From a virus: 64,000 nt of DNA. Numbering within the stretch: position 1 is the first letter of the stretch; every line of letters begins with the position of its first letter. The stretch lies in IMG/VR virus record IMGVR_UViG_3300027747_002579, positions 32,001 to 96,000 of that record. One strand, given 5' to 3'. This document shows, piece by piece, positions 1 through 64,000 of the stretch. The translations under genes were made by a program, and so were the position numbers. The notes beneath the pieces are model-generated. The model was not told the origin of the DNA and searched no databases. It saw only the letters and a program-made list of their open reading frames with translations.

Positions 1-13
1 TGCTCCCAATCAA

Positions 14-2830
14 ATGGGCAATCCTTATGGTACAGGATATAACACTCTTGCAAGAGATGGTGCAGAAATACAAAACACATACGATCCCAATGATATTTAC
101 ACTGATGGTGGATATGAACCATTGGCTGATAGTGAAAATATGAAACAGTTTCAGCTTGGAGGATTTATGTCAGCTATTCAAAAGTTTGGAAAAAAGGCTG
201 GATCAAGCATCGTGGGAGGACTTAAAGAAATGGGTGCTGATAAAGCAGGCAATGTTGGACAATTTGCAGGAAGTTGGTTAGGAGGAGGAAAAGGACAAAC
301 CTCTGGAGCAGGTCAATTAGGAAGCACTGCAGGAGGTGTTATAGGTTCTGCATTTGGACCTCTTGGTAAAATTGCAGGTTCTGCTATTGGTGGAGCTATT
401 GGAGGAGTGATTGGGGGTGCACAAGCTAAACGCACAGCAGGTAATATTACAGGAATGCAAAACAACATGTTCAAAGGAGCAATGGCTCAAAACATAGGAA
501 ACCAAATGCGTAATCAATATTCAGCATTTGCAGAAGATGGAATGTCTCTTCCTATGTATGAAGAAGGTGGATGGATGAATCCTGAATACAACCCTCAAGT
601 GATAACAAAGTTTGGCGACTACGATGTAAATGATTTGCTTTCTCCAGATCCAATGATGGACACATTAAGAGCAGGTGGTAACATATCCTCTTCTCCATAC
701 ATACAACCAAGTGAAAGAGCTATGCAAACTTATGCTATGGGAGGAGAACTTCAAACACATTGGGGAGGACATGCTGAACCTATTTCTTACAATCCTTATC
801 TACCAGATGGTGGAGAAACAGTTATGTTCAGAGGACAATCTCATGATGAAACAAACTCTGAAGGAAAAAGTGGAATTGGTGTTACATATGGTGACAATCC
901 TGTAGAAGTGGAAAGAGGTGAACCTGCTGTCAAACTTAGAGATGGCGGTGATGAAGAAAATCTTGTTGTATTTGGAAACATGAAAATTCCTAAATATGGT
1001 GTACAAGAGTTGCAAGATAGAAATGCTGAAGGAAAGAAATTCAAACACTACGCAAATCACTTAAGTAAAATAGAAAACAAACAAAATAAAACTATAGAGA
1101 AGTCTTTGAAGATGCTTGATAATCTAGATGAGAACAATCCATTTGATCAATTAAAACTTGCTTCTGCACAAGCTAACATCAATGGAAGCAACATGGTGTT
1201 AAAAGATATTGCTCAAAAGAAACAACTAGCAGCAGGTATTCAAAATGCAATTCTTGATACAGCTAAAGAGCATGGTTTAGAAAGCGATGCTCTCTCCAGA
1301 GGAATAATCAAACAAGACAGAGAATCAGAATATGCAAGAAACGGTGTGTCAATTGCAGAAGACGGAATCTCCCTCTCTAAGAAGTTTGATAATGTAAAAG
1401 AGAAAGCATTAAAGAAAGCACAAGCTCTCTATCCAGGAAAGAAAGTGGAAGTGAGAGAAACTTCTGGAGACAGAGATATTAATACACAAGCAGGATTTGT
1501 AAAAACAGGAGCATCAACAAGTGATGTGTCTGTTCACAATTTTGGTGGAGCAAAAGATTTTGCAATATTTGTAGATGGTGAACTAATTAAAGATCCAAAC
1601 ATTTACAAAAAAACAACACATGCTGCTGCAAAAGAAGAAGGTCTCCATGGACTAGATTGGAAAAAAGATCCCTATCACATATCAGTTGTAAAAGAAGGAG
1701 GAAAAAACACTTTTGCCACTCTCTTAAAACAATATCCAGATTTATTACAAACGGCTGAAGGAAAAAGGTCTCTTGCATATTTAGAAAGCAAAGCTAAGAG
1801 TGATACACTTTCTCCAAAAGAAAGGACTGTCTATGGACAATTGACAGGAAAGGATGTGTCAAAACTAAAAGCCACTCCTATAGACTACACTAAAGCAACA
1901 CCTCTCTATCCTGATAGTCCTTATGAGTTTGACATATCAAAACCAAAGCGTCCAATAGTTCCTATAAACGATAGTCCTCCTGATAAACCTATTCGTGAAA
2001 TGCCTCCTATTAAAATTCCACCCCCTCCAACATTAACAACACCATTACCGCCTCCAGGAACTACACCTCCAAAAGGTCCAGAATGGTGGGAATCATTAAT
2101 TCCTTACATAAGACCTACAAACCAAGAACGTCTAGATCCAACACAGCTCTATCCAGAAATGGCATCAATGGCTATGAACACTCTAGAACCAGTACAAGCA
2201 CAACTCTACTATCCCCAACTAGAAACCCCATATAGTGTGTCTCTCCAAGATCAACTAAACGCTAACCAAGCTGACTTCAATTCTATGCAAAGACAAGCTG
2301 GATATAATCCTGCAGCAGCAGCATCATTAGCAGCTCAAAAATACGCAGCTAATTCACAAGTGTTAGGACAACAAGAACGATTGAACACAGCTGCCAAAAT
2401 GGAAGCTTATAATAGAAACAGAGCAACACTCAACGATGCTCAAATAAAAAATCTTGGAATCCTTGATACACAATATCAAAGACAAGCACAAGCTAAGAGC
2501 AATACAAAAGAACAAGCTCTTACAGCACTAGACAGCATAGCTAGCAAAATAGCTCAAAACAAACTAGAGAACAGAAAGCTTGGTGTTCTTGAGAATATGT
2601 ATAATTATAGATATGACAAGAATGGTAGAGCAATAAATTACAATGCTCCTGAAAACTTCCAAACAGAAAACCTTGTAGCAAGTTCTGGTAAGTCTTATAT
2701 TCCTGTATTAGACAATGACGGAAAAATTGTTGAATATAGAATGGGAGAAGAAACCCCTGCTGCAAAGAAAACCACAAAAGGTAAAACAGCAAGAAACGGA
2801 TCTATTGTAAAAGCATTCAAACACTTCTAA
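14..2830 (+). CDS. crAss-like virion cargo/ejection protein with embedded M15-type peptidoglycan peptidase domain (probably 5'-truncated by window edge)
   Basis: 938 aa; frame open from position 2; Gly-rich hydrophobic segment, VEVERGE motif, M15-like SVH...D/DPYH motif, Pro-rich linker, Gln/Ala-rich C-terminus; two genes upstream of the vRNAP. Confidence 0.7.
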   Translation: MGNPYGTGYNTLARDGAEIQNTYDPNDIYTDGGYEPLADSENMKQFQLGGFMSAIQKFGKKAGSSIVGGLKEMGADKAGNVGQFAGSWLGGGKGQTSGAGQLGSTAGGVIGSAFGPLGKIAGSAIGGAIGGVIGGAQAKRTAGNITGMQNNMFKGAMAQNIGNQMRNQYSAFAEDGMSLPMYEEGGWMNPEYNPQVITKFGDYDVNDLLSPDPMMDTLRAGGNISSSPYIQPSERAMQTYAMGGELQTHWGGHAEPISYNPYLPDGGETVMFRGQSHDETNSEGKSGIGVTYGDNPVEVERGEPAVKLRDGGDEENLVVFGNMKIPKYGVQELQDRNAEGKKFKHYANHLSKIENKQNKTIEKSLKMLDNLDENNPFDQLKLASAQANINGSNMVLKDIAQKKQLAAGIQNAILDTAKEHGLESDALSRGIIKQDRESEYARNGVSIAEDGISLSKKFDNVKEKALKKAQALYPGKKVEVRETSGDRDINTQAGFVKTGASTSDVSVHNFGGAKDFAIFVDGELIKDPNIYKKTTHAAAKEEGLHGLDWKKDPYHISVVKEGGKNTFATLLKQYPDLLQTAEGKRSLAYLESKAKSDTLSPKERTVYGQLTGKDVSKLKATPIDYTKATPLYPDSPYEFDISKPKRPIVPINDSPPDKPIREMPPIKIPPPPTLTTPLPPPGTTPPKGPEWWESLIPYIRPTNQERLDPTQLYPEMASMAMNTLEPVQAQLYYPQLETPYSVSLQDQLNANQADFNSMQRQAGYNPAAAASLAAQKYAANSQVLGQQERLNTAAKMEAYNRNRATLNDAQIKNLGILDTQYQRQAQAKSNTKEQALTALDSIASKIAQNKLENRKLGVLENMYNYRYDKNGRAINYNAPENFQTENLVASSGKSYIPVLDNDGKIVEYRMGEETPAAKKTTKGKTARNGSIVKAFKHF

Positions 2831-2871
2831 TCATTCTAATTATACGAAATTAATAAAAACTATTACACCTA

Positions 2872-2902
2872 TTGGTGGACATAACATTTTAAATTACATT
2901 TG
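2872..2902 (+). promoter_or_regulatory. Bacteroidota-type housekeeping promoter (-33 TTG / -7 TACATTTG)
   Basis: TTG 2872-74, 20-nt spacer, TAnnTTTG 2895-2902, ATG at 2906. Confidence 0.65.
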
Positions 2903-2905
2903 CTA

Positions 2906-5617
2906 ATGGCTTCTTTTACTGACGCAATACACAAATTCAACCCTTATATACAACAACTTCCTGTAGACGAAATGGTGAAGGTGGGAATGTATAAGCAAGA
3001 ACAATACGACAAAGGGGTTGAGAAAATACAATCATACGTAGACAGCATTGCAGGAATGGATGTTGTAAGAGATGTTGATAAACAATACCTCCAATCCAAA
3101 CTTAATGAATTAGGAAGCAACCTGAAGAAGGTGGCAGGAGGAGACTTCTCCAATCATCAATTAGTTAATTCTGTTGGTGGTATGGCTAAACAAATCATCA
3201 GGGATGAAGGTGTTCAAACAGCCGTTAACTCTACAGCTCTCTATAGAAAGAATCTTAAAGATATAGAAGAAGATAGGAAAGCAGGAAAAGAAAATGTAAA
3301 TAATACAAACAAGTTTCATAAAGATGCTTCACCTTGGCTTAATGGTAAAGCTCCAGGAGAAGCACTGTCTGCAAGTTATTTCAAACCTATAGATGTATGG
3401 GGAAAAATAAAAGACATTGCAAAAGAAGTGGGAGTGGATGAAAGTGATATACAACAAATATATCAAACTGATGCTAATGGTAATCGTATTCCAGAATACA
3501 ATTCTAAAAAAGAATTAGTGGGATATAAGTGGAATCCCATCATGGTGGAAAAAATAACAAAAGGTAAAGATCCTGCAAAAATATTAGATGCATTTAAGAA
3601 TGCCCTCACTTCTTCAGACTACAAACAACTTGCCATTGATGGAGAAATGAACAAGGCTCACTACACTCCACAAATGTTAAAAGATGAAATAATCGAAAAC
3701 ACTAGTGGACAGCTCAAACAAGTGGACAACAATTTATTAATGCTAGAAACAGAATTAATAAATGAGAATTCAAAAAACACAAAAGATGAAGCTACAATAG
3801 CTTCTTTGACAAAACAAAAAGAATATTACGAAAGTTTAAAATCAAACCTTGAAACTTCTGTAAGCAATAGTTTAGCTGCTGTAGATAGAAACCCAGATGC
3901 TGTGCGAGCATCCCTCTGGACAAACTCCTATTTAACTTCTATGTCTAAAGAACTTTCAGGAAGAAGTATTTCTGAAAAGTATTCTGTAAACCCATTATTT
4001 ACAGTGACAATGGAACAAAACAAGTTTAACAGACAATTACAAAGAGATGCTATAGAAGATCAAAAATGGCAGAAGGATTATAATTTAAAAGTGAGGGATC
4101 AATTAAGCAGTGAAGAAAAATACAAATTAGAACTTTTCTATAAATATGGTGTAAAAGTTCCAGGACTTGTAATTCCTGAAACAGACAATAAAAATCTTTT
4201 AAAAGAACCTATTCCTACAAAAGATGATCCAACGTATGCAAAAACTCAAGTGATTGATGAGTTTAACAACAAAGTGACCGCACTTAATGAAACAAATAAA
4301 AAATTAACAATTGAGTATTTTAAAAAAATTTATAGAGGTGCTTCAGAAGAAGAAATCAATAAACACATTTCTGATGCTGCAAAAAATAATAAAGAATCTG
4401 TAGACAATGAGTCTGGAGATGTAAATACATTTACAGCAAGGTTTGCTGCAAAACAGCTTGCTGATTGGAATGTTAATCCTTCAATTATTCCAAAAGAATT
4501 TAAAGGGTTAATTGCACAACAAAAAAATTTAATGAAAGAAGTAAACTACGATGCAAAAAACATACAAGACCACAAAGCTCAAGCATTAGTTGAAGCAAAG
4601 AGAAAAGGACTCTCTGTTTCTTCTACAGATGATATATTAAAAAGTATTTCCAATATACAAACCACAGATGCCAATGGTGCCCCAATGACAATTCCTAAAC
4701 ACGATATTCTTGATTATGTAATAATGGAAGAAGCTAAAGGTTTAGAACGTGATCAGATTTATAATCGTCTATCTCTTAAGTATGGAAAAAACTTTGACAA
4801 ATTTAAAACAACACTGGTAGAAAGTTTAGGAGACAGTGGAGCAGTTGTTACAGATAAAGAATACTCAAAAGCAAAAGATTTATTAAAAAACTCAAAGTAT
4901 AAAGAACTTTCTAAAATAGAAGGTGAAATGTATATAAAATCAGGAACAGTGCAACAGCCTGTGTCACAAGTTATCACTAGAACTAGCGACAATAAACAAC
5001 TCATAAATAGTAAAATATCAAGTATACTTGAACAATATAAAAATGATATAAATGAAACTCCAGGATTTGTTGAGAAAAATCTTCAAACAGTGCTATTATC
5101 AGATGATAAAGGTGCTATAAAAGTTACAACAATTCCTGGAGTGGGAACATCCCCATCTAAACATATATTAACTATTACAGATTCTAAAACTGGAGGGCAT
5201 GCATCTGTAACAATTGATGATGATCAATATGCATACATCACTGGAACAAGAGCTCCTACAGGATTACAACTTCCTAAAACTTTGCAGCAGCTCAATTTTA
5301 ACAAAACAACAAATATGAGCATGACGCACGATGATCCAGCATCAGCATTTTGGGGAGCAGATGAAATGCCAAACTTAGATAAAAATCTTGATTATACAAT
5401 AACTGCTGATTTGATTGACGATGCTGGTGACCCTAACTTAGCTTGGATGAAGGTTTATAAATTTTTTAAGAAAGATAAAGGAAAACTTTCTGCTACATAC
5501 ACTCTTCCCACCCCATATAACAAATATAATCAAGACGGAACACCAAACATGATGTTAGATAGACTTAATCAGTCAATAACGGACGCAGCTATACAATCTC
5601 TTAAAAATATTAAATAA
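2906..5617 (+). CDS. crAss-like ejection/cargo protein
   Basis: ~903 aa starting MASFTD...FNPYIQQLP; lies between cargo gene and vRNAP; stop overlaps next ATG (TAATG). Confidence 0.65.
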   Translation: MASFTDAIHKFNPYIQQLPVDEMVKVGMYKQEQYDKGVEKIQSYVDSIAGMDVVRDVDKQYLQSKLNELGSNLKKVAGGDFSNHQLVNSVGGMAKQIIRDEGVQTAVNSTALYRKNLKDIEEDRKAGKENVNNTNKFHKDASPWLNGKAPGEALSASYFKPIDVWGKIKDIAKEVGVDESDIQQIYQTDANGNRIPEYNSKKELVGYKWNPIMVEKITKGKDPAKILDAFKNALTSSDYKQLAIDGEMNKAHYTPQMLKDEIIENTSGQLKQVDNNLLMLETELINENSKNTKDEATIASLTKQKEYYESLKSNLETSVSNSLAAVDRNPDAVRASLWTNSYLTSMSKELSGRSISEKYSVNPLFTVTMEQNKFNRQLQRDAIEDQKWQKDYNLKVRDQLSSEEKYKLELFYKYGVKVPGLVIPETDNKNLLKEPIPTKDDPTYAKTQVIDEFNNKVTALNETNKKLTIEYFKKIYRGASEEEINKHISDAAKNNKESVDNESGDVNTFTARFAAKQLADWNVNPSIIPKEFKGLIAQQKNLMKEVNYDAKNIQDHKAQALVEAKRKGLSVSSTDDILKSISNIQTTDANGAPMTIPKHDILDYVIMEEAKGLERDQIYNRLSLKYGKNFDKFKTTLVESLGDSGAVVTDKEYSKAKDLLKNSKYKELSKIEGEMYIKSGTVQQPVSQVITRTSDNKQLINSKISSILEQYKNDINETPGFVEKNLQTVLLSDDKGAIKVTTIPGVGTSPSKHILTITDSKTGGHASVTIDDDQYAYITGTRAPTGLQLPKTLQQLNFNKTTNMSMTHDDPASAFWGADEMPNLDKNLDYTITADLIDDAGDPNLAWMKVYKFFKKDKGKLSATYTLPTPYNKYNQDGTPNMMLDRLNQSITDAAIQSLKNIK

Positions 5618-8600
5618 TGCCAGAACAAATCAATGTTGAAAACCAACAAGGTTCTAATCAAGAAATAATAAATCAGAATTTTCCAAAAGAACCTGTTCCT
5701 AAAAAAACAAGTAATGATGTTGAGATAGAAAAGTTGAATGAGATGTTGTTGAAAAACATTCTCAAACAAGGACCTATTCAAAAAAGTGACTTTCCTGTTG
5801 TGTCTACAAAAGACATTCCAACATCTGGAAGATTTCCTTTATATTTTCCTGGAAGGGACAATGAAGAAATGTATGCTCAGGGACAATCAGTTGCTGAGAA
5901 AGCTCGTAATGGTGTAATACAAATGGCAGGTATTGCAGGTACAACATTCATTAATGGTACAGTGGGACTTGTTAATGGAGTTACTGAAATATTTAAACAA
6001 AAAGGAAAGCTTTCTGCATTTTACGATAATGACATGACAAGATCATTTGATGAATTTAACAATTCATGGAATGACAAGTATGCATTATATAAAACTGAAA
6101 GAGAAAGAAGTGGTTCTTGGTGGGAACCAGAAAACTTATTTACAGCAAATTTCCTATTTGACAATATTGTAAAGAACATGGGCTTTATGGCTGGTGCAGC
6201 TGCATCAGGCTTTACGTTTGGAGCTGCATTTAAAGCAATGGGTCTTACAGCAAAACTAATGTCAGCAGGTACTAAAATGGCTGCTGCAGCAGATGCTACA
6301 ATTGCAGCAGAAGTTGCATCTCCTAACATAGCAAAATTGTCTAGTGTTACATCTAAATTAGAAAATTTATGGAATGGTGCTAAACAACAAGTGGGAAAAG
6401 GATTAATGAAAGCTGATCAAGGAATTGTAGCATTTCTTGGTACAACAGGAGAAGCTGGAATGGAAGCTCTTGGTAACTCTCAAGAGTTTAGAAAAAATAT
6501 GATAGATGAGTTTGTCAAAACTCACGGATATTCTCCCACAGAAAATGATTTAAAAGAGATAAATAAGAGTGCTGAGAGTGTAGGTAATTGGTCATTAGGA
6601 CTTAACGTAGCCCTTCTTACAGCAACTAACTATATTCAGTTTCCTAAGATGTTAGGGTCTTCCTATAAGGCTGAAAAGGGCATTATTAATGAATTAGGAA
6701 ATAAGCTTTTTGCTGACATGAGGTTTGATAAAACTTTAGGAAAATATGTATCAAATCTTCCTGAAAAAGGATTTGGAAAACTTCTATATAAAACAGGAAA
6801 GATAGGCTCTTTATTTTTCAATAGAGCAGAAGCATTTGAAGAAGGTGCTCAGTTTGCTATTCAAACAGGTACACAAAACTATTTTGATAAAAAATACAGA
6901 GATCACGAAGCTTCTTTCTTAGATGATGGATTGTTAGCAGGTGCTAAAGAAGCCCTTACAACAGACGAGGGGTTGCTAAACATTTTTACAGGAGGATTCT
7001 CAGGAGCTCTTTCTTCTTCAGGAGCAATAGGATTAAAAAAAGATGAACAAGGTAGACTAAAACCTTCTTTGTTTGGCACTGGTAAAATAGGAGAAAGAGG
7101 ATTTACAGGATATGGTGGAGAAGAGGGAAAACTCAGAGAAGAAAAAATAGCAGCATTAAATAAATCTTTACTAAAAGATAATTTAACTAAAGCATATAGT
7201 AGTGTAAAAGCTGCTGAAATTATTCAAAAACAAAGAGAAGAAGCTATTAGACGAGGAGACATTCTTGAGAGTAAAGATCTTGAGTTTGATTATGCTCATA
7301 CATTCATTGAACCTCGTTTAAAATATGGTGCAAGTGGAACCATTTTTTCTGAAATAAAAGAATTAAAACAACAAGCACAAGAAGACTTTGCAGCATTAAA
7401 AGAAAAAGGAACAGCAGCAGAAACAGATACACAAGAATCATTTATTGCTCGTCTTGACAATTTGAAAGCTCATGCTGAACATGCTATAAAAGTTTATGAT
7501 TCAGTGAATCTGAAATACAAAGGACTTGTAGACAAAGATGGCAAACGAGTGTATAGTGATGAGGTGCTTGAAAAACTTGTGTACGCAGGATCTAAAATAT
7601 TTGATTATAATAGACGAGTTCCTCAATTAGCAGGAAAGCTATTAAGCAAAGGCATAACCACTGCACAAGCCTCTTTGGATGAATATGTAAAAGACAATCC
7701 TTCTACAGAAGCAGTTGAAAAAACATTAGCTGAAATAGAGGATGCAAAGAATGAAAAAAATCTAACAGAAGATGACAAGAAAGATTTAAGACGAGATTTT
7801 CAAGACCTACAAGAACTATCATTAAGAAGAAAACAATTCTTAAATGAGTACAAAGATATAGTGGAGGCTCCTAAGAAGTACGAAGTGGAGAAAAAGAAAA
7901 AAGAAGAAACAATTGTTGATGATGCAGGGAACACTGTTCCAAAGCCTATTCCTACAATAAAAGTAAAAACCAAGAAAGGTGAAAGAGATATTGAAATAGG
8001 AACAGAGTACATGTTAGGAAAAAGAATTTTTAAAAGCAGTTTTGGAGAATCTGAAGTTTTTAAATACACCACCTACCCTACACTCACTGTTATAAAAGAA
8101 AATGCAGATGGGACAATTAAAATAAAAGATGCTAATGGTCAAGAGAGAGATGTAGATAAAGATGTATTGTTAAATTACAATTTAGCCAAGGTTTCTACAG
8201 TGGAAAGTAATATAAAAGCAAAGTTTTATAAAGATAGAATTAATAAAATATATAAATATTACGGAAAGAAAAAAACTATAACTGACAACAATGGTAACAA
8301 GTTACAAGTTCCTGTAGAAGGAATGTTAGGATGGAGTGATAAAACTCGCACTCTATTATTTACATACATGGATGGTGCGGGTAAGATAAAAACCATAGAA
8401 GTGGATGGTAAAGATTTTGTAGCATCTGAAGGGTTTGCACAAGCAAAGATGGTGGAAATAGGTGAGGTGAAACCTGGCGAAGAATATAAATTCAACACTC
8501 CAGAAGAAAAACAAATCACTCCTACACAAACTGAAGAAGAGAAAAAACAATTAGCTGAAGTTATAGCAGAAGAATCAAGAGAATCATTGTTAGAGAAAAA

Positions 8601-11600
8601 AGTTAACAACAGAATTACTATAATTGAGAAATTAATAACTGATGCTAAATCTGCTCTTAAAGAAGCTAATAATAAAATAGAAGCTAACAAAAAGAAACTT
8701 GAGAAATTAAGAGAGCAATTAGAAAAAGATGAACAAAGATTTGAAGAACTTTCTAATGCTAAAAAGCCTACAAAAGAAGCTAGATTAGAACTACAAAGAA
8801 CTTTAGATGCTATTAAATTAGCTTCTGAACAAATTCCTTTTGTAGAAAAAATGATAGCAAATTTAACAGAAGAAGAAGAAGAATTTGATAGGCAAATAGA
8901 ATATCTAACTTCTATGTTAGAGAATGTAAAAGAAATGCCTACAGATGTTAAAGATGTAATCCAAGAATTTGAAGATAATATAAAAGATTTAAACGAGACA
9001 AGAGAAACAATTCAGCAAAGCATTAAAACAGGAAACGATATACTTTCTTCTCTAAAAGATTTATTAACTACATCATTAAAAAAGTTAAGTGATTTTGTAA
9101 GTAAGCTAAAGAGTGAAAATAAAATACCTGTTGTAATAGATGAATACCTCGAAAACTTAGAAAAATTCTATGGAGAAGAGGGAGCTAAACAATTCATAGC
9201 AGAAAAACTTGGATATACAGAAGCTGTATTAGCATTACAAAATCAAATCACTTTATTAGAAGATGAATTAAAAATACCTTCTTCAAAATCTCGTAGTGAA
9301 AATATACAGAAAAATCTAAAAGAGCTAGAAGAATCATATAAGAAGCTTTCTTCAGAACAACGAGTGAAAGAATCATTCTTGATGGCTTTCAAGAATGTAA
9401 TAAAAGAAGCAGAAAAAAGAAAACAAGAGGAAGAAGTTTTTAAAGATGAAAATGTAATAAAGGGTATTACAGATACGGCTGATGTGTCTATATTGAATAA
9501 AACTGTAGACGTAGAGAATGGAGAACAAGACACATTCGAACCAGGTAATCGCAAAGAAGATTTACAAGTGGTAAGTAGTACAACACCCACGCTAACGGAT
9601 CTTCCTCACCACAAACGTGCAAACCTATTTGGAGTGAGATTTCCAAAGCTAAAAAACAAAGCAAACATTCGTGGAATCATTGTCACTTCAAAGAATGAAG
9701 CTTCTTTAGGACTTGTTCCTAAAAATGAAAAAGGTGAATACGATGCAAATAAAGGTTTAATGGTTCATCTAAAAGGTACATCCTCTGTAGATCCTACACA
9801 AACTATAGCTCTTGTTATGGTAGAACAAAATGAGGATGGCACCTTCCATTTCATAGATGAGAATGGTGAAAAAATTGAAAATCCTTCTCCAGAAAACACA
9901 ATCTATCAAGTGTTTCCTGCCACTCTAGATTGGAGTGAACAATACAAAGGACAGAGCATGTTTAGAAAAGGTATTGATGATAATGTAAAAACTGCTCTTT
10001 CTACTCAATTTGAAGCATGGAGAACAAAAACATTACTGTCACCCTCTGACACACTTCACGAAATACAAGCATCTTGGGGCAATCCTGTGTATGTAACCTA
10101 TAAAGAAATAAACAAAGAAGGAAAAGAAGTAGAACAAAGAGACTACAGAGCAAAAACTTCTTTAGAGGATGCACAGCTTGTTAGTGAGTCAGAAATACCA
10201 TCTGCTGATGTGCAAGTGGTTACAAAAAATGATTTATTTGCTAAAGGAAACTTTTCTATAAGTAAGTCTTTAGGAAGAGTGATATTAGTTTTGTCTAACA
10301 GTATTGTTAAACTTAATAACAGAAGACTAAATAAAAATCAAGCTCTCACTATATACAAAGTGTTAAAAGCTTTGTCAGAAAATGTTCAAAAGAACAAAAA
10401 CCTAAAAGATGAGAAATCTCAAAGCATGCTCAATTGGTTGAAATCAACAATCTATTGGGGCTCTAAAGGTATGTCAGAAAGTGCTTCAGTGAGTCAATTG
10501 TGGTTTAATAGAACAGAAGATGGTCTTTATTTATTCTTTGGAAAAAGCGGTAAGCAGTTTGAATTTAAATCTTCTAGCATAGAAGACAACAAATTAGAAA
10601 TAATAGGATTGTTAGAGGAAATGTACACTAACACTAATTCTACAATGCTAGCTAATAGCGTTGCAAAAACTAAAATATACAAAGAGATAATAGACATTGA
10701 TGAAGATGGTAATCTTGTATTTAGAGAATGGGAAAACTATAAAACATATTTGATTTCTAAAAGATACCAAGAGCTCAAGTTTAATGAAGTGACAAAAGAA
10801 GAAAGATGGGTATTTACAACAGATAGAAATGATATTCCTTTAACAACAAACATGCGTCCAATAAAGACAGATGTTGAAGGGGATGTAAATAAACAAGCAG
10901 TGTATTTCACTGTTACAGATTTACAAAAAGATTACACAATTCCTGAAAAGAAAGCTGTCATTACACCCATTGCTCCTGTAACACCACAAGCTGCACAACC
11001 AGCTCCTACAGCTCCTTCAGCTCCTATTGTCACTCCTACACCAGTGGTGGTGGTTGCTACACAACCAATTGTTTCTAAAGAAAATAGATTAATAGTGGAT
11101 GGTGTGACAGAAAATACAAGTCCTGAAGGATATATTTTTACTTATAACGGTGCTACTGGAGGATTTAAATTTAATATTGATAAAACAGAAGATAAAATAG
11201 GCATTGAAGGAATGAAAAAACTTTATGCAGCTATGGGAACAACTGTTAAAGAATTAGATGAATTAGGTGATGAAGAGTACTTTGCAAAATTTAATATTTA
11301 TATTTTTAATAAAGTATTACCCTTAATAGAAAAAGAAGCACTTTTACAACAACAAGAAAAAGAAGCATTAGCACAAGAAGAAAAAAAGAAACAAGAAGCT
11401 GAAAAAGCAGAACAAGCTCCAGAAGCTCCTGCTGGTTCTACAGATGCTAAAGCTGATATAGAAGCTAAGAAAGCTGATGCACAAACAGTTAAAAACAGGA
11501 TGCAGGAAATAGAAAAACAACCTGTATCTATTAATATAACACAAGATGCTTCAGGTAAAATGGAACAAACTTCTGAAGAAGTTATTTCTCAAATAAAATC

Positions 11601-14600
11601 AGAATTAGATAAGATTGGGTTACCATATACTGATGTTGTTGCTAATGATAAAGGGTCTACATATTTTGTAATTACAAAAGATAGTCAACAACATGAAATA
11701 TTAAGGTTGATTAAAACTGGAGATGCATTAGTTAAACCTATGTTAACTAAAGGTAAATGGATTAATCATCTTATAAAAACACAACCACAAGATCTTTATA
11801 ATTTTGTTGATGCAGAACTAGCTGCTTTAGAAACATCTCCTATTGTTAAAGAAACCGCAGAAACTTTAGCAGCAAGAAGATTAGAAGAATTATCAAACTA
11901 TTATGACACCTTTGGTGAAGAAGGTGATTTATTATTTCAAGGTATAGATACTCCTAGTGGTATTGAAAATACTCAAGAATTTAAAGATGCTGTAAAAGTA
12001 ATATATGATAAATATGATAAATTATTAGCTGATCTAAAAGAAACATCTCCTGCTGAAGAAACAGAAGTTACACCAATTAGTCCTTCTCAACAATTAACAG
12101 AAAATGAACAACAGGATATATCTAATGAGTTAGACAATCTTGATGTTTCAACAGACAAAAGAGAAGAAGCAAGAAAAAAACTAAAAGAAGAACTAAAAAG
12201 ATTTGAACCAGAGAATTGGGAACAATTAACTAAATGGCTTAAGAAATTCTTTCCAAATGTTCCTGTATATAGAGTGAAAAATATAATCACGTCTATAGAT
12301 GGAAAAGAAGAAGTTTGGGGAATGTTTAAAGACGGAGCAATATATGTTTATGAAAATGCAGAAATAGGAACTGTCTATCACGAGGTGTTCGAAGCAGTGT
12401 GGAAAATGTTCTCTTCTCCAGAAGAACAAAAAGCAATAATAGATGAATTCAGACAGAGAAAAGGAACATTCATAGACAGACCTACAGGAGAAACAATTAA
12501 ATACTCTGAAGCAACTCCACAACAAATAAAAGAACAACTTGCTGAAGAATTCAGAGATTATATTCTGTATAAGAAAATCCCAGCAAAGCCCACATACGGA
12601 AAACCATTCATTCTGAAACTATTTTCAGATTTAGTGAATTTTATAAAAGAGTTTTTTACAGGAAATAAAGCACAAATTAATACAGCCAATCTATTTGAAA
12701 AAATAAGCACAGGACATTACAATAAACCATCTTTGTATACATCAGCTCTTGCATTAGCAAACAAAGGAGTGATTGATATAGACAGCGTGTTTGCTTCAAA
12801 CTTTAGTGAGTTTAGATTGAAAGGAATTAGACCAAATGTTGTTGGTGACACTCTTCAACAAATGACTTATTCCATTCTCTATGATTTTGTTCAAGGGAAC
12901 AAAAGCTTCTTCAATATTTCAAAACTAGACAAAACAGTTTATGAAAAAATACAAAAAGATGTATACAACACATTTCTTGTAAAATTAAAAACCATAAGAG
13001 AAGAACTAAAAGAACAAGAAAAAGACAAAGAAAAAAACAAGGTGAAAATTGATGTTTTAAACAATCAATTTAATGAATTAGGCTCTATGTATTTAAAAAC
13101 TAAAGAGCAATGGGACGGTATGGTGGAAGAGCACATAGAGTATTTAAAGCCATACAACATTGAGTTTGAAGACGAGGACAAGAATGAAGATAAAGAAGGA
13201 AGAGGAGATTATCAAGATGCAAGTACAATGGATGCTTTCAAGAAAGCTGATGGTGCTATAAAACTTCTTTTGTCTACGTTAGTGAGGGGAACCCTCAAAG
13301 ATGGAAAAAGAGAAACTGGAGAATCTTCTATAGGAGGAGTTACACTACTTCCTCTCACTGAAGTTTTCATAAAGGTGAAAGAAAATGTATACACATCAAG
13401 AACTCCTGAAGAAATGATTGAGAGGATTCGTAAAATGGCTTTGAAAGACTCTAACTATCGCACTCTATACAAACGTCTTACTAAGACAGAATTTATCACC
13501 AACACTTTTAATCCACAAGATTTAGAGAAAGGACATCAGTTGCAGCTCATACAAGCATTGTGGAAAGTGATGAAGCAACAAAAACCTTCTGTTAAAAACC
13601 TATACATATTTGAAAATGGTGAAATTGAAGTGGGTGATTCCAACTTCTCTTCTCAAATCAGAGAACAGAGAAATGAAATAGAAGCAGTTCTTCAAGAAAA
13701 ATTAAGAAATTCTGAAAATCAATATTATTATTATAATGAAAAGTCTGAATATTACGTACGTAAAGCAAATTATGATTCACGTAATTTAGGAAGAACTAAT
13801 GAAGAAACTCTTTCAAATGAATTAAATTCTTTTGGAATTTCTTTCACAAAAGAAGAAATTTTAAAGATAAAAGAAAACGACAGTAGGAAGTATAATATTT
13901 TAAAAGACGCTGTAGAAGGTCTTAAAACTTCTATAAGCCTAGCTCCTGAACTTAAAGCAATTAGTTCAAAATATTTAGATATTAACAAAAGACTTACACA
14001 AATTGCAGCAGTGAGAGTTTCTTTAGACAACCCTGAATATTCTAGTACATTCTTTAATGTAAAAGGAGAACGTGTTCAAACTTTTATTGGAGAAAATGCA
14101 ATGAGTTCTTTATTCAATACACTTTCACAAATTGAAAACCTTAGTGAACTACAAGGAACAAACTTTGAATATCTTCTTACAGATGCATTTTCACAAAACT
14201 CTCGTCTATTAAATGAAATGTTTCATCCAATTAATAATGAAGATCCAAATTCAGGAAAAAAGAAAGTGGAAAACTATGATGACTTATTGTTTACAATTGG
14301 TTGGCAAGATGGAATGATTAATGAACAAACAGGAAAGAATAAACAATCTTCACAACTAAATTATAAAGAAAGACTTATACAAGAACTAAACCTTAATTTA
14401 AAAGGATGGTTTCTTAATCTTGTTCCTGGAGATGCTAGTTTGGAATGGATGGTGTTTATGGGAAATTTCACATCTCCTGAATCTATTAGTAAAGGAGATT
14501 GGACATCTGTGTATAGTAGATTTAGATCATTTCTATATTCTGAAATAGAGACTTCTAGAGAAGACAGAAGTATTGTAAAACTTAGCAAAGAACAAGTTGA

Positions 14601-17600
14601 AAAAGGTGCTACACAAAGAGACTCAAAAGATTTAAGATTTTTCAAAGGAATTCTTTCAGAAAGTCTTCATAACGAACTTGTAAATTCCACTAAAAGTATT
14701 GCTGAGATCCATTTTGCATACAAAGACAAAATAGACGAAGAAGTAAAAAAATACATTTATGACAAAGCGGCAAATGAAAAAGCAACACTAACTGACTATG
14801 GTATAATAGGACAAAGAAAAGAAAAGGACGGTAAGGCTGGAACCTATTATGCCAATGGATTAAATTTTGAAGATGATCAAAATGTTCCAATAGAAAGTAT
14901 TGATAGTCTTATTTTATCAAATGTTATTAATTACACTGTTGCAAACATTGATCTTCATAAACTAATTTATTCTGATCCCTATCAATACAAGGATGAATTA
15001 AAACGTACAAAACTTTTCAACTCTCCTCACCAACCACTTATTGGAAACTCTGATGGAATGAATAAAGCCTTCTCTAAGTTTTATAATGAAGGATATGAGA
15101 AAGGTGATGTTCACTGGACAGAGTTTGAATCAGACATACTTAGATCAATCACTTATGATGATATACGAGGAGTGAGTGATAAAGGTGTTTGGGACGAAGG
15201 TGATGGAGGAGGAAAAATTATTTTCAAAGCATATAGACAATTTAGAATTAGAGAAAGTAATTGGAGTGATGATAACGAGTTGCAATACAGATATGACGTA
15301 GCTTGGGAAAAGAGATATAAGAACGAACAACTTCCTAAAGAAGAACAAAAACCTCTTTCTGAAAAAGAACAAGAACTTTTAAAGAATGGTAATCCAGGAG
15401 TTGCAGATACATATACAGCTACAAAGCCTAAAATGGCAGGCAACAAAGCAAATGGTAAATCTTACAATGATGTGTTATTAGACAAATGTGCGTTGTTCCC
15501 TATATCATTTAGAGTGATGATGGAAATAAATCCAACAGCAAATGCATTGAAGCTTTACAACAAAATGCAAAGAGAAAAGATAGACTATGTAATATATAAG
15601 AGTGGTAGAAAAGTGGGAGCTGAAGAAACAAATCCTGTATACACTGATAAGGGAGATTTTGATGAAACTCCATTTAAGGGAGTGGTAAATGTTCCATTTA
15701 GTATAATAAGTAGACAATCAGAAACTCCTTCAAAAGAAAGTTCAAAAACAAAAATGGGTAGTCAAATCACTAAGATTGGCACTACAAACTTTACAGAAGC
15801 TGGCGTACCAATTGATTTTGCAGACTTTAATAAATCCACTAAGTTTTCTCCAGAACGTTTTTTAGAATGGATGAATCTCACTCCTGAAGAAAAAGAAACA
15901 AGATCTCCTATACACAAAGAACTTCAAAACAACAAAAAACTCATTGATGAAATGAGAAATAACAATTACAAGTCTTTGTTGAAGAAGTTTGGTATAAAAG
16001 AATTTGGAAAGAAGGGTGAGGAGAAAATATACACAATTGATGATGTTAAAAAAACTGTTAAGTTGTTAAGAAAAAATCTTTCTTCTATTAACAACAACAT
16101 GATTGACGCATTAGAAGATTTTGAAAATGGTACAACAATACTAGAAGCTACAAACTCCTATCAACAATTAAGAAATGTTCTCTTTGCAATTGCTGATAAA
16201 CAAGTGATTAGTCCTAAAATAACAGGAGCACAATTAGTACAGATGTCTTCAGATATGTTAGAATCAGTGAGAGCTGAAAAAACAACAATCAATGGAAAAA
16301 CAGGATATACATCAGATGTATTAAAGTTTTATGAAGACAAAGATGGTCAAAGAGTTTGTGAAATAATGGTGAGAAGATGGTTTGACAGTGATATGTCAGA
16401 CAAAGAGTTGATGGATTATTTTAATAATAATCCAGAAGGACAAAAACAAATTGCTGCTCTTGCAGGAATTGCCTATCGTATTCCAACACAAAACAAAAAC
16501 TCTATTGATGTCTTCAGAGTTGCTAAGTTTCTTCCACAAGAGTTTCGTGATGTTGTAATTGTTCCATCTGAATTAGTTCACAAAGTGGGATCTGACTTTG
16601 ACATTGATAAGTTGTTTATTTATTTAAAAAACATTGTTACAGGAAGAGATGGTAAACCTAAGCTTATAGAATTTTTAGATGATAATAATTCTACAATAGA
16701 AGAAAGATATCTTAATTGGATAAGAAGTAATGCAAATCTTGATACTAGAAATTACATAAAATTTTTAACTAAAAAATCTGTACAAAATCTTAAATCTAAT
16801 TTTGAATTAGTTCTTTCTAAGATTAAAGCTGATTATAAATTTATTGGAAAAGAAGAAAAAGAAGATCTTTTTCAAACATCATTAGAAACTTCAAAATCTA
16901 ATATAGAATATGAAATATTTGACCAAGAAGCATATCTTCAAGAATTATTTGATATGGGGAAAAAGGTTTTCTGGAGAATGTCAGATGAAACTAGAGGACC
17001 TTTTTGGGAAGTAAGAGATTTTATTAGAAGTAGAAACATTAAAGGTCCTGATGAGATTAAAAGATATCTTTCTCTCACAATTGCTTTATTAGAAGATGAA
17101 ACTACAATAGAAGATGATATTATAAAACTTGAAGGATTAGAAAAAATTTATTCTGAAGAACTCAGAGTGATAGGAGAAACAAATGAAATTATTAATAGAA
17201 TAAAAAAAGAAGCTCTTGATAATTTTAGAAAGAATAAAAAAGTATTAAGTGAAGCTCTTAGAGTAGATAGATCAGCTGAATTTGAAGAATCTTTTGATAT
17301 TTATAAAAACATTAAGTCTCAAATAAGTCTTGAAGCTGCTGAAGAAATTGCGAACATTGATGGTTTGTATACATTTGAAGATTTTAAAAAACTATCTAAA
17401 TATGAACAAAACAATATAGAAGCTTTAGAAAACGCATACATATCTTCTCTAGAAGTACTAACTTCTCATCCTTTAAACTATGAAAAATTAACATCTCCCA
17501 ACTCAGCAAAAGAACTACAAGATTTGTCAATAGAAATTGTTAACAAACTTGGACTTGGTGCATTTGATTATACAAAAACATCAAACTTGTTAGATAGAAG

Positions 17601-19851
17601 ATTTATGTCAAGAATCAGACATGCCTTTGTAACAGGAAAAAAAGCAATAGGTGTTGCAGCAACAACACAAACAGGTCACTCATTATTTCAAAAAGCATTT
17701 ATATATTTAAATGAACTTAATATAAAGAACTTAGACAAAGAAGATCAAGCGTTTGTTGGTGATGGTAAACTTAATTTCTTTAAAGAGAATGGTGATCCCA
17801 ACTTTAATACAGTGAAAAAAGATGGACAAATACTAACCACTTTGTCTATGATAAAAGACCAAGCTGGAAAATTCATTACAGATACTATAGGAATGTTTAT
17901 TGATGGATATGTGGATATTGCTAATGGTCCATGGATTATGGAACTTGGTGCCACACCAAATGTTGCTCCCACATTCTTGTTTCTTGTGAGAGCAGGGGTG
18001 CCTATCAAGACCATTGCATATTTTATAAACCAACCCATCATTCGTGACTATTTGAAATTGATGGAAACTGAAGGATTTTCTTGGTTGTTTGTTGATAAAC
18101 TAATTGAAGAAATAAAATCTTCAGAAAAATATATAGTTTCTAAAGATGCAAACGTCACTCCTATTTCTCAAATACCTAGCGACACAACGTTACTTGAAAC
18201 AATAGGTAAGAAAACATTATCTGCTCAAGAAAAAACAGAACAGAAATATATACTTGATGAGTTTTTAAAATATGCAAAGATGGCAGATCAATTGTTTAAT
18301 GTTACACAAGCAACAAACTTTGATACAGCAACAATTAACGATCCTATTCTTGTATTCAAGAAAATAGAACAAGTGAAGAAAGCTCAAAATTCTATAATAA
18401 GTTCTGTAGATGATGTTTTAGAAAGTTCATTCTTAGGAAACTTATTAGATACAATGAAGAAATTGAGAGATGCTTTTGGTGAGATATTAATTTCTGATAA
18501 ACAAGGATTGATGAGGAATGTAACAGAAAACATTCTTCTTCCATACATTAAAATGGATGATAGAGACTTTACACAACTTGCTCAAAAACTTGTAAGTAAT
18601 TTATTTGATTGGGCAGTGCAAGTGGGAGATGAGAAACTAAATTCAGAAATAAATAGAATTCTTCTTTCTAAAAAAGGAACAGCTTACCAAATGCAAGAAT
18701 TTGCAAATAGTGTAAAAGCTAACCCTTTACACCCTTTGCACAATAATCAAGTGATAGAATTATTATTATCAAATGTTGCAGATAAAGACAATAAGCCTAA
18801 CAATCTTAAAATTAAGGTGAAGGATAATAAAGTGTATAACCAAAACCAGATGATTTATTCTTTTGCAGAAATTAAAGAATACCTAAACAGTAATGCAGGA
18901 AGAAAAGGACTTCCTTCTTATGATGATTTTGTAAAACTATCAGTGTTACAATCAGGGACATTGAATTCTCCAATATCATTTACATCACTAATTCCTTATG
19001 ATGATTTCAAGAAATTATATGCAACAACAATTTCTAAATTACCATTCAGCAGCGATGTAAATATGTTTAAAAATCTTGATGTTTTCCAAAGAAACAATTG
19101 GAATAATTCAGAAATTGTTCCTAAAAAGAAAGCAAAATGGGTATTTAACGAGTCTTTTCAAAGTTTTAATTACATAAATGATAATTTGAGATATAACGAT
19201 TATTACAAGGACGTAGCAAACGCAATTAAAAACAATATTATTCCTGATGTTATAGCTCTTTCAACATTAACACAAGATGCTCATTTAGACATAGTTTCAT
19301 ATTCTTGGGAAAAACCATTAGTAGACCTACTCACTGAAGAAGAGTTAAAAGCCAATCCTGATGAATTTCAAAGAATAGCATTAGGAAGAAAGAAACAAAA
19401 AGAAATGAAGAGAAAAGCAGATTTTTCATACCTATCTAAAGGACTGTTCAAAAAGGTTTATCTTGCTCCCAACGAACCTTACATGCTATTGGATGAAAAA
19501 AAGGGAGACAAGGGTAACAAGTTTGTTTACAAGATGATAAATGCTTGGGGAGATTCTTTCAGAGCAAATGAATTCTATGATGTTCCAAGGATGTCTATTA
19601 TTGATAACGGTTTTGAAAAAACAAGAGAAGTGAGTGATGCTGATATTATTAGTTATTTCACAGGCAACGTTTCTACAGAAGATACAATGTTTGATGGATT
19701 AACAGACTTCTCTGATGAAAGAAAACAAGAAATATTAACTAACTTTGGCAAGAAGCACAACATGACAAAAGAGCAATCTAAGTATTATATTAATTATGCT
19801 CTTCAGATAGACACACAAAAGAAAATCAACAAATTAAAAGAATGTTACTAA
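5617..19851 (+). CDS. Giant virion RNA polymerase polyprotein (crAss-like, phi14:2 gp66-type catalytic domain) with zincin-like domain
   Basis: 4744 aa; YRIPTQ (~16474) and GSDFDIDKLF (~16588-16617) catalytic motifs; HEVFE...EQLAEEF zincin-like segment (~12379); hydrophobic Ala/Gly-rich N-terminal region and long coiled coil. Confidence 0.9.
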   Translation: MPEQINVENQQGSNQEIINQNFPKEPVPKKTSNDVEIEKLNEMLLKNILKQGPIQKSDFPVVSTKDIPTSGRFPLYFPGRDNEEMYAQGQSVAEKARNGVIQMAGIAGTTFINGTVGLVNGVTEIFKQKGKLSAFYDNDMTRSFDEFNNSWNDKYALYKTERERSGSWWEPENLFTANFLFDNIVKNMGFMAGAAASGFTFGAAFKAMGLTAKLMSAGTKMAAAADATIAAEVASPNIAKLSSVTSKLENLWNGAKQQVGKGLMKADQGIVAFLGTTGEAGMEALGNSQEFRKNMIDEFVKTHGYSPTENDLKEINKSAESVGNWSLGLNVALLTATNYIQFPKMLGSSYKAEKGIINELGNKLFADMRFDKTLGKYVSNLPEKGFGKLLYKTGKIGSLFFNRAEAFEEGAQFAIQTGTQNYFDKKYRDHEASFLDDGLLAGAKEALTTDEGLLNIFTGGFSGALSSSGAIGLKKDEQGRLKPSLFGTGKIGERGFTGYGGEEGKLREEKIAALNKSLLKDNLTKAYSSVKAAEIIQKQREEAIRRGDILESKDLEFDYAHTFIEPRLKYGASGTIFSEIKELKQQAQEDFAALKEKGTAAETDTQESFIARLDNLKAHAEHAIKVYDSVNLKYKGLVDKDGKRVYSDEVLEKLVYAGSKIFDYNRRVPQLAGKLLSKGITTAQASLDEYVKDNPSTEAVEKTLAEIEDAKNEKNLTEDDKKDLRRDFQDLQELSLRRKQFLNEYKDIVEAPKKYEVEKKKKEETIVDDAGNTVPKPIPTIKVKTKKGERDIEIGTEYMLGKRIFKSSFGESEVFKYTTYPTLTVIKENADGTIKIKDANGQERDVDKDVLLNYNLAKVSTVESNIKAKFYKDRINKIYKYYGKKKTITDNNGNKLQVPVEGMLGWSDKTRTLLFTYMDGAGKIKTIEVDGKDFVASEGFAQAKMVEIGEVKPGEEYKFNTPEEKQITPTQTEEEKKQLAEVIAEESRESLLEKKVNNRITIIEKLITDAKSALKEANNKIEANKKKLEKLREQLEKDEQRFEELSNAKKPTKEARLELQRTLDAIKLASEQIPFVEKMIANLTEEEEEFDRQIEYLTSMLENVKEMPTDVKDVIQEFEDNIKDLNETRETIQQSIKTGNDILSSLKDLLTTSLKKLSDFVSKLKSENKIPVVIDEYLENLEKFYGEEGAKQFIAEKLGYTEAVLALQNQITLLEDELKIPSSKSRSENIQKNLKELEESYKKLSSEQRVKESFLMAFKNVIKEAEKRKQEEEVFKDENVIKGITDTADVSILNKTVDVENGEQDTFEPGNRKEDLQVVSSTTPTLTDLPHHKRANLFGVRFPKLKNKANIRGIIVTSKNEASLGLVPKNEKGEYDANKGLMVHLKGTSSVDPTQTIALVMVEQNEDGTFHFIDENGEKIENPSPENTIYQVFPATLDWSEQYKGQSMFRKGIDDNVKTALSTQFEAWRTKTLLSPSDTLHEIQASWGNPVYVTYKEINKEGKEVEQRDYRAKTSLEDAQLVSESEIPSADVQVVTKNDLFAKGNFSISKSLGRVILVLSNSIVKLNNRRLNKNQALTIYKVLKALSENVQKNKNLKDEKSQSMLNWLKSTIYWGSKGMSESASVSQLWFNRTEDGLYLFFGKSGKQFEFKSSSIEDNKLEIIGLLEEMYTNTNSTMLANSVAKTKIYKEIIDIDEDGNLVFREWENYKTYLISKRYQELKFNEVTKEERWVFTTDRNDIPLTTNMRPIKTDVEGDVNKQAVYFTVTDLQKDYTIPEKKAVITPIAPVTPQAAQPAPTAPSAPIVTPTPVVVVATQPIVSKENRLIVDGVTENTSPEGYIFTYNGATGGFKFNIDKTEDKIGIEGMKKLYAAMGTTVKELDELGDEEYFAKFNIYIFNKVLPLIEKEALLQQQEKEALAQEEKKKQEAEKAEQAPEAPAGSTDAKADIEAKKADAQTVKNRMQEIEKQPVSINITQDASGKMEQTSEEVISQIKSELDKIGLPYTDVVANDKGSTYFVITKDSQQHEILRLIKTGDALVKPMLTKGKWINHLIKTQPQDLYNFVDAELAALETSPIVKETAETLAARRLEELSNYYDTFGEEGDLLFQGIDTPSGIENTQEFKDAVKVIYDKYDKLLADLKETSPAEETEVTPISPSQQLTENEQQDISNELDNLDVSTDKREEARKKLKEELKRFEPENWEQLTKWLKKFFPNVPVYRVKNIITSIDGKEEVWGMFKDGAIYVYENAEIGTVYHEVFEAVWKMFSSPEEQKAIIDEFRQRKGTFIDRPTGETIKYSEATPQQIKEQLAEEFRDYILYKKIPAKPTYGKPFILKLFSDLVNFIKEFFTGNKAQINTANLFEKISTGHYNKPSLYTSALALANKGVIDIDSVFASNFSEFRLKGIRPNVVGDTLQQMTYSILYDFVQGNKSFFNISKLDKTVYEKIQKDVYNTFLVKLKTIREELKEQEKDKEKNKVKIDVLNNQFNELGSMYLKTKEQWDGMVEEHIEYLKPYNIEFEDEDKNEDKEGRGDYQDASTMDAFKKADGAIKLLLSTLVRGTLKDGKRETGESSIGGVTLLPLTEVFIKVKENVYTSRTPEEMIERIRKMALKDSNYRTLYKRLTKTEFITNTFNPQDLEKGHQLQLIQALWKVMKQQKPSVKNLYIFENGEIEVGDSNFSSQIREQRNEIEAVLQEKLRNSENQYYYYNEKSEYYVRKANYDSRNLGRTNEETLSNELNSFGISFTKEEILKIKENDSRKYNILKDAVEGLKTSISLAPELKAISSKYLDINKRLTQIAAVRVSLDNPEYSSTFFNVKGERVQTFIGENAMSSLFNTLSQIENLSELQGTNFEYLLTDAFSQNSRLLNEMFHPINNEDPNSGKKKVENYDDLLFTIGWQDGMINEQTGKNKQSSQLNYKERLIQELNLNLKGWFLNLVPGDASLEWMVFMGNFTSPESISKGDWTSVYSRFRSFLYSEIETSREDRSIVKLSKEQVEKGATQRDSKDLRFFKGILSESLHNELVNSTKSIAEIHFAYKDKIDEEVKKYIYDKAANEKATLTDYGIIGQRKEKDGKAGTYYANGLNFEDDQNVPIESIDSLILSNVINYTVANIDLHKLIYSDPYQYKDELKRTKLFNSPHQPLIGNSDGMNKAFSKFYNEGYEKGDVHWTEFESDILRSITYDDIRGVSDKGVWDEGDGGGKIIFKAYRQFRIRESNWSDDNELQYRYDVAWEKRYKNEQLPKEEQKPLSEKEQELLKNGNPGVADTYTATKPKMAGNKANGKSYNDVLLDKCALFPISFRVMMEINPTANALKLYNKMQREKIDYVIYKSGRKVGAEETNPVYTDKGDFDETPFKGVVNVPFSIISRQSETPSKESSKTKMGSQITKIGTTNFTEAGVPIDFADFNKSTKFSPERFLEWMNLTPEEKETRSPIHKELQNNKKLIDEMRNNNYKSLLKKFGIKEFGKKGEEKIYTIDDVKKTVKLLRKNLSSINNNMIDALEDFENGTTILEATNSYQQLRNVLFAIADKQVISPKITGAQLVQMSSDMLESVRAEKTTINGKTGYTSDVLKFYEDKDGQRVCEIMVRRWFDSDMSDKELMDYFNNNPEGQKQIAALAGIAYRIPTQNKNSIDVFRVAKFLPQEFRDVVIVPSELVHKVGSDFDIDKLFIYLKNIVTGRDGKPKLIEFLDDNNSTIEERYLNWIRSNANLDTRNYIKFLTKKSVQNLKSNFELVLSKIKADYKFIGKEEKEDLFQTSLETSKSNIEYEIFDQEAYLQELFDMGKKVFWRMSDETRGPFWEVRDFIRSRNIKGPDEIKRYLSLTIALLEDETTIEDDIIKLEGLEKIYSEELRVIGETNEIINRIKKEALDNFRKNKKVLSEALRVDRSAEFEESFDIYKNIKSQISLEAAEEIANIDGLYTFEDFKKLSKYEQNNIEALENAYISSLEVLTSHPLNYEKLTSPNSAKELQDLSIEIVNKLGLGAFDYTKTSNLLDRRFMSRIRHAFVTGKKAIGVAATTQTGHSLFQKAFIYLNELNIKNLDKEDQAFVGDGKLNFFKENGDPNFNTVKKDGQILTTLSMIKDQAGKFITDTIGMFIDGYVDIANGPWIMELGATPNVAPTFLFLVRAGVPIKTIAYFINQPIIRDYLKLMETEGFSWLFVDKLIEEIKSSEKYIVSKDANVTPISQIPSDTTLLETIGKKTLSAQEKTEQKYILDEFLKYAKMADQLFNVTQATNFDTATINDPILVFKKIEQVKKAQNSIISSVDDVLESSFLGNLLDTMKKLRDAFGEILISDKQGLMRNVTENILLPYIKMDDRDFTQLAQKLVSNLFDWAVQVGDEKLNSEINRILLSKKGTAYQMQEFANSVKANPLHPLHNNQVIELLLSNVADKDNKPNNLKIKVKDNKVYNQNQMIYSFAEIKEYLNSNAGRKGLPSYDDFVKLSVLQSGTLNSPISFTSLIPYDDFKKLYATTISKLPFSSDVNMFKNLDVFQRNNWNNSEIVPKKKAKWVFNESFQSFNYINDNLRYNDYYKDVANAIKNNIIPDVIALSTLTQDAHLDIVSYSWEKPLVDLLTEEELKANPDEFQRIALGRKKQKEMKRKADFSYLSKGLFKKVYLAPNEPYMLLDEKKGDKGNKFVYKMINAWGDSFRANEFYDVPRMSIIDNGFEKTREVSDADIISYFTGNVSTEDTMFDGLTDFSDERKQEILTNFGKKHNMTKEQSKYYINYALQIDTQKKINKLKECY

Positions 19852-19852
19852 T

Positions 19853-22800
19853 ATGGCATGTATAAATCCCAACACCCCAGAATTTAAAGCAGCGTTAGAA
19901 AGAAATGGTGGCAATCCATTATTAGCTGAGATGGAATTAAGTGAGAAAGAAATTAAACCAGGAGTGGAAGAATTATTCAATTCCTCTCCTGAGTTGGCTA
20001 ATATAGGAACACAAGAACAATATTCTCAATACTTAGATAGTATATTTCCTGATAGTAAAGTAAAAGAAGTTTTATATCATATGACTTCTTATGATGGAAA
20101 AAAAGGAATAGAACAAAAAGGAAGATTTTTAAAACCTGGAGAAAAAGGTTATCAGAAAAGAGATTATGCAACTACAGGAGGTATTTATTTTACAGATAAT
20201 AATAGTTATGATGAAGATACAGAAATGTATGGTTCTCCTGTTACTGGTGCATATGGTTCAGCTTATGTATCAGCTATTCTAAATATTAAAAACCCACTCA
20301 TTGATTTAACTAAAAGTTTTGGTGATATATCTAAAACAGAATTAAAAGATAATGATGGTTTTGTAGGTACAAATGAATCAAAAGAAATTGGCGTTCTTGA
20401 ACCAGAACAAATACACATATTAGGAAATAAACAAGACATAGAAGGATTTAAAGAGTTTGTTAATAAAAAAGAAACAGCTCCTCTTCTTCAATTAGAGGAA
20501 GGACCTAAAAGCTCAAAAGCTTCCACTCAAACATTAAACAAAATAAAAGAGCTTGCTAAGAAAATAGGAGTGAGCATTCAGAGTCTTTCTGAATATGCAA
20601 AAAACAATCCTGATGTTAAAACATCTTCTATAAATGGATTGGCAGACTTAGTGAAATCAATTGTAGCAATTGCTGATGGAAAAGAAGACGTTGCTCTTAC
20701 AGAAGAAATGGTGCACATTGCTACAGCAATGATAGAGCAAACCAATCCAACATTAATTACAGAAGCTATTTCTAAGATTGATAGATTCAAAATATACAAA
20801 AAAACATTAGACGCATATAAAGATAACAAGCACTATCAACTTCCTAACGGAAAACCTGACATACGCAAAATAAAGAAAGAAGCTGTAGACAAACTAATTG
20901 TGGAAGTGATAATAAACAAATCAGAAGGCTCTACAGAATTTCCAGAATTAATGCAAGAAGAAAATGTTTCATTTGTAAGAAAACTATGGAATAGAATTAT
21001 AGATAAAATATTCTCTAAAGTGAAGGGTTCAAACATAAACATATTTGAACAAATAGGAGAAACAGTGTTAGAAGGAAACATTGAAGGACTTGCAAAAGAT
21101 AAAGGTTTGACAGGCATATATTTGCAAACAGTGTCAGATAAACAAAAAGCTGTACAAGAAAGACTATTAATAGACCAAGACAGAATAACAAAAGTTGTAG
21201 AAACTGCTTCTGTAGATCCAATGTTTTTAGACTCTGAAGACGCTAGTAATTTCTACAATATGAAAAATACAAGCGGTGTAGATGAGAGAGTGGTGAAGAG
21301 AGTGACAGACAGAGTGAAGGCTTGGTATAAGAAGAAGTTTGGAACAAAGGTGTTTAGTGAAGCAGAGAAGAAGTATAACAATATGTTAAGAGACTATGGT
21401 GTCAAAGGACACAATGATTTAGAAGAAATTCATTCTAGATTTTTTCATAAAGATGGTACACAAAAAACAACAGCTTCTCCAAGACCTTCTAAATTCAATG
21501 TAGAAAGCGAAGATATTTATTTAAAGCTTGAAGAATATTACATAGATTTAATAAAGCTTTTAAAAAAACAAAACAATGGTGTTGTTCCTCTTGTCTTCTC
21601 TGAGGTGAAGGTTTATGACCCTAAAGAAAAAGAAGCAGGAACAATAGATTTTCTAGCAATAGACTCTAATGGAAAAGGACACATCCTTGATTGGAAGTTT
21701 ATGAATATTAAAGGAGATGATGTTGCTTGGTATAAAAATGGTGCATTCGATATACAATTAGGAAGATATAAACAAATGCTTCGTGATGTTTATGGAATAA
21801 AAGAATTTGGAATGATTAGAGCAATTCCTATCTCTATGGAATTCACTCTCTCCAACCCAAGAGATGTTAAATCAGATTTGAAACTAAAAGGAATTGGTAT
21901 TGGTAGTGCTGATTCTAGAAAAATAGAAGACATTAAATTAATGCCTATTTCTGAAAAAACAGAATCTACAGGATATTCTAAATTAGACAAGCTCATAAGC
22001 AATATGAATGCTTTGATGTCTAGCTATTCAAAAAAAGAAGTGACTTCTGAAGATGATAAACAGTTTAAAATTGAAACGTTAGAGATATTAAGAAAGGCTA
22101 TAAAGGTGGCACAAGCAACCAATAACTTAGTTCCAATAATTGATGTAATTGAAAAGATTAGAATAGAAGGAGAAAAGTTGTTAAATGATTACAACAGTAA
22201 ATATAAAAATCTATCTCCTACAGACACTTCTGTCTCAAGAAGTGAAATAAATGATTTTTCAGAAAGGATGAGGTTATTTTACAATGCTTCTAATATTTTT
22301 ACAGAAACAGGAAGACAATTGTCACAACTGATTTATGAAGAAGGGATGTTGGAAAAAGCTGTTTCTCCAGAAGAGAAAAAAAATGCAACAGAAAGAAAAC
22401 AATTAGCAGATACACTAAAGAAACAATCTCAGGACATTGCAAACATGAGAGATGATATTAGAGATGAGAGTATTGTGTTTGCAGATAAACAAATAGGAAT
22501 ACGAAATCTTATAACAGGACTTCCTAGTGCAGAAGCTGTATTAAAAGGACTAGGAGCTTTCTTCAGAGGAGCTTCAGACCTTCCTAATGCAGCAATTAGA
22601 GTTTTAGTAAAATTAACTTCTTCTGCCAAAGAAATTGCAGCAAAAGAGTCTTTCGATGAAGTGGAAGAGTTGATGAAAATAAGAAAGAAGATTGTTGATA
22701 GAGGTGGAGATGTTAGATCTTTTGTAAAGAAAATCTATAGAAAGAATGAAAAGAACGAAGTGGTTAATAAGTTAATTTCTAAACATTCTCCTGAGTTCTA

Positions 22801-25273
22801 TAGTGTTATAGATGAATTGGCTGCAAAAGGAGGAGATAGAGAAAAACTATTAAATAACATAGACATAGATGTATATAGAAAGAAAGCTAAAGAGATTATT
22901 GACAAACAGGTGAAAAAAATAATGGAAGAGCGTTGGAGCTATGACGATGCTAAAGACAGTAAAGAAAAACAAAAAAGAGTGGAGGCTGTAGAAAAACTTT
23001 ATGATATAGACAATCCAAATTTCTATGGATGGAACAATTGGATAGTTAAAGGTTCTCCAGCAAATAAATGGATAACAAAAGAATATTTAGAAATACAAGC
23101 TGATGAAGATTTAAAAGCGTTGTATGAATTTATTATAAAAATAAACAATAAAGCAAAAGATGCTGGATACATAAATACAGCAGCCACTTCATTTCTACCA
23201 TTTATAAGAAAGGGAATGGCTGAAGCTCTTGCTTGGGATAGTCCTTTATCAGCTATACAAAAATGGAACGATTCTCTTACGTTAAGACCAGGAGACGTAG
23301 GGTATGGAGAATACGATGAGTTTTCAGGAAAGTTAGAGAATTCAATTCCTAAATATTACACATATGATTTTACAAGAAATGACGAAGGCGTGAATAACTT
23401 TTCTGAAGTGAGTGAAGATATTTTTAAAAATATGATAGTGTATCTTCAGCAAGTGAATAAGTATAAACATCTATCAGAAGTAGAAGAACAGTTACGACTT
23501 GTACGAGAAATAGAAGAATTTAAAGGACACATTCAAACTGATAGGTTTGGGAACGTAGTGATAGAAAACGGTAAGCCTAAAGTGATAGATGTTGAGAATT
23601 CAGAAAATACAAAACTTTATGAAAACTTTCTTAAAGTTTTATTGTATGAACAAAAATATCCACTATCTGATTCAGATATTCCATTAAACGTTGGTAAAGT
23701 GTTGAATGGTGTTAAAGATGCAATAAATTCTCTTGTAGGAAAAGAAGTGTTTAAGAAAGATGAAAACCCAAAAGCTACATCATTGATGAAAGTGATGGAA
23801 GCTGCAAATAGAGGATTTCAAGTAAAAACTTTAGCTTTAGAAATTGTTCCTGGGGCAAGTAACTTTTTTGGAGGTGTTGTACAAATTCTCACACAATCAG
23901 GAGCCTATTTTAATAAAAATGAACTTAGAAAGAATTTAGGAAAATCATTAAAACAGAAGTTTGAAAGCGAAGCAGATAAAGAAATGTTTGTTCAATTAAT
24001 CAACACGTTCATGCCTTTGAAAGATAGTCCTATTTATGAGATGTATAAAAAAGCAGGAATGAGTAGTCTTACAAGAGACAATCTTGGAGACAAGTTAATG
24101 ATCACTATGAGATTTCCTGAGCAAGTGTTAGAAGAAAGTGTATTTCTATCTTTATTAGACAATGCAATGGTAGAGAATGGAGAAATTGTAAACATACAAG
24201 ATTATGTAAAAGCTAAATATCCAAATAGATCAAATTCTTCTACAGAATGGAAAGCTGCAAATGAAGCTATTAAGAAAGAAGTGGAACTATTAAAAGAAAC
24301 AAGGTCTATAACAGCAACAAAAAAACTTGTAAATGGTAAATTAGAAATACCAGGACTTGATTTAACCAATCTATTAGAAATACAAAGACTTACAACATTA
24401 ACTAAACGCACTGTATCAAATGCTTTAGGAGGAGTTTCTGGAGAAAATGTTAATTTGGCAGGAATGAATTTGTGGACAAGTAGCATGATGTTATTTCATA
24501 ATTGGATTCCTAAATTAACAGATACACGGTTTTCTGAATTTAAAAGAGTGAGTGATGATTTTAATGTAAGAATAAATGACGATGGTGTTTCTGAAGGAGA
24601 TAGATATGATGTAGGAAGAATTAGACTTCTTCTCACTGTATTAGGAACTTCTATTAGAGATAGGTCTGCAAATGTAAGTAACATTATTGCAATGAATGAC
24701 AAAGGAGTAGAAACAATAAATGAACTATTTGAAAAATATAGAAAAGAATATGAGGATAGAACAGGACAAGTGTTGAATATGACAAAAGATGATTTTGTAG
24801 ATTTAGTGAGAAAAAATCTAAGAAATCAGTTAAAAGAATTATTAACACTAGCTATTCTATTAGGAATTATGTTCTCTTTTGGATTTATTGCTCCAGACGA
24901 TGATGATGATAAAGCTTCTAAAAATGCATTCAGACTTGCACAAAAAGTTATTAATAAATTTACAGATGAGTTGAGTTTCTTCTATAACCCAATGAATTAT
25001 GAAAAATTATTCAGCGGGTCAATGTTTCCTGCATTAGGGTTGATTTCAGACTTTGAAAGATTTATAACAAACTTCATAATGGAAATTACAGGAATTGATG
25101 TATCTCATCTAGACAGTTCTTCAGAGAAGGTGAGAAAGAAAGCACAACCAATCAAATATCTTATGAAAATGTTTCCTGTATCAAAAGCTGCATTTACATG
25201 GCTTTCTGTATTAAATTCTGATTTTGCTGAAGAGTTTGATGTTACAATACAGAAAGAAAACACAATTAGATAG
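19853..25273 (+). CDS. Multidomain ejection protein: ART-like domain, degenerate zincin, PD-(D/E)xK nuclease-like domain, C-terminal TM helix
   Basis: VLYHMT...GIYFTDN...LNIKNP...EIGVLEPEQI (ART-PolyVal-like); TEEMVH; E...AGTIDF...ILDWK...QLGRY; LLTLAILLGIMFSFGFIA. Confidence 0.7.
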   Translation: MACINPNTPEFKAALERNGGNPLLAEMELSEKEIKPGVEELFNSSPELANIGTQEQYSQYLDSIFPDSKVKEVLYHMTSYDGKKGIEQKGRFLKPGEKGYQKRDYATTGGIYFTDNNSYDEDTEMYGSPVTGAYGSAYVSAILNIKNPLIDLTKSFGDISKTELKDNDGFVGTNESKEIGVLEPEQIHILGNKQDIEGFKEFVNKKETAPLLQLEEGPKSSKASTQTLNKIKELAKKIGVSIQSLSEYAKNNPDVKTSSINGLADLVKSIVAIADGKEDVALTEEMVHIATAMIEQTNPTLITEAISKIDRFKIYKKTLDAYKDNKHYQLPNGKPDIRKIKKEAVDKLIVEVIINKSEGSTEFPELMQEENVSFVRKLWNRIIDKIFSKVKGSNINIFEQIGETVLEGNIEGLAKDKGLTGIYLQTVSDKQKAVQERLLIDQDRITKVVETASVDPMFLDSEDASNFYNMKNTSGVDERVVKRVTDRVKAWYKKKFGTKVFSEAEKKYNNMLRDYGVKGHNDLEEIHSRFFHKDGTQKTTASPRPSKFNVESEDIYLKLEEYYIDLIKLLKKQNNGVVPLVFSEVKVYDPKEKEAGTIDFLAIDSNGKGHILDWKFMNIKGDDVAWYKNGAFDIQLGRYKQMLRDVYGIKEFGMIRAIPISMEFTLSNPRDVKSDLKLKGIGIGSADSRKIEDIKLMPISEKTESTGYSKLDKLISNMNALMSSYSKKEVTSEDDKQFKIETLEILRKAIKVAQATNNLVPIIDVIEKIRIEGEKLLNDYNSKYKNLSPTDTSVSRSEINDFSERMRLFYNASNIFTETGRQLSQLIYEEGMLEKAVSPEEKKNATERKQLADTLKKQSQDIANMRDDIRDESIVFADKQIGIRNLITGLPSAEAVLKGLGAFFRGASDLPNAAIRVLVKLTSSAKEIAAKESFDEVEELMKIRKKIVDRGGDVRSFVKKIYRKNEKNEVVNKLISKHSPEFYSVIDELAAKGGDREKLLNNIDIDVYRKKAKEIIDKQVKKIMEERWSYDDAKDSKEKQKRVEAVEKLYDIDNPNFYGWNNWIVKGSPANKWITKEYLEIQADEDLKALYEFIIKINNKAKDAGYINTAATSFLPFIRKGMAEALAWDSPLSAIQKWNDSLTLRPGDVGYGEYDEFSGKLENSIPKYYTYDFTRNDEGVNNFSEVSEDIFKNMIVYLQQVNKYKHLSEVEEQLRLVREIEEFKGHIQTDRFGNVVIENGKPKVIDVENSENTKLYENFLKVLLYEQKYPLSDSDIPLNVGKVLNGVKDAINSLVGKEVFKKDENPKATSLMKVMEAANRGFQVKTLALEIVPGASNFFGGVVQILTQSGAYFNKNELRKNLGKSLKQKFESEADKEMFVQLINTFMPLKDSPIYEMYKKAGMSSLTRDNLGDKLMITMRFPEQVLEESVFLSLLDNAMVENGEIVNIQDYVKAKYPNRSNSSTEWKAANEAIKKEVELLKETRSITATKKLVNGKLEIPGLDLTNLLEIQRLTTLTKRTVSNALGGVSGENVNLAGMNLWTSSMMLFHNWIPKLTDTRFSEFKRVSDDFNVRINDDGVSEGDRYDVGRIRLLLTVLGTSIRDRSANVSNIIAMNDKGVETINELFEKYRKEYEDRTGQVLNMTKDDFVDLVRKNLRNQLKELLTLAILLGIMFSFGFIAPDDDDDKASKNAFRLAQKVINKFTDELSFFYNPMNYEKLFSGSMFPALGLISDFERFITNFIMEITGIDVSHLDSSSEKVRKKAQPIKYLMKMFPVSKAAFTWLSVLNSDFAEEFDVTIQKENTIR

Positions 25274-25305
25274 CCATATTATCTTGTATAGATTTTAGAC
25301 AGACA

Positions 25306-25334
25306 TTGTAATTCTCTATAAATAACTATTTTTG
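25306..25334 (+). promoter_or_regulatory. Putative Bacteroidota-type promoter (TTG...TATTTTTG)
   Basis: TAnnTTTG at 25327-25334, TTG 18 nt upstream, ATG 7 nt downstream. Confidence 0.5.
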
Positions 25335-25341
25335 TATTCTT

Positions 25342-26103
25342 ATGAACATTAATTGTGGTAATATTGGTTGTCCAGATATAATAGATTCTTCTTGTGTATT
25401 TTATACAGGACAGAATTTATTATACATAGGTGTTAACACTAATGATACAATACAAACTTCTCTCCAGAAGATAGATGCAAAAATACAATCTGTATTAGCA
25501 AACAGCACATTACAAGGTTCAGGAACAGCGAATAGAATAGCTAAATGGGCAGCTTCCACCAACCTGACAAATTCTAACATAACAGATGATGGCACCACTG
25601 TAACAATCACTAGTGCAGCTACAATTAGTGGAGTTTCTATTTTAAATAACATTCTCACTATTAATAAAGTGCTCCCTAGTGGTTCTACAATATTTAAAAT
25701 AAATAGTGGAGCTTCTTTTTTAGGAAGTCAATTTGAATTTCAAAACTTTCTAGATGCAGGATTATTAAAAATAGGATATTTTGGCAATGCTGGTAATAGA
25801 ATAGAAATAGATGGAGGATCAAATAACACTGCTCCCACTATAAAATTCTATGAGAAAATTGGTTCTTCAGCTCCTACATTAAATACTTGGATTAATTCTA
25901 ATACACTTGGTGGATTTACATATTTCAATGCAGGAAATTTTCTGATTGGTAAAACAACAAATGGAAATTATAAATTTGATTTGAACGGAAACATACGGGT
26001 GAGTGGAATTGTAGAATATGCATCAAACGCAGCAGCTTTATCAGCAGGACTATTAGCTGGAGCTTTCTATAGAACAGGAGAATTTTTAAAAGTGGTTTAT
26101 TAA
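25342..26103 (+). CDS. Fibre/structural protein
   Basis: Cys-rich N-terminus (CVFYTG), GSGTANRIAKW segment shared with next gene, G/N/T-rich beta repeats. Confidence 0.6.
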   Translation: MNINCGNIGCPDIIDSSCVFYTGQNLLYIGVNTNDTIQTSLQKIDAKIQSVLANSTLQGSGTANRIAKWAASTNLTNSNITDDGTTVTITSAATISGVSILNNILTINKVLPSGSTIFKINSGASFLGSQFEFQNFLDAGLLKIGYFGNAGNRIEIDGGSNNTAPTIKFYEKIGSSAPTLNTWINSNTLGGFTYFNAGNFLIGKTTNGNYKFDLNGNIRVSGIVEYASNAAALSAGLLAGAFYRTGEFLKVVY

Positions 26104-26115
26104 AAACAAAACAAA

Positions 26116-27510
26116 ATGCCAAAACAAATAGGATGGAGCAATGAGAGTAATCTCCTCTATCAAATCTCTCAACAAATAACAAGGCTAATAAATGTAACAG
26201 GTACAAATGGTGGAGGGTCTATTACAGGATCTGGTACAACAAATTACATTCCTAAGTGGACATCTTCTTCATCATTGAACAATAGTGTTATTTATCAATC
26301 CTCTACAGGTAATATAGGAATAGGCACTACAACACCTTCTCAAAAATTAGATGTTAATGGTAATGTTACAGCTACATATGTTATTGCAGTTAATGAATTT
26401 TATGGCAGCAGTATTAGAGTGAATGGGTTTTATGCAAACACAATAGCTTATATGCCATTTTACTCAAACATATCTCCTTATGGAGAAATAATGAGGGTAA
26501 ATAATAATGGTTCATTATGGATTAACAGGACAACAGATGATGGATCTGGAGCTAAGTTGCAAGTGAATGGTAATATAAGTACGCCTAATAATATTTCTTC
26601 ATTTTTAAATGCAACAACTTTTACATTAAGTAATACTTACATGGGATATGCTGGTGGTAATATACAATTTGCCAAAAGCGATTATGGAACAAGAACGATG
26701 ACCATTTTTGATTCAACAGGCAATGTTTTAATTGGAAGTGGAACATCAGAAATAAACACAGGATATAAGTTACAAGTTGATGGTGGTTTTATAAGTAGAT
26801 TAGGAGGACCAAGCTTTGCCGTTTTAAATTATATTGGTTCAGCAACTTTATATGGTGGTTATGGTGATTTTATAACAAATACTGATAATTATTTTGTAAG
26901 AGCAGACGGTTTAAATGTAGTTCATAAAATACCTTCTACTAATGGATTTATGCTATTCAACACTTCAACTGGAACTGCTATGAAATTGTTAGATAGTGGT
27001 ACTTTTTTAATCAACAGAACAACAGATGATGGAACAGGTTCAACATTACAAGTGAATGGTGGAATTTCTCAAGCTGGAGCAAATAATTATAATTATTTTG
27101 CATCAAAAGTGTTGATAGGTACAACTACTCCAAGTGCTGGATTAATGACTGTTGCAGGCGATATATACCCTAGTGCAAACAATACGTATGAATTAGGTAA
27201 AACTAATAATTTGTGGTTAGCAATAAATACATCAAATTATGTTAATTATGGTTCTACGAATTCGAATTATTTTGCATCTGAAGGACATAAATTTAATGTT
27301 GATTTTGTTTCACCAGTATTAACAATTACAAGTAATAAAAATGTATTAATAGGTACAACAGCAAATAACGGTCGAAAATTAGTAGTAGCTGGACAACAAG
27401 AATGGATAACGACAGTTGGTACTGGTGTACATACAACAAGCGGAAATCACCTTCCTATTTGGGTAAATGGTGTTCAATATTGGTTAGCATTATTAAATCC
27501 TGTAGTATAA
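26116..27510 (+). CDS. Tail (or head) fibre protein
   Basis: Repeated GNxxIGTT...KLxVxG modules; duplicated INRTTDDG...LQVNG; N-terminal KQIGWS segment. Confidence 0.75.
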   Translation: MPKQIGWSNESNLLYQISQQITRLINVTGTNGGGSITGSGTTNYIPKWTSSSSLNNSVIYQSSTGNIGIGTTTPSQKLDVNGNVTATYVIAVNEFYGSSIRVNGFYANTIAYMPFYSNISPYGEIMRVNNNGSLWINRTTDDGSGAKLQVNGNISTPNNISSFLNATTFTLSNTYMGYAGGNIQFAKSDYGTRTMTIFDSTGNVLIGSGTSEINTGYKLQVDGGFISRLGGPSFAVLNYIGSATLYGGYGDFITNTDNYFVRADGLNVVHKIPSTNGFMLFNTSTGTAMKLLDSGTFLINRTTDDGTGSTLQVNGGISQAGANNYNYFASKVLIGTTTPSAGLMTVAGDIYPSANNTYELGKTNNLWLAINTSNYVNYGSTNSNYFASEGHKFNVDFVSPVLTITSNKNVLIGTTANNGRKLVVAGQQEWITTVGTGVHTTSGNHLPIWVNGVQYWLALLNPVV

Positions 27511-27529
27511 ATTTAAATATTAAAATAAA

Positions 27530-27856
27530 ATGGTAAACATTCAACCCGTAGTTTTTCCAATTGTTGGCACGGCAACAAAACTTTCAGTGACAGTTTTAGG
27601 ATTTGCAACTAATGCAAAAACATGTGGCACTTATTATGCTTTATTGACAGACGATAATGTAAAAGTAATTGAAGGCAATTATTATCTCACTGAGGCAGAA
27701 TTTACAGCGTGGGGAGTAGATAATTCATATATCGATGACATTGTAGCATCACATTTAAATGTGGTGATTGTTCCAGAATCTATGGATGATGACGTAGTGG
27801 ATAATGGTGGAGGCGGTGTTCAATCTGCTACATTAGGTGCTCCAAACTTAAATTAA
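27530..27856 (+). CDS. Fibre-associated small protein (possible assembly chaperone)
   Basis: 108 aa directly after the fibre gene, A-rich initiation region; function inferred from position only. Confidence 0.45.
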   Translation: MVNIQPVVFPIVGTATKLSVTVLGFATNAKTCGTYYALLTDDNVKVIEGNYYLTEAEFTAWGVDNSYIDDIVASHLNVVIVPESMDDDVVDNGGGGVQSATLGAPNLN

Positions 27857-27862
27857 ATTCTT

Positions 27863-27870
27863 TATATTTG
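27863..27870 (+). promoter_or_regulatory. Putative -7 promoter element TATATTTG
   Basis: Intergenic TAnnTTTG 15 nt before ATG 27886; no clear -33 element. Confidence 0.45.
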
Positions 27871-27885
27871 TAAAAAATAAAACCA

Positions 27886-28299
27886 ATGAAAAAAAGTACA
27901 TTAACTATTTCAGATTTCTTAGCTCTTGAAGAAGAATTAACAAATGGAGAGCATTGTCTCCTTGCTCAAAAATTAGCAATGACCACTAAGTATTATTTAA
28001 ATTCTCTGTTAAATAATGTAAAAACAGAAACCACTCCTTGTAACGATATTAAAAATGAGTTGGTAAAGAAATACGGAGAAGAAAAAGATGGAAACTTTAG
28101 CATTAATGTTAAAATCAAGAATGAACAAGGGGAAGAAATTCTCAATCCAAACATGTTAAAGTTTCAAGAAGAGTTTCTTCCTGTTCTAAATATTGAAAAA
28201 GAACTAGAACACAAAGAATTTAAGATTGAAGAATTCAAAGATGTTTCTTCAGAAGGATTCTACCCAGTATTTTATAAACTATTATCTATAGAAGCATAA
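27886..28299 (+). CDS. Hypothetical acidic protein (DUF1617-like)
   Basis: 137 aa; NELVKKYGEEKDG pattern typical of small phage proteins following fibre genes. Confidence 0.5.
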   Translation: MKKSTLTISDFLALEEELTNGEHCLLAQKLAMTTKYYLNSLLNNVKTETTPCNDIKNELVKKYGEEKDGNFSINVKIKNEQGEEILNPNMLKFQEEFLPVLNIEKELEHKEFKIEEFKDVSSEGFYPVFYKLLSIEA

Positions 28300-28607
28300 T
28301 GGAAAACAATTTTAACACAGAACTATCAAAAATGGATCTACGTCTAAAAGAGATGGAAGAAAAGATTGATAATATAACTAAGAAACTTACGCAAGTGGTA
28401 GATGCTATATTAGGCAATTCTCTCACCAAAACAGGTGGATTCATTAATGATATTGAATTGTTAAAACAGAAAATAGAAATTCTAGAGAAGAAAGAATTGA
28501 ACCATGCTGAATTTAAGAAACAAGTGAATTGGACAATAGGCATCCTTGTTGCGTTAAGTTTAGTGGCTCAATATTTAATAACACTCTATTTAAATTTAAA
28601 AAAATGA
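28299..28607 (+). CDS. Coiled-coil membrane protein, putative holin/lysis accessory
   Basis: Coiled coil followed by one C-terminal TM helix; in the lysis cassette. Confidence 0.5.
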   Translation: MENNFNTELSKMDLRLKEMEEKIDNITKKLTQVVDAILGNSLTKTGGFINDIELLKQKIEILEKKELNHAEFKKQVNWTIGILVALSLVAQYLITLYLNLKK

Positions 28608-28807
28608 AATTTGGTTGGGAAGAATATTGGAAACCCACTCCTAAGAACATAAGAAAATTTGCAGATTCTGTAATTGTAGCTTGTGTCTTCTCTGGAGGAT
28701 ATGCTAGTATGAATAACAATCCTATATTAAGTACAACAATATTTATATTAGGATTTGTTTTCAAAATTATCTCTAACTTCTTTTCAGAAACTCCTACAAA
28801 TGAATAA
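28604..28807 (+). CDS. Putative holin
   Basis: 67 aa from ATG 28604 (MKFGWEEYWKPTPKNIRK), two hydrophobic segments. Confidence 0.55.
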   Translation: MKFGWEEYWKPTPKNIRKFADSVIVACVFSGGYASMNNNPILSTTIFILGFVFKIISNFFSETPTNE

Positions 28808-29375
28808 GATATTATATCTAATAATTGCGTTCTTATTGATGATTGTTTTCTTGCAAAAATGTGCAAGTGATAGAAAGACTATCACCCCACCTTCTGTAGA
28901 TACAATTATTGTATACAATACAATTAAAGACACAATTGTAGTTACACCTATTCTTCAACATTCCAGAATAGATACATTCTGGCAGAAAGAACATCCTGCT
29001 GATACAAATTGTACCAAGCTATTAGAACAATACATTGCTTTAGGAAACGAGCACTATGATACAAACATTTATGTAACACCATTTCCTATAAAATATGGAA
29101 GTGTAACAGTGACAGACACTGTTTATGCTAACAAAATATTACATACAAGTGTTTCTTATGATTTAAATATTCCTGAAACAACTATTACAAAAACCATTTT
29201 TCCTGAGAAGAAGAATGAATATTTCATCACTTCTAGCGTTGAGACATTTCCTTCTGCTTCTATAGGACTAATGATGAAGAATAAGAAAGACAACATGTAT
29301 GGACTAAAAATAGGAACTGACTTCAAAGGACATACGTTCTATGGAATAAACACAATGTGGAAAATAAAATTATAA
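28800..29375 (+). CDS. Membrane-anchored protein, possible spanin-like lysis protein
   Basis: ATG 28800 overlapping holin stop; N-terminal TM ending in LQKC; DTI repeats; precedes endolysin. Confidence 0.45.
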   Translation: MNKILYLIIAFLLMIVFLQKCASDRKTITPPSVDTIIVYNTIKDTIVVTPILQHSRIDTFWQKEHPADTNCTKLLEQYIALGNEHYDTNIYVTPFPIKYGSVTVTDTVYANKILHTSVSYDLNIPETTITKTIFPEKKNEYFITSSVETFPSASIGLMMKNKKDNMYGLKIGTDFKGHTFYGINTMWKIKL

Positions 29376-29379
29376 TATA

Positions 29380-29922
29380 ATGGCAAGAAAAATATTTGTA
29401 TCTTCAGGACATGGCGGAATTGATAAAGGTGCTTCTTCAGGACAATTTATTGAAAGAGATCTTACAATAGAATTTAGAAATCTATTAACATTAGAGCTTC
29501 AAAAACTAGGAGTGAAATGGTCTACAGATGCAGACACAAATGCTCTAAAAGAAACATTAGATTTCATAAAGGGGAAGTTTCTTCCTTCTGACATTCTATT
29601 AGACATTCATTTTAATGCAGGTGGTGGAGAAGGTGTAGAAGTGGTAATTCCTAACGTATCTTCTGCATTTGAACAAAGACTTGCTCAATCAATTGTTGAT
29701 ACAATAAGTAAATTGACAGGGTTTAAAAAGAGACAAGGAGGTGTGATTCCTGAATCTTCTACAGCACGAAAAACTCTAGGATGGATGAGACCTAATTCTG
29801 AAAACATATTAATAGAAATGTGTTTTATTGATAACAAATCAGACATGCTCACCTACCAATTAAACAAGGTTAAGATTGCTAAAGAAGTGGCAAAGGTAAT
29901 TTCTGATTTTACAAAATTATAA
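29380..29922 (+). CDS. Endolysin, N-acetylmuramoyl-L-alanine amidase (Amidase_3)
   Basis: GHGG.D.GA...E, DIHFNA and LIEMCFIDN zinc-amidase motifs. Confidence 0.9.
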   Translation: MARKIFVSSGHGGIDKGASSGQFIERDLTIEFRNLLTLELQKLGVKWSTDADTNALKETLDFIKGKFLPSDILLDIHFNAGGGEGVEVVIPNVSSAFEQRLAQSIVDTISKLTGFKKRQGGVIPESSTARKTLGWMRPNSENILIEMCFIDNKSDMLTYQLNKVKIAKEVAKVISDFTKL

Positions 29923-29946
29923 CTTCTCACTTTACAAAATATAAAA

Positions 29947-30081
29947 ATGATCAGTAAACAAATAGGCTGGAGTCAAGAAGCAAATCTTCTCTACGAAATT
30001 AGCAACAAGCTGGAAAGATTAATACAAGTGAGTGGAAGTCCTTCAACAACTACATCCACCACCACTACGACAGCACCTTAA
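29947..30081 (+). CDS. 44-aa fibre-N-terminus/Thr-tail microprotein (not in ORF track)
   Basis: MISKQIGWSQEANLLYEISNKLERLIQVSGSPSTTTSTTTTTAP; clearly similar to N-terminus of the 26116 fibre; A-rich leader. Confidence 0.8.
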   Translation: MISKQIGWSQEANLLYEISNKLERLIQVSGSPSTTTSTTTTTAP

Positions 30082-30104
30082 CAAACATAAACCAACAACT
30101 ACAT

Positions 30105-30695
30105 ATGAAAGAGTTAGTATTTATTTGCGAAACATGGAAGCGTTGTCCAGGGTATGAATCTTCTTATGAAGTTAGTACACTTGGGAATGTTAGAAGTATT
30201 GACAGAATATCTGGAAATAGACGTGGAGTGATTAAGAGTAAATTACTAAAATCTTATATTAATAAAAAAGGATATTTAGAAGTAAGATTGTATAAAAATT
30301 CTAAGCACATTTTTAAAATAATACATAGATTGATTGCTAAAGCTTTTTTACCAAATGAAAACAAACCACAAGTCAATCATATAGATGGTAATAAGTTAAA
30401 CAATAGAGTAGACAATCTTCAATGGGTTGATAATTCAGAAAATCAACTACATGCTTATAAATTAGGATTACAACCTAGTAGAGCTGGTGAGAACAATGTT
30501 AAAGCAAAAATTAAAGATAAAGATGTAACTTTATTAAAAGAGTTATATAACTCTGGTAAAACTATTGCTGAAGTTTCTAATATAACAAAAATAAGTGTAA
30601 GTTCAATTAGAGCAATTATTTATGGAAATACTTGGAAATCTAATACAACAGCAATTATAAAAAGAGATGATAGATTTAAACCAACAACAGTATGA
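30105..30695 (+). CDS. Free-standing NUMOD4-HNH homing endonuclease
   Basis: ETWK..PGYE..YEVSTLGNVRS (NUMOD4); IHRLIA...VNHIDGNKLNNRVDNLQW (HNH); C-terminal HTH. Confidence 0.9.
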   Translation: MKELVFICETWKRCPGYESSYEVSTLGNVRSIDRISGNRRGVIKSKLLKSYINKKGYLEVRLYKNSKHIFKIIHRLIAKAFLPNENKPQVNHIDGNKLNNRVDNLQWVDNSENQLHAYKLGLQPSRAGENNVKAKIKDKDVTLLKELYNSGKTIAEVSNITKISVSSIRAIIYGNTWKSNTTAIIKRDDRFKPTTV

Positions 30696-31702
30696 TTAAA
30701 GAATTAAAGTTTTTGTGCTCGCAGCCAGATGATTCGTATTATAAATGGCAAACACATCTATGGCTAGAGAGTCTTAAGAAAATAGGAAAGAGTGAACAAG
30801 CTATTGTATTAGTTTACACTCCCGCAGAAAGGCAATACAATACAGAATGGGACGAATTAAAAGAACTCTATCCAGAAGCAACATTTGGTTTCTATAGAGA
30901 TGAAGATGGTGTATCAGACTTTATTCCAATTTATATTCCAGTGTTGCGTCCTTACACATTAATGAGATGGTTCAAAGATCATCCAGAGATGAAAGACAAA
31001 GCCATTTTCTATTGTGATTGTGACATTGTGTTTACAGAGAATTTCAACATCGATGCTTACATAAATGATGATGTGTGTTATCTGTCTGACACAAACTCTT
31101 ACATAAACGCTTCATATTTTGATAGCAAGAAAAATGATGTTCTACAGGACAAACAAGAACTATACAACACAAGAGACGTATTAAACGAACTCACATCTCT
31201 TATAGGAATAAATAGACAAATAGCTGAAGCAAATAATTTACATTCAGGAGGAGCACAATATCTTCTGAAGAACATAGATTATAAGTTTTGGCAGAAAGTG
31301 TTTAGTGATTGTATTCTTATTAGAAGATTTTTGTTAAACATTAACGGACAATTCTTTGAGAGTGAGAACAAAGGATTTCAAAGTTGGTGTGCTGACATGT
31401 GGGCTGTCTTGTGGAACCTTTGGTATAAAGGATACACAACACAAGTGGTGAAAGAAATGGACTTTGCATGGGCAACTGACCATATATCAAGAATGGATTC
31501 TATAGGACTGTTTCATAATGCAGGAATATCCAATACAGATATGGGACATTACAAAGCATTCTATAAAGGAAAATATATACATGGTGTCTCTCCATTCAGT
31601 GATTTAGATGAGGTGTATAACAACGAAGAGAGTAAGAAGTATTGTACACATTATTATGTCAGTCAGTTGGTAGAATTGAAAAACAAATACAATTTAAAAT
31701 AA
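30692..31702 (+). CDS. GT-A glycosyltransferase, peptide O-glycosyltransferase-like
   Basis: FYCDCDIVF DxD motif, GGAQYLL, WCADMWA, FHNAG. Confidence 0.65.
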   Translation: MIKELKFLCSQPDDSYYKWQTHLWLESLKKIGKSEQAIVLVYTPAERQYNTEWDELKELYPEATFGFYRDEDGVSDFIPIYIPVLRPYTLMRWFKDHPEMKDKAIFYCDCDIVFTENFNIDAYINDDVCYLSDTNSYINASYFDSKKNDVLQDKQELYNTRDVLNELTSLIGINRQIAEANNLHSGGAQYLLKNIDYKFWQKVFSDCILIRRFLLNINGQFFESENKGFQSWCADMWAVLWNLWYKGYTTQVVKEMDFAWATDHISRMDSIGLFHNAGISNTDMGHYKAFYKGKYIHGVSPFSDLDEVYNNEESKKYCTHYYVSQLVELKNKYNLK

Positions 31703-31707
31703 ATAAA

Positions 31708-32109
31708 ATGCAATTAGACAACAAATTAAAAGCGTTCGTTAGATATGATGGATCAGAAAGAATCGTTCCTGGTTCTCTCATTCTTAGAAAAAACAAGCCT
31801 AAAGTGGGCAATTGGAAGCAAGTGTCTTCAAACTATTGTTGTGATGGCATAGGTATTAATTACACTCCTGGTAGCTTAACTATTGCAAATGTTGATTTGA
31901 CATTAACGTGCTCTAGTGGAAAATCTATTGTTGTAAATACAAATACAGCATCCACTAACATGGTGACATTGTTAGCAGCATTAAACACTTCTGCAGGATA
32001 TTTAGGTGTATTTACATCTCCTGATGGAGCAACTGTAAATTTTGTAGTGAACACATCTGTAGCAAGTACATTGTGTTATGGAGCCACTTTATCGTTCTCT
32101 ATAGCGTAA
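31708..32109 (+). CDS. Putative virion accessory protein
   Basis: ATG 31708; KAFVRYDG...GSLILRKNKPKVGNW N-terminus, CC, Thr/Ser/Val-rich beta domain. Confidence 0.5.
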   Translation: MQLDNKLKAFVRYDGSERIVPGSLILRKNKPKVGNWKQVSSNYCCDGIGINYTPGSLTIANVDLTLTCSSGKSIVVNTNTASTNMVTLLAALNTSAGYLGVFTSPDGATVNFVVNTSVASTLCYGATLSFSIA

Positions 32110-32119
32110 AAAATAAAAA

Positions 32120-32539
32120 ATGAAATCAATATTTCCAAAAGAAATGCTAGGAGAGGGAATGAACAATTCCCTTTCTCTAGATAAGATAAAAGCAAAGCTT
32201 AATTACTTTGAGCTTCAAGTGCATGAATTGCATTGGCAGACAAAAGGATTTGCAGAACACGACGCATTAGGAAAACTCTATGATGGTGTTTTTGATTTCA
32301 AAGATGAAATTGTAGAAAAGATAATGGGCTATTCAGGAATAAGAACAAAAGCTATGCCTGTAGAACCCATCAAAGACTATTCTATAGGAATATCTGAACA
32401 AGTGGTAAATGATTTAATATCATTTGCAAAACAACTAGAACTCTTTGGCTCTGCAAATAACATGCCTGACATAGAAAATGTAGCACAATCTCTTTCTGGA
32501 CTTGCTGCTCAAACCAAATACAGATTAACTCTATCTTAA
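32120..32539 (+). CDS. Dps/ferritin-like protein (DUF5856-like)
   Basis: HELHWQT...EHDALGKLYD...DEIVE ferritin-like four-helix motif. Confidence 0.75.
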   Translation: MKSIFPKEMLGEGMNNSLSLDKIKAKLNYFELQVHELHWQTKGFAEHDALGKLYDGVFDFKDEIVEKIMGYSGIRTKAMPVEPIKDYSIGISEQVVNDLISFAKQLELFGSANNMPDIENVAQSLSGLAAQTKYRLTLS

Positions 32540-32826
32540 TGCAAATAAGCACTAAATACTTCCCAAAGATATTACAAGATAATGAAATGATTTATTTTGC
32601 CTATCTTGAGGCAGTGATAGATTCTGTAGACGAATTGTCTACATTAGAAATTATTAAGAACACAGATTCTTACAACTTTAGACTAGCTCCTTCTCTTCCA
32701 AAATACAATAACATGCTAATAGAGGAATTATTAAAATTCCACAATCTATTAGGAATAGAGCTGATATTCTCTAAGAGTATAAAAACATCAAGTACAATTT
32801 TTTTCAAAATCAACCAACAATTATGA
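32539..32826 (+). CDS. Hypothetical protein
   Basis: 95 aa, translationally coupled on both sides. Confidence 0.6.
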   Translation: MQISTKYFPKILQDNEMIYFAYLEAVIDSVDELSTLEIIKNTDSYNFRLAPSLPKYNNMLIEELLKFHNLLGIELIFSKSIKTSSTIFFKINQQL

Positions 32827-33077
32827 AACTAGTGAAAGACGACAACACAACAAGTAGTGTTAAGCAAGTTTATGATGCTAACAAGAATTACAAGTGGAAA
32901 CCAGAGGATGTATTTGAAATCACAGGCAATCAGTTTGGTTCAATACTAAATGCCACCAGAGCGTTCCTAAACACTCCAGAAGCAAAGAATGTATTAGCCA
33001 TCCTCGAAGCCAACAAACAAATCGATGCCATTCTACAGAAGAACGTAGAAAATGGCATTATAGAGGAATCTCTATAG
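32823..33077 (+). CDS. Hypothetical protein
   Basis: 84 aa, ATGA overlap. Confidence 0.6.
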   Translation: MKLVKDDNTTSSVKQVYDANKNYKWKPEDVFEITGNQFGSILNATRAFLNTPEAKNVLAILEANKQIDAILQKNVENGIIEESL

Positions 33078-33118
33078 AAAGTCCATATCCTATGAAAACA
33101 ATTTTAAATTAAATTATA

Positions 33119-33280
33119 ATGAAAAAAGCAATAAAGCAATTTCAAGCAGGTGGTGTTGCAAGCAAATCTCCTAAAGCTCCATTAGTAGATCCAAAAGGAG
33201 CATTCACAAAAGTGCAAAAGAGAACATTAGCTAATAAGAAAATGTCTACAAAAATGTCTAAAATGTCTAAAAAGAAATAA
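33119..33280 (+). CDS. Lys-rich microprotein 1 (53 aa)
   Basis: MKKAIKQFQAGGVASK...KMSKMSKKK, hand-translated. Confidence 0.7.
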   Translation: MKKAIKQFQAGGVASKSPKAPLVDPKGAFTKVQKRTLANKKMSTKMSKMSKKK

Positions 33281-33281
33281 C

Positions 33282-33446
33282 ATGGCAACAGACAAAAAGT
33301 GGATACAGAAGGCAGTCAAAACTATGCGTACAGATAAACCTTGTACAGGATCTAAGTTTGGATCTAAAACTTGTCCTCCAGGATCTAAGCGTTATAATTT
33401 AGCTAAAACATTCAAAGCCATGGGAAGAGCAAGAAAAGGAAAATAA
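33282..33446 (+). CDS. Lys-rich microprotein 2 (54 aa)
   Basis: MATDKKWIQKAVK...CTGSKFGSKTCPPGSKRYNLAKTFKAMGRARKGK, hand-translated. Confidence 0.75.
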   Translation: MATDKKWIQKAVKTMRTDKPCTGSKFGSKTCPPGSKRYNLAKTFKAMGRARKGK

Positions 33447-33574
33447 TGAAAAAGAAAATAACAGACGTTTGGAGCGATGTTAAAAAATCTATGGTTTCTC
33501 CTAAAGAAGAAAACTTTATGAAAAAACAAAAGAGAAAACTCTCCAAAATAAAACCCATAAAGAAACAAAAATGA
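33446..33574 (+). CDS. Lys-rich microprotein 3 (42 aa)
   Basis: MKKKITDVWSDVKK...KIKPIKKQK; TAATG and ATGA coupling. Confidence 0.65.
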   Translation: MKKKITDVWSDVKKSMVSPKEENFMKKQKRKLSKIKPIKKQK

Positions 33575-33720
33575 AAAAGATGATTAAGAGGGCAGATGGT
33601 TCTACATCTCAACATGGTCTTTGGGATTCTATTCGTGAAAACAAAGGCAGTGGAAAGAAGCCCACAAAAGCTATGTTAACACAAGAGAAGAAAATAAAAG
33701 CAAAAGCTAAAAAGAAATAA
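33571..33720 (+). CDS. Lys-rich microprotein 4 (49 aa)
   Basis: MKKMIKRADGSTSQHGLWDSIRENKGSGKKPTKAMLTQEKKIKAKAKKK. Confidence 0.75.
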   Translation: MKKMIKRADGSTSQHGLWDSIRENKGSGKKPTKAMLTQEKKIKAKAKKK

Positions 33721-33722
33721 TA

Positions 33723-34034
33723 ATGGCTTACATTAAGAAGTCTGGTCCTTGGAATCCACAGAAAGCTGAAGCCTATGTAGGTAAAGGTGTTCTAAAGAAC
33801 GGAGGAAATGTAAAAGTGAGTGCAGGTGGTGAGAAGCATGTTGTATATAAAAAAACAAGTGCTACAGGAATAGGCAAGGGTAAGAAAGGTGATATTATGG
33901 TAAACCATCCTACAAAAGACAAAGGAAAATGGGACACTATAGACCTCACACAAAAATCAAAAGCTAAAACTATTAAACAAGGAGTGGCTTCTGTTAAGAA
34001 GTGGCACAAAGAACATCCTTACAAAAAGAAATAA
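33723..34034 (+). CDS. Lys-rich protein 5 (103 aa)
   Basis: ORF track; basic; LKNGG motif. Confidence 0.75.
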   Translation: MAYIKKSGPWNPQKAEAYVGKGVLKNGGNVKVSAGGEKHVVYKKTSATGIGKGKKGDIMVNHPTKDKGKWDTIDLTQKSKAKTIKQGVASVKKWHKEHPYKKK

Positions 34035-34035
34035 C

Positions 34036-34302
34036 ATGGCAACTGTTAAAAAAACACACAAAACACCTGCATGGACCCGCTCTGAAGGTAAATCAAAATC
34101 AGGAGGATTGAATGCTAAAGGAAGAGCTTCTTACAACAAAGCTACAGGAGGACATTTAAAACCCCCACAACCAGAGGGTGGTCCAAGAAAGAAATCATTT
34201 TGTAGTAGAATGTCAGGAATGAAGAAGAAGCTTACAAGTTCTAAAACTGCTAATGATCCTAACAGCAGAATTAACAAAAGTCTTCGTAAATGGAAGTGCT
34301 AA
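34036..34302 (+). CDS. Lys/Arg-rich protein 6 (88 aa, DUF6321-like)
   Basis: AWTRSEGK..SGGLNAKGRASY...RKKSFCSRM...SRINKSLRKWKC. Confidence 0.75.
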   Translation: MATVKKTHKTPAWTRSEGKSKSGGLNAKGRASYNKATGGHLKPPQPEGGPRKKSFCSRMSGMKKKLTSSKTANDPNSRINKSLRKWKC

Positions 34303-34321
34303 AAAACAAATAATAATAATT

Positions 34322-34741
34322 ATGAAAACTGTTAAGAAATCAGCAGCTAAGAAAATGGTTAAGAAAGCTGCTCCTAAAATGATGGCAAAGCCTGCCCCTA
34401 AAATGCCTATGCAAGCTCCTCAACAAGAAGCTCCTATGATGAAAATAGGTGGTAAGATGCCTAAGGCTAATTTTGGTCAAAATTTATTAAAAGGACCAAT
34501 AGGAATGGGTATTGACATGATTAAGAACAATAACAAACCTGCTACACCTCCTGCTAATTCAATGATGAAGAAGGGTGGAACAATGAAGAAAGCTAAAGCA
34601 GGTGGATCATTTCCTGATCTTAACAAAGATGGTAAAATCACCAAAGCTGATGTATTAGTTGGACGTGGTGTTATCAAGTCTCCTAAGAAGACAATGAAGA
34701 CTGGTGGCACAATGAAGAAATGTAAAATGGGTTGTTACTAA
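34322..34741 (+). CDS. Lys/Met-rich low-complexity protein 7 with EF-hand-like motif
   Basis: ATG 34322; MKKGG-type repeats; FPDLNKDGKITKADVL. Confidence 0.75.
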   Translation: MKTVKKSAAKKMVKKAAPKMMAKPAPKMPMQAPQQEAPMMKIGGKMPKANFGQNLLKGPIGMGIDMIKNNNKPATPPANSMMKKGGTMKKAKAGGSFPDLNKDGKITKADVLVGRGVIKSPKKTMKTGGTMKKCKMGCY

Positions 34742-34893
34742 TGACATACGGAAAAACAAACAAGAAGAACAAAGCTCCAAAGGTGGCTATTCCTAAGAAG
34801 AATAAACCATTCTCAGAGACAAAAACCACAGACGATAAATCATCACGAACCTCTCCCATGCAATTGTTAAAAAAGAAAAGACTTTCTAAATAA
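34741..34893 (+). CDS. Lys-rich microprotein 8 (50 aa)
   Basis: MTYGKTNKKNKAPKVAIPKK...LLKKKRLSK; TAATG coupling; ends just before the terminator. Confidence 0.65.
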   Translation: MTYGKTNKKNKAPKVAIPKKNKPFSETKTTDDKSSRTSPMQLLKKKRLSK

Positions 34894-34895
34894 AG

Positions 34896-34925
34896 AATCC
34901 CCTCAATTACGAGGGGATTTTTGTT
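34896..34925. terminator. Intrinsic terminator at convergence of the two arms (likely bidirectional)
   Basis: AATCCCCTC-aattac-GAGGGGATT 9-bp stem followed by T-rich tract. Confidence 0.8.
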
Positions 34926-35793
34926 ATAATAAGTGTAGATAATCAGAGTGATTTCCCCAATAGTCTTGATTTAAATATAAATCATGAGTGTTATATATAC
35001 TGTAGTGTGATGTGAAATGTTTGCCATGATTTATGTGCACGGCTGGATTTATACATTTCCATTTTCTTCTCTTTATGTACTGAGGCTCAATCATTCCACT
35101 GTTTGTAATAAGAGCATTTGCAAGAATTTCTTCACAATGTGTAATTGCATCAGCAAACTTCATAGTCATTTGATGAAATGGCTCATGGTCTGCTGTCTTG
35201 TCTTGCCATCCCATTTTATTAATTCCCATGTAGTTCATGTTAGTGATCACTTCACCATTATTAAATTCTGGATAGTCAAAATATCCTTCTGGATAGAGAA
35301 CATCATGTTCTAAAAAAGAAACATATTCATAATTATGAATTTCTCTAGCAGCATATAAGAGCTGCATAATTTGCAACAATTGATTTAAATGAGAAGAAGT
35401 TTTTGTCCAAGCTATATATTCTACAAAAGGATTTTCTGGCTCGTGTTGCCACATACAAGTTAATATGTCAGCTTTTCCTTCTGCTGCTTTTTTAATTGAT
35501 GCCAATGAAGCTCTTATTGCAGGATATATTTCAGGAGTGTTGTTGTTAGAATAAAATATTCCAAGTTTGTTTTTTGTAGAAAGTGGAAAAACAAGAAGAT
35601 CTCCCTCTCTTATAGACAAGTTGTGAATTTTTTCATCATGTTCTATTTCTACATTAAGATATTTTACAGTTCCTGTAGAAGGATCTCCTATTATGTTATT
35701 ATTAGAATGAGTGATTAATATATTATTCTTCATTCTTTTTTGCATTACATCTGTACAGTCTACATCACCATACGTAGCTTTTATTATTTTCAT
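34924..35793 (-). CDS. SUEL/Gal-lectin-like domain fused to GT-A glycosyltransferase-like domain
   Basis: KIIKATYG.VDCT...GDPSTGTVKYL.V (lectin-like); YVSFLEHDVLYP (DxD-like). Confidence 0.6.
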   Translation of the reverse strand: MKIIKATYGDVDCTDVMQKRMKNNILITHSNNNIIGDPSTGTVKYLNVEIEHDEKIHNLSIREGDLLVFPLSTKNKLGIFYSNNNTPEIYPAIRASLASIKKAAEGKADILTCMWQHEPENPFVEYIAWTKTSSHLNQLLQIMQLLYAAREIHNYEYVSFLEHDVLYPEGYFDYPEFNNGEVITNMNYMGINKMGWQDKTADHEPFHQMTMKFADAITHCEEILANALITNSGMIEPQYIKRRKWKCINPAVHINHGKHFTSHYSIYNTHDLYLNQDYWGNHSDYLHLL

Positions 35794-36092
35794 TATTCAA
35801 TATTTAAAGCTTTAAAAAATCTTTCTCCATCTGTAGAAGAAAGATAGATTTCTGATTGAAACATGTTACGTTGTCTTTTCAATCCTCTCACTCTTCCTGT
35901 TTTAACATCTACATCTTCTACGTCTTGTGATCTTTCGTGCAAATCATCTAATAACACTAACACTCTATCATCTTCAAGAGAAATAGTTCTAATCACTTTG
36001 TTAACATTAAAACTGTCTGTGAAGGTTTTAAATTCAGGAGCTTCTGGTGTTCCTCCTACGACTTCTTGTCGTGTGTAAAAAAATTGGTTCAT
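35793..36092 (-). CDS. Hypothetical protein
   Basis: 99 aa, coupled to downstream gene. Confidence 0.6.
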   Translation of the reverse strand: MNQFFYTRQEVVGGTPEAPEFKTFTDSFNVNKVIRTISLEDDRVLVLLDDLHERSQDVEDVDVKTGRVRGLKRQRNMFQSEIYLSSTDGERFFKALNIE

Positions 36093-36103
36093 ATTTGTTT
36101 GAT

Positions 36104-36754
36104 TTATTTTCCATAAATGTGATCTAATATTTTTCCTACAAGATCAGAACGATGATTTTCTTTTAATTTAATCCATTTAATTTCAGGAATATGTTTAGAT
36201 AATTCTATAACAAAATCTAAACCAGTATAACCATCTTTAATGTCTCGTTGAGAAAGATCTCCATTAATAATGATTTTTCCAACTTTACCCAATCTAGTTA
36301 AAAGTGCTTCCATTCTGTGTCTGGTTACATTCTGAGCTTCTTCTAAAATTAATACATCATCAATAGTTTTCCCTCTAATAAAATTAATTGGTCCTCCTTT
36401 TATTTTTCCTGCTACTATATAGTCTTGGATTTTTTGTTTATCCATACATTTTTCAAAATTTTCCAAAGCAGCTTCTAAATAAGGATTCATTTTATCATCA
36501 ATGTTTCCAGGAAGAAAACCCATACTATCTCCCACCTCAACAAGAGTTCGTGTAATTAATATTCTATCACACATTTTTTTATTAAGAAAATCTAAAGCTG
36601 CTTGAATTCCTACTAATGATTTACCACAGCCAGCTCTTCCTGTAATAACAACAATTTGATTGTCAATGATTAAATTTTTAGCTTCTCTCTGTTCTTCGTT
36701 TAATGTAACTTTGTACTTAATTTCATTCTTTCGTTCTCTGTTAGGTTCCCTCAT
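36104..36754 (-). CDS. phoH: PhoH-like ATPase
   Basis: GRAGCGKS, MGFLPGNIDDKM, FIRGKT, EEAQN, GDLSQRD, HRS. Confidence 0.92.
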   Translation of the reverse strand: MREPNRERKNEIKYKVTLNEEQREAKNLIIDNQIVVITGRAGCGKSLVGIQAALDFLNKKMCDRILITRTLVEVGDSMGFLPGNIDDKMNPYLEAALENFEKCMDKQKIQDYIVAGKIKGGPINFIRGKTIDDVLILEEAQNVTRHRMEALLTRLGKVGKIIINGDLSQRDIKDGYTGLDFVIELSKHIPEIKWIKLKENHRSDLVGKILDHIYGK

Positions 36755-37133
36755 ATTTCTGTTTTACAATATTTATTCTGTTTTTAACATAATCACTAGC
36801 GAATCCTCTAGTTTTTTCATCATGACATTTCAAACACACTAACATTATGTTTTCTTCTTCCAATCTTAACTCTGGATGAGACTTCTTCTCTAGAAGATGA
36901 TCAAACATGTAAGAGAGTGGCTCTTTTCCAAGCCACTCTCCACAGTTTTCACATTCATGCTTTTTCCTCTTGTTCCATATTCCTAAAAAGAAATCTCTCA
37001 TTTGTGTAGCATTCTCATTATCAGAAGATTTAGTAGGAGAAGTTGCTCTACGAGAAATAGGTTTTCTTGGTTTATGGTGGAAGCAATATTCTCCGTCACA
37101 GTTTTTTCCACATGTCTTACACTTCGATTTCAT
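36741..37133 (-). CDS. Zn-binding HNH nuclease
   Basis: CENCG...FDHLLEK...ENIMLVCLKCH. Confidence 0.7.
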   Translation of the reverse strand: MKSKCKTCGKNCDGEYCFHHKPRKPISRRATSPTKSSDNENATQMRDFFLGIWNKRKKHECENCGEWLGKEPLSYMFDHLLEKKSHPELRLEEENIMLVCLKCHDEKTRGFASDYVKNRINIVKQKYEGT

Positions 37134-37193
37134 TTCTGTATTGCTTCTGCTGTAAAAATAGTAATAAATATTGATTTGGCATAAAATATTTGT

Positions 37194-37628
37194 TTAAGAC
37201 AATCCTGTACTGCCAAATCCACCTGTTCCTCTCTCTGTCACATTATCAAAATCTTCAACGATTTCAAAATCTACATCATTCACTCTCTCAAAATAAATCT
37301 GTGCTATTCTGTCTCCTACACCATAAGGAAGAGGTTCAAGTAGATTGTTAGTGAGAGATGTAAGTTTTATCATCACTTCTCCTCTGTAATCAGAATCAAT
37401 TTGTCCTGGAGAATTCACCATAGTCCAATTATGTTTTGTTAAGTTGCTTCTAGGAACAATTATTCCTTTCCATCCTTTAGGGATTTGCATAGCCCAACCA
37501 ATACCATAGGTGACGGTTCTTCTATTTACGTCTACAGAGGTTGCATAAACATCGTAGCACGCTGCTTCTTCAGATGCTTTAATTGGAATAACAGCATTAG
37601 GATGCGTCTTCTTGAATTTCACTATCAT
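37194..37628 (-). CDS. dut: Trimeric dUTPase
   Basis: AACYD, PRS, GQIDSDYRGE, GDRIAQ, RGTGGFGSTG. Confidence 0.95.
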   Translation of the reverse strand: MIVKFKKTHPNAVIPIKASEEAACYDVYATSVDVNRRTVTYGIGWAMQIPKGWKGIIVPRSNLTKHNWTMVNSPGQIDSDYRGEVMIKLTSLTNNLLEPLPYGVGDRIAQIYFERVNDVDFEIVEDFDNVTERGTGGFGSTGLS

Positions 37629-38637
37629 TTGTTTCTATTTGTGGGTTTAAAATTATATTTCTCAATCTTTCTTGAAATTCAACATTGTCTATTAACAATT
37701 TCTTGAATTCATCAATGTCATATTTCACTTCTTCAAATGTAACAGTTTTTCCGTACTTCTTGATTATTCCATCTTCAGAAGCAATGTCTATCAATTCTTG
37801 CACCTTATCAATACCTTCTCCATAAATAATGTTGAATTCACATTCTTGGAAAGGACTTCCTAATTTATTCTTCTCCACCTTCACCTTAGTGAGATTACCA
37901 AGCTTTATATCACCTTCCATTACAGAATTATCTTTAGTGGTACTTCTACTCACCTTTAGTCTAACGTGAGCATAAAATCTTAATGCGTTGCCTCCTTGTG
38001 TGGTTTCTGGACTTCCAAACATAACACCAATTTTCTCTCTCAATTGTCCTATAAAAATAAATAAAACATTGTATTTAGAAGCAAGTGTGTTAGCCTTCAT
38101 TACAGCTTGATTAAGCATTCTTGCATGAATTCCTAATGTGTTATCACCTAATTCTCCATTAACGATTTTTGAAGGCTGTAGTGAGTTGTAGGAGTCTATT
38201 ACAACAAGTCCTATTTCTCCTGTTTCTACAAGCTTCTCCATTTTATTATATGCACCTTCTCCAGCATGTTCATCTAATTGAATTACATATAATTCTTTTA
38301 GATTTACACCTAACGCTGTAGCATATTTTGCATCTAAAGAATCCTCACCATCCACTAACAAACATTTCACTCCTGCTTTCTGATAGTTTGCCATGATGGT
38401 TTGTGTCAACGTTGATTTTCCTGAAGATTCCCATCCATAAACTTCTAAAATCTTACCACTATTCTTAGGAAGTCCTCCTATACCCAAAGCTCTGTCAAGA
38501 CCTAATGATCCTGTAGAAATAACATCATGATGTTCTTTAGCTTCATTACCATGAATAACACTTCCTCCACCATACTCCTTGTTCAGCTCCTTAATCACTT
38601 CTTCTATAGATTTTTTTGCTTCTTTACTCTTTGCCAT
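37597..38637 (-). CDS. recA: RecA recombinase
   Basis: ISTGSLGLDRALGIGGLP, GWESSGKST, QLREKIGVMFGSPETTQGGNALRFYA; likely start MAKSK at 38637. Confidence 0.95.
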   Translation of the reverse strand: MAKSKEAKKSIEEVIKELNKEYGGGSVIHGNEAKEHHDVISTGSLGLDRALGIGGLPKNSGKILEVYGWESSGKSTLTQTIMANYQKAGVKCLLVDGEDSLDAKYATALGVNLKELYVIQLDEHAGEGAYNKMEKLVETGEIGLVVIDSYNSLQPSKIVNGELGDNTLGIHARMLNQAVMKANTLASKYNVLFIFIGQLREKIGVMFGSPETTQGGNALRFYAHVRLKVSRSTTKDNSVMEGDIKLGNLTKVKVEKNKLGSPFQECEFNIIYGEGIDKVQELIDIASEDGIIKKYGKTVTFEEVKYDIDEFKKLLIDNVEFQERLRNIILNPQIETNDSEIQEDAS

Positions 38638-38812
38638 ATTCTTCTTTTGGTTTAATTGTTTTAATTCCTTTAACATGCTCTGGAAAATATGGACAATGCC
38701 TACATTTGTTTCCGCAGCACACCTCTCTTTCTAAATGATAGAGGGCGGTAAACACCACCCTCCCATCATCTAAATAGTAATGAACATCTTTTATAAATGG
38801 TTTTTTCTCCAT
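38624..38812 (-). CDS. Small Cys-rich protein (DUF5522-like)
   Basis: YHLEREVCCGNKCRHCPY. Confidence 0.7.
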   Translation of the reverse strand: MEKKPFIKDVHYYLDDGRVVFTALYHLEREVCCGNKCRHCPYFPEHVKGIKTIKPKEEYGKE

Positions 38813-38815
38813 ATG

Positions 38816-41674
38816 CTAAATGTTAATTTCACATTGACCACCACCACAAGCTTGTACATCATTAAAGTTTACAGTGTCTTCAACTTCTATCACCTTTGTA
38901 AGATCAATAGTTTTGAGAGATTCTATTCTCCTATTGTATTCTTCTTCAGTAATTTCAGAAAAAGGTGCTTGTACATAACTTCCATTATCATAAGGTAGAA
39001 CACTAATTCCATTATACACATCTCTATTCTCCCACATCCATTGTCCTACAGCTTCCCATTCATCTTTTGATTCAGATTCAAAGTTCACAAAATCATTTGG
39101 ATAATATTTTCTATTCTTATCTATAGAAACTGTAACAGAGACATTGTGCGTATTATCACCATGAATATGTCCTGGTAATATCCATTCTGTAGAAAACTTC
39201 TTTACACGTTCTAATGTATCAATAGCTGTCTCATTTCTAAATATAGAACCTTCTGGAGCTTTAACAGGAATCCTAATGCATACAGTGTCTTTTGGTCTAA
39301 GAATATCGTCTTCACACATTTCAGGATGATGTATCATTAAATAAGCAGCAATGTCTTCATTCTTATTAAATCTCATTGTTCTCAAATAATAAGGAGCATG
39401 CCATGCATGTATTCCTGAAGAAGTTCCTAACACTAATGATGTAGTTCCTGAAGGCTTAATGCATGTAATACGAGCAGCTTCATTAATTCCTATAATAGCA
39501 CTGATGTTACTATTTGTTTCTTTAGCAACAGTTGCTGCTATTTCAAGATTGTATTTAAGAATCTCACCACTACCTATTCCAGTCATTCCTATACCCAATA
39601 AAGCATCTTTATCTGTGGTTTGTTTCCATATAGGTCGTAAATAATGAAAGTCTGTAAATCCTGCTTGCAATGTTCCAAAGAAAGCAGCAGCTCCCACTCT
39701 ATTGCATAAGTCTTCTTGACTTACAATATCAGAAACATTCACTTCACATAAATTGCAAAAAGAGTTTGGACGTAAAGCAATCTCACAATTATGAGCAATC
39801 ACTCCTTCCACCACTCCCCAATGTGTATCATCTTCTAAATTAAAATCAAAAACTTGTTGTGTTGCAGACTCATAAACAGATTTCAAAACTTTAGGAGCTT
39901 TTTCTTTAATTAACTCTTCTAAAGCATTTTGTTTATACGTGTGAATAAAGTTAATTTTTTCAGCAAAGGTTAAAACAGATTGAAACTGTGTTATATTTAA
40001 ATCATAAGATTCTTTGCAAACATAATTACCATTACTAAACGCCACCTCTTTTGATTTATTTGTAGTGTAATAGCAAGCTATATTTTGATTTTCTAAAATC
40101 TTTTTCACTGCAAGAATTAATTCAAGACATGAAGACTTTAAAGAAACTCTATGTTTAGATATAACAGAACCATTTGCAGAATAAAGTCCTTTTAAAAATT
40201 GCAATTGATCTGCTGCTTTCCAATAAAAAATTGTTGATGGTAATTTTCTTTTAGGTAAATTTTCAGAAGAAAATCCTAGAACACTTAACATATTGTTATA
40301 TCCAGACACATATTGATTTCCTGTTTCAGAAAATCCAAATATTTCAGCAACATCTAAATCTTTTTCACCAAAATAAACTTCCATACCTAGATGAGATTGA
40401 GAAGACAGTCTTCCTAAAGCTCCATCGCCCTGAATAAACCCATATTTTGTATATTCAGAAATCTCTTTGTTCATTCTATAGAAAGGCATCACTCTTTTTC
40501 CCACTAAACCTTCAGCAGGAACTTCTTCATTATCTACAGTTAAAAATATGTGATTTGGTGTACATGTAATTTTAGTTGTATCACTTAAACTCAATGTCAT
40601 CACTTCTTTATCACCTGTGCTCCATACAGAAGCAGGAACATATTCTCCATTTTTGTTGATTGCCATAAAGTTTTTTCCTTCAAGACTTTCAAAAGATTCA
40701 TATCCTTCAGCTGTTAGAAGTTTTGTATTTCCTGTAAAACAACAAGGATTGGACATCATATCTCTATTGTTTGTCCAATAAACTCCTGGTTCTCCAGATC
40801 CACTTGCTTCAATTCTTTCCCAAAGAGAATTAAAATCACTCTCTGTAATCTTATCTCTCTCAAGAACAGCACTGTTGTTACATCTTCCTCTCTGCTCGTT
40901 AGTTTCCCACCATTCTCCATATTTACATGTAATCATTTCTTCATCATTATAGTCAAAGAAAGAAATACAAGCACTTCTTCTAATACCTCCTGACAAAACA
41001 CTGTTTGCAATATGGCATATAATATCATGACATTCTAATGGAGAAAGTCTTTCTCCTTCTTTCTTCCTGTCAAGAATTGCTTGAATATGTACAAGACATA
41101 TCTTCAATGGTTCTGGACCAGGAGCTTTACCGCCAGCTGTAACAAGCATTGCTCCTTTTTCTCTAATTGCTCTGAAATCAAAATTAGGAAGAAACTTTCC
41201 TTCTAAATATGATTTCATCAACACTTTAACAGCATCAGCCCACCCTAAAATTGAATCTTCGACAAGATAGGTTTTCTTCTTTCCAGGTTTTTTAATTGTT
41301 GGTAGAGAGTTAACATGATGTTTCTGAACAGAAAAGCCAAATCCACAACCTGACAATAACAAGAACATTGCTTCAGAGAAAGCATATACACTATCAATAG
41401 GAGCATAGCTACAATTGAATCCTCTAGCATTGTTCACTTCCATAGCAGGTCCTGCAAATTGCAGAGCTCTCATAGAAGGTAACACTTTCTTTTCTCTAAT
41501 GAATATTGTAGAAGCTTTGATTGCTTCTGTTAGCGTTGGATATTTCTTCACTAACATTGTTTCATACCTGTCCACTATCTCGTCCCATGTTTCTCTTCTG
41601 TTTTTCTCAGGGATAAATTTTGCATACTTACTAAACACCGTGAGCTTGGACAGCGTGTCAATTCCTAAATCCAT
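38816..41674 (-). CDS. nrdJ: Class II (B12-dependent) ribonucleotide reductase, intein-containing
   Basis: VLPSMRALQFAG, NPC|CEI, CNLCE, TCIKPSGTTS, C-terminal CGGGQCEI. Confidence 0.92.
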   Translation of the reverse strand: MDLGIDTLSKLTVFSKYAKFIPEKNRRETWDEIVDRYETMLVKKYPTLTEAIKASTIFIREKKVLPSMRALQFAGPAMEVNNARGFNCSYAPIDSVYAFSEAMFLLLSGCGFGFSVQKHHVNSLPTIKKPGKKKTYLVEDSILGWADAVKVLMKSYLEGKFLPNFDFRAIREKGAMLVTAGGKAPGPEPLKICLVHIQAILDRKKEGERLSPLECHDIICHIANSVLSGGIRRSACISFFDYNDEEMITCKYGEWWETNEQRGRCNNSAVLERDKITESDFNSLWERIEASGSGEPGVYWTNNRDMMSNPCCFTGNTKLLTAEGYESFESLEGKNFMAINKNGEYVPASVWSTGDKEVMTLSLSDTTKITCTPNHIFLTVDNEEVPAEGLVGKRVMPFYRMNKEISEYTKYGFIQGDGALGRLSSQSHLGMEVYFGEKDLDVAEIFGFSETGNQYVSGYNNMLSVLGFSSENLPKRKLPSTIFYWKAADQLQFLKGLYSANGSVISKHRVSLKSSCLELILAVKKILENQNIACYYTTNKSKEVAFSNGNYVCKESYDLNITQFQSVLTFAEKINFIHTYKQNALEELIKEKAPKVLKSVYESATQQVFDFNLEDDTHWGVVEGVIAHNCEIALRPNSFCNLCEVNVSDIVSQEDLCNRVGAAAFFGTLQAGFTDFHYLRPIWKQTTDKDALLGIGMTGIGSGEILKYNLEIAATVAKETNSNISAIIGINEAARITCIKPSGTTSLVLGTSSGIHAWHAPYYLRTMRFNKNEDIAAYLMIHHPEMCEDDILRPKDTVCIRIPVKAPEGSIFRNETAIDTLERVKKFSTEWILPGHIHGDNTHNVSVTVSIDKNRKYYPNDFVNFESESKDEWEAVGQWMWENRDVYNGISVLPYDNGSYVQAPFSEITEEEYNRRIESLKTIDLTKVIEVEDTVNFNDVQACGGGQCEINI
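39788..40741 (-). mobile_element. Intein (318 aa) with LAGLIDADG homing endonuclease
   Basis: Starts CFTGNT, block B TPNH, YGFIQGDG and FLKGLYSANG motifs, ends VIAHN followed by +1 Cys. Confidence 0.93.
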
Positions 41675-41696
41675 ATTGTTTGTTTTTGATTAAAAA

Positions 41697-41730
41697 TAAA
41701 AAGGGGGTAGTAAAAATACCCCCTTTTATT
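41697..41730 (-). terminator. Intrinsic terminator/hairpin upstream of nrdJ
   Basis: AAAAGGGGGTA...TACCCCCTTTT inverted repeat with T tract on minus strand. Confidence 0.7.
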
Positions 41731-41743
41731 TATATTTCCAAAT

Positions 41744-42430
41744 TTATTTGATGGATTTAATAACAAATCCTGTGTCATCTTTCTTAGCTAGTCCTTTTGC
41801 TCTAAGTCCTACAACAACACCTTGTTCATCCATCCATCTAACATCATCGATGTCACCATCAATCACTCTTACACCATTCCATTCTACAGGAAGACTTTGT
41901 CCCTTCTTAACATCAAACACAACAGCAATATTTGCTTTCTTCTGAATGGCTTTCTTAACATCTTCATTATTTTCTTCGTTTCTACTGAACGTTAAATGAT
42001 AATTAGAAGGAAGAGGATTGTCAAATCTATTTAAGACTTTCGTATAGTCGTAGAATTTAACATTAGGAAACTCTTCCATGATTTTAAAACGTGTCCATTC
42101 AATATCAGAAGTTCCATTAAGACGTACACAAGGAATATAATTTAACTTGTTAGCTTTTTTAACTAATTCTGTTATATCACATTTCAATAAATATATAAAA
42201 GCATCTCTTTGTTCAAAGAAGAGTTTTGTACGTTTTATTCTTGCTTGTTGCACTGTAGAAAACCTTCCCTGTCCTGCTGTATATAGACATGACGTGGTGC
42301 ATCCTTCACTTCTTTTAGGACAAACTTCCCATCCAGATATTTTCCCTGGAGCAAGATAGAGGATGCCTGTAAGCATCCCCTTCTTTTCTCCTTTTATTGT
42401 TTTAGCGTTATTTAGAGTGAGTAAGTACAT
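41744..42430 (-). CDS. Phage gp88-like Cys-cluster protein
   Basis: LYLAP...CP..SEGC...CL, VRLNGTSDI, FYDYTK, HLTFS, DGD..D.R, GLRAKG. Confidence 0.65.
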   Translation of the reverse strand: MYLLTLNNAKTIKGEKKGMLTGILYLAPGKISGWEVCPKRSEGCTTSCLYTAGQGRFSTVQQARIKRTKLFFEQRDAFIYLLKCDITELVKKANKLNYIPCVRLNGTSDIEWTRFKIMEEFPNVKFYDYTKVLNRFDNPLPSNYHLTFSRNEENNEDVKKAIQKKANIAVVFDVKKGQSLPVEWNGVRVIDGDIDDVRWMDEQGVVVGLRAKGLAKKDDTGFVIKSIK

Positions 42431-42776
42431 CTTCTAATATTTTAAAAGCTTCAATAACAGCATCTCTTTCAGCACTGATTCTATCTTTGTAGTTTTTCAT
42501 ATTAATACCATCTCCCACTTTCCACCAAAAAGATCCTTCAAAATAATCAATGTCTATGTATATTCCATTCAAATCAAATATATCAAACAACGATCTTGGA
42601 TTATTATCCACCATCGTTGCTAATTGTTCATCATCAATTTGTATTTCTGATAAACGTTCTTTGTATTCTTCAGGGACATCAGACTTTCTTAAATTTTCAA
42701 TAAACTTCGACACATACCAATCATATATTGCATTTCTACAGAATGGATGACTATTCAACAACTCAATACCTCTCAT
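42408..42776 (-). CDS. Hypothetical protein
   Basis: 122 aa within the operon. Confidence 0.6.
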   Translation of the reverse strand: MRGIELLNSHPFCRNAIYDWYVSKFIENLRKSDVPEEYKERLSEIQIDDEQLATMVDNNPRSLFDIFDLNGIYIDIDYFEGSFWWKVGDGINMKNYKDRISAERDAVIEAFKILEDVLTHSK

Positions 42777-43330
42777 ATATTATCTTTTAATTTTTCAATA
42801 TTTAACACTTCCTTATCCTCATCAAACAATTCCCAAACTTCCATATCGTCTGTGAATTCTACACCAAACTCTTTTTCCCAATGTTCTTTCATGTCTCGTG
42901 TTTTATTGAAGATTCTGTACTGAAGAGAGATTTCGTCTCTATGTAATCCTCCCACCATAAGCTTCAACACTTTAGGAAACAGTTGTTGAAATTCTTTAGA
43001 TGTGAGGGAATATTTACCTTCTTTCACCATAATAAAATCTTTTTTAAATTGATCATTCAACTTATAAACAGATACAACATATCCATCCTCATAATCATAA
43101 TCATCAATAAGATTTGTGCCTTTTCTATCATACTCAGATTCTATAAACTTGTTAAACTTGTCTAAGTTTTTTGGCTTAAACAATAAACACACACTGTCCT
43201 CATATTCCAATTCTCTGAGTTCATCTTTCAAATAAGCATTCAAAAAATTATTGTCTTGCAACTTCTCTCTTCCTATTTTCAATGTAGGAACAAAAAATAT
43301 TGTTGTATTTGTCTTTGTCATTTTCTCCAT
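42773..43330 (-). CDS. Hypothetical protein
   Basis: 185 aa, coupled to neighbours. Confidence 0.65.
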   Translation of the reverse strand: MEKMTKTNTTIFFVPTLKIGREKLQDNNFLNAYLKDELRELEYEDSVCLLFKPKNLDKFNKFIESEYDRKGTNLIDDYDYEDGYVVSVYKLNDQFKKDFIMVKEGKYSLTSKEFQQLFPKVLKLMVGGLHRDEISLQYRIFNKTRDMKEHWEKEFGVEFTDDMEVWELFDEDKEVLNIEKLKDNI

Positions 43331-44364
43331 TATCCTCTAATATTTATTTTACCTCCAGCAATAAAGTTTTTTCTACTAATATTCCACATATCATTTACAA
43401 TAGCCCAATCCAAATCCTTGATAATTTCTCTCACTCCTGGATAATATTTCCCTTTGTGTTCAAATCCTTCAAGAGCTTTCAGATAATCAGAGCTGTCTAG
43501 TGTATAGACAAGAGGATTCATATAGTTTATGCTATCACAAACAATAAACTTTGGATAGAGCACACTATAGTTTTTTAAATCTTCATTCATCTCAACAACA
43601 TGTTGTGCTGCTTTATGGTAGAGATAGGCTTGAATATAAGCTCTTCTATAGAGATAGTAGTCTTCATAAAATCCTTCAACGCTCCATACACATTTCAAGT
43701 CATACACCTGTATAGTTTCTTCTTTATGGTCTATTACCAATTTATCAAAAAGACTCTTAAATGAATGTCCTTCCACTCTATACCCTTCTACAGCAAATTG
43801 ATTGTAAACACTATATCTTTTATCATTCTCTAGATTGACAATGTGTTGTGTTGCAAAATTGGTTTTCAACTCATTGACAATCTTCTCAGCATTCTCTAAG
43901 TCATTAAGCGTAATAACAGAAAGTCCTTTTGTTCTCACCATTATTATTTCTTTGTAATACAACTCAGCATCACTCTTTGCAAACTTGGTGATGACAGCAT
44001 CAAATTTAATTTTGAATCCACTGTCTGTATAAGCCATTCTTGCTATTTCTTCAAAGTCTAATTCTTTGTTCTCTATAGTGTGTTTGTACAAAGCTTCTAC
44101 AAAAGCTAACATAAGTCCTGTAGGAGCACTCAAACATGCTGATAGGTGAAATCTATTCTCCACTTCCAATGGTTCTAATAGAATAGTTTCTACAAGTCTA
44201 CCCATAAGAGAAGCCTGATTTTCTGATTCTTCTGTTTTCTCTCCAAGAACATATCTCTTATAATACTTCTTTCTGTCCATGGAGAACTCTTTCAAACTAG
44301 AAGAGCTATCCAACTTGACAGCTCTATACTCTTTCTCTGTTCTTTTCTTTCCTTTTATACTCAT
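43330..44364 (-). CDS. PD-(D/E)xK exonuclease (RecE/ExoVIII-like)
   Basis: SSSSLKEF, GRLVE, FKSLFDKLVID...YDLK, QAYLY. Confidence 0.7.
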   Translation of the reverse strand: MSIKGKKRTEKEYRAVKLDSSSSLKEFSMDRKKYYKRYVLGEKTEESENQASLMGRLVETILLEPLEVENRFHLSACLSAPTGLMLAFVEALYKHTIENKELDFEEIARMAYTDSGFKIKFDAVITKFAKSDAELYYKEIIMVRTKGLSVITLNDLENAEKIVNELKTNFATQHIVNLENDKRYSVYNQFAVEGYRVEGHSFKSLFDKLVIDHKEETIQVYDLKCVWSVEGFYEDYYLYRRAYIQAYLYHKAAQHVVEMNEDLKNYSVLYPKFIVCDSINYMNPLVYTLDSSDYLKALEGFEHKGKYYPGVREIIKDLDWAIVNDMWNISRKNFIAGGKINIRG

Positions 44365-44588
44365 GGTGTGTAGTTTTTAAAGTTTGGTTTAATTTCTCCT
44401 CCGTCCATTTTATTTGGATAGACGTATACATCATCGTCATAAAAATTACGCACTCTTCCATCTTCGTACAGTATTACCTTCCAGACAGTGTTTACATCTG
44501 GTCCATAGTCTATCCAAGCTATACATTTCCCATAACCTAGAGGAGTTTCTATGTCTATAGGATTTCTAAGTTCATGTATTATTGCCAA
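44361..44588 (-). CDS. Hypothetical protein (start uncertain, likely TTG 44588)
   Basis: IHELRNPIDIETPLGYGKCIAWIDYG...; the longer ORF-track start overlaps the upstream gene. Confidence 0.55.
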   Translation of the reverse strand: MAIIHELRNPIDIETPLGYGKCIAWIDYGPDVNTVWKVILYEDGRVRNFYDDDVYVYPNKMDGGEIKPNFKNYTP

Positions 44589-44944
44589 AATATAAGAATT
44601 GTAGAGATGATGATTAAAATAGATGTGTACGCCCAATATCCTATTGTCTTAGGAATAATGTTTGTCAACCTATCAATAATTGATGTTGTTGTCTCACTAA
44701 TATATGTAAGAGAAATTCCTCTGAAATAATTCAGCGATGTGTTAAATACAGGAATTCTTATTAACAAGAGTCCCATACACATCAAAATATCTCTACTAAT
44801 TACATAAACAACAGCAACAATAGTGCCATACACAAGACCATTTATTCCGTGGTAGATGTGTTCACCTTTCTTAATCTTTTCACTGTCAATTAACGCTAAA
44901 ATTCCATTCAATAGAATGAATGCTAAATAAATACTAATTTTCAT
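44579..44944 (-). CDS. Membrane protein
   Basis: Several hydrophobic helices. Confidence 0.6.
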   Translation of the reverse strand: MKISIYLAFILLNGILALIDSEKIKKGEHIYHGINGLVYGTIVAVVYVISRDILMCMGLLLIRIPVFNTSLNYFRGISLTYISETTTSIIDRLTNIIPKTIGYWAYTSILIIISTILIFWQ

Positions 44945-45176
44945 TTTCCATGTGTTTAAATGCTTTAATAATAACTGGATAGAGAGCCCTCACTTCTTTA
45001 GGTACACTCTTATAAAACCATCTCACTTCTAAATCAAAGTCGTGTGGAGGTTCTCCTTGTGGATCAATTAACCAAAACTTATGTTCTTTTCCTTCCCACT
45101 CTACACTTCCTTCATACCAAAATTCTATGAATGAAGCATTTTTACTAATTTCCATTCTCACTTCTCTATTATCCAT
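44934..45176 (-). CDS. Hypothetical protein
   Basis: 80 aa, overlapping neighbours. Confidence 0.6.
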   Translation of the reverse strand: MDNREVRMEISKNASFIEFWYEGSVEWEGKEHKFWLIDPQGEPPHDFDLEVRWFYKSVPKEVRALYPVIIKAFKHMENEN

Positions 45177-45408
45177 CAGGATTCCATTTGTAGCTTAATA
45201 GCTTATAATCTTTCCCTCCTACATATTTGTTCTGCATCAATCCTGATGTAGCAATCACTTTCTTCTTCAGATCTTCTGGAGAAAGAGTCATTGTTTCTCC
45301 TGCATATTCCACTAAATAATTCTCGTTCTTTTTGATTGCTTCTTCCACTTGAAAATCTTTCAAGTCAGCAATGTTCCCTTTGTACAGTTTTGTTAGTTTA
45401 ATTTTCAT
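45169..45408 (-). CDS. Hypothetical protein
   Basis: 79 aa, coupled. Confidence 0.6.
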   Translation of the reverse strand: MKIKLTKLYKGNIADLKDFQVEEAIKKNENYLVEYAGETMTLSPEDLKKKVIATSGLMQNKYVGGKDYKLLSYKWNPDG

Positions 45409-45797
45409 TTTTTTTCTTTTTGAGTTTTTGTGTTATGACATTTTGAACACAAACATTGTAGCTTTTCAACTTCTACAAACAGTCTTTCTACAAATCCTGG
45501 CAGGTCTTGTGCAGAATTAAGACTTCCTGCTGGGCAAATATGATCTACAGCAACTTCATCTCCTTTAAACCAATTCTTACATTCATTACATTGATATTCA
45601 TATTTCTGTCGTTTATTAAGACCTGTATAGGCACGTCTAGCATTTAATTTACATTCTGTAATGGGTTTCCAATACATTGTTTTTCTTCTTAACGTGCTTC
45701 TAATAAAACTCCAGAAAGCTGATGCAGTCATTGTTCCTGAATTATATGGCTTGTCCACCACTTTTCTTTCTTTCTTCTCTCTTTTTGCTTTTGCCAT
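45405..45797 (-). CDS. Zn-binding HNH nuclease
   Basis: YQCNECK...VDHI...LQCLCSKCHNTKT. Confidence 0.8.
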   Translation of the reverse strand: MAKAKREKKERKVVDKPYNSGTMTASAFWSFIRSTLRRKTMYWKPITECKLNARRAYTGLNKRQKYEYQCNECKNWFKGDEVAVDHICPAGSLNSAQDLPGFVERLFVEVEKLQCLCSKCHNTKTQKEKK

Positions 45798-45812
45798 TGT
45801 ATAAATTTAAAA

Positions 45813-45848
45813 ATTCTCTCCCAAATATAAAAATAAATGGGAGAGAAT
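45813..45848 (-). terminator. Terminator after rIIB-like gene, containing a TATATTTG -7 element
   Basis: 11-bp stem ATTCTCTCCCA/TGGGAGAGAAT with T tract on minus strand; TAnnTTTG at 45822-45829 (minus). Confidence 0.7.
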
Positions 45849-45854
45849 AAATAA

Positions 45855-47336
45855 TTAAATATTATTCACTCTATTAGAAATGGTGTCTTTCATTTCTTCT
45901 AGAGATTTTACAATATTGTTTAGTTCAACAATGTTAATGCTTGGAAGATTGTATTCATACTTCTTCATTTCTACAGCAAATCCTTCATTCACTTTATTCA
46001 TAAGATTGGAAAGCTCATCAACAGCATATTGCTCATCTAATTGTAAGAAGTCAAAATCTCCATCATTCATAATCTCATCTGCTTCTTCAACAGTGGTGGT
46101 CATAAATGGAAGATATTCGTAACATCTACCCTTCTCTGTTCCAATACCCACCACCTTCATAGGATTGATGAGAGTGAATACAGTGGTGTCACCACAAAGA
46201 ACATAAGGAGCTGTATAACCAGCAAAGTGTAATCCTGCTGTAGCACAATCTTGTGTACTCCAATTACAATCTTCTTTAGGCATACTCACTGCTTGACCAA
46301 TACGAATGTCAAATGTTCTACTCCAATTGTCTGTATATCTATTCTCGTGTCTATTGGGAAGATCAAGATAGAGGTCTGTAAGAATTCCTATTTCTTCGCC
46401 TTGATGAATAGGTATTTGAGTGTTGTAAGTGTATTCTTCCACTTGTCCATCTCCATCACATCCTTCACATTCTACATCCCAATCGCTACCAAGTCCTGTA
46501 CCATCACATTCTCTACATTCTGTAGAATACATTATTTCATTTGCATAAAGACTATCCTTGTGGACAATTTTGTATTCTCCATTTTGATAGAAAATTACAT
46601 AATCGTTAGGACTCTTCTTCCATACAGCCTTCACTTTGTTGTATGCGTTTGTAATAAAATCTACAAACTCATTACCCCCATGAACATTTACAACATTCCT
46701 AAGAGCTACAAAAAGTCCTTGTTTGGTAATTTTCATACCATTCTTGTTCAAGAAGTCATAAAGCTTGTCTGCCACTTCTGCTCTTGGATTGAGGCAACAC
46801 CACATAAAAAATCTCTTCAAGCCTTGATATTCATCATTCTCATCAAGACGAAGTTCACCAAAACCTGCACAATACTTTGCAATGTTTATAACATCAACAA
46901 ACCTTTCAACAAGTAATTGAGGAAGACTTCTGTTAATTCCTTTGAGATAGACACTGCCATCTTTTAATTCAAATTCTCCTGTATTCACTAGAATAGAAAA
47001 ACTATCATGGAAAGAACTTATTCTCTCTGCTTCCATTTGTCTTTGCATTTGCTCTGCATAAACATTATCATCAGTGAACACTTGACGAATCTCTTCTATA
47101 GAAGAAGCATTCTTTACATTGTAATAATCCTCAGATGTAGCGTTGATTTTAGAAATCACATCACCATTGTTTAGAACAACAGTGAGAACATCATTAATCA
47201 ATTTAACATTCAAATAAGGAACTTCTCCACTTCTTTCTTGTTCCAACTCTTTCACTGCCTGATTTACCCTAATTTCTACAATTCTGTCTACAGAACTCTT
47301 AATTGCTTCCTTGAACCATTTCAAACTAATACCCAT
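45855..47336 (-). CDS. rIIB: rIIB-like protein with CxxCxGxG zinc-finger insert
   Basis: LNP...LYDFL...ITKQG.FVALR.V, IG..V.M, C..GLH, INP..VV, GRC.EY; downstream of rIIA-like gene. Confidence 0.7.
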   Translation of the reverse strand: MGISLKWFKEAIKSSVDRIVEIRVNQAVKELEQERSGEVPYLNVKLINDVLTVVLNNGDVISKINATSEDYYNVKNASSIEEIRQVFTDDNVYAEQMQRQMEAERISSFHDSFSILVNTGEFELKDGSVYLKGINRSLPQLLVERFVDVINIAKYCAGFGELRLDENDEYQGLKRFFMWCCLNPRAEVADKLYDFLNKNGMKITKQGLFVALRNVVNVHGGNEFVDFITNAYNKVKAVWKKSPNDYVIFYQNGEYKIVHKDSLYANEIMYSTECRECDGTGLGSDWDVECEGCDGDGQVEEYTYNTQIPIHQGEEIGILTDLYLDLPNRHENRYTDNWSRTFDIRIGQAVSMPKEDCNWSTQDCATAGLHFAGYTAPYVLCGDTTVFTLINPMKVVGIGTEKGRCYEYLPFMTTTVEEADEIMNDGDFDFLQLDEQYAVDELSNLMNKVNEGFAVEMKKYEYNLPSINIVELNNIVKSLEEMKDTISNRVNNI

Positions 47337-47399
47337 AATTGTTGTTTTTTCTTGATTTTTAAAAAATGCAGTGGTAAGGATGCTGCACCCCTATTTAAT

Positions 47400-47642
47400 T
47401 TAATTTATTGATGGAGTTAATACCACTTGAATCCTAATGTTTCCAATTTCCCATTCTTTATACAAACATCTTTCAACACGATTTGCATTAACAATTGCGT
47501 CTGGATATCTCTCTAGAGTTTTTTCTGATTGATATCCTTGAAGCCATATTTCATTTTTATAAATGGTTATGCAATAAAAATCATCTGCGTCAATGTCTAA
47601 TTTCAATAATACATCTACCGTGTCTTTCATTTCTTCTCTCAT
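47400..47642 (-). CDS. Hypothetical protein between rIIA and rIIB
   Basis: 80 aa, ATGA overlap with rIIA. Confidence 0.55.
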   Translation of the reverse strand: MREEMKDTVDVLLKLDIDADDFYCITIYKNEIWLQGYQSEKTLERYPDAIVNANRVERCLYKEWEIGNIRIQVVLTPSIN

Positions 47643-49870
47643 ACTATTTCGTTTAATGTTTCTGTAATTGGTTTATTCATTTTAATTCCAAAATCCTCAA
47701 AATTTACAGATTGAGAATAATAACTAAATAAGTCTGTAACTAATATACTATAATATTTGATGTTATATGAGTTGCTTATTGAATCAAACAAAGGATTAAT
47801 GAAATGAAGGGTTTTAAATAATGCTTCTATTTGAAGAAATAGAGGATGTATTTCATCATCATACAATCCATGAGTGTCTGCTATAGTTTTCATAGATTGT
47901 TTAAAAGAGTCATTAGCATAAGTGATGTAATGTTTGTTTCTATAAGTTTCTAATTCACACACCTTATCCCTTAAATCCTCACTAACAAGTTTTAAATATT
48001 CGTTCTTTATAAACACTGATTTGTATTTTCGATATAACTCATTAATTATATGAGCAGTGACAACTCTCTTAAACTCTATTGTATTTCCTTCCATAAATTC
48101 ATCATATGTTATCCAGTTCTTTAAATTATGTTCCCTCATTTTAGCTTCTTGTGTAGGAGCAAATATAACCACCTTCACTTCTTTAGACAAACTGTATATT
48201 GCATCTAAATACCCTTTGTTATCCTCTGTAGAATAAATCATCAGTGTGTCATATTCTTTAGACAAATCAAAAGAGTCACTAACAAACTTACAATACTGAC
48301 CAGCAACATCTCTTTCAAGAGCAACACCCACCTTACCAATTATGTTTCCTTTGATTCTTTCTCTTCTCACTGGAGCTATACCACCATTTCTCTTCTTCTT
48401 TTGATTATCAATCCATGTTTGAGGAATTTCAATTTTATCAGCATCTATAAGAAGTTCATGATACATTTTCTCAATGATTTGAAACTCTTTAATTCTCTGT
48501 CTCCATTCACTTTTTGGATGTCTATGCAAAGATAACACACTATTGTAACATTCTCCTTCTCTACCAAACAAGGTGAAAGATTTTGTTTTCTTGAAGAAGT
48601 GAGAGGTTTCATTCCATCCTGTAGGAAGAGTGCTTCTCAAATAATCCTTCTTTTGATTTGTGAGAGTGGTGGTGAAAACATAACATCTATCATCGTCAGC
48701 AAAATTTTTGTAATAATTTGATTCTCTAAACTTACCTCTACACAATTCATATTTCTTTGTATAAGGATGATCAAAATCGTTTCTTTTATTCTTGTATAAA
48801 TAAGAAACATCCAACAATTCAATCCCCTTCACTTTAGGAGAAATAAAACTCATTGTAGAATATTTAGCAATAGAATTAACATTAAGAACCACCTTTCCTT
48901 CTGTTACTATTTTTCTGTCAGAGAAAGAATTAATCAATTCTCTATACATAGTGATTTCTCTAGATGCTTCATTGAATTTATTAATATAATAATCTGCAAC
49001 AAACTGTATTTTCTTAAGTATTTTCTCTTTAGTTTCTTTTGTAATACGAATAGCTTCTCTGTTTGGTGTAGGATAGATGCCATCTGTCAAACTAAATCTC
49101 AATGCTACAGGAAACTCTATTGTTTCTATTCCAAGCTTTTGAAAATCTATAGAATAATAAACATTGTCTAAGCACATGTGCAAATTTCTATCTGTAGATA
49201 GTTCAGAAATCTGAAAGTGTTCACTTCTGGTGATGGTGAACTTATTATCTACACCATCACAATTGAAATAAACATTCTCAAAGTATGCAAGTTGCTCTTT
49301 AATCTTACTCTCAAATGTATATCTATCAGACCATTTAACAGGAATAATCACTTTTACACCATTTGGTTCTGTTGTGTTTTTCTTGTACAACAAATCGATG
49401 GTGTTGAGATCTTCTCCTTCATACATCATGTATTTCCTCTCTACACCATTCTTTCTACAGATGAAATAAAAACTACTACAATATGCAAGAGGGCTCTTGA
49501 ATCCCAAACCAAACATACCAAGCTCTGTATTACTGTTTCTCTTGGTGCTCTTACCATACTTACTAATAATGTTTGCAACATCATCATCATCTAAACCAAC
49601 ACCAAAGTCTTCTACAGAAAACTCATAATTACTACTATCATTAATTTTAAAACTAACAATGATTGGATCTTTCACACCAGCTCTTCTATGACTATCTAGA
49701 GCATTACTAGCACACTCTCTGATAGTGGAGCCTATACCATCTGAATACAGATTTTTACTTAACATCTGCATCAACATTTGAGCAGAATCTAAGTCTAGTG
49801 ACATTCCAATACTTTCTTCACTGTTTCCTGTTGATAGGATTTCTACGTCTGATTGTTTTTCGTTTATCAT
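47639..49870 (-). CDS. rIIA: rIIA-like protein (N-terminal GHKL ATPase)
   Basis: LYSD...IRECASNALDSH, EDFGVGL, STKRNSN..GMFGLGFKSP, NGVKV, TPNREAI. Confidence 0.8.
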   Translation of the reverse strand: MINEKQSDVEILSTGNSEESIGMSLDLDSAQMLMQMLSKNLYSDGIGSTIRECASNALDSHRRAGVKDPIIVSFKINDSSNYEFSVEDFGVGLDDDDVANIISKYGKSTKRNSNTELGMFGLGFKSPLAYCSSFYFICRKNGVERKYMMYEGEDLNTIDLLYKKNTTEPNGVKVIIPVKWSDRYTFESKIKEQLAYFENVYFNCDGVDNKFTITRSEHFQISELSTDRNLHMCLDNVYYSIDFQKLGIETIEFPVALRFSLTDGIYPTPNREAIRITKETKEKILKKIQFVADYYINKFNEASREITMYRELINSFSDRKIVTEGKVVLNVNSIAKYSTMSFISPKVKGIELLDVSYLYKNKRNDFDHPYTKKYELCRGKFRESNYYKNFADDDRCYVFTTTLTNQKKDYLRSTLPTGWNETSHFFKKTKSFTLFGREGECYNSVLSLHRHPKSEWRQRIKEFQIIEKMYHELLIDADKIEIPQTWIDNQKKKRNGGIAPVRRERIKGNIIGKVGVALERDVAGQYCKFVSDSFDLSKEYDTLMIYSTEDNKGYLDAIYSLSKEVKVVIFAPTQEAKMREHNLKNWITYDEFMEGNTIEFKRVVTAHIINELYRKYKSVFIKNEYLKLVSEDLRDKVCELETYRNKHYITYANDSFKQSMKTIADTHGLYDDEIHPLFLQIEALFKTLHFINPLFDSISNSYNIKYYSILVTDLFSYYSQSVNFEDFGIKMNKPITETLNEIV

Positions 49871-49881
49871 TTTCTTGTTTT

Positions 49882-50127
49882 TTATTTATTTGATTTTATA
49901 ATTAGTATATCTCTGTGATTAAGATCTAGATACATGTCTTTTTTAACAATTGTATAGTCATCTAAATCGTTTGTTAAAATGTCACATTTAACAGAACTAT
50001 AAGATCCCCAAGCTCTCTTTGTTGTTTCTTTAGGAATTCCTTTCACTATCACTCTTCTTAAATAACTATTGCTTCCTAAAAGGATTTCATCTCCTTGTTG
50101 TAATTCATCAATTTTTATTATACGCAT
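49882..50127 (-). CDS. Hypothetical protein, paralog of 50108-50443
   Basis: Likely start MRIIKIDEL at 50127. Confidence 0.6.
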   Translation of the reverse strand: MRIIKIDELQQGDEILLGSNSYLRRVIVKGIPKETTKRAWGSYSSVKCDILTNDLDDYTIVKKDMYLDLNHRDILIIKSNK

Positions 50128-50443
50128 AGTTGTCATCTTTTTCAATTAATAATATGTTTCTATAATTTAAATTTACATAAATGTTAACATCATGATCTTC
50201 AAATGTAGGAACATATTCCTTTAAGTTTCTTGTTGCTGTATATGTACCACTACCATATGTCAACACTGTTGTTTTCACCTTTATTGAGCATTTTACACTC
50301 TTCCAATTAACATCATTAGGTATCCATCTTCTTGGTTTTCCTATTACTGGTTTTTTCAACACTGTCATAAATTTCAGCTTTGTATTACTGCTGACAATTA
50401 TATTGTCTCCTACATTTAAGTCTTCCACTTTTACTACTTTCAT
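50108..50443 (-). CDS. Hypothetical protein, paralog of 49882-50127
   Basis: Shared L..GD.I..SN, SVKC.I, Y..LN.R.IL motifs. Confidence 0.6.
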   Translation of the reverse strand: MKVVKVEDLNVGDNIIVSSNTKLKFMTVLKKPVIGKPRRWIPNDVNWKSVKCSIKVKTTVLTYGSGTYTATRNLKEYVPTFEDHDVNIYVNLNYRNILLIEKDDNYAYNKN

Positions 50444-50453
50444 TGTTTATTTT

Positions 50454-51170
50454 TTAAAAAGGTAATAATTCAAGCCATTCAATTTTTATTCCATTATTAT
50501 CCATAAGGATTTTGTTCACTTTACCAAACACACCTTCTGTGTCCCAATCTATGTTTTTATAAGAAGCAGATGCTGGATGGGAAACACAAAAGTTCCAACT
50601 CAAAGGAGAAGTGTATTTTTTATACTTCTCAGCATCCTTACCAATAAATACAATGGGTGCTCCTGTATAAGCAAACACTTCTTCCATTAGATATTTGATA
50701 AATGGTTGCCATAAATCATTATGACTACCTGCTTTATTTGCTTCTACAGTGAGAGCTGCATTTAGCATCAACACACCTTGTTTGCACAAATAAGAAACAT
50801 CTGGTCCTTTTACAGCATTTAAACACAACCCATCGTATAGTTCTCTCTCTACACCACTATAGAATTGTTCTAGAGAAGGCTGTATGTTTCCTGTTACAGA
50901 ACATCCAAATAGCAGTCCATCTGCTACAGGCTCTCCACTTCTTACAGTGTGGTAGGGGCACATCCCCAATAACACTACGTTCAAATTATCAAGAGGAGTT
51001 TCTTTAAAACATCTGAATACATTAGAAGAAAGAGGAGCAATTGTCTTGCCCCTCTTTGATTCGAATTTCAAATGTTTATAAATAGCTTCACATTCCTCAC
51101 TCTCAATAAAGGGCTTCATCTTCACCCACCAACTCTCGTGAAAGTATTCTTTAAACTTTTCCCAATCCAT
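50454..51170 (-). CDS. ung: Family-1 uracil-DNA glycosylase-like protein
   Basis: VVLLGMCPYH, ADGLLF, PSL, QGVLMLNAALTV, GSH..LW, SHPAS. Confidence 0.85.
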   Translation of the reverse strand: MDWEKFKEYFHESWWVKMKPFIESEECEAIYKHLKFESKRGKTIAPLSSNVFRCFKETPLDNLNVVLLGMCPYHTVRSGEPVADGLLFGCSVTGNIQPSLEQFYSGVERELYDGLCLNAVKGPDVSYLCKQGVLMLNAALTVEANKAGSHNDLWQPFIKYLMEEVFAYTGAPIVFIGKDAEKYKKYTSPLSWNFCVSHPASASYKNIDWDTEGVFGKVNKILMDNNGIKIEWLELLPF

Positions 51171-51172
51171 TA

Positions 51173-51943
51173 TTAAAATATTTCTAATTGTGTAAATGCT
51201 GATGTATCAATAGTCATAGGTCTTTTTGGAGAAACCACTGTTCCGCTATTGTCTACAAAAAACTTATGTGTGTTAATGTGAGCACTCATCCAATTTGCAG
51301 GATGTGAGTTCTTTAGAGCAAATGTTACGTGATTGTACAATTCCCAAAGACTTCCTGATGCATTATAATCAAACGTAGGACGCTCCATTTCTCTAGAGAT
51401 GATGTTCAATTGTGTAGACGTAATAAAACACTCTTCCAAAAACAATCTACCAATCAATTCAGCAGAAGTTCTCTTTGTCACTTCTATCTGTTTAAACCCA
51501 TCTCTCTGTTGTTGTAAGTTTCTAAATGCATCTCCTGCCTGTAGAATATAGTCAGAAATAGTGGAAGGAGCAATGGTTTGAATATCTCCTGTATGCTTTC
51601 TCTTGAATGCTCCAAAATCTCCTGCTACAGCTCCATTTTTACAAATAAATATTTGTGTTCCAATTGCAAATTTCAAAGAAAGACTCTTGTCATAGCTATT
51701 CTGCCATCCTATTTGTAATTGCATTTCACTGTCTGCAACATTCTTAATAGTGTATTTAGCATTTGCTATAAGTCCACTTTCTATTGAACTATAACTTTCT
51801 TCATCAATTGCAAACCCTGCTTTACTAATTCCATTTAATGTTAAATCGATTAGTTCTGAATGACTCACTGGTTTGTACGTGTTGCTCTCTACAGGAAGAG
51901 AAACGTTTCTTAAAAAATTCTGTGTTGCTGAATAATTGCTCAT
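51173..51943 (-). CDS. DUF932-like protein
   Basis: YKPVSH, NSYDKS, FICKNG, RKHTG, SLWELYNHVT. Confidence 0.75.
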   Translation of the reverse strand: MSNYSATQNFLRNVSLPVESNTYKPVSHSELIDLTLNGISKAGFAIDEESYSSIESGLIANAKYTIKNVADSEMQLQIGWQNSYDKSLSLKFAIGTQIFICKNGAVAGDFGAFKRKHTGDIQTIAPSTISDYILQAGDAFRNLQQQRDGFKQIEVTKRTSAELIGRLFLEECFITSTQLNIISREMERPTFDYNASGSLWELYNHVTFALKNSHPANWMSAHINTHKFFVDNSGTVVSPKRPMTIDTSAFTQLEIF

Positions 51944-51954
51944 GTTGTTTATTT

Positions 51955-52116
51955 TTATTGATTTTCTGATAATTTGATTAATTCACCAAACCATCTTGTT
52001 AATATACCTTCTAAGTTTTCTATAGAAATACATTCTATTTCTTCTCCCTCTGATGTTTCTAAATATTCAATGTTTTCTTGAATTTCTGTAATTAGCTTTT
52101 TTAATTCTGATTTCAT
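51955..52116 (-). CDS. Hypothetical 53-aa acidic protein (not in ORF track)
   Basis: MKSELKKLITEIQENIEYLETSEGEEIECISIENLEG...; ATGA overlap; fills the gap. Confidence 0.55.
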   Translation of the reverse strand: MKSELKKLITEIQENIEYLETSEGEEIECISIENLEGILTRWFGELIKLSENQ

Positions 52117-52322
52117 ATTAATTGTTTAAAATAGTTATACACTTCTGGAATGTGTTTTTTGTAATAAGGCTGATTGTCTTTACACCATTGTTTTAATTCA
52201 TCTGATGTTTTAAAGGGCTTTTGCCAGCTTTGTCCTGACATAATTGATGTAAATGATGGCTCAAGTTCGTCTATAAAATCTTGAGCTGTCCATCCTTCCC
52301 AAATATGTTTGTTTAAGTTCAT
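52113..52322 (-). CDS. Hypothetical protein
   Basis: 69 aa (IWEGWT...WCKDNQPYYKK). Confidence 0.6.
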   Translation of the reverse strand: MNLNKHIWEGWTAQDFIDELEPSFTSIMSGQSWQKPFKTSDELKQWCKDNQPYYKKHIPEVYNYFKQLI

Positions 52323-53314
52323 AATAATTGTTTTTCTTTTAAATATTCTTCTATAGCATCCATGCCATACTTCTTAGCCCAATCTGCCCAATCTGTAATT
52401 CCTTCTGATAAAAATCTCTTAGGAACATTCAAATATTCAAAATCAAATTGTTTTGTTATTGATTGACTATTCTTCACTCCTGCTTCATCATTATCAAACG
52501 ATAACACTTGTACATCTGAGTTGTCTTTTAAATACTTCACATTCTCTGGAGAAAAGCATCCAATCCCTTCATTCTGTACAGCACAACAATATGGATATAT
52601 TTTCTTCATCACCATGTAGTCTTTCTTGCTCTTGTTAATAAAAGCAATTCTACAATTCTCTACATCTTTCTTTCCATCCATTGTTGTAATAGGCACATTG
52701 TTGGGAACCCATTTGTATTTTTTATCAACAAAAGGTCTGTAGATTTTCCAACTGTTCCCATACAAATATCCAAACCTTAAGTCAGTGTCTTTTAATGAGA
52801 ATAATTGTCTATTCAAATACACTTTTTGAAGCGAATAAATGTTATTAGCTTTCAAATCTTGCTCACTTTGATGATAGGAATTCCAATAATCAAGTTCTTC
52901 TTGTGTAAATCTTCTTGTTACAGCTTGAATGAGCGTATACACCTTTGGCTCTTCAGGACGTTTGTTTTCTTTAATTATGTGAACATTTAAATTCTTCTCA
53001 CCACTTAATATTCCCAGTCCAAAATCTTTATCAATCAATTTCAAAGCATTGTCATAAGAAATATTATACAACATTCTTACAAAATCAAAACAGTTTCCTC
53101 TCTTGCTGCCATCTGAAAAATCAGCAAATAATAAATCATTGTGTTTGTTATTTATAAGAAATGATGGATTGTTTTCATTTCTAAAGGGCGAGTATGTCAC
53201 TTGATTAATTTTCCAATTCTTATTTGGCATGTAATACATAAATATGTCATAATCACTAATCTTAGAAAGAATTGTCTTAGCAGACAGCTGTTCTTTTTTC
53301 ACACCTTTTATCAT
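52319..53314 (-). CDS. DNA primase (crAss-like DnaG/TOPRIM)
   Basis: SPFRNENNPSF, DF...GNCFDFV, KIYRP, KSKKD, FDNDEAG, TDWAD. Confidence 0.85.
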   Translation of the reverse strand: MIKGVKKEQLSAKTILSKISDYDIFMYYMPNKNWKINQVTYSPFRNENNPSFLINNKHNDLLFADFSDGSKRGNCFDFVRMLYNISYDNALKLIDKDFGLGILSGEKNLNVHIIKENKRPEEPKVYTLIQAVTRRFTQEELDYWNSYHQSEQDLKANNIYSLQKVYLNRQLFSLKDTDLRFGYLYGNSWKIYRPFVDKKYKWVPNNVPITTMDGKKDVENCRIAFINKSKKDYMVMKKIYPYCCAVQNEGIGCFSPENVKYLKDNSDVQVLSFDNDEAGVKNSQSITKQFDFEYLNVPKRFLSEGITDWADWAKKYGMDAIEEYLKEKQLL

Positions 53315-53318
53315 AAAA

Positions 53319-53358
53319 CAAATTTAAATAAAAAGCCCCACATTTCTGTGAGGCTTAT
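53319..53358 (-). terminator. Terminator followed by TAAATTTG -7 element upstream of primase
   Basis: Minus strand AAGCCTCACAGAAATGTGGGGCTTTTT, then TAAATTTG (53319-53326), TTTT, ATG. Confidence 0.65.
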
Positions 53359-53380
53359 TATTAAAGAAAAGAAAGGATTA

Positions 53381-54238
53381 TTAATAATCTCCGTCATCCT
53401 CTAGAATCACCTTGTTACTTTCTACAAGATTATCATCAGGATTGTAGTCTCTCATATCATCTAGTGTATAATAGTCTTTACAACCATATTCACCTTTGAT
53501 GTCTATTACAAATCTCTCATAAGGCTTCAAGTCTTTAGATTTCTTCAGAGCAAGTCTTTTAATGGTTTGATCGTCCCATTTAATTAGTCTGATTTGTTTC
53601 ATAGCATATTCAGGAAGAAATGCTTTGTTGTAAACACCCTGATAGGTTTTCACCTCTCCATCTTTCTCTACAGATTTAACTATCGCAAGAGCAACAAATG
53701 GTGTACAAAACTCTCCACCAATTTGCTCTTTCAAATCTTTAACATTACCTCTAATCAATTTCTTCCATTCAATCTGTAATGTGGTGTCTTTGTCTCTGTA
53801 ATCAAGACCACCTAACCAATTTCTTACAAAGTTGTAAAAGTCTTCTTCTCCCACCTTTGCTGTACGACATTCTCTCTCAAGAAACCAAGAAGGAAGAGAA
53901 TCTTTATCCACTCCCCAAGATGTTGTTCCTACAGTGTTGATGAATTGTGTCTTTGTACAATCTCTGTTCTCTTTCTTTCTATCTTCTAAATAAAATCCCA
54001 CTTTGAACTTCATCTTTGTTTTCACTTCTTCAATCCAAAAGTCCACTCTCACTGTGTCATAACCATCTTTAGAAGTTCCAAGATATTCTGTCATCTTAGA
54101 ATCTTCTTTGAGTTCAATGCCCAATACATCTTTGTACTCTTCAATTGTAGGATTGATAGCAATTACGTTTGCTAAAAATAGTCCCACTTTCTTCTCATAG
54201 TTTTCTGTTTGCTGTTTTTTTGATCCGCTGATACTCAT
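53381..54238 (-). CDS. Putative ssDNA-binding protein
   Basis: 285 aa with acidic C-terminal tail (LEDDGDY); lies between AAA ATPase and primase. Confidence 0.5.
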   Translation of the reverse strand: MSISGSKKQQTENYEKKVGLFLANVIAINPTIEEYKDVLGIELKEDSKMTEYLGTSKDGYDTVRVDFWIEEVKTKMKFKVGFYLEDRKKENRDCTKTQFINTVGTTSWGVDKDSLPSWFLERECRTAKVGEEDFYNFVRNWLGGLDYRDKDTTLQIEWKKLIRGNVKDLKEQIGGEFCTPFVALAIVKSVEKDGEVKTYQGVYNKAFLPEYAMKQIRLIKWDDQTIKRLALKKSKDLKPYERFVIDIKGEYGCKDYYTLDDMRDYNPDDNLVESNKVILEDDGDY

Positions 54239-54250
54239 CTTTCTTGATTT

Positions 54251-54922
54251 TTAATTATAATAATTGTTAATACTATCCACCACCATTTGTAAATTATTAG
54301 GAATCTTCACTTCTGCAAACATTCCATCAGGAGACTTAGCAGGAAACTTCTTATGACGATTTGTTAACAAGCTGTAAGTCATCTTTCCTTCTTTAGTTTC
54401 TTCTACACAAGTGTATAAACACACTGTAAGAAGTCCTTCTAAAAGAATTTGATTGTCAATAAGCTTACCTGCTGTCTTTATCTTCCATCCTACAATATCT
54501 CCACCATCTTCAATGGTTTCTGGATGTGTGAAATAAAATACAATAATGTCTTCTCTAAGTGTTCTTGCTTCTCTAAAGAGCTCCACCATATCTTTAGCCA
54601 TTAAACTAAATTTCTCATAGCCCTTCTCTGTTGCTTTAGCCACCATATTAAATCCCATAATGTAATTAGAGTCTTCAATGATGATGTTTTTAATGTGAGG
54701 AGCTTTGTCTGAAATAGTGCGTAACAATCTAGAGATTTCATTAGCATCGTCCACTTCCTTGTAATTCTTGTTCTCTTTGTTGTAAAGTTTTTCACTTCCT
54801 TTAAAGGGCAGCTCTTTCTTAGCTACATTAATGATGTACGTTTCTTCTGGATTTAAGTATTTGATGGATGTAGACTTCCCTGTCCCTGTTTCTCCAACAA
54901 TACCAATTAATTTACTTGCCAT
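54251..54922 (-). CDS. AAA_24/Sak4-like ATPase
   Basis: GETGTGKSTS Walker A, IIEDS, THPE, KTAGKLID, AKSP. Confidence 0.75.
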   Translation of the reverse strand: MASKLIGIVGETGTGKSTSIKYLNPEETYIINVAKKELPFKGSEKLYNKENKNYKEVDDANEISRLLRTISDKAPHIKNIIIEDSNYIMGFNMVAKATEKGYEKFSLMAKDMVELFREARTLREDIIVFYFTHPETIEDGGDIVGWKIKTAGKLIDNQILLEGLLTVCLYTCVEETKEGKMTYSLLTNRHKKFPAKSPDGMFAEVKIPNNLQMVVDSINNYYN

Positions 54923-54948
54923 GTTTATTTGATTTTTAATTGATTTGA

Positions 54949-55143
54949 TTATAAAGATACGTCAATAATCTCAGAAGTTAAAATACTTTTTTTGTATATA
55001 CAAGAAGGATTATTTTTTATTGATTCTTTCATGTCATTAATCTTATCTAAATTATAACTTCCTGTAATATACTTTCCATCAATGTGTATTTCATACCAAC
55101 TGTTTTGTCCAATTTTCTCTTCTCTGATGATTTCAATTTTCAT
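54949..55143 (-). CDS. Hypothetical protein
   Basis: 64 aa within the operon. Confidence 0.55.
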   Translation of the reverse strand: MKIEIIREEKIGQNSWYEIHIDGKYITGSYNLDKINDMKESIKNNPSCIYKKSILTSEIIDVSL

Positions 55144-56215
55144 AATATTTGATTTTTGATGCGTCTAATAATTCTAAGCTTTGTTTAATTTTCTTTAATT
55201 CTGGAGCCTCATTTAAACATAAAATGTGTAAATCAGCTTTCTTTCCTCTGTAGTCAAGCTTGATGGCTCTATTAAGAATCTGCGATGTTTCTTCAGCATT
55301 GTATGTGAAGTTTAACAGAATAACAGAATCTAAATCACTGTATGTCACTCCCATCTTGCCCATAGCAGCTAATGCTAAATGATTAAATGTTCTTTTCTGA
55401 AACTCCTTGTAATTATCATCATTCTTTGATTTAGAATGATAGGAAGGAATACCAATCTCATCAGCCACTTTAGCAAGTCCTGTAAACACTAACACTCTTT
55501 TATCAGAAAGACTATCTAAAAGCATTCTTAAGTGATTCATCTTTCCTATAGAAGACATAGAGAGCCTGTTTCTTGCTAATGCTAAATGCATGAAGTTTTC
55601 TTGTTTCCTCTTCAATGTCTCAATCACCCATGTGTAGGCTCTGTATTTCTCTTTCTCAGTTTTCTTCTTGCCATTCTTGTCTTCCATCTTGACAACATCG
55701 TCTAGGTTAACAATGTGAACAGAGATTTGATAGTCTGCAAGAATTCCGTCTTCTATACCATCAATTGTACTATAGACACCTATCCTATCTAAACACCACT
55801 CCTCATCTGTTTCAACACTCACTGTTCCTGATAGAGCAAGTGTATTGTTGCTTCTGCTCATTATTTCTTCACAATACGAACGCTCTGTGCTGCTGGCAGC
55901 GTGGAATTCATCAATAATAAAGAAATCTGTTCTATCCATAGTGTGTTTCTTCAGAGAGCTGAAGTTAACATATCTAATGTTGGGGTTGGAATATTCCCAT
56001 TTCTCAAACTCAGAAATCCATACGTCTCTAAGTTTGTTGTCTGGATAGGCAACTAATACATTAATAGGACTGACAGGAAGTCTCTTCAACACTTCTATAG
56101 AGATTCTGCATTTACCTATTCTCATAGCCAATTCCAAATATCCTACAGAATTGTCTTTAAAGAATTCTAATGTGTTGTTAATAAATCTTTCTTGTATTTC
56201 GTCTTGTTTTGTCAT
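55133..56215 (-). CDS. SF2 helicase-like protein
   Basis: MRIGKC (variant Walker A), IIDEFH, LALSGT, Q...R. Confidence 0.75.
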   Translation of the reverse strand: MTKQDEIQERFINNTLEFFKDNSVGYLELAMRIGKCRISIEVLKRLPVSPINVLVAYPDNKLRDVWISEFEKWEYSNPNIRYVNFSSLKKHTMDRTDFFIIDEFHAASSTERSYCEEIMSRSNNTLALSGTVSVETDEEWCLDRIGVYSTIDGIEDGILADYQISVHIVNLDDVVKMEDKNGKKKTEKEKYRAYTWVIETLKRKQENFMHLALARNRLSMSSIGKMNHLRMLLDSLSDKRVLVFTGLAKVADEIGIPSYHSKSKNDDNYKEFQKRTFNHLALAAMGKMGVTYSDLDSVILLNFTYNAEETSQILNRAIKLDYRGKKADLHILCLNEAPELKKIKQSLELLDASKIKYYEN

Positions 56216-56457
56216 TAATACATTTTTATAATTGTTCCGTTATCATCTGTTATTCGAATAACGTTTAGTTCTTGTTCCAATCGTGATGTCAATGTTTCAA
56301 ATACATATTGCAAGTTTCCCATCATCATTGTCATAAACATAAAGAATTGATCTTTTGGAAGTTCGTATTTTTTATCTCTATGCTCTTGATAATATACATA
56401 CAATACATCTTGTGGATTGTTAGACATCATAATGTCTATGTATTCTTGTTTAGTCAT
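56215..56457 (-). CDS. Hypothetical protein
   Basis: 80 aa, coupled. Confidence 0.6.
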   Translation of the reverse strand: MTKQEYIDIMMSNNPQDVLYVYYQEHRDKKYELPKDQFFMFMTMMMGNLQYVFETLTSRLEQELNVIRITDDNGTIIKMY

Positions 56458-57514
56458 TGTTTAAAAAGTATGTCTTATTAATAATACTCTCATAGTCTGC
56501 ATCAGTGATGTCTTTCTTCTTAGGAAGCTCCTTGAACATTCCTACATTTCCCAAGAAACCAAGTCCTACACGTAAGTCATCCTCACCATAACTGTTCTTA
56601 ATAAGTCTGAGGCTCCTGAAATATTTAGCACCAAATTGATCTTTGAGTTTTGAGAGTTCATATCCAGAAGGATCTGCCACTTTATATCTCATAGGATCAA
56701 ATAGTGCCAATACAACATCTGCGTCATTTTGTGTAGAGGAACTCTCTGCAAAGTCTTCGAGCTGAGGCTCTACGTCACCATTTTTAAGTCTTGTGACATT
56801 AGAGATACTTCTGTTAAACTGACTCACAACCACTGGAGAATAGCCATAAAAGTCCCTTACAAAACGAAGCTCATCACTCATCTTATCAATAGCATCTTTC
56901 TTTGTAGGATGATCTTTTGTTGTCTTTAAGAGCCCTACGTGGTCTATGATGACAAGTGTCACTTCATTCTCATTGTTAGGAATATAAATCTTGTTGTATT
57001 CATCCACTTCTTCCACTACACCATTTTTCATAGCATGAGCTCGTAATTGCTTTGATATTCCTATAGGGTTTTCTGGACCATCTATAATGGTGACAATGTC
57101 CATCAATTGATTAATGTAGTCTTCATACATCATAACAAGATCGTGCTCGTCCTTAGTCATCAGTTCTGTCCATCCTAAGATTTTAGAAATGGGAATAATA
57201 ACACCATGGTCTAGAAATATCTTTCTACTCACCCATTTAGAGAGTTTGTATGTTTTACTTCTCTCCATAGAACGATAGATGATTTTCAGTTTTATATCAG
57301 ACTTGTTCTTAGAAATATACCAATCTACAGGATTTAGAACATATGCATCATCAATAAACGATGTCTTGCCTGAACCTGTATTCCCACCAACAAGAGTGTA
57401 AATACGTTTTCTGATTCCTATATAATTGTTAAGACGAGGAAAACCCATAGGAATCCCTTTATTCTTACCAAGCATACCTTTCTCCACCTCGTTTCTTAAC
57501 AATTCAAAGCTCAT
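56450..57514 (-). CDS. dnaB: DnaB-like replicative helicase
   Basis: GGNTGSGKTSF, SME, IIDHVGL, VSQFNR, DFAESS...DADVVL, KNSYG. Confidence 0.88.
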   Translation of the reverse strand: MSFELLRNEVEKGMLGKNKGIPMGFPRLNNYIGIRKRIYTLVGGNTGSGKTSFIDDAYVLNPVDWYISKNKSDIKLKIIYRSMERSKTYKLSKWVSRKIFLDHGVIIPISKILGWTELMTKDEHDLVMMYEDYINQLMDIVTIIDGPENPIGISKQLRAHAMKNGVVEEVDEYNKIYIPNNENEVTLVIIDHVGLLKTTKDHPTKKDAIDKMSDELRFVRDFYGYSPVVVSQFNRSISNVTRLKNGDVEPQLEDFAESSSTQNDADVVLALFDPMRYKVADPSGYELSKLKDQFGAKYFRSLRLIKNSYGEDDLRVGLGFLGNVGMFKELPKKKDITDADYESIINKTYFLNND

Positions 57515-58125
57515 ATGTCTGTACTCCCTTCTATTTCATCTGTTATTGTAATTTTGTTTCCTTCTCTAATAAGCTCTACAAAAGATTCGTAAGTTTTTTG
57601 ATTCAAATATGTTAATGAATTTTGCATAAACGTAAGAGCATTTGATTTTGTCAATACAGATTTTTCTTTCTTCTGTAACACTTCAAATTCTAATGCTTCA
57701 ATCAATTCACTAATTGTATATTCTCCTTCAGATAGAATCTTTTCAAGCTTTTCTTTACATTCATCTTTCTTAGTTCTAAGACTTCTTCCTCCTGAGAAAG
57801 ATTTGTTCTTGTGTGTGAATGTGTCTGTACCTGGATAGGCTTTCCACCATCTGTCAAAAGCATCTTCGCTAGTTTTTCTCCTCTCATAAACAACACCATC
57901 ATTGTCATCCTCTCTATAGAAAGCTAGAAGGTTTTGTCCTTCTAGCATTAACATTTCCTTCTCACTAATTAGTTGTTTTCTTATAATCAATTGACGAAGA
58001 GCTTTAAGTTTTGGTGTGTCACAAAACTTCTTTAAATCCATTTCCTTTTCACACATCTCCAAAAGAAATATCACATCTAATGAATATCCTTTCTCAATAA
58101 TGTTCTTGAATTTTGTTAGATTCAT
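57511..58125 (-). CDS. Putative replication initiator/helicase loader
   Basis: FDRWWKAYP...TYLNQ pattern, directly upstream of DnaB. Confidence 0.5.
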   Translation of the reverse strand: MNLTKFKNIIEKGYSLDVIFLLEMCEKEMDLKKFCDTPKLKALRQLIIRKQLISEKEMLMLEGQNLLAFYREDDNDGVVYERRKTSEDAFDRWWKAYPGTDTFTHKNKSFSGGRSLRTKKDECKEKLEKILSEGEYTISELIEALEFEVLQKKEKSVLTKSNALTFMQNSLTYLNQKTYESFVELIREGNKITITDEIEGSTDI

Positions 58126-58228
58126 GTTCTTCTTGGTTTATGTTAACAATAATTTTTGCAGGACTTCTTCTTAATTCTTCGTAAAACTCTTGTTCTATTC
58201 TTAGAGCTTCTTCCCCAAGAAAAATCAT
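58094..58228 (-). CDS. Hypothetical 44-aa protein
   Basis: Likely start MIFLGEE at 58228 (ATGA overlap). Confidence 0.45.
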   Translation of the reverse strand: MIFLGEEALRIEQEFYEELRRSPAKIIVNINQEEHESNKIQEHY

Positions 58229-58494
58229 TTCTTGGAGGTGGACTCTTTCGTAATCTTCTCTCTTGAAATCTTGCATTTTAATTCTCTTTTATTTTTCACT
58301 TCTATTTTAGTAACAGGAATTCCTATTTTTTGACAATACAATTGTGCAATTTCTACGTCTCCTTCAGAATATGCAATAGCATGTGTTTTGTTTTGTAATT
58401 CGAGAAGCAAAGGCTTTGCATAAACAGTGATGACACTTACGTATTTTCTTCCTTCATGTTTAGGATCGAGATGTTTTAATTGATAAACTTTCAT
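58225..58494 (-). CDS. Hypothetical protein
   Basis: 89 aa, coupled to polB stop. Confidence 0.55.
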   Translation of the reverse strand: MKVYQLKHLDPKHEGRKYVSVITVYAKPLLLELQNKTHAIAYSEGDVEIAQLYCQKIGIPVTKIEVKNKRELKCKISREKITKESTSKK

Positions 58495-58973
58495 TAGAAT
58501 AAATTTAATTGTTGAGGGTTTATTTCTGCTCTTCTTTTCTTTCCTTCTGTTTGTATCTTATGTACAATTCTATTTGCTTTTTCTATGTAATACTGATAAT
58601 CAATGTTGTCTAGAGAATGGTCTTTAGTTAGATGATTACATACGTGCATCACCCATTCACCTGCTTCCACTTGTGAGAGTTCTGCAGCATTAGTTGTGCA
58701 TTCAGGATTTTTCACTTTAAGAAGCTTTTCTCCTTTTTTTGATACATAATACCTAATCAATTTATTGTATACAGTCTTTTCTCCAGATTTTTTATTCACT
58801 CCTTCGTAATGGAAATCTTTTGAAGCTTTCTGTCTAATACAAAAATCAAAAATATTATCATGAGAATGAATGGTGTCAGCAATAGGGATGCCATCCACAT
58901 AATAACGCTTAAGAGCAATAGGAACAATCCTAGCACTTTTGTTCTTGTGTAATTCAAAATCTGTAAGAAAATC
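58494..58973 (-). CDS. polB: Family B DNA polymerase, exon 2
   Basis: DFLTDFELHKNKSARIV...IDYQYYIEKA; joins exon 1 in frame as VKLKG|DFLT. Confidence 0.88.
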   Translation of the reverse strand, partial: DFLTDFELHKNKSARIVPIALKRYYVDGIPIADTIHSHDNIFDFCIRQKASKDFHYEGVNKKSGEKTVYNKLIRYYVSKKGEKLLKVKNPECTTNAAELSQVEAGEWVMHVCNHLTKDHSLDNIDYQYYIEKANRIVHKIQTEGKKRRAEINPQQLNLF

Positions 58974-59101
58974 CAAGTTATTATCATAAAAGCTTTTTAT
59001 CTTTTATTTCTTATGGTACTTTTATTCTCCCATAAGTTTGGCATATATTTTAATCCTATTTCAATATAGGATCTGGACACTCGTGGCAAGATTATATTTA
59101 T

Positions 59102-59878
59102 TCACTTGCTATGCTCTACACTGCTTTTTGACCTTTCGCTATTCAAAAAGTTAGCACGGTATTTAGTAAATCTTTCTTTTTTTCTAGACATGTAAAAATC
59201 TGCATCTTTATAAAGAAAATCATAAAAATTAGTGACATAATTATAGATGTTTTTGTCACGTTCTATGAAAGTAACACCTTTCTTTTTTTCTTGAGAATTA
59301 ATGTGTAATCTAAACAATGATATTTTTCTCAATTGAGAAGGAGAGTATTGTAAATCTTCTTTTATGTAACAATTTATTCCAGAAACAAGTTCATTTAACT
59401 TGTTTTTGAATAATTCTGCAAAAAGATTATTATTAAAAAGTAGTTCTATTTTAGGAAACTTATTTTTAATACAACCATCACCATCCATAAATCCTCTGAA
59501 AAAGTCTCTAAAATATTCATTTGGTATATTGTCTAAATTTACTAAAAAATTAATATCAAAACTTTTTCTATGTAAACTTGACATATATTTTTCTAAATCT
59601 TTAACCATTTTTTCAGATGTCCATTGTATTTTACAAGTTTTATATCCGTCAGCATTTGTAATAATTTGAATATTAGCTTCTGGACACACTTCGTTTTTAA
59701 AAAACTCAAGAATTTCTATATCGCTATCTTTTAAAGAAATTACTATGTGATTTAATTGCTTATTCACTTTTTGACTTATTATTGAACCGTCTGCAATTAA
59801 AAAACCTAATAAATATGCTTTTTTACCATTGTCTATTTTCTCAAAATAATCAAAATTCACCAATTTACCTGTTGCCAT
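59102..59878 (-). CDS. Intron-encoded LAGLIDADG homing endonuclease
   Basis: YLLGFLIADGSI and FFRGFMDGDGCI motifs; likely start MATGK at 59878. Confidence 0.9.
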   Translation of the reverse strand: MATGKLVNFDYFEKIDNGKKAYLLGFLIADGSIISQKVNKQLNHIVISLKDSDIEILEFFKNEVCPEANIQIITNADGYKTCKIQWTSEKMVKDLEKYMSSLHRKSFDINFLVNLDNIPNEYFRDFFRGFMDGDGCIKNKFPKIELLFNNNLFAELFKNKLNELVSGINCYIKEDLQYSPSQLRKISLFRLHINSQEKKKGVTFIERDKNIYNYVTNFYDFLYKDADFYMSRKKERFTKYRANFLNSERSKSSVEHSK

Positions 59879-59892
59879 TTTATTTATTTTTG

Positions 59893-59923
59893 CAAAGATA
59901 ATTGTAAAATTTGACAATTCCAA
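59893..59923 (-). promoter_or_regulatory. Internal Bacteroidota-type promoter for the intron endonuclease
   Basis: TTG-N20-TATCTTTG, 14 nt before ATG 59878. Confidence 0.7.
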
Positions 59924-60009
59924 GAAAAATAGGGATTTGTTATAAAAACTATTCACCGTTTTTGCCCAATTTTCAATCTATATTACTATAGAAAGAGGCA
60001 ATTTTTTTC

Positions 60010-61500
60010 ACCTTTAAGTTTAACTTCGCCATCTGTTTTTATTGCAATATAATCATTCACTGTAGAAAATATCATTTTCTTAAACTCCATTTCTTCTAAT
60101 TCATAAGTTAATTTCATTGAAGTGGAAACTCTCCAATCTTCTTTAATCTTATTAAAAAGTTGTCTTTTTGTTTTAGGAACAATAAATGTAGCACCATCAG
60201 TGTTTGCCATGATGCATTTTATTTGATTCAATTCACATTCTTCTATAAGCATCAATATAGACAATTCTCCTGTAAGACAAGTGGCTAATGTCATTTGTTT
60301 GTCATACAACCAACTTGTCATTTCTGAACTTTTACCATACGGACAATTTCCTGCTTCTTTTAGTCCTGCAACAATTCCTTTAAGTTTCTTATCTTTCTTA
60401 GCTAAAGGTTTTAGTTCAAGTCTTTTGAAATACACTTTACTATATCCTACAAGAAATTCTTTTCCTAAATGAGCTGGATAATACGAATTATTAATAATAC
60501 TTGCTGGATAATATCCACTAACATCTACATCTACTAAATCATTGTCTTCATCAGATTGATAAATTTTACCATTAATTACATTATGTAATCCTCCTTTAGC
60601 AAATGTGTAAGTTTGATTATAGAAATCAATACTTTCAATAAAATCTTCTGTTTGAGAAAGAGTGATGGTTTTTATTCTTGTTAAGAAGTTCTGTAACTGT
60701 TTGGTTTTAAATTTAACATATTTAGGGATACAATTTTTTAGGGCTATTGATTTTCTAAATGTGCCTTTTTTAGGAAGATCTTTGTATTCAATCTTCTTAG
60801 TTTCACAATAATATTTCTTAATAATCTCATCACCAATTTTAGAATTAGAATAGTTTAAACAAGGAATACCAAACTCTTCTTGTATATCCATTCTTAGTTC
60901 TATTTGATTAATTCCTCTATAGAGCGGATGAGTGGTGTCACCAATGGTTATCTTGTAGAATTCATATGTTGCCATAATATCATTCTTACAATAATCTCTG
61001 GTTAGTTGTCTCTCTTCAAAAGTCATGTTCTCTTTGAGATGATGAACAGGCATTTCTTCTATGTTCTCAAGATCCATTTCAAACTCAAGCCTCTTCAATG
61101 ACACTCTACGATTTTTATTGTCGTAGTGATGTATTTTGAACAAGTCGATTTGTTTCAATGTTAAATTGTGTTCACTGTATTCAGGTAACACCTCATAATT
61201 TGCATCATGAATAACATCTGCTGCTTTCTGAGCAATCATCGCTGCTAGTTCTAAAGAACCATAAGAATACCATTCTTCAGCGTTACGAAGAATCCATTCT
61301 ATCACCTGGCTGTCAAATCGTAGATTGTTATATCCCACCCAAAAACAGTCTGAATGAGTTTCTGTAAATGAAATAAACGAATGTAACTCATCTCTCTCAG
61401 CACTAATTTCAAACTCGAAATACATGTCTGTAGAGGGTTCGTAAATTCCTATGAGAAACATCTCCTTGAGAGTTTCTATGTCATACACCAATATCTTCAT
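60010..61500 (-). CDS. polB: Family B DNA polymerase, exon 1 (497 codons; spliced product 656 aa)
   Basis: YDIET, GYNNLRFD, YCKND exonuclease motifs; DVSGYYP, KxxxNxxYG, NTDG polymerase motifs. Confidence 0.92.
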
Positions 61501-61502
61501 GA

Positions 61503-61754
61503 TTAGTTAATTAAATCATCTATAAAAATACCATGTTCTTCTAACGTAATATTAATAAACTCCCGCACTTTGTCTAAAAGTTCATACTGTTTATCTATAG
61601 AACTACTGTCATCATCAAGAGAATTCTCTATTAAATGCTTCATGTTGTGTTTAATTTCCCACAATGCTAGTGCAAGATCTGTAGACTTAGTTGCTCTTAA
61701 ATGGGACATTTGGTCTTCCATTTCATCTAAATTAAATTCTAAAATTGCCTTCAT
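61503..61754 (-). CDS. Hypothetical protein
   Basis: MKAILEFNL..., 83 aa. Confidence 0.65.
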   Translation of the reverse strand: MKAILEFNLDEMEDQMSHLRATKSTDLALALWEIKHNMKHLIENSLDDDSSSIDKQYELLDKVREFINITLEEHGIFIDDLIN

Positions 61755-61756
61755 GT

Positions 61757-61786
61757 TGTTTTGTTTTTGTTTTTGTTTTTGTTTTT
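61757..61786. repeat. Short tandem repeat (TGTTTT)n in 5' leader
   Basis: About 5 imperfect units; reads (AAAAAC)n on the coding strand just upstream of ATG 61754. Confidence 0.6.
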
Positions 61787-61857
61787 ATAAACGGTAATAT
61801 AATACTCAAAATACATATATTTCGTATCATTTATGACACATTACGCCCAAAAAGGTA

Positions 61858-62142
61858 TTATTTTACTGATTTTGTGTAAAAGTCAACACAATGTATATGA
61901 AACATTTGAGTGTAAATATTTTCATTCCAATTGTCCCCATTGCGACAAAGATATTCAAAATGTCCTTCATAATCAGATCCATATTTAGAAACATATGGAT
62001 GAAATCTGATGAGTTTTGCTTGTGGAATTTCTCTATCAGCACCGCAGTATTCATCTAATGCTTTTTGCATGTCTTTAAAATCTGCTACAGCTAATACAGG
62101 ATGACCATTTTCTCTGTCATGTGCTACGTATATTGTATTCAT
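61858..62142 (-). CDS. Hypothetical protein
   Basis: 94 aa. Confidence 0.55.
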   Translation of the reverse strand: MNTIYVAHDRENGHPVLAVADFKDMQKALDEYCGADREIPQAKLIRFHPYVSKYGSDYEGHFEYLCRNGDNWNENIYTQMFHIHCVDFYTKSVK

Positions 62143-62312
62143 TAGTCTATTATTAAATCTAATATAGATTGTTTACACAAATGTATTTCATTTTCTATAG
62201 AGCCACCTTCTTCTATTGCTTCTTCACACAAAGTTACAAAATAAAGTATTTCTTCTTTGTGTTCTGGACAATCTCTTATAATTTCATTTGCCCATTTTTT
62301 TAATTCTTTCAT
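62142..62312 (-). CDS. Hypothetical 56-aa protein (not in ORF track)
   Basis: MKELKKWANEIIRDCPEHKEEI...EEGGSIENEIHLC...; coupled on both sides. Confidence 0.6.
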   Translation of the reverse strand: MKELKKWANEIIRDCPEHKEEILYFVTLCEEAIEEGGSIENEIHLCKQSILDLIID

Positions 62313-62821
62313 TTTGTTTCTTTAAGTGATTTAATAAAATCTTCAAAACTATCAAATGGCTCTAATGACTTCCCATAAGCAAATGCTAATTTCATTTGTT
62401 CCTCTGTATAAAATGTTTCTTTAGCTTTTTCATATCCCTTCTTCCACCAAGATTTCTTATCATCTGCACCAATAGTGGTAGTTTTAAATTCACCAAACTC
62501 ATCAATTAGATGATTTATCAATTCTTTGTTGGCTAATTCATCCACAACGTCTTTCTTGATCAGTTTAGCATAACTTATAATTTCAACATTACCATCAACC
62601 TCTTCCCACAGTCGTTGGCATACAAAATCTACATTTGGATAGGCTCTTATTCTTGATTCTATGTCATCAAACACTAAAGCATCTTTTTCAATTTGTTTTA
62701 CATCATCAGGATGTAATGGAAGATAATTCACTAAAGAATTGTTTCCATCAAGAACATCAATAGGATGTCCTATATATTGCACCATCCATTTATTGTCTAT
62801 TTTTCTTAATATTCCTTTCAT
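62309..62821 (-). CDS. Hypothetical protein
   Basis: 170 aa; LPLHPDD and KETFYTEEQ segments. Confidence 0.6.
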   Translation of the reverse strand: MKGILRKIDNKWMVQYIGHPIDVLDGNNSLVNYLPLHPDDVKQIEKDALVFDDIESRIRAYPNVDFVCQRLWEEVDGNVEIISYAKLIKKDVVDELANKELINHLIDEFGEFKTTTIGADDKKSWWKKGYEKAKETFYTEEQMKLAFAYGKSLEPFDSFEDFIKSLKETK

Positions 62822-62824
62822 AAT

Positions 62825-63034
62825 TTATTTTTTAAATGTTTCAAATTCTCCTTTATAATTCACCGTTAAATTGAACTTCTCACCACAATCGCATTTCACC
62901 TTTGTAATCCAAGATTTGTTTCTATTGATGCGATGGAAGTATTTTTCATCTTTATCAATGTGCAATTTTGTGCAATATGGGCAATTAAAATCAGTTTGTG
63001 CAATATCAATGAAAAAATGCTTAAATTCTATCAT
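62825..63034 (-). CDS. Small zinc-ribbon protein
   Basis: CPYC...CDCG. Confidence 0.6.
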   Translation of the reverse strand: MIEFKHFFIDIAQTDFNCPYCTKLHIDKDEKYFHRINRNKSWITKVKCDCGEKFNLTVNYKGEFETFKK

Positions 63035-63046
63035 ATCTATTTTAAT

Positions 63047-63325
63047 TTAGTCTGTAAATAAAATAATATAATCTTCTGTTAGTTCTTGCGTTTCTGTGAA
63101 TTTTTTAATCCATCCATCGTATTGTAATTTATTCACATTCACTCTAAACACTTTGTTTTGCACCTCAGTTTCTATTTCATCTGGTAAATTCCATGCAATG
63201 TGGTCCAATTCATCTGTAAAAACATTATTAGAATCATTCCAATTATGTTCTGAATTTCTTGCAATGAAATAAACTATTGCATTATTATTAATTGCAAGTG
63301 TGGGGTTTAAATATATTTTAGTCAT
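63047..63325 (-). CDS. Hypothetical protein
   Basis: 92 aa. Confidence 0.55.
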   Translation of the reverse strand: MTKIYLNPTLAINNNAIVYFIARNSEHNWNDSNNVFTDELDHIAWNLPDEIETEVQNKVFRVNVNKLQYDGWIKKFTETQELTEDYIILFTD

Positions 63326-63546
63326 TTATTAAAAGTTTTATTAAAATAATTTTCAGCGTTTGAACATTCTGAAATGTCAAACTCTGCTATAATTGGAAAT
63401 TTACCATCAATTAACCCATCTCTAAATCCTTGGTTGTAAGCATTTTTGATTTGTTGTTTAAACATTTCTGTAGCTTGTAAAAAGTTTACATTTCTATCTA
63501 TTCCTACAGTTAGATAAATGTGTTCTATAAATTCTATTGCTGTCAT
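63322..63546 (-). CDS. Hypothetical protein
   Basis: 74 aa; KQQIKNAY..G...AENYFNKTF pattern. Confidence 0.6.
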   Translation of the reverse strand: MTAIEFIEHIYLTVGIDRNVNFLQATEMFKQQIKNAYNQGFRDGLIDGKFPIIAEFDISECSNAENYFNKTFNK

Positions 63547-63557
63547 ATTATATTTAT

Positions 63558-63749
63558 TTATGAGTATATTCCGTATTCTATTCTATGTAATATTATTTCC
63601 ACTTTCTTTAGTCCTTCTATAGAATCCAATAAATCATTAGGGATGAAATTTCCTAACGCAGGAACAGGTGTTGACAACCAACGTTGAAATTTTTCCTCTT
63701 CATTGTTAAACACCATTAGTCCATATTCCAGCAATTCTTGTTTATTCAT
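63558..63749 (-). CDS. Stand-alone Xre/MbcA/ParS antitoxin C-terminal (toxin-binding) domain protein
   Basis: VF..EEKFQRWLSTPVPALG..IPNDLLDSIEGLKKVEIILHRIEYGIYS matches the DUF2384-type signature as recalled. Confidence 0.8.
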   Translation of the reverse strand: MNKQELLEYGLMVFNNEEEKFQRWLSTPVPALGNFIPNDLLDSIEGLKKVEIILHRIEYGIYS

Positions 63750-63912
63750 TGTCTTTAATTACGTTGTATACAATTGCATAAATTACTACAAATCCCATAG
63801 ATAGTACTATTATAATCCCAATAAGAGGATTATAATATATAGCATAACATAAACAAGTGAGTATACTAAATATTACAATAAGTGCTGCAATTGTCTTTAA
63901 ATGTGTTTTCAT
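63742..63912 (-). CDS. 56-aa two-TM membrane protein (not in ORF track)
   Basis: MKTHLKTIAALIVIFSILTCLCYAIYYNPLIGIIIVLSMGFVVIYAIVYNVIKDNE. Confidence 0.55.
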   Translation of the reverse strand: MKTHLKTIAALIVIFSILTCLCYAIYYNPLIGIIIVLSMGFVVIYAIVYNVIKDNE

Positions 63913-64000
63913 AATTCTTTAGTTTCTTCTTTTATTAATCTATACACTATATAAGCCATTTGTGTGGCTATGATTAATTTTAACATTTCATCTATTGTAA

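Follow-up and report, generated by a model that had tools for sequence, protein, structure and literature searches.

A candidate virion O-glycosylation system was found in a phage genome, in which a 336-aa glycosyltransferase probably modifies the threonine-run tails of phage structural proteins, including a 44-aa microprotein that is encoded upstream of the enzyme. The fold, conservation and genomic co-variation of the enzyme were computed here; sugar transfer to threonine, the sugar donor, a place for the microprotein in virions and a benefit through shielding, adhesion or stability are inferred. In the proposed mechanism, the enzyme would be a cytoplasmic, metal-dependent (DxD...His) glycosyltransferase of GT-A fold that uses a nucleotide-sugar donor for the O-glycosylation of Thr runs, typically seven residues long, in tails or linkers of structural proteins that are disordered, either ahead of assembly or in the course of it. 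Its predicted substrates comprise the microprotein and four further proteins of 399, 105, 1724 and 350 aa. The microprotein would consist only of an N-terminal docking or oligomerisation segment, common with a fibre-like protein, and of the tag, an arrangement that would allow it to occupy a fibre-type site and to display a short glycan brush.

Gene block and fold of the enzyme

The window, that is, the whole stretch of DNA that was analysed, is a 64-kb part of a 107.7-kb genome. The phage with the poly-Thr system is large and aquatic, and its host is probably a member of the Bacteroidota. It is crAss-like only distantly; the label crAss-like, which had been used in the earlier note, holds for a distant relation and not for any closer kinship. 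A plus-strand block that includes the terminase, portal and major head genes, all of them located before the window, continues with fibre-like and lysis genes as far as about 34.9 kb, and the description of this region as a late operon fits. The three ORFs reported in it lie where they had been placed, at 29947-30081 (44 aa), 30105-30695 (196-aa HNH protein) and 30692-31702 (336 aa), and the 44-aa ORF upstream of the enzyme gene does end in Ser/Thr residues. Relatives were surveyed at this locus in 80 related contigs.

The 336-aa protein (30692-31702, plus strand) was assigned to phrog_4417 (PHROG E 3e-52). Its AlphaFold2 model, with a pLDDT of 97.1, consists of a single GT-A domain, and Foldseek matched it with a probability of 1.0 to many GT-A enzymes. 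Structural alignment of model residues 2-336 with VIA-align gave Z scores of up to 14.5, the best matches being glycogenin (14.5), the Skp1 alpha-galactosyltransferase and LgtC (both 13.7), UGGT (13.6), GlyE from the serine-rich-repeat protein pathway of pneumococcus (12.7), and the PBCV-1 capsid glycosyltransferase A64R (11.1). Some homologues are fused to GT2, GT6, GT29, DXD-sugar-binding or methyltransferase domains, a context in keeping with a glycosyltransferase. The GT-A fold read earlier from the sequence was thus recovered by model, Foldseek and VIA-align alike, and with high confidence the predicted fold is that of a GT-A glycosyltransferase closest to the retaining GT8/GT24/GT6 group. 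Nothing in the matches pointed to a DNA- or base-modifying enzyme or to an LPS enzyme, either of which the earlier note had named as evidence against its proposal.

A family alignment of 54 sequences, extending down to 29% identity, showed D109-x-D111, Q230, H275 and K292 to be invariant, with the DxD (D109-C-D111) retained throughout. The motifs DCD, GGAQY and WCADMWA, singled out in the first reading, are present and fall on the invariant or near-invariant columns D109, D111, G186, G187, Q189 and W232. A DxD motif combined with a histidine is the usual pattern of metal-dependent glycosyltransferases, and this pattern weighs against a transfer of sugar phosphate or nucleotide to threonine, which would leave the tails phosphodiester-linked. 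Such a phosphotransfer is very unlikely: a GlcNAc-1-phosphotransferase, the Stealth-type CpsY and nucleotidyltransferases do occur among the VIA-align matches, and the nucleotide-diphospho-sugar transferase fold is common to all of them, but their Z scores are about 9-10, compared with 12.7-14.5 for the GT8/GT24/GT6 group.

At the sequence level, the family stands apart. A Pfam scan of the enzyme (E<=0.1) returned no family except a spurious DUF1280 match, and no named family was obtained through Pfam, NCBIfam or PDB sequence searches. The Glyco_transf_8 (GT8) profile matched neither the enzyme, in the Pfam scan, nor any of the 54 homologues; the GT8 likeness of the modelled enzyme is in fold only. 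The phrog_4417 family comprises more than 2,000 sequence clusters and is unnamed and unannotated.

A resemblance to the plant peptide O-glycosyltransferases HPAT and SERGT (GT95/GT96) had also been proposed, and was not established. Plant HPAT (GT95) and SERGT1 (GT96) would have the type of acceptor in common with the phage enzyme, namely hydroxyls in a repetitive disordered peptide; unlike HPAT, however, neither the window enzyme nor its 54 homologues match the HPAT profile (PF23452). A profile search starting from distant homologues retrieved no HPAT-annotated proteins, and a genome search with the HPAT (PF23452) and DUF7164 (PF23741) profiles gave no match, a weak result since control genomes were silent too. 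Among language-model and structure neighbours in the ESM Atlas, neighbouring clusters carry the Pfam HPAT assignment on 10% or 55% of their members. Kinship with HPAT/SERGT is, on these comparisons, only a lead.

The microprotein and other candidate substrates

The 44-aa microprotein (29947-30081, plus strand) is built of an N-terminal segment of about 28 aa, a short linker, a Ser/Thr tract and an Ala-Pro end. The tract (30043-30072, plus strand) comprises 10 residues, 8 of them Thr, is followed by Ala-Pro-stop, and is the predicted O-glycosylation site; it is the sole run of at least six Ser/Thr residues within a long open reading frame of the 64-kb window. The N-terminal segment is paralogous to the first ~28 residues of a fibre-like 464-aa protein (26116-27510, plus strand), and this module occurs in just these two genes of the whole 107.7-kb genome. 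In relatives, two to four tandem genes share the same N-terminus. Extension of the microprotein by stop-codon read-through was ruled out, several stops being present downstream.

A poly-Thr-tailed ORF lies directly upstream of the enzyme gene in about 59-61 of the 80 related contigs, a pairing far beyond chance. Forty-two distinct orthologues of the microprotein were collected from this position. Their first 27 codons gave a dN/dS of 0.15, which indicates that the N-terminus is under purifying selection. The Thr codons are mixed, both in the window tract and in the orthologues, with about three different codons per run, and selection on the protein is therefore favoured over a DNA repeat. Run length in this lineage has a sharp peak at seven (50/84 runs), and both tail length and terminal residues are conserved across the orthologues. 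By these sequence measures, the microprotein is a conserved gene and not debris. That the ORF would be what is left, without function, of a fibre gene duplication is extremely improbable: it does equal the first ~28 residues of a neighbour gene plus low-complexity sequence, and the HNH element has rearranged the junction, but 42 orthologues at the same position, their low dN/dS, the constancy of the tail and its terminal residues, and the mixed Thr codons all speak against decay.

A different question is whether the microprotein reaches the particle. It may instead be glycosylated and serve as an assembly regulator or as a decoy that contends with the full-length fibre for the docking site, or be released as a glycopeptide, as in leader-dependent peptide glycosylation, an alternative that we consider rather unlikely. 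What it has in common with the fibre is the N-terminal segment only, and about a quarter of the relatives (about 19-21/80) keep the enzyme with no adjoining poly-Thr ORF, from which it follows that the microprotein is dispensable for enzyme retention. One bacterial cluster with structural similarity to the enzyme joins PqqD peptide-binding and HPAT-like domains, and a GenBank note on phage 9183 gives similarity to a PqqD family protein; both are hints of relatives that act on peptides. Against this, the phage enzyme is modelled as a single GT-A domain with no extra peptide-binding domain, the microprotein sequence shows no export signal, and in Firmicutes phages (see below) the tag is found on major head and tail-tube subunits, by definition parts of the particle.

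In the preferred reading, in which tails of virion proteins are modified, the microprotein would be one substrate of several. The earlier note had paired the enzyme with it, but it is not the only likely one: four further Ser/Thr-tract proteins are encoded in the genome, in or beside the structural block and outside the window. The 399-aa and 105-aa proteins carry C-terminal Ser/Thr tails, and the 1724-aa and 350-aa proteins carry long internal Ser/Thr tracts. The tail of the 399-aa protein is kept in 80 of 80 homologues. This protein was left unnamed because PDB sequence searches gave no match for it; they gave none for the major head protein either.

Threonine tails beside the enzyme in other phages

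Members of phrog_4417 adjoin poly-Thr-tailed capsid, tail-tube or decoration genes in phages of Enterococcus, Lactococcus, Lactobacillus, Clostridium and Staphylococcus. In Enterococcus phage phiFL1A, the enzyme homologue directly follows the gene of a tail-tube protein with a long poly-Thr tail at its end, and a poly-Thr tail with an adjoining homologue was also found in Clostridium phiCTP1 (tail tube), Lactobacillus iLp84 and Staphylococcus PT1-1 (tail tube). The arrangement is looser in Lactococcus bIL285 and Enterococcus 9183, where a tailed tail protein lies 2-3 kb from the homologue. In Lactobacillus SAC12B, an Ig protein with TTV-x-P repeats is encoded upstream of the homologue, which adjoins replication and lysis genes, and in Chryseobacterium MA9V-3 the upstream genes contain internal tracts and the neighbours are unannotated. 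Across 80 Enterococcus prophage loci, 76 of the 78 ORFs found upstream within 200 nt of the enzyme start were major head or tail genes with a poly-Thr end; the remaining two were short and in other frames.

Tail and enzyme also vary together. Among 27 homologous Enterococcus tail-tube proteins, the enzyme is encoded next door in 12/12 cases with a tail and in 0/15 without one, a co-variation that spans three identity classes, in counts that ignore shared ancestry. The linkage between glycosyltransferase and Thr-rich ORFs, which had been put forward as a check of the original proposal, was thereby borne out, and it is tight and concerns virion proteins across distant phages. In the reverse direction, 7 of 118 arbitrary viral stretches with eight ACN codons hold a family member; many of these stretches are not read as Thr, the fragments are short and most have no family member within them, and the result is an enrichment only, not a dependence of most Thr tracts on phrog_4417.

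These associations bear on whether the enzyme acts elsewhere, on host envelope glycans, teichoic acids or phage DNA, with poly-Thr serving as flexible linkers that lie nearby. This would be in keeping with the presence of TarP, a wall-teichoic-acid enzyme, lower in the Foldseek and VIA-align fold lists, as phage GT-A enzymes include TarP, and with the polysaccharide-type glycosyltransferase domains to which homologues are fused. Such a target is nevertheless improbable. Among close tail-tube homologues, the enzyme comes and goes with the tail; in six Firmicutes phages of five host genera (phiFL1A, bIL285, phiCTP1, iLp84, 9183 and PT1-1), the ones with head or tail annotations on the flanking genes, the homologue is located between head and tail genes and not in lysogenic-conversion or replication modules; the enzyme has neither a membrane segment nor a signal peptide; and several of the best fold matches are enzymes that act on proteins.

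Returning to the preferred reading, a bolder form of it is possible, at somewhat less than an even chance. The enzyme would then represent a very widespread family of peptide O-glycosyltransferases, reading a portable 'glyco-tag' of about seven Thr that phages of Firmicutes and Bacteroidota add to and remove from their surface proteins. In the phage studied here, the tag would have been joined to a docking helix to give a dedicated glyco-microprotein, forming a mucin-like brush in fibre sockets.

The closest known parallel is found in mycobacteriophages. In Che8, Corndog and Myrna, phage glycosyltransferase genes are reported to accompany structural genes, with capsid and tail-tube subunits modified at their C-termini (Freeman et al. 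2023, Cell Host Microbe 31:1216, cited through PMC12363180 and PMC12619734). The system described here is alike in the company of glycosyltransferase and structural genes, and C-terminal tails of capsid and tail-tube subunits, which co-vary with the enzyme, would be its candidate acceptor sites. It differs in its tag of about seven Thr, in its hosts (Firmicutes and, for this phage, probably Bacteroidota), and in the dedicated microprotein substrate of this lineage. The enzyme families also differ at the sequence level: a tblastn search (E<=1e-5) of 50,697 phage records found homologues in 77, none of them a Mycobacterium phage. The best reading is that of a system analogous to, yet distinct from, mycobacteriophage virion glycosylation.

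Other comparisons concern the enzyme. The GT8-type retaining enzymes (glycogenin, GlyE, the Skp1 alpha-galactosyltransferase and UGGT) resemble it in fold over most of the chain and in the DxD, and may also have their metal-binding His in common with it, H275 being the candidate; several of them act on protein acceptors, including Ser-rich repeats. Sequence identity to them is 6-11%. A64R of the chlorovirus PBCV-1 is a virus-encoded cytoplasmic GT-A enzyme that glycosylates the capsid protein of its own virus; unlike the system here, it belongs to a eukaryotic virus and to a different GT family, and makes atypical N-linked glycans with no poly-Thr tags.

To our knowledge, mycobacteriophages are the only phages whose particles have been shown to be glycosylated, and literature searches found neither the phrog_4417 enzyme family nor poly-Thr tagging of phage proteins described. 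Mycobacteriophage glycans shield virions from antibodies. If the proposal is true, phages that infect gut, dairy, clinical and aquatic bacteria would commonly have sugar-coated virions, which would matter for phage therapy through immune recognition and clearance, for the stability of virions and for how they adhere to mucus or to host surfaces. A short, genetically encoded tag and one cytoplasmic enzyme would also provide a tool for making defined glycoproteins in bacteria, for which the microprotein is the simplest possible test substrate.

A second GT-A-like protein and the HNH insertion

The earlier note had described a 'lectin-GT' at 34924-35793 as a possible partner that extends the glycan. 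This 289-aa protein (minus strand; AlphaFold2 pLDDT 90.7) was modelled as an N-terminal beta-rich domain (residues 1-72) and a GT-A/GT2-like domain (73-289), with VIA-align Z scores of 13.8 to a Leptospira glycosyltransferase and 13.3 to SpsA. The GT-A-like domain is thus upheld and the partner role is not: neither 54 related loci nor five complete genomes of relatives with the 336-aa enzyme contain the protein. Its absence from relatives rules it out as an obligatory second step, and it is, as judged from gene content, an accessory gene and not a conserved partner.

The gene between microprotein and enzyme (30105-30695, plus strand) encodes a free-standing HNH homing endonuclease of 196 aa with NUMOD4, HNH_3 and HTH modules (Pfam: NUMOD4 E 6.5e-13, HNH_3 E 1.4e-10; phrog_59 E 6e-46). 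A similar-sized ORF with the same start is present at this site in 11 of the 80 relatives and absent from the rest; the Pfam and PHROG scans cover the window copy. The HNH nuclease motif, the DNA-binding module and the sporadic occupation of a single site agree with a homing endonuclease of this kind. A split gene or intron uniting microprotein and enzyme was ruled out, since HNH-free relatives have two genes 25-37 nt apart.

That only an HNH gene separates the two ORFs is true, but the element is not simply intergenic, being inserted at the 5' end of the enzyme gene. HNH-free relatives contain an 11-bp leader once, directly before the enzyme start codon. In the window, the upstream copy of this leader (AAACCAACAAC, 30089-30099, plus strand), which originally belonged to the enzyme gene, now serves the HNH gene, and a downstream copy (30678-30688, plus strand), within the last HNH codons, restores the leader and start of the enzyme gene. 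The HNH gene is predicted to be a selfish insertion that preserves enzyme expression. It is like free-standing phage HNH homing endonucleases (NUMOD4/HNH_3) in its domains and its polymorphic presence at one site; unlike those, it reuses the leader and first codons of its target gene and supplies a replacement copy at its own 3' end.

Setting of the locus and predicted fold of the enzyme

The locus encodes a conserved enzyme of GT-A fold with a DxD motif and, beside it, a microprotein that is likewise conserved and carries a Thr tail. Four genes on the + strand make up the locus: an Amidase_3 endolysin (29380-29922), the 44-aa microprotein (29947-30081), a NUMOD4/HNH_3 endonuclease (30105-30695), and the 336-aa enzyme (30692-31702). 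The virus record is 107.7 kb long, with bases 32001-96000 covered by the window, and the genes for the large terminase, portal, and major head protein all lie upstream of it. Within the window, a + strand block of giant ORFs and then fibre-like genes runs to about 34.9 kb, beyond which the genes are on the - strand. Positions 5617-19851 (+) hold two large ORFs, one of 4744 aa and, after it, one of 1806 aa; a PHROG scan that covered the 938-aa, 905-aa, and 1806-aa proteins of this region returned no significant family for them. Short, very Lys-rich ORFs (42-162 aa; 33119-34741, +) end the + strand block before the strand switch.

The terminase is most similar to that of Leptolyngbya phage Lbo-JY46 (40% identity), and shares 33% identity with those of Cellulophaga phages phi4:1 and phi17:2. 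Since identity to crAss-like phages is just 26-30%, the phage, which the earlier note had called crAss-like, is best regarded from these comparisons as a distant aquatic relative of that group and not as one of its typical members.

Searches of Pfam, NCBIfam, and PDB sequences with the enzyme gave no match. It falls in phrog_4417, a PHROG family of unknown function that numbers 2,170 clusters (E<=0.001) in one database and, at 50% identity, 774 representatives in a second. In a 54-sequence alignment, with identity down to 29%, residues D109-x-D111, Q230, H275, and K292 are invariant. An AlphaFold2 model built from this alignment (mean pLDDT 97.1) indicates a GT-A glycosyltransferase. Comparison of the model with 48,161 chains by VIA-align ranked glycogenin first among the neighbours considered here (Z 14.5), followed by the Skp1 alpha-galactosyltransferase and LgtC (both Z 13.7), UGGT (Z 13.6), WbbM (Z 13.2), GlyE of the serine-rich-repeat protein pathway (Z 12.7), and the PBCV-1 capsid enzyme A64R (Z 11.1), and Foldseek agreed. 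On the basis of this ranking, the predicted fold resembles those of retaining GT8/GT24/GT6 enzymes, several of which are protein-directed; by sequence, however, the enzyme is not a member of GT8. The viral proteins nearest to it in structure are either uncharacterised or carry a GT8-like label. Fusions of some homologues to GT2, GT6, GT29, DXD-sugar-binding, or methyltransferase domains assign the family to glycan assembly.

The resemblance to plant peptide O-glycosyltransferases (HPAT/SERGT, GT95/GT96) proposed in the earlier note could not be established: the Pfam HPAT profile matches neither the enzyme nor 54 homologues. The sole support for this link comes from neighbours in the ESM Atlas, where HPAT is found on 10% of the members of one viral cluster neighbouring the enzyme, and a neighbouring bacterial cluster joins PqqD with HPAT on 55%; the link is kept as a lead.

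The microprotein gene and the HNH element

Comparative analysis indicates that the microprotein is a real gene. Among 80 related viral contigs, in which the enzyme is 60-65% identical, about 59-61 have an ORF with a poly-Thr tail as the immediate upstream neighbour of the enzyme, or of an HNH-sized insert at that place, and this ORF is nearly always 44-65 aa long with the same N-terminal module. The related contigs provide 42 distinct microprotein sequences; over the first 27 codons, mean dN is 0.19, compared with a dS of 1.28 (ratio 0.15). The Thr runs use three different codons on average, and their length peaks sharply at seven (50 of 84 runs). At their C-termini the tails have either a small residue and Pro or a hydrophobic residue.

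The first ~28 residues of the microprotein are paralogous to the N-terminus of a 464-aa fibre-like protein at 26116, and these are the only two genes in the whole genome with this module. In relatives, two to four tandem genes share the start module and differ in their C-terminal parts, which are much larger. This pattern is as expected if interchangeable fibres share a segment for docking or oligomerisation, a role that we infer from sequence comparison. The gene directly 3′ of the enzyme (31708-32109, +) has a start resembling that of proteins encoded directly upstream of the enzyme in some relatives; those upstream proteins end in a poly-Thr tail, which the 31708-32109 product lacks.

The HNH gene (30105-30695) separates the microprotein and enzyme genes. 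Where relatives have no HNH gene, a leader (AAACCAACAA...) and the enzyme start codon come 25-37 nt after the stop of the microprotein. In HNH-bearing loci, the HNH gene begins with the same leader and the first six or seven codons of the enzyme, and its last codons hold a second copy of the leader, after which comes a new enzyme start. Junction comparison places the two leader copies of the window at 30089-30099 and 30678-30688 (+). The duplicated leader and restored enzyme start mark the HNH element as a selfish insertion in the 5′ part of the enzyme gene, with expression of the enzyme retained; the ancestral order is the microprotein gene and then, directly, the enzyme gene. Leader and adjoining start lie at 30089-30107 and again at 30678-30694, a layout that recurs in HNH-bearing relatives, whereas a single copy is present in HNH-free ones.

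Enzyme homologues and Thr tracts across phages

Homologues of the enzyme (26-33% identity) were found by tblastn in 77 phage records, mostly of Firmicutes phages. Every lineage examined has a structural protein with a Thr tract, in most of them encoded directly upstream of the enzyme; by genome comparison, the same adjacency recurs in at least nine lineages. The directly upstream product is a tailed tail tube in Enterococcus phiFL1A (whose major head protein is also tailed), Clostridium phiCTP1, and Staphylococcus PT1-1 (a run of 16 Thr). It is a 125-aa protein, about half Thr runs, in Lactobacillus iLp84, where the major head and tail proteins are tailed too, and an Ig-domain protein with TTV-x-P repeats in Lactobacillus SAC12B. 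Two genes with long internal Thr tracts lie upstream of the enzyme in Chryseobacterium MA9V-3, and a tailed tail protein is encoded 2-3 kb from it in Lactococcus bIL285 and Enterococcus 9183. The directly upstream genes at 80 Enterococcus prophage loci code for major head or major tail proteins with a Thr tract; 76 of the 78 ORFs within 200 nt of the enzyme at these loci end in poly-Thr, the remaining two being short and in other frames.

Enzyme and Thr tails were also gained and lost jointly, as judged from Enterococcus tail tubes. Among 27 homologues of the phiFL1A tail-tube protein (65-100% identity, with 4-kb flanks), 12 have a poly-Thr tail, all with the enzyme gene immediately downstream, and 15 have no tail, none with the enzyme gene. 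Tailed, enzyme-bearing forms and tail-less forms coexist both at about 84% and at about 66% identity to the query, and all eight homologues at 99-100% identity have both tail and enzyme. Even with counts uncorrected for shared ancestry, tail and enzyme must have been gained or lost together more than a single time, on several occasions. Conversely, a family member was found in 7 of 118 arbitrary viral stretches with eight consecutive ACN codons, which we roughly judge, with no background rate computed, to be well above expectation for so rare a family; most poly-ACN tracts showed no tie to the family within the fragment fetched.

Two further observations concern the form of the tags. The major head gene of Enterococcus phage 9183 has a canonical -1 slippery heptamer (CCCAAAA) just before its stop (region about 2780-2892), and the -1 frame stays open over about 35 further codons, most of them Thr/Ser, to a stop about 110 nt before the enzyme homologue; a -1 frameshift may thus add a poly-Thr tail to a fraction of capsid subunits. 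In Lactobacillus phage SAC12B (10692-11985), the annotated holin and the Ig-domain protein both end in many TTV-x-P repeats, a Thr-rich tag distinct from T7 runs.

Proposed glycosylation and candidate acceptors

The earlier note had read the enzyme and microprotein as a virion O-glycosylation pair. In the mechanism proposed here from comparative genomics and a predicted fold, the enzyme would act in the cytoplasm and transfer sugar from a nucleotide-sugar donor onto the Thr hydroxyls of T7-type tags, which are disordered; the microprotein would dock via its fibre-type N-terminus, and tagged proteins, the microprotein among them, would bear glycans on the particle. The closest described system is virion glycosylation in mycobacteriophages, whose capsid and tail-tube subunits carry C-terminal glycans that lower recognition by antibodies (Freeman et al. 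2023, cited from PMC12363180 and PMC12619734). The proposed logic is the same; the present enzyme family, in contrast, has no sequence match in mycobacteriophages, and the present system would use a defined poly-Thr run as the tag, other hosts, and an added microprotein substrate. A literature search returned no description of the enzyme family or of poly-Thr tags on phage proteins.

A "lectin-GT" at 34924-35793 (-) had been suggested to extend the glycan. The model of this 289-aa protein (pLDDT 90.7) contains a GT-A/GT2-like domain (residues 73-289, Z 13.8), which fits the glycosyltransferase part of that description. A partner role was not upheld: the protein has 865 homologues in metagenomes, but none within 6 kb in 54 related loci and none in five complete related genomes. 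In this phage it may contribute to the glycan, but no observation links it to the system. Residues 1-72 form an unclassified beta-rich domain, and the GT-A/GT2-like domain has an invariant E-H-D triplet.

Four further proteins with Ser/Thr tracts are encoded outside the window, and the microprotein is therefore predicted to be one among several acceptors, the one adjoining the enzyme. These are a 105-aa protein with a Ser/Thr tail (genome 14959-15276), a 1724-aa virion structural protein in which Ser/Thr runs close to the C-terminus make up about 200 residues (genome 19779-24953), the 350-aa product of the next gene, which has its Ser/Thr tract, of about 55 residues, towards the N-terminus (genome 24968-26020), and a 399-aa protein of the structural block, with a 20-residue C-terminal Ser/Thr tail (genome 11586-12785). 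The tail of the 399-aa protein is kept in all 80 of its nearest homologues, with a conserved pattern of Cys, two Ser/Thr runs split by Trp-Pro or similar, and a Leu-Ile-Pro or similar end.
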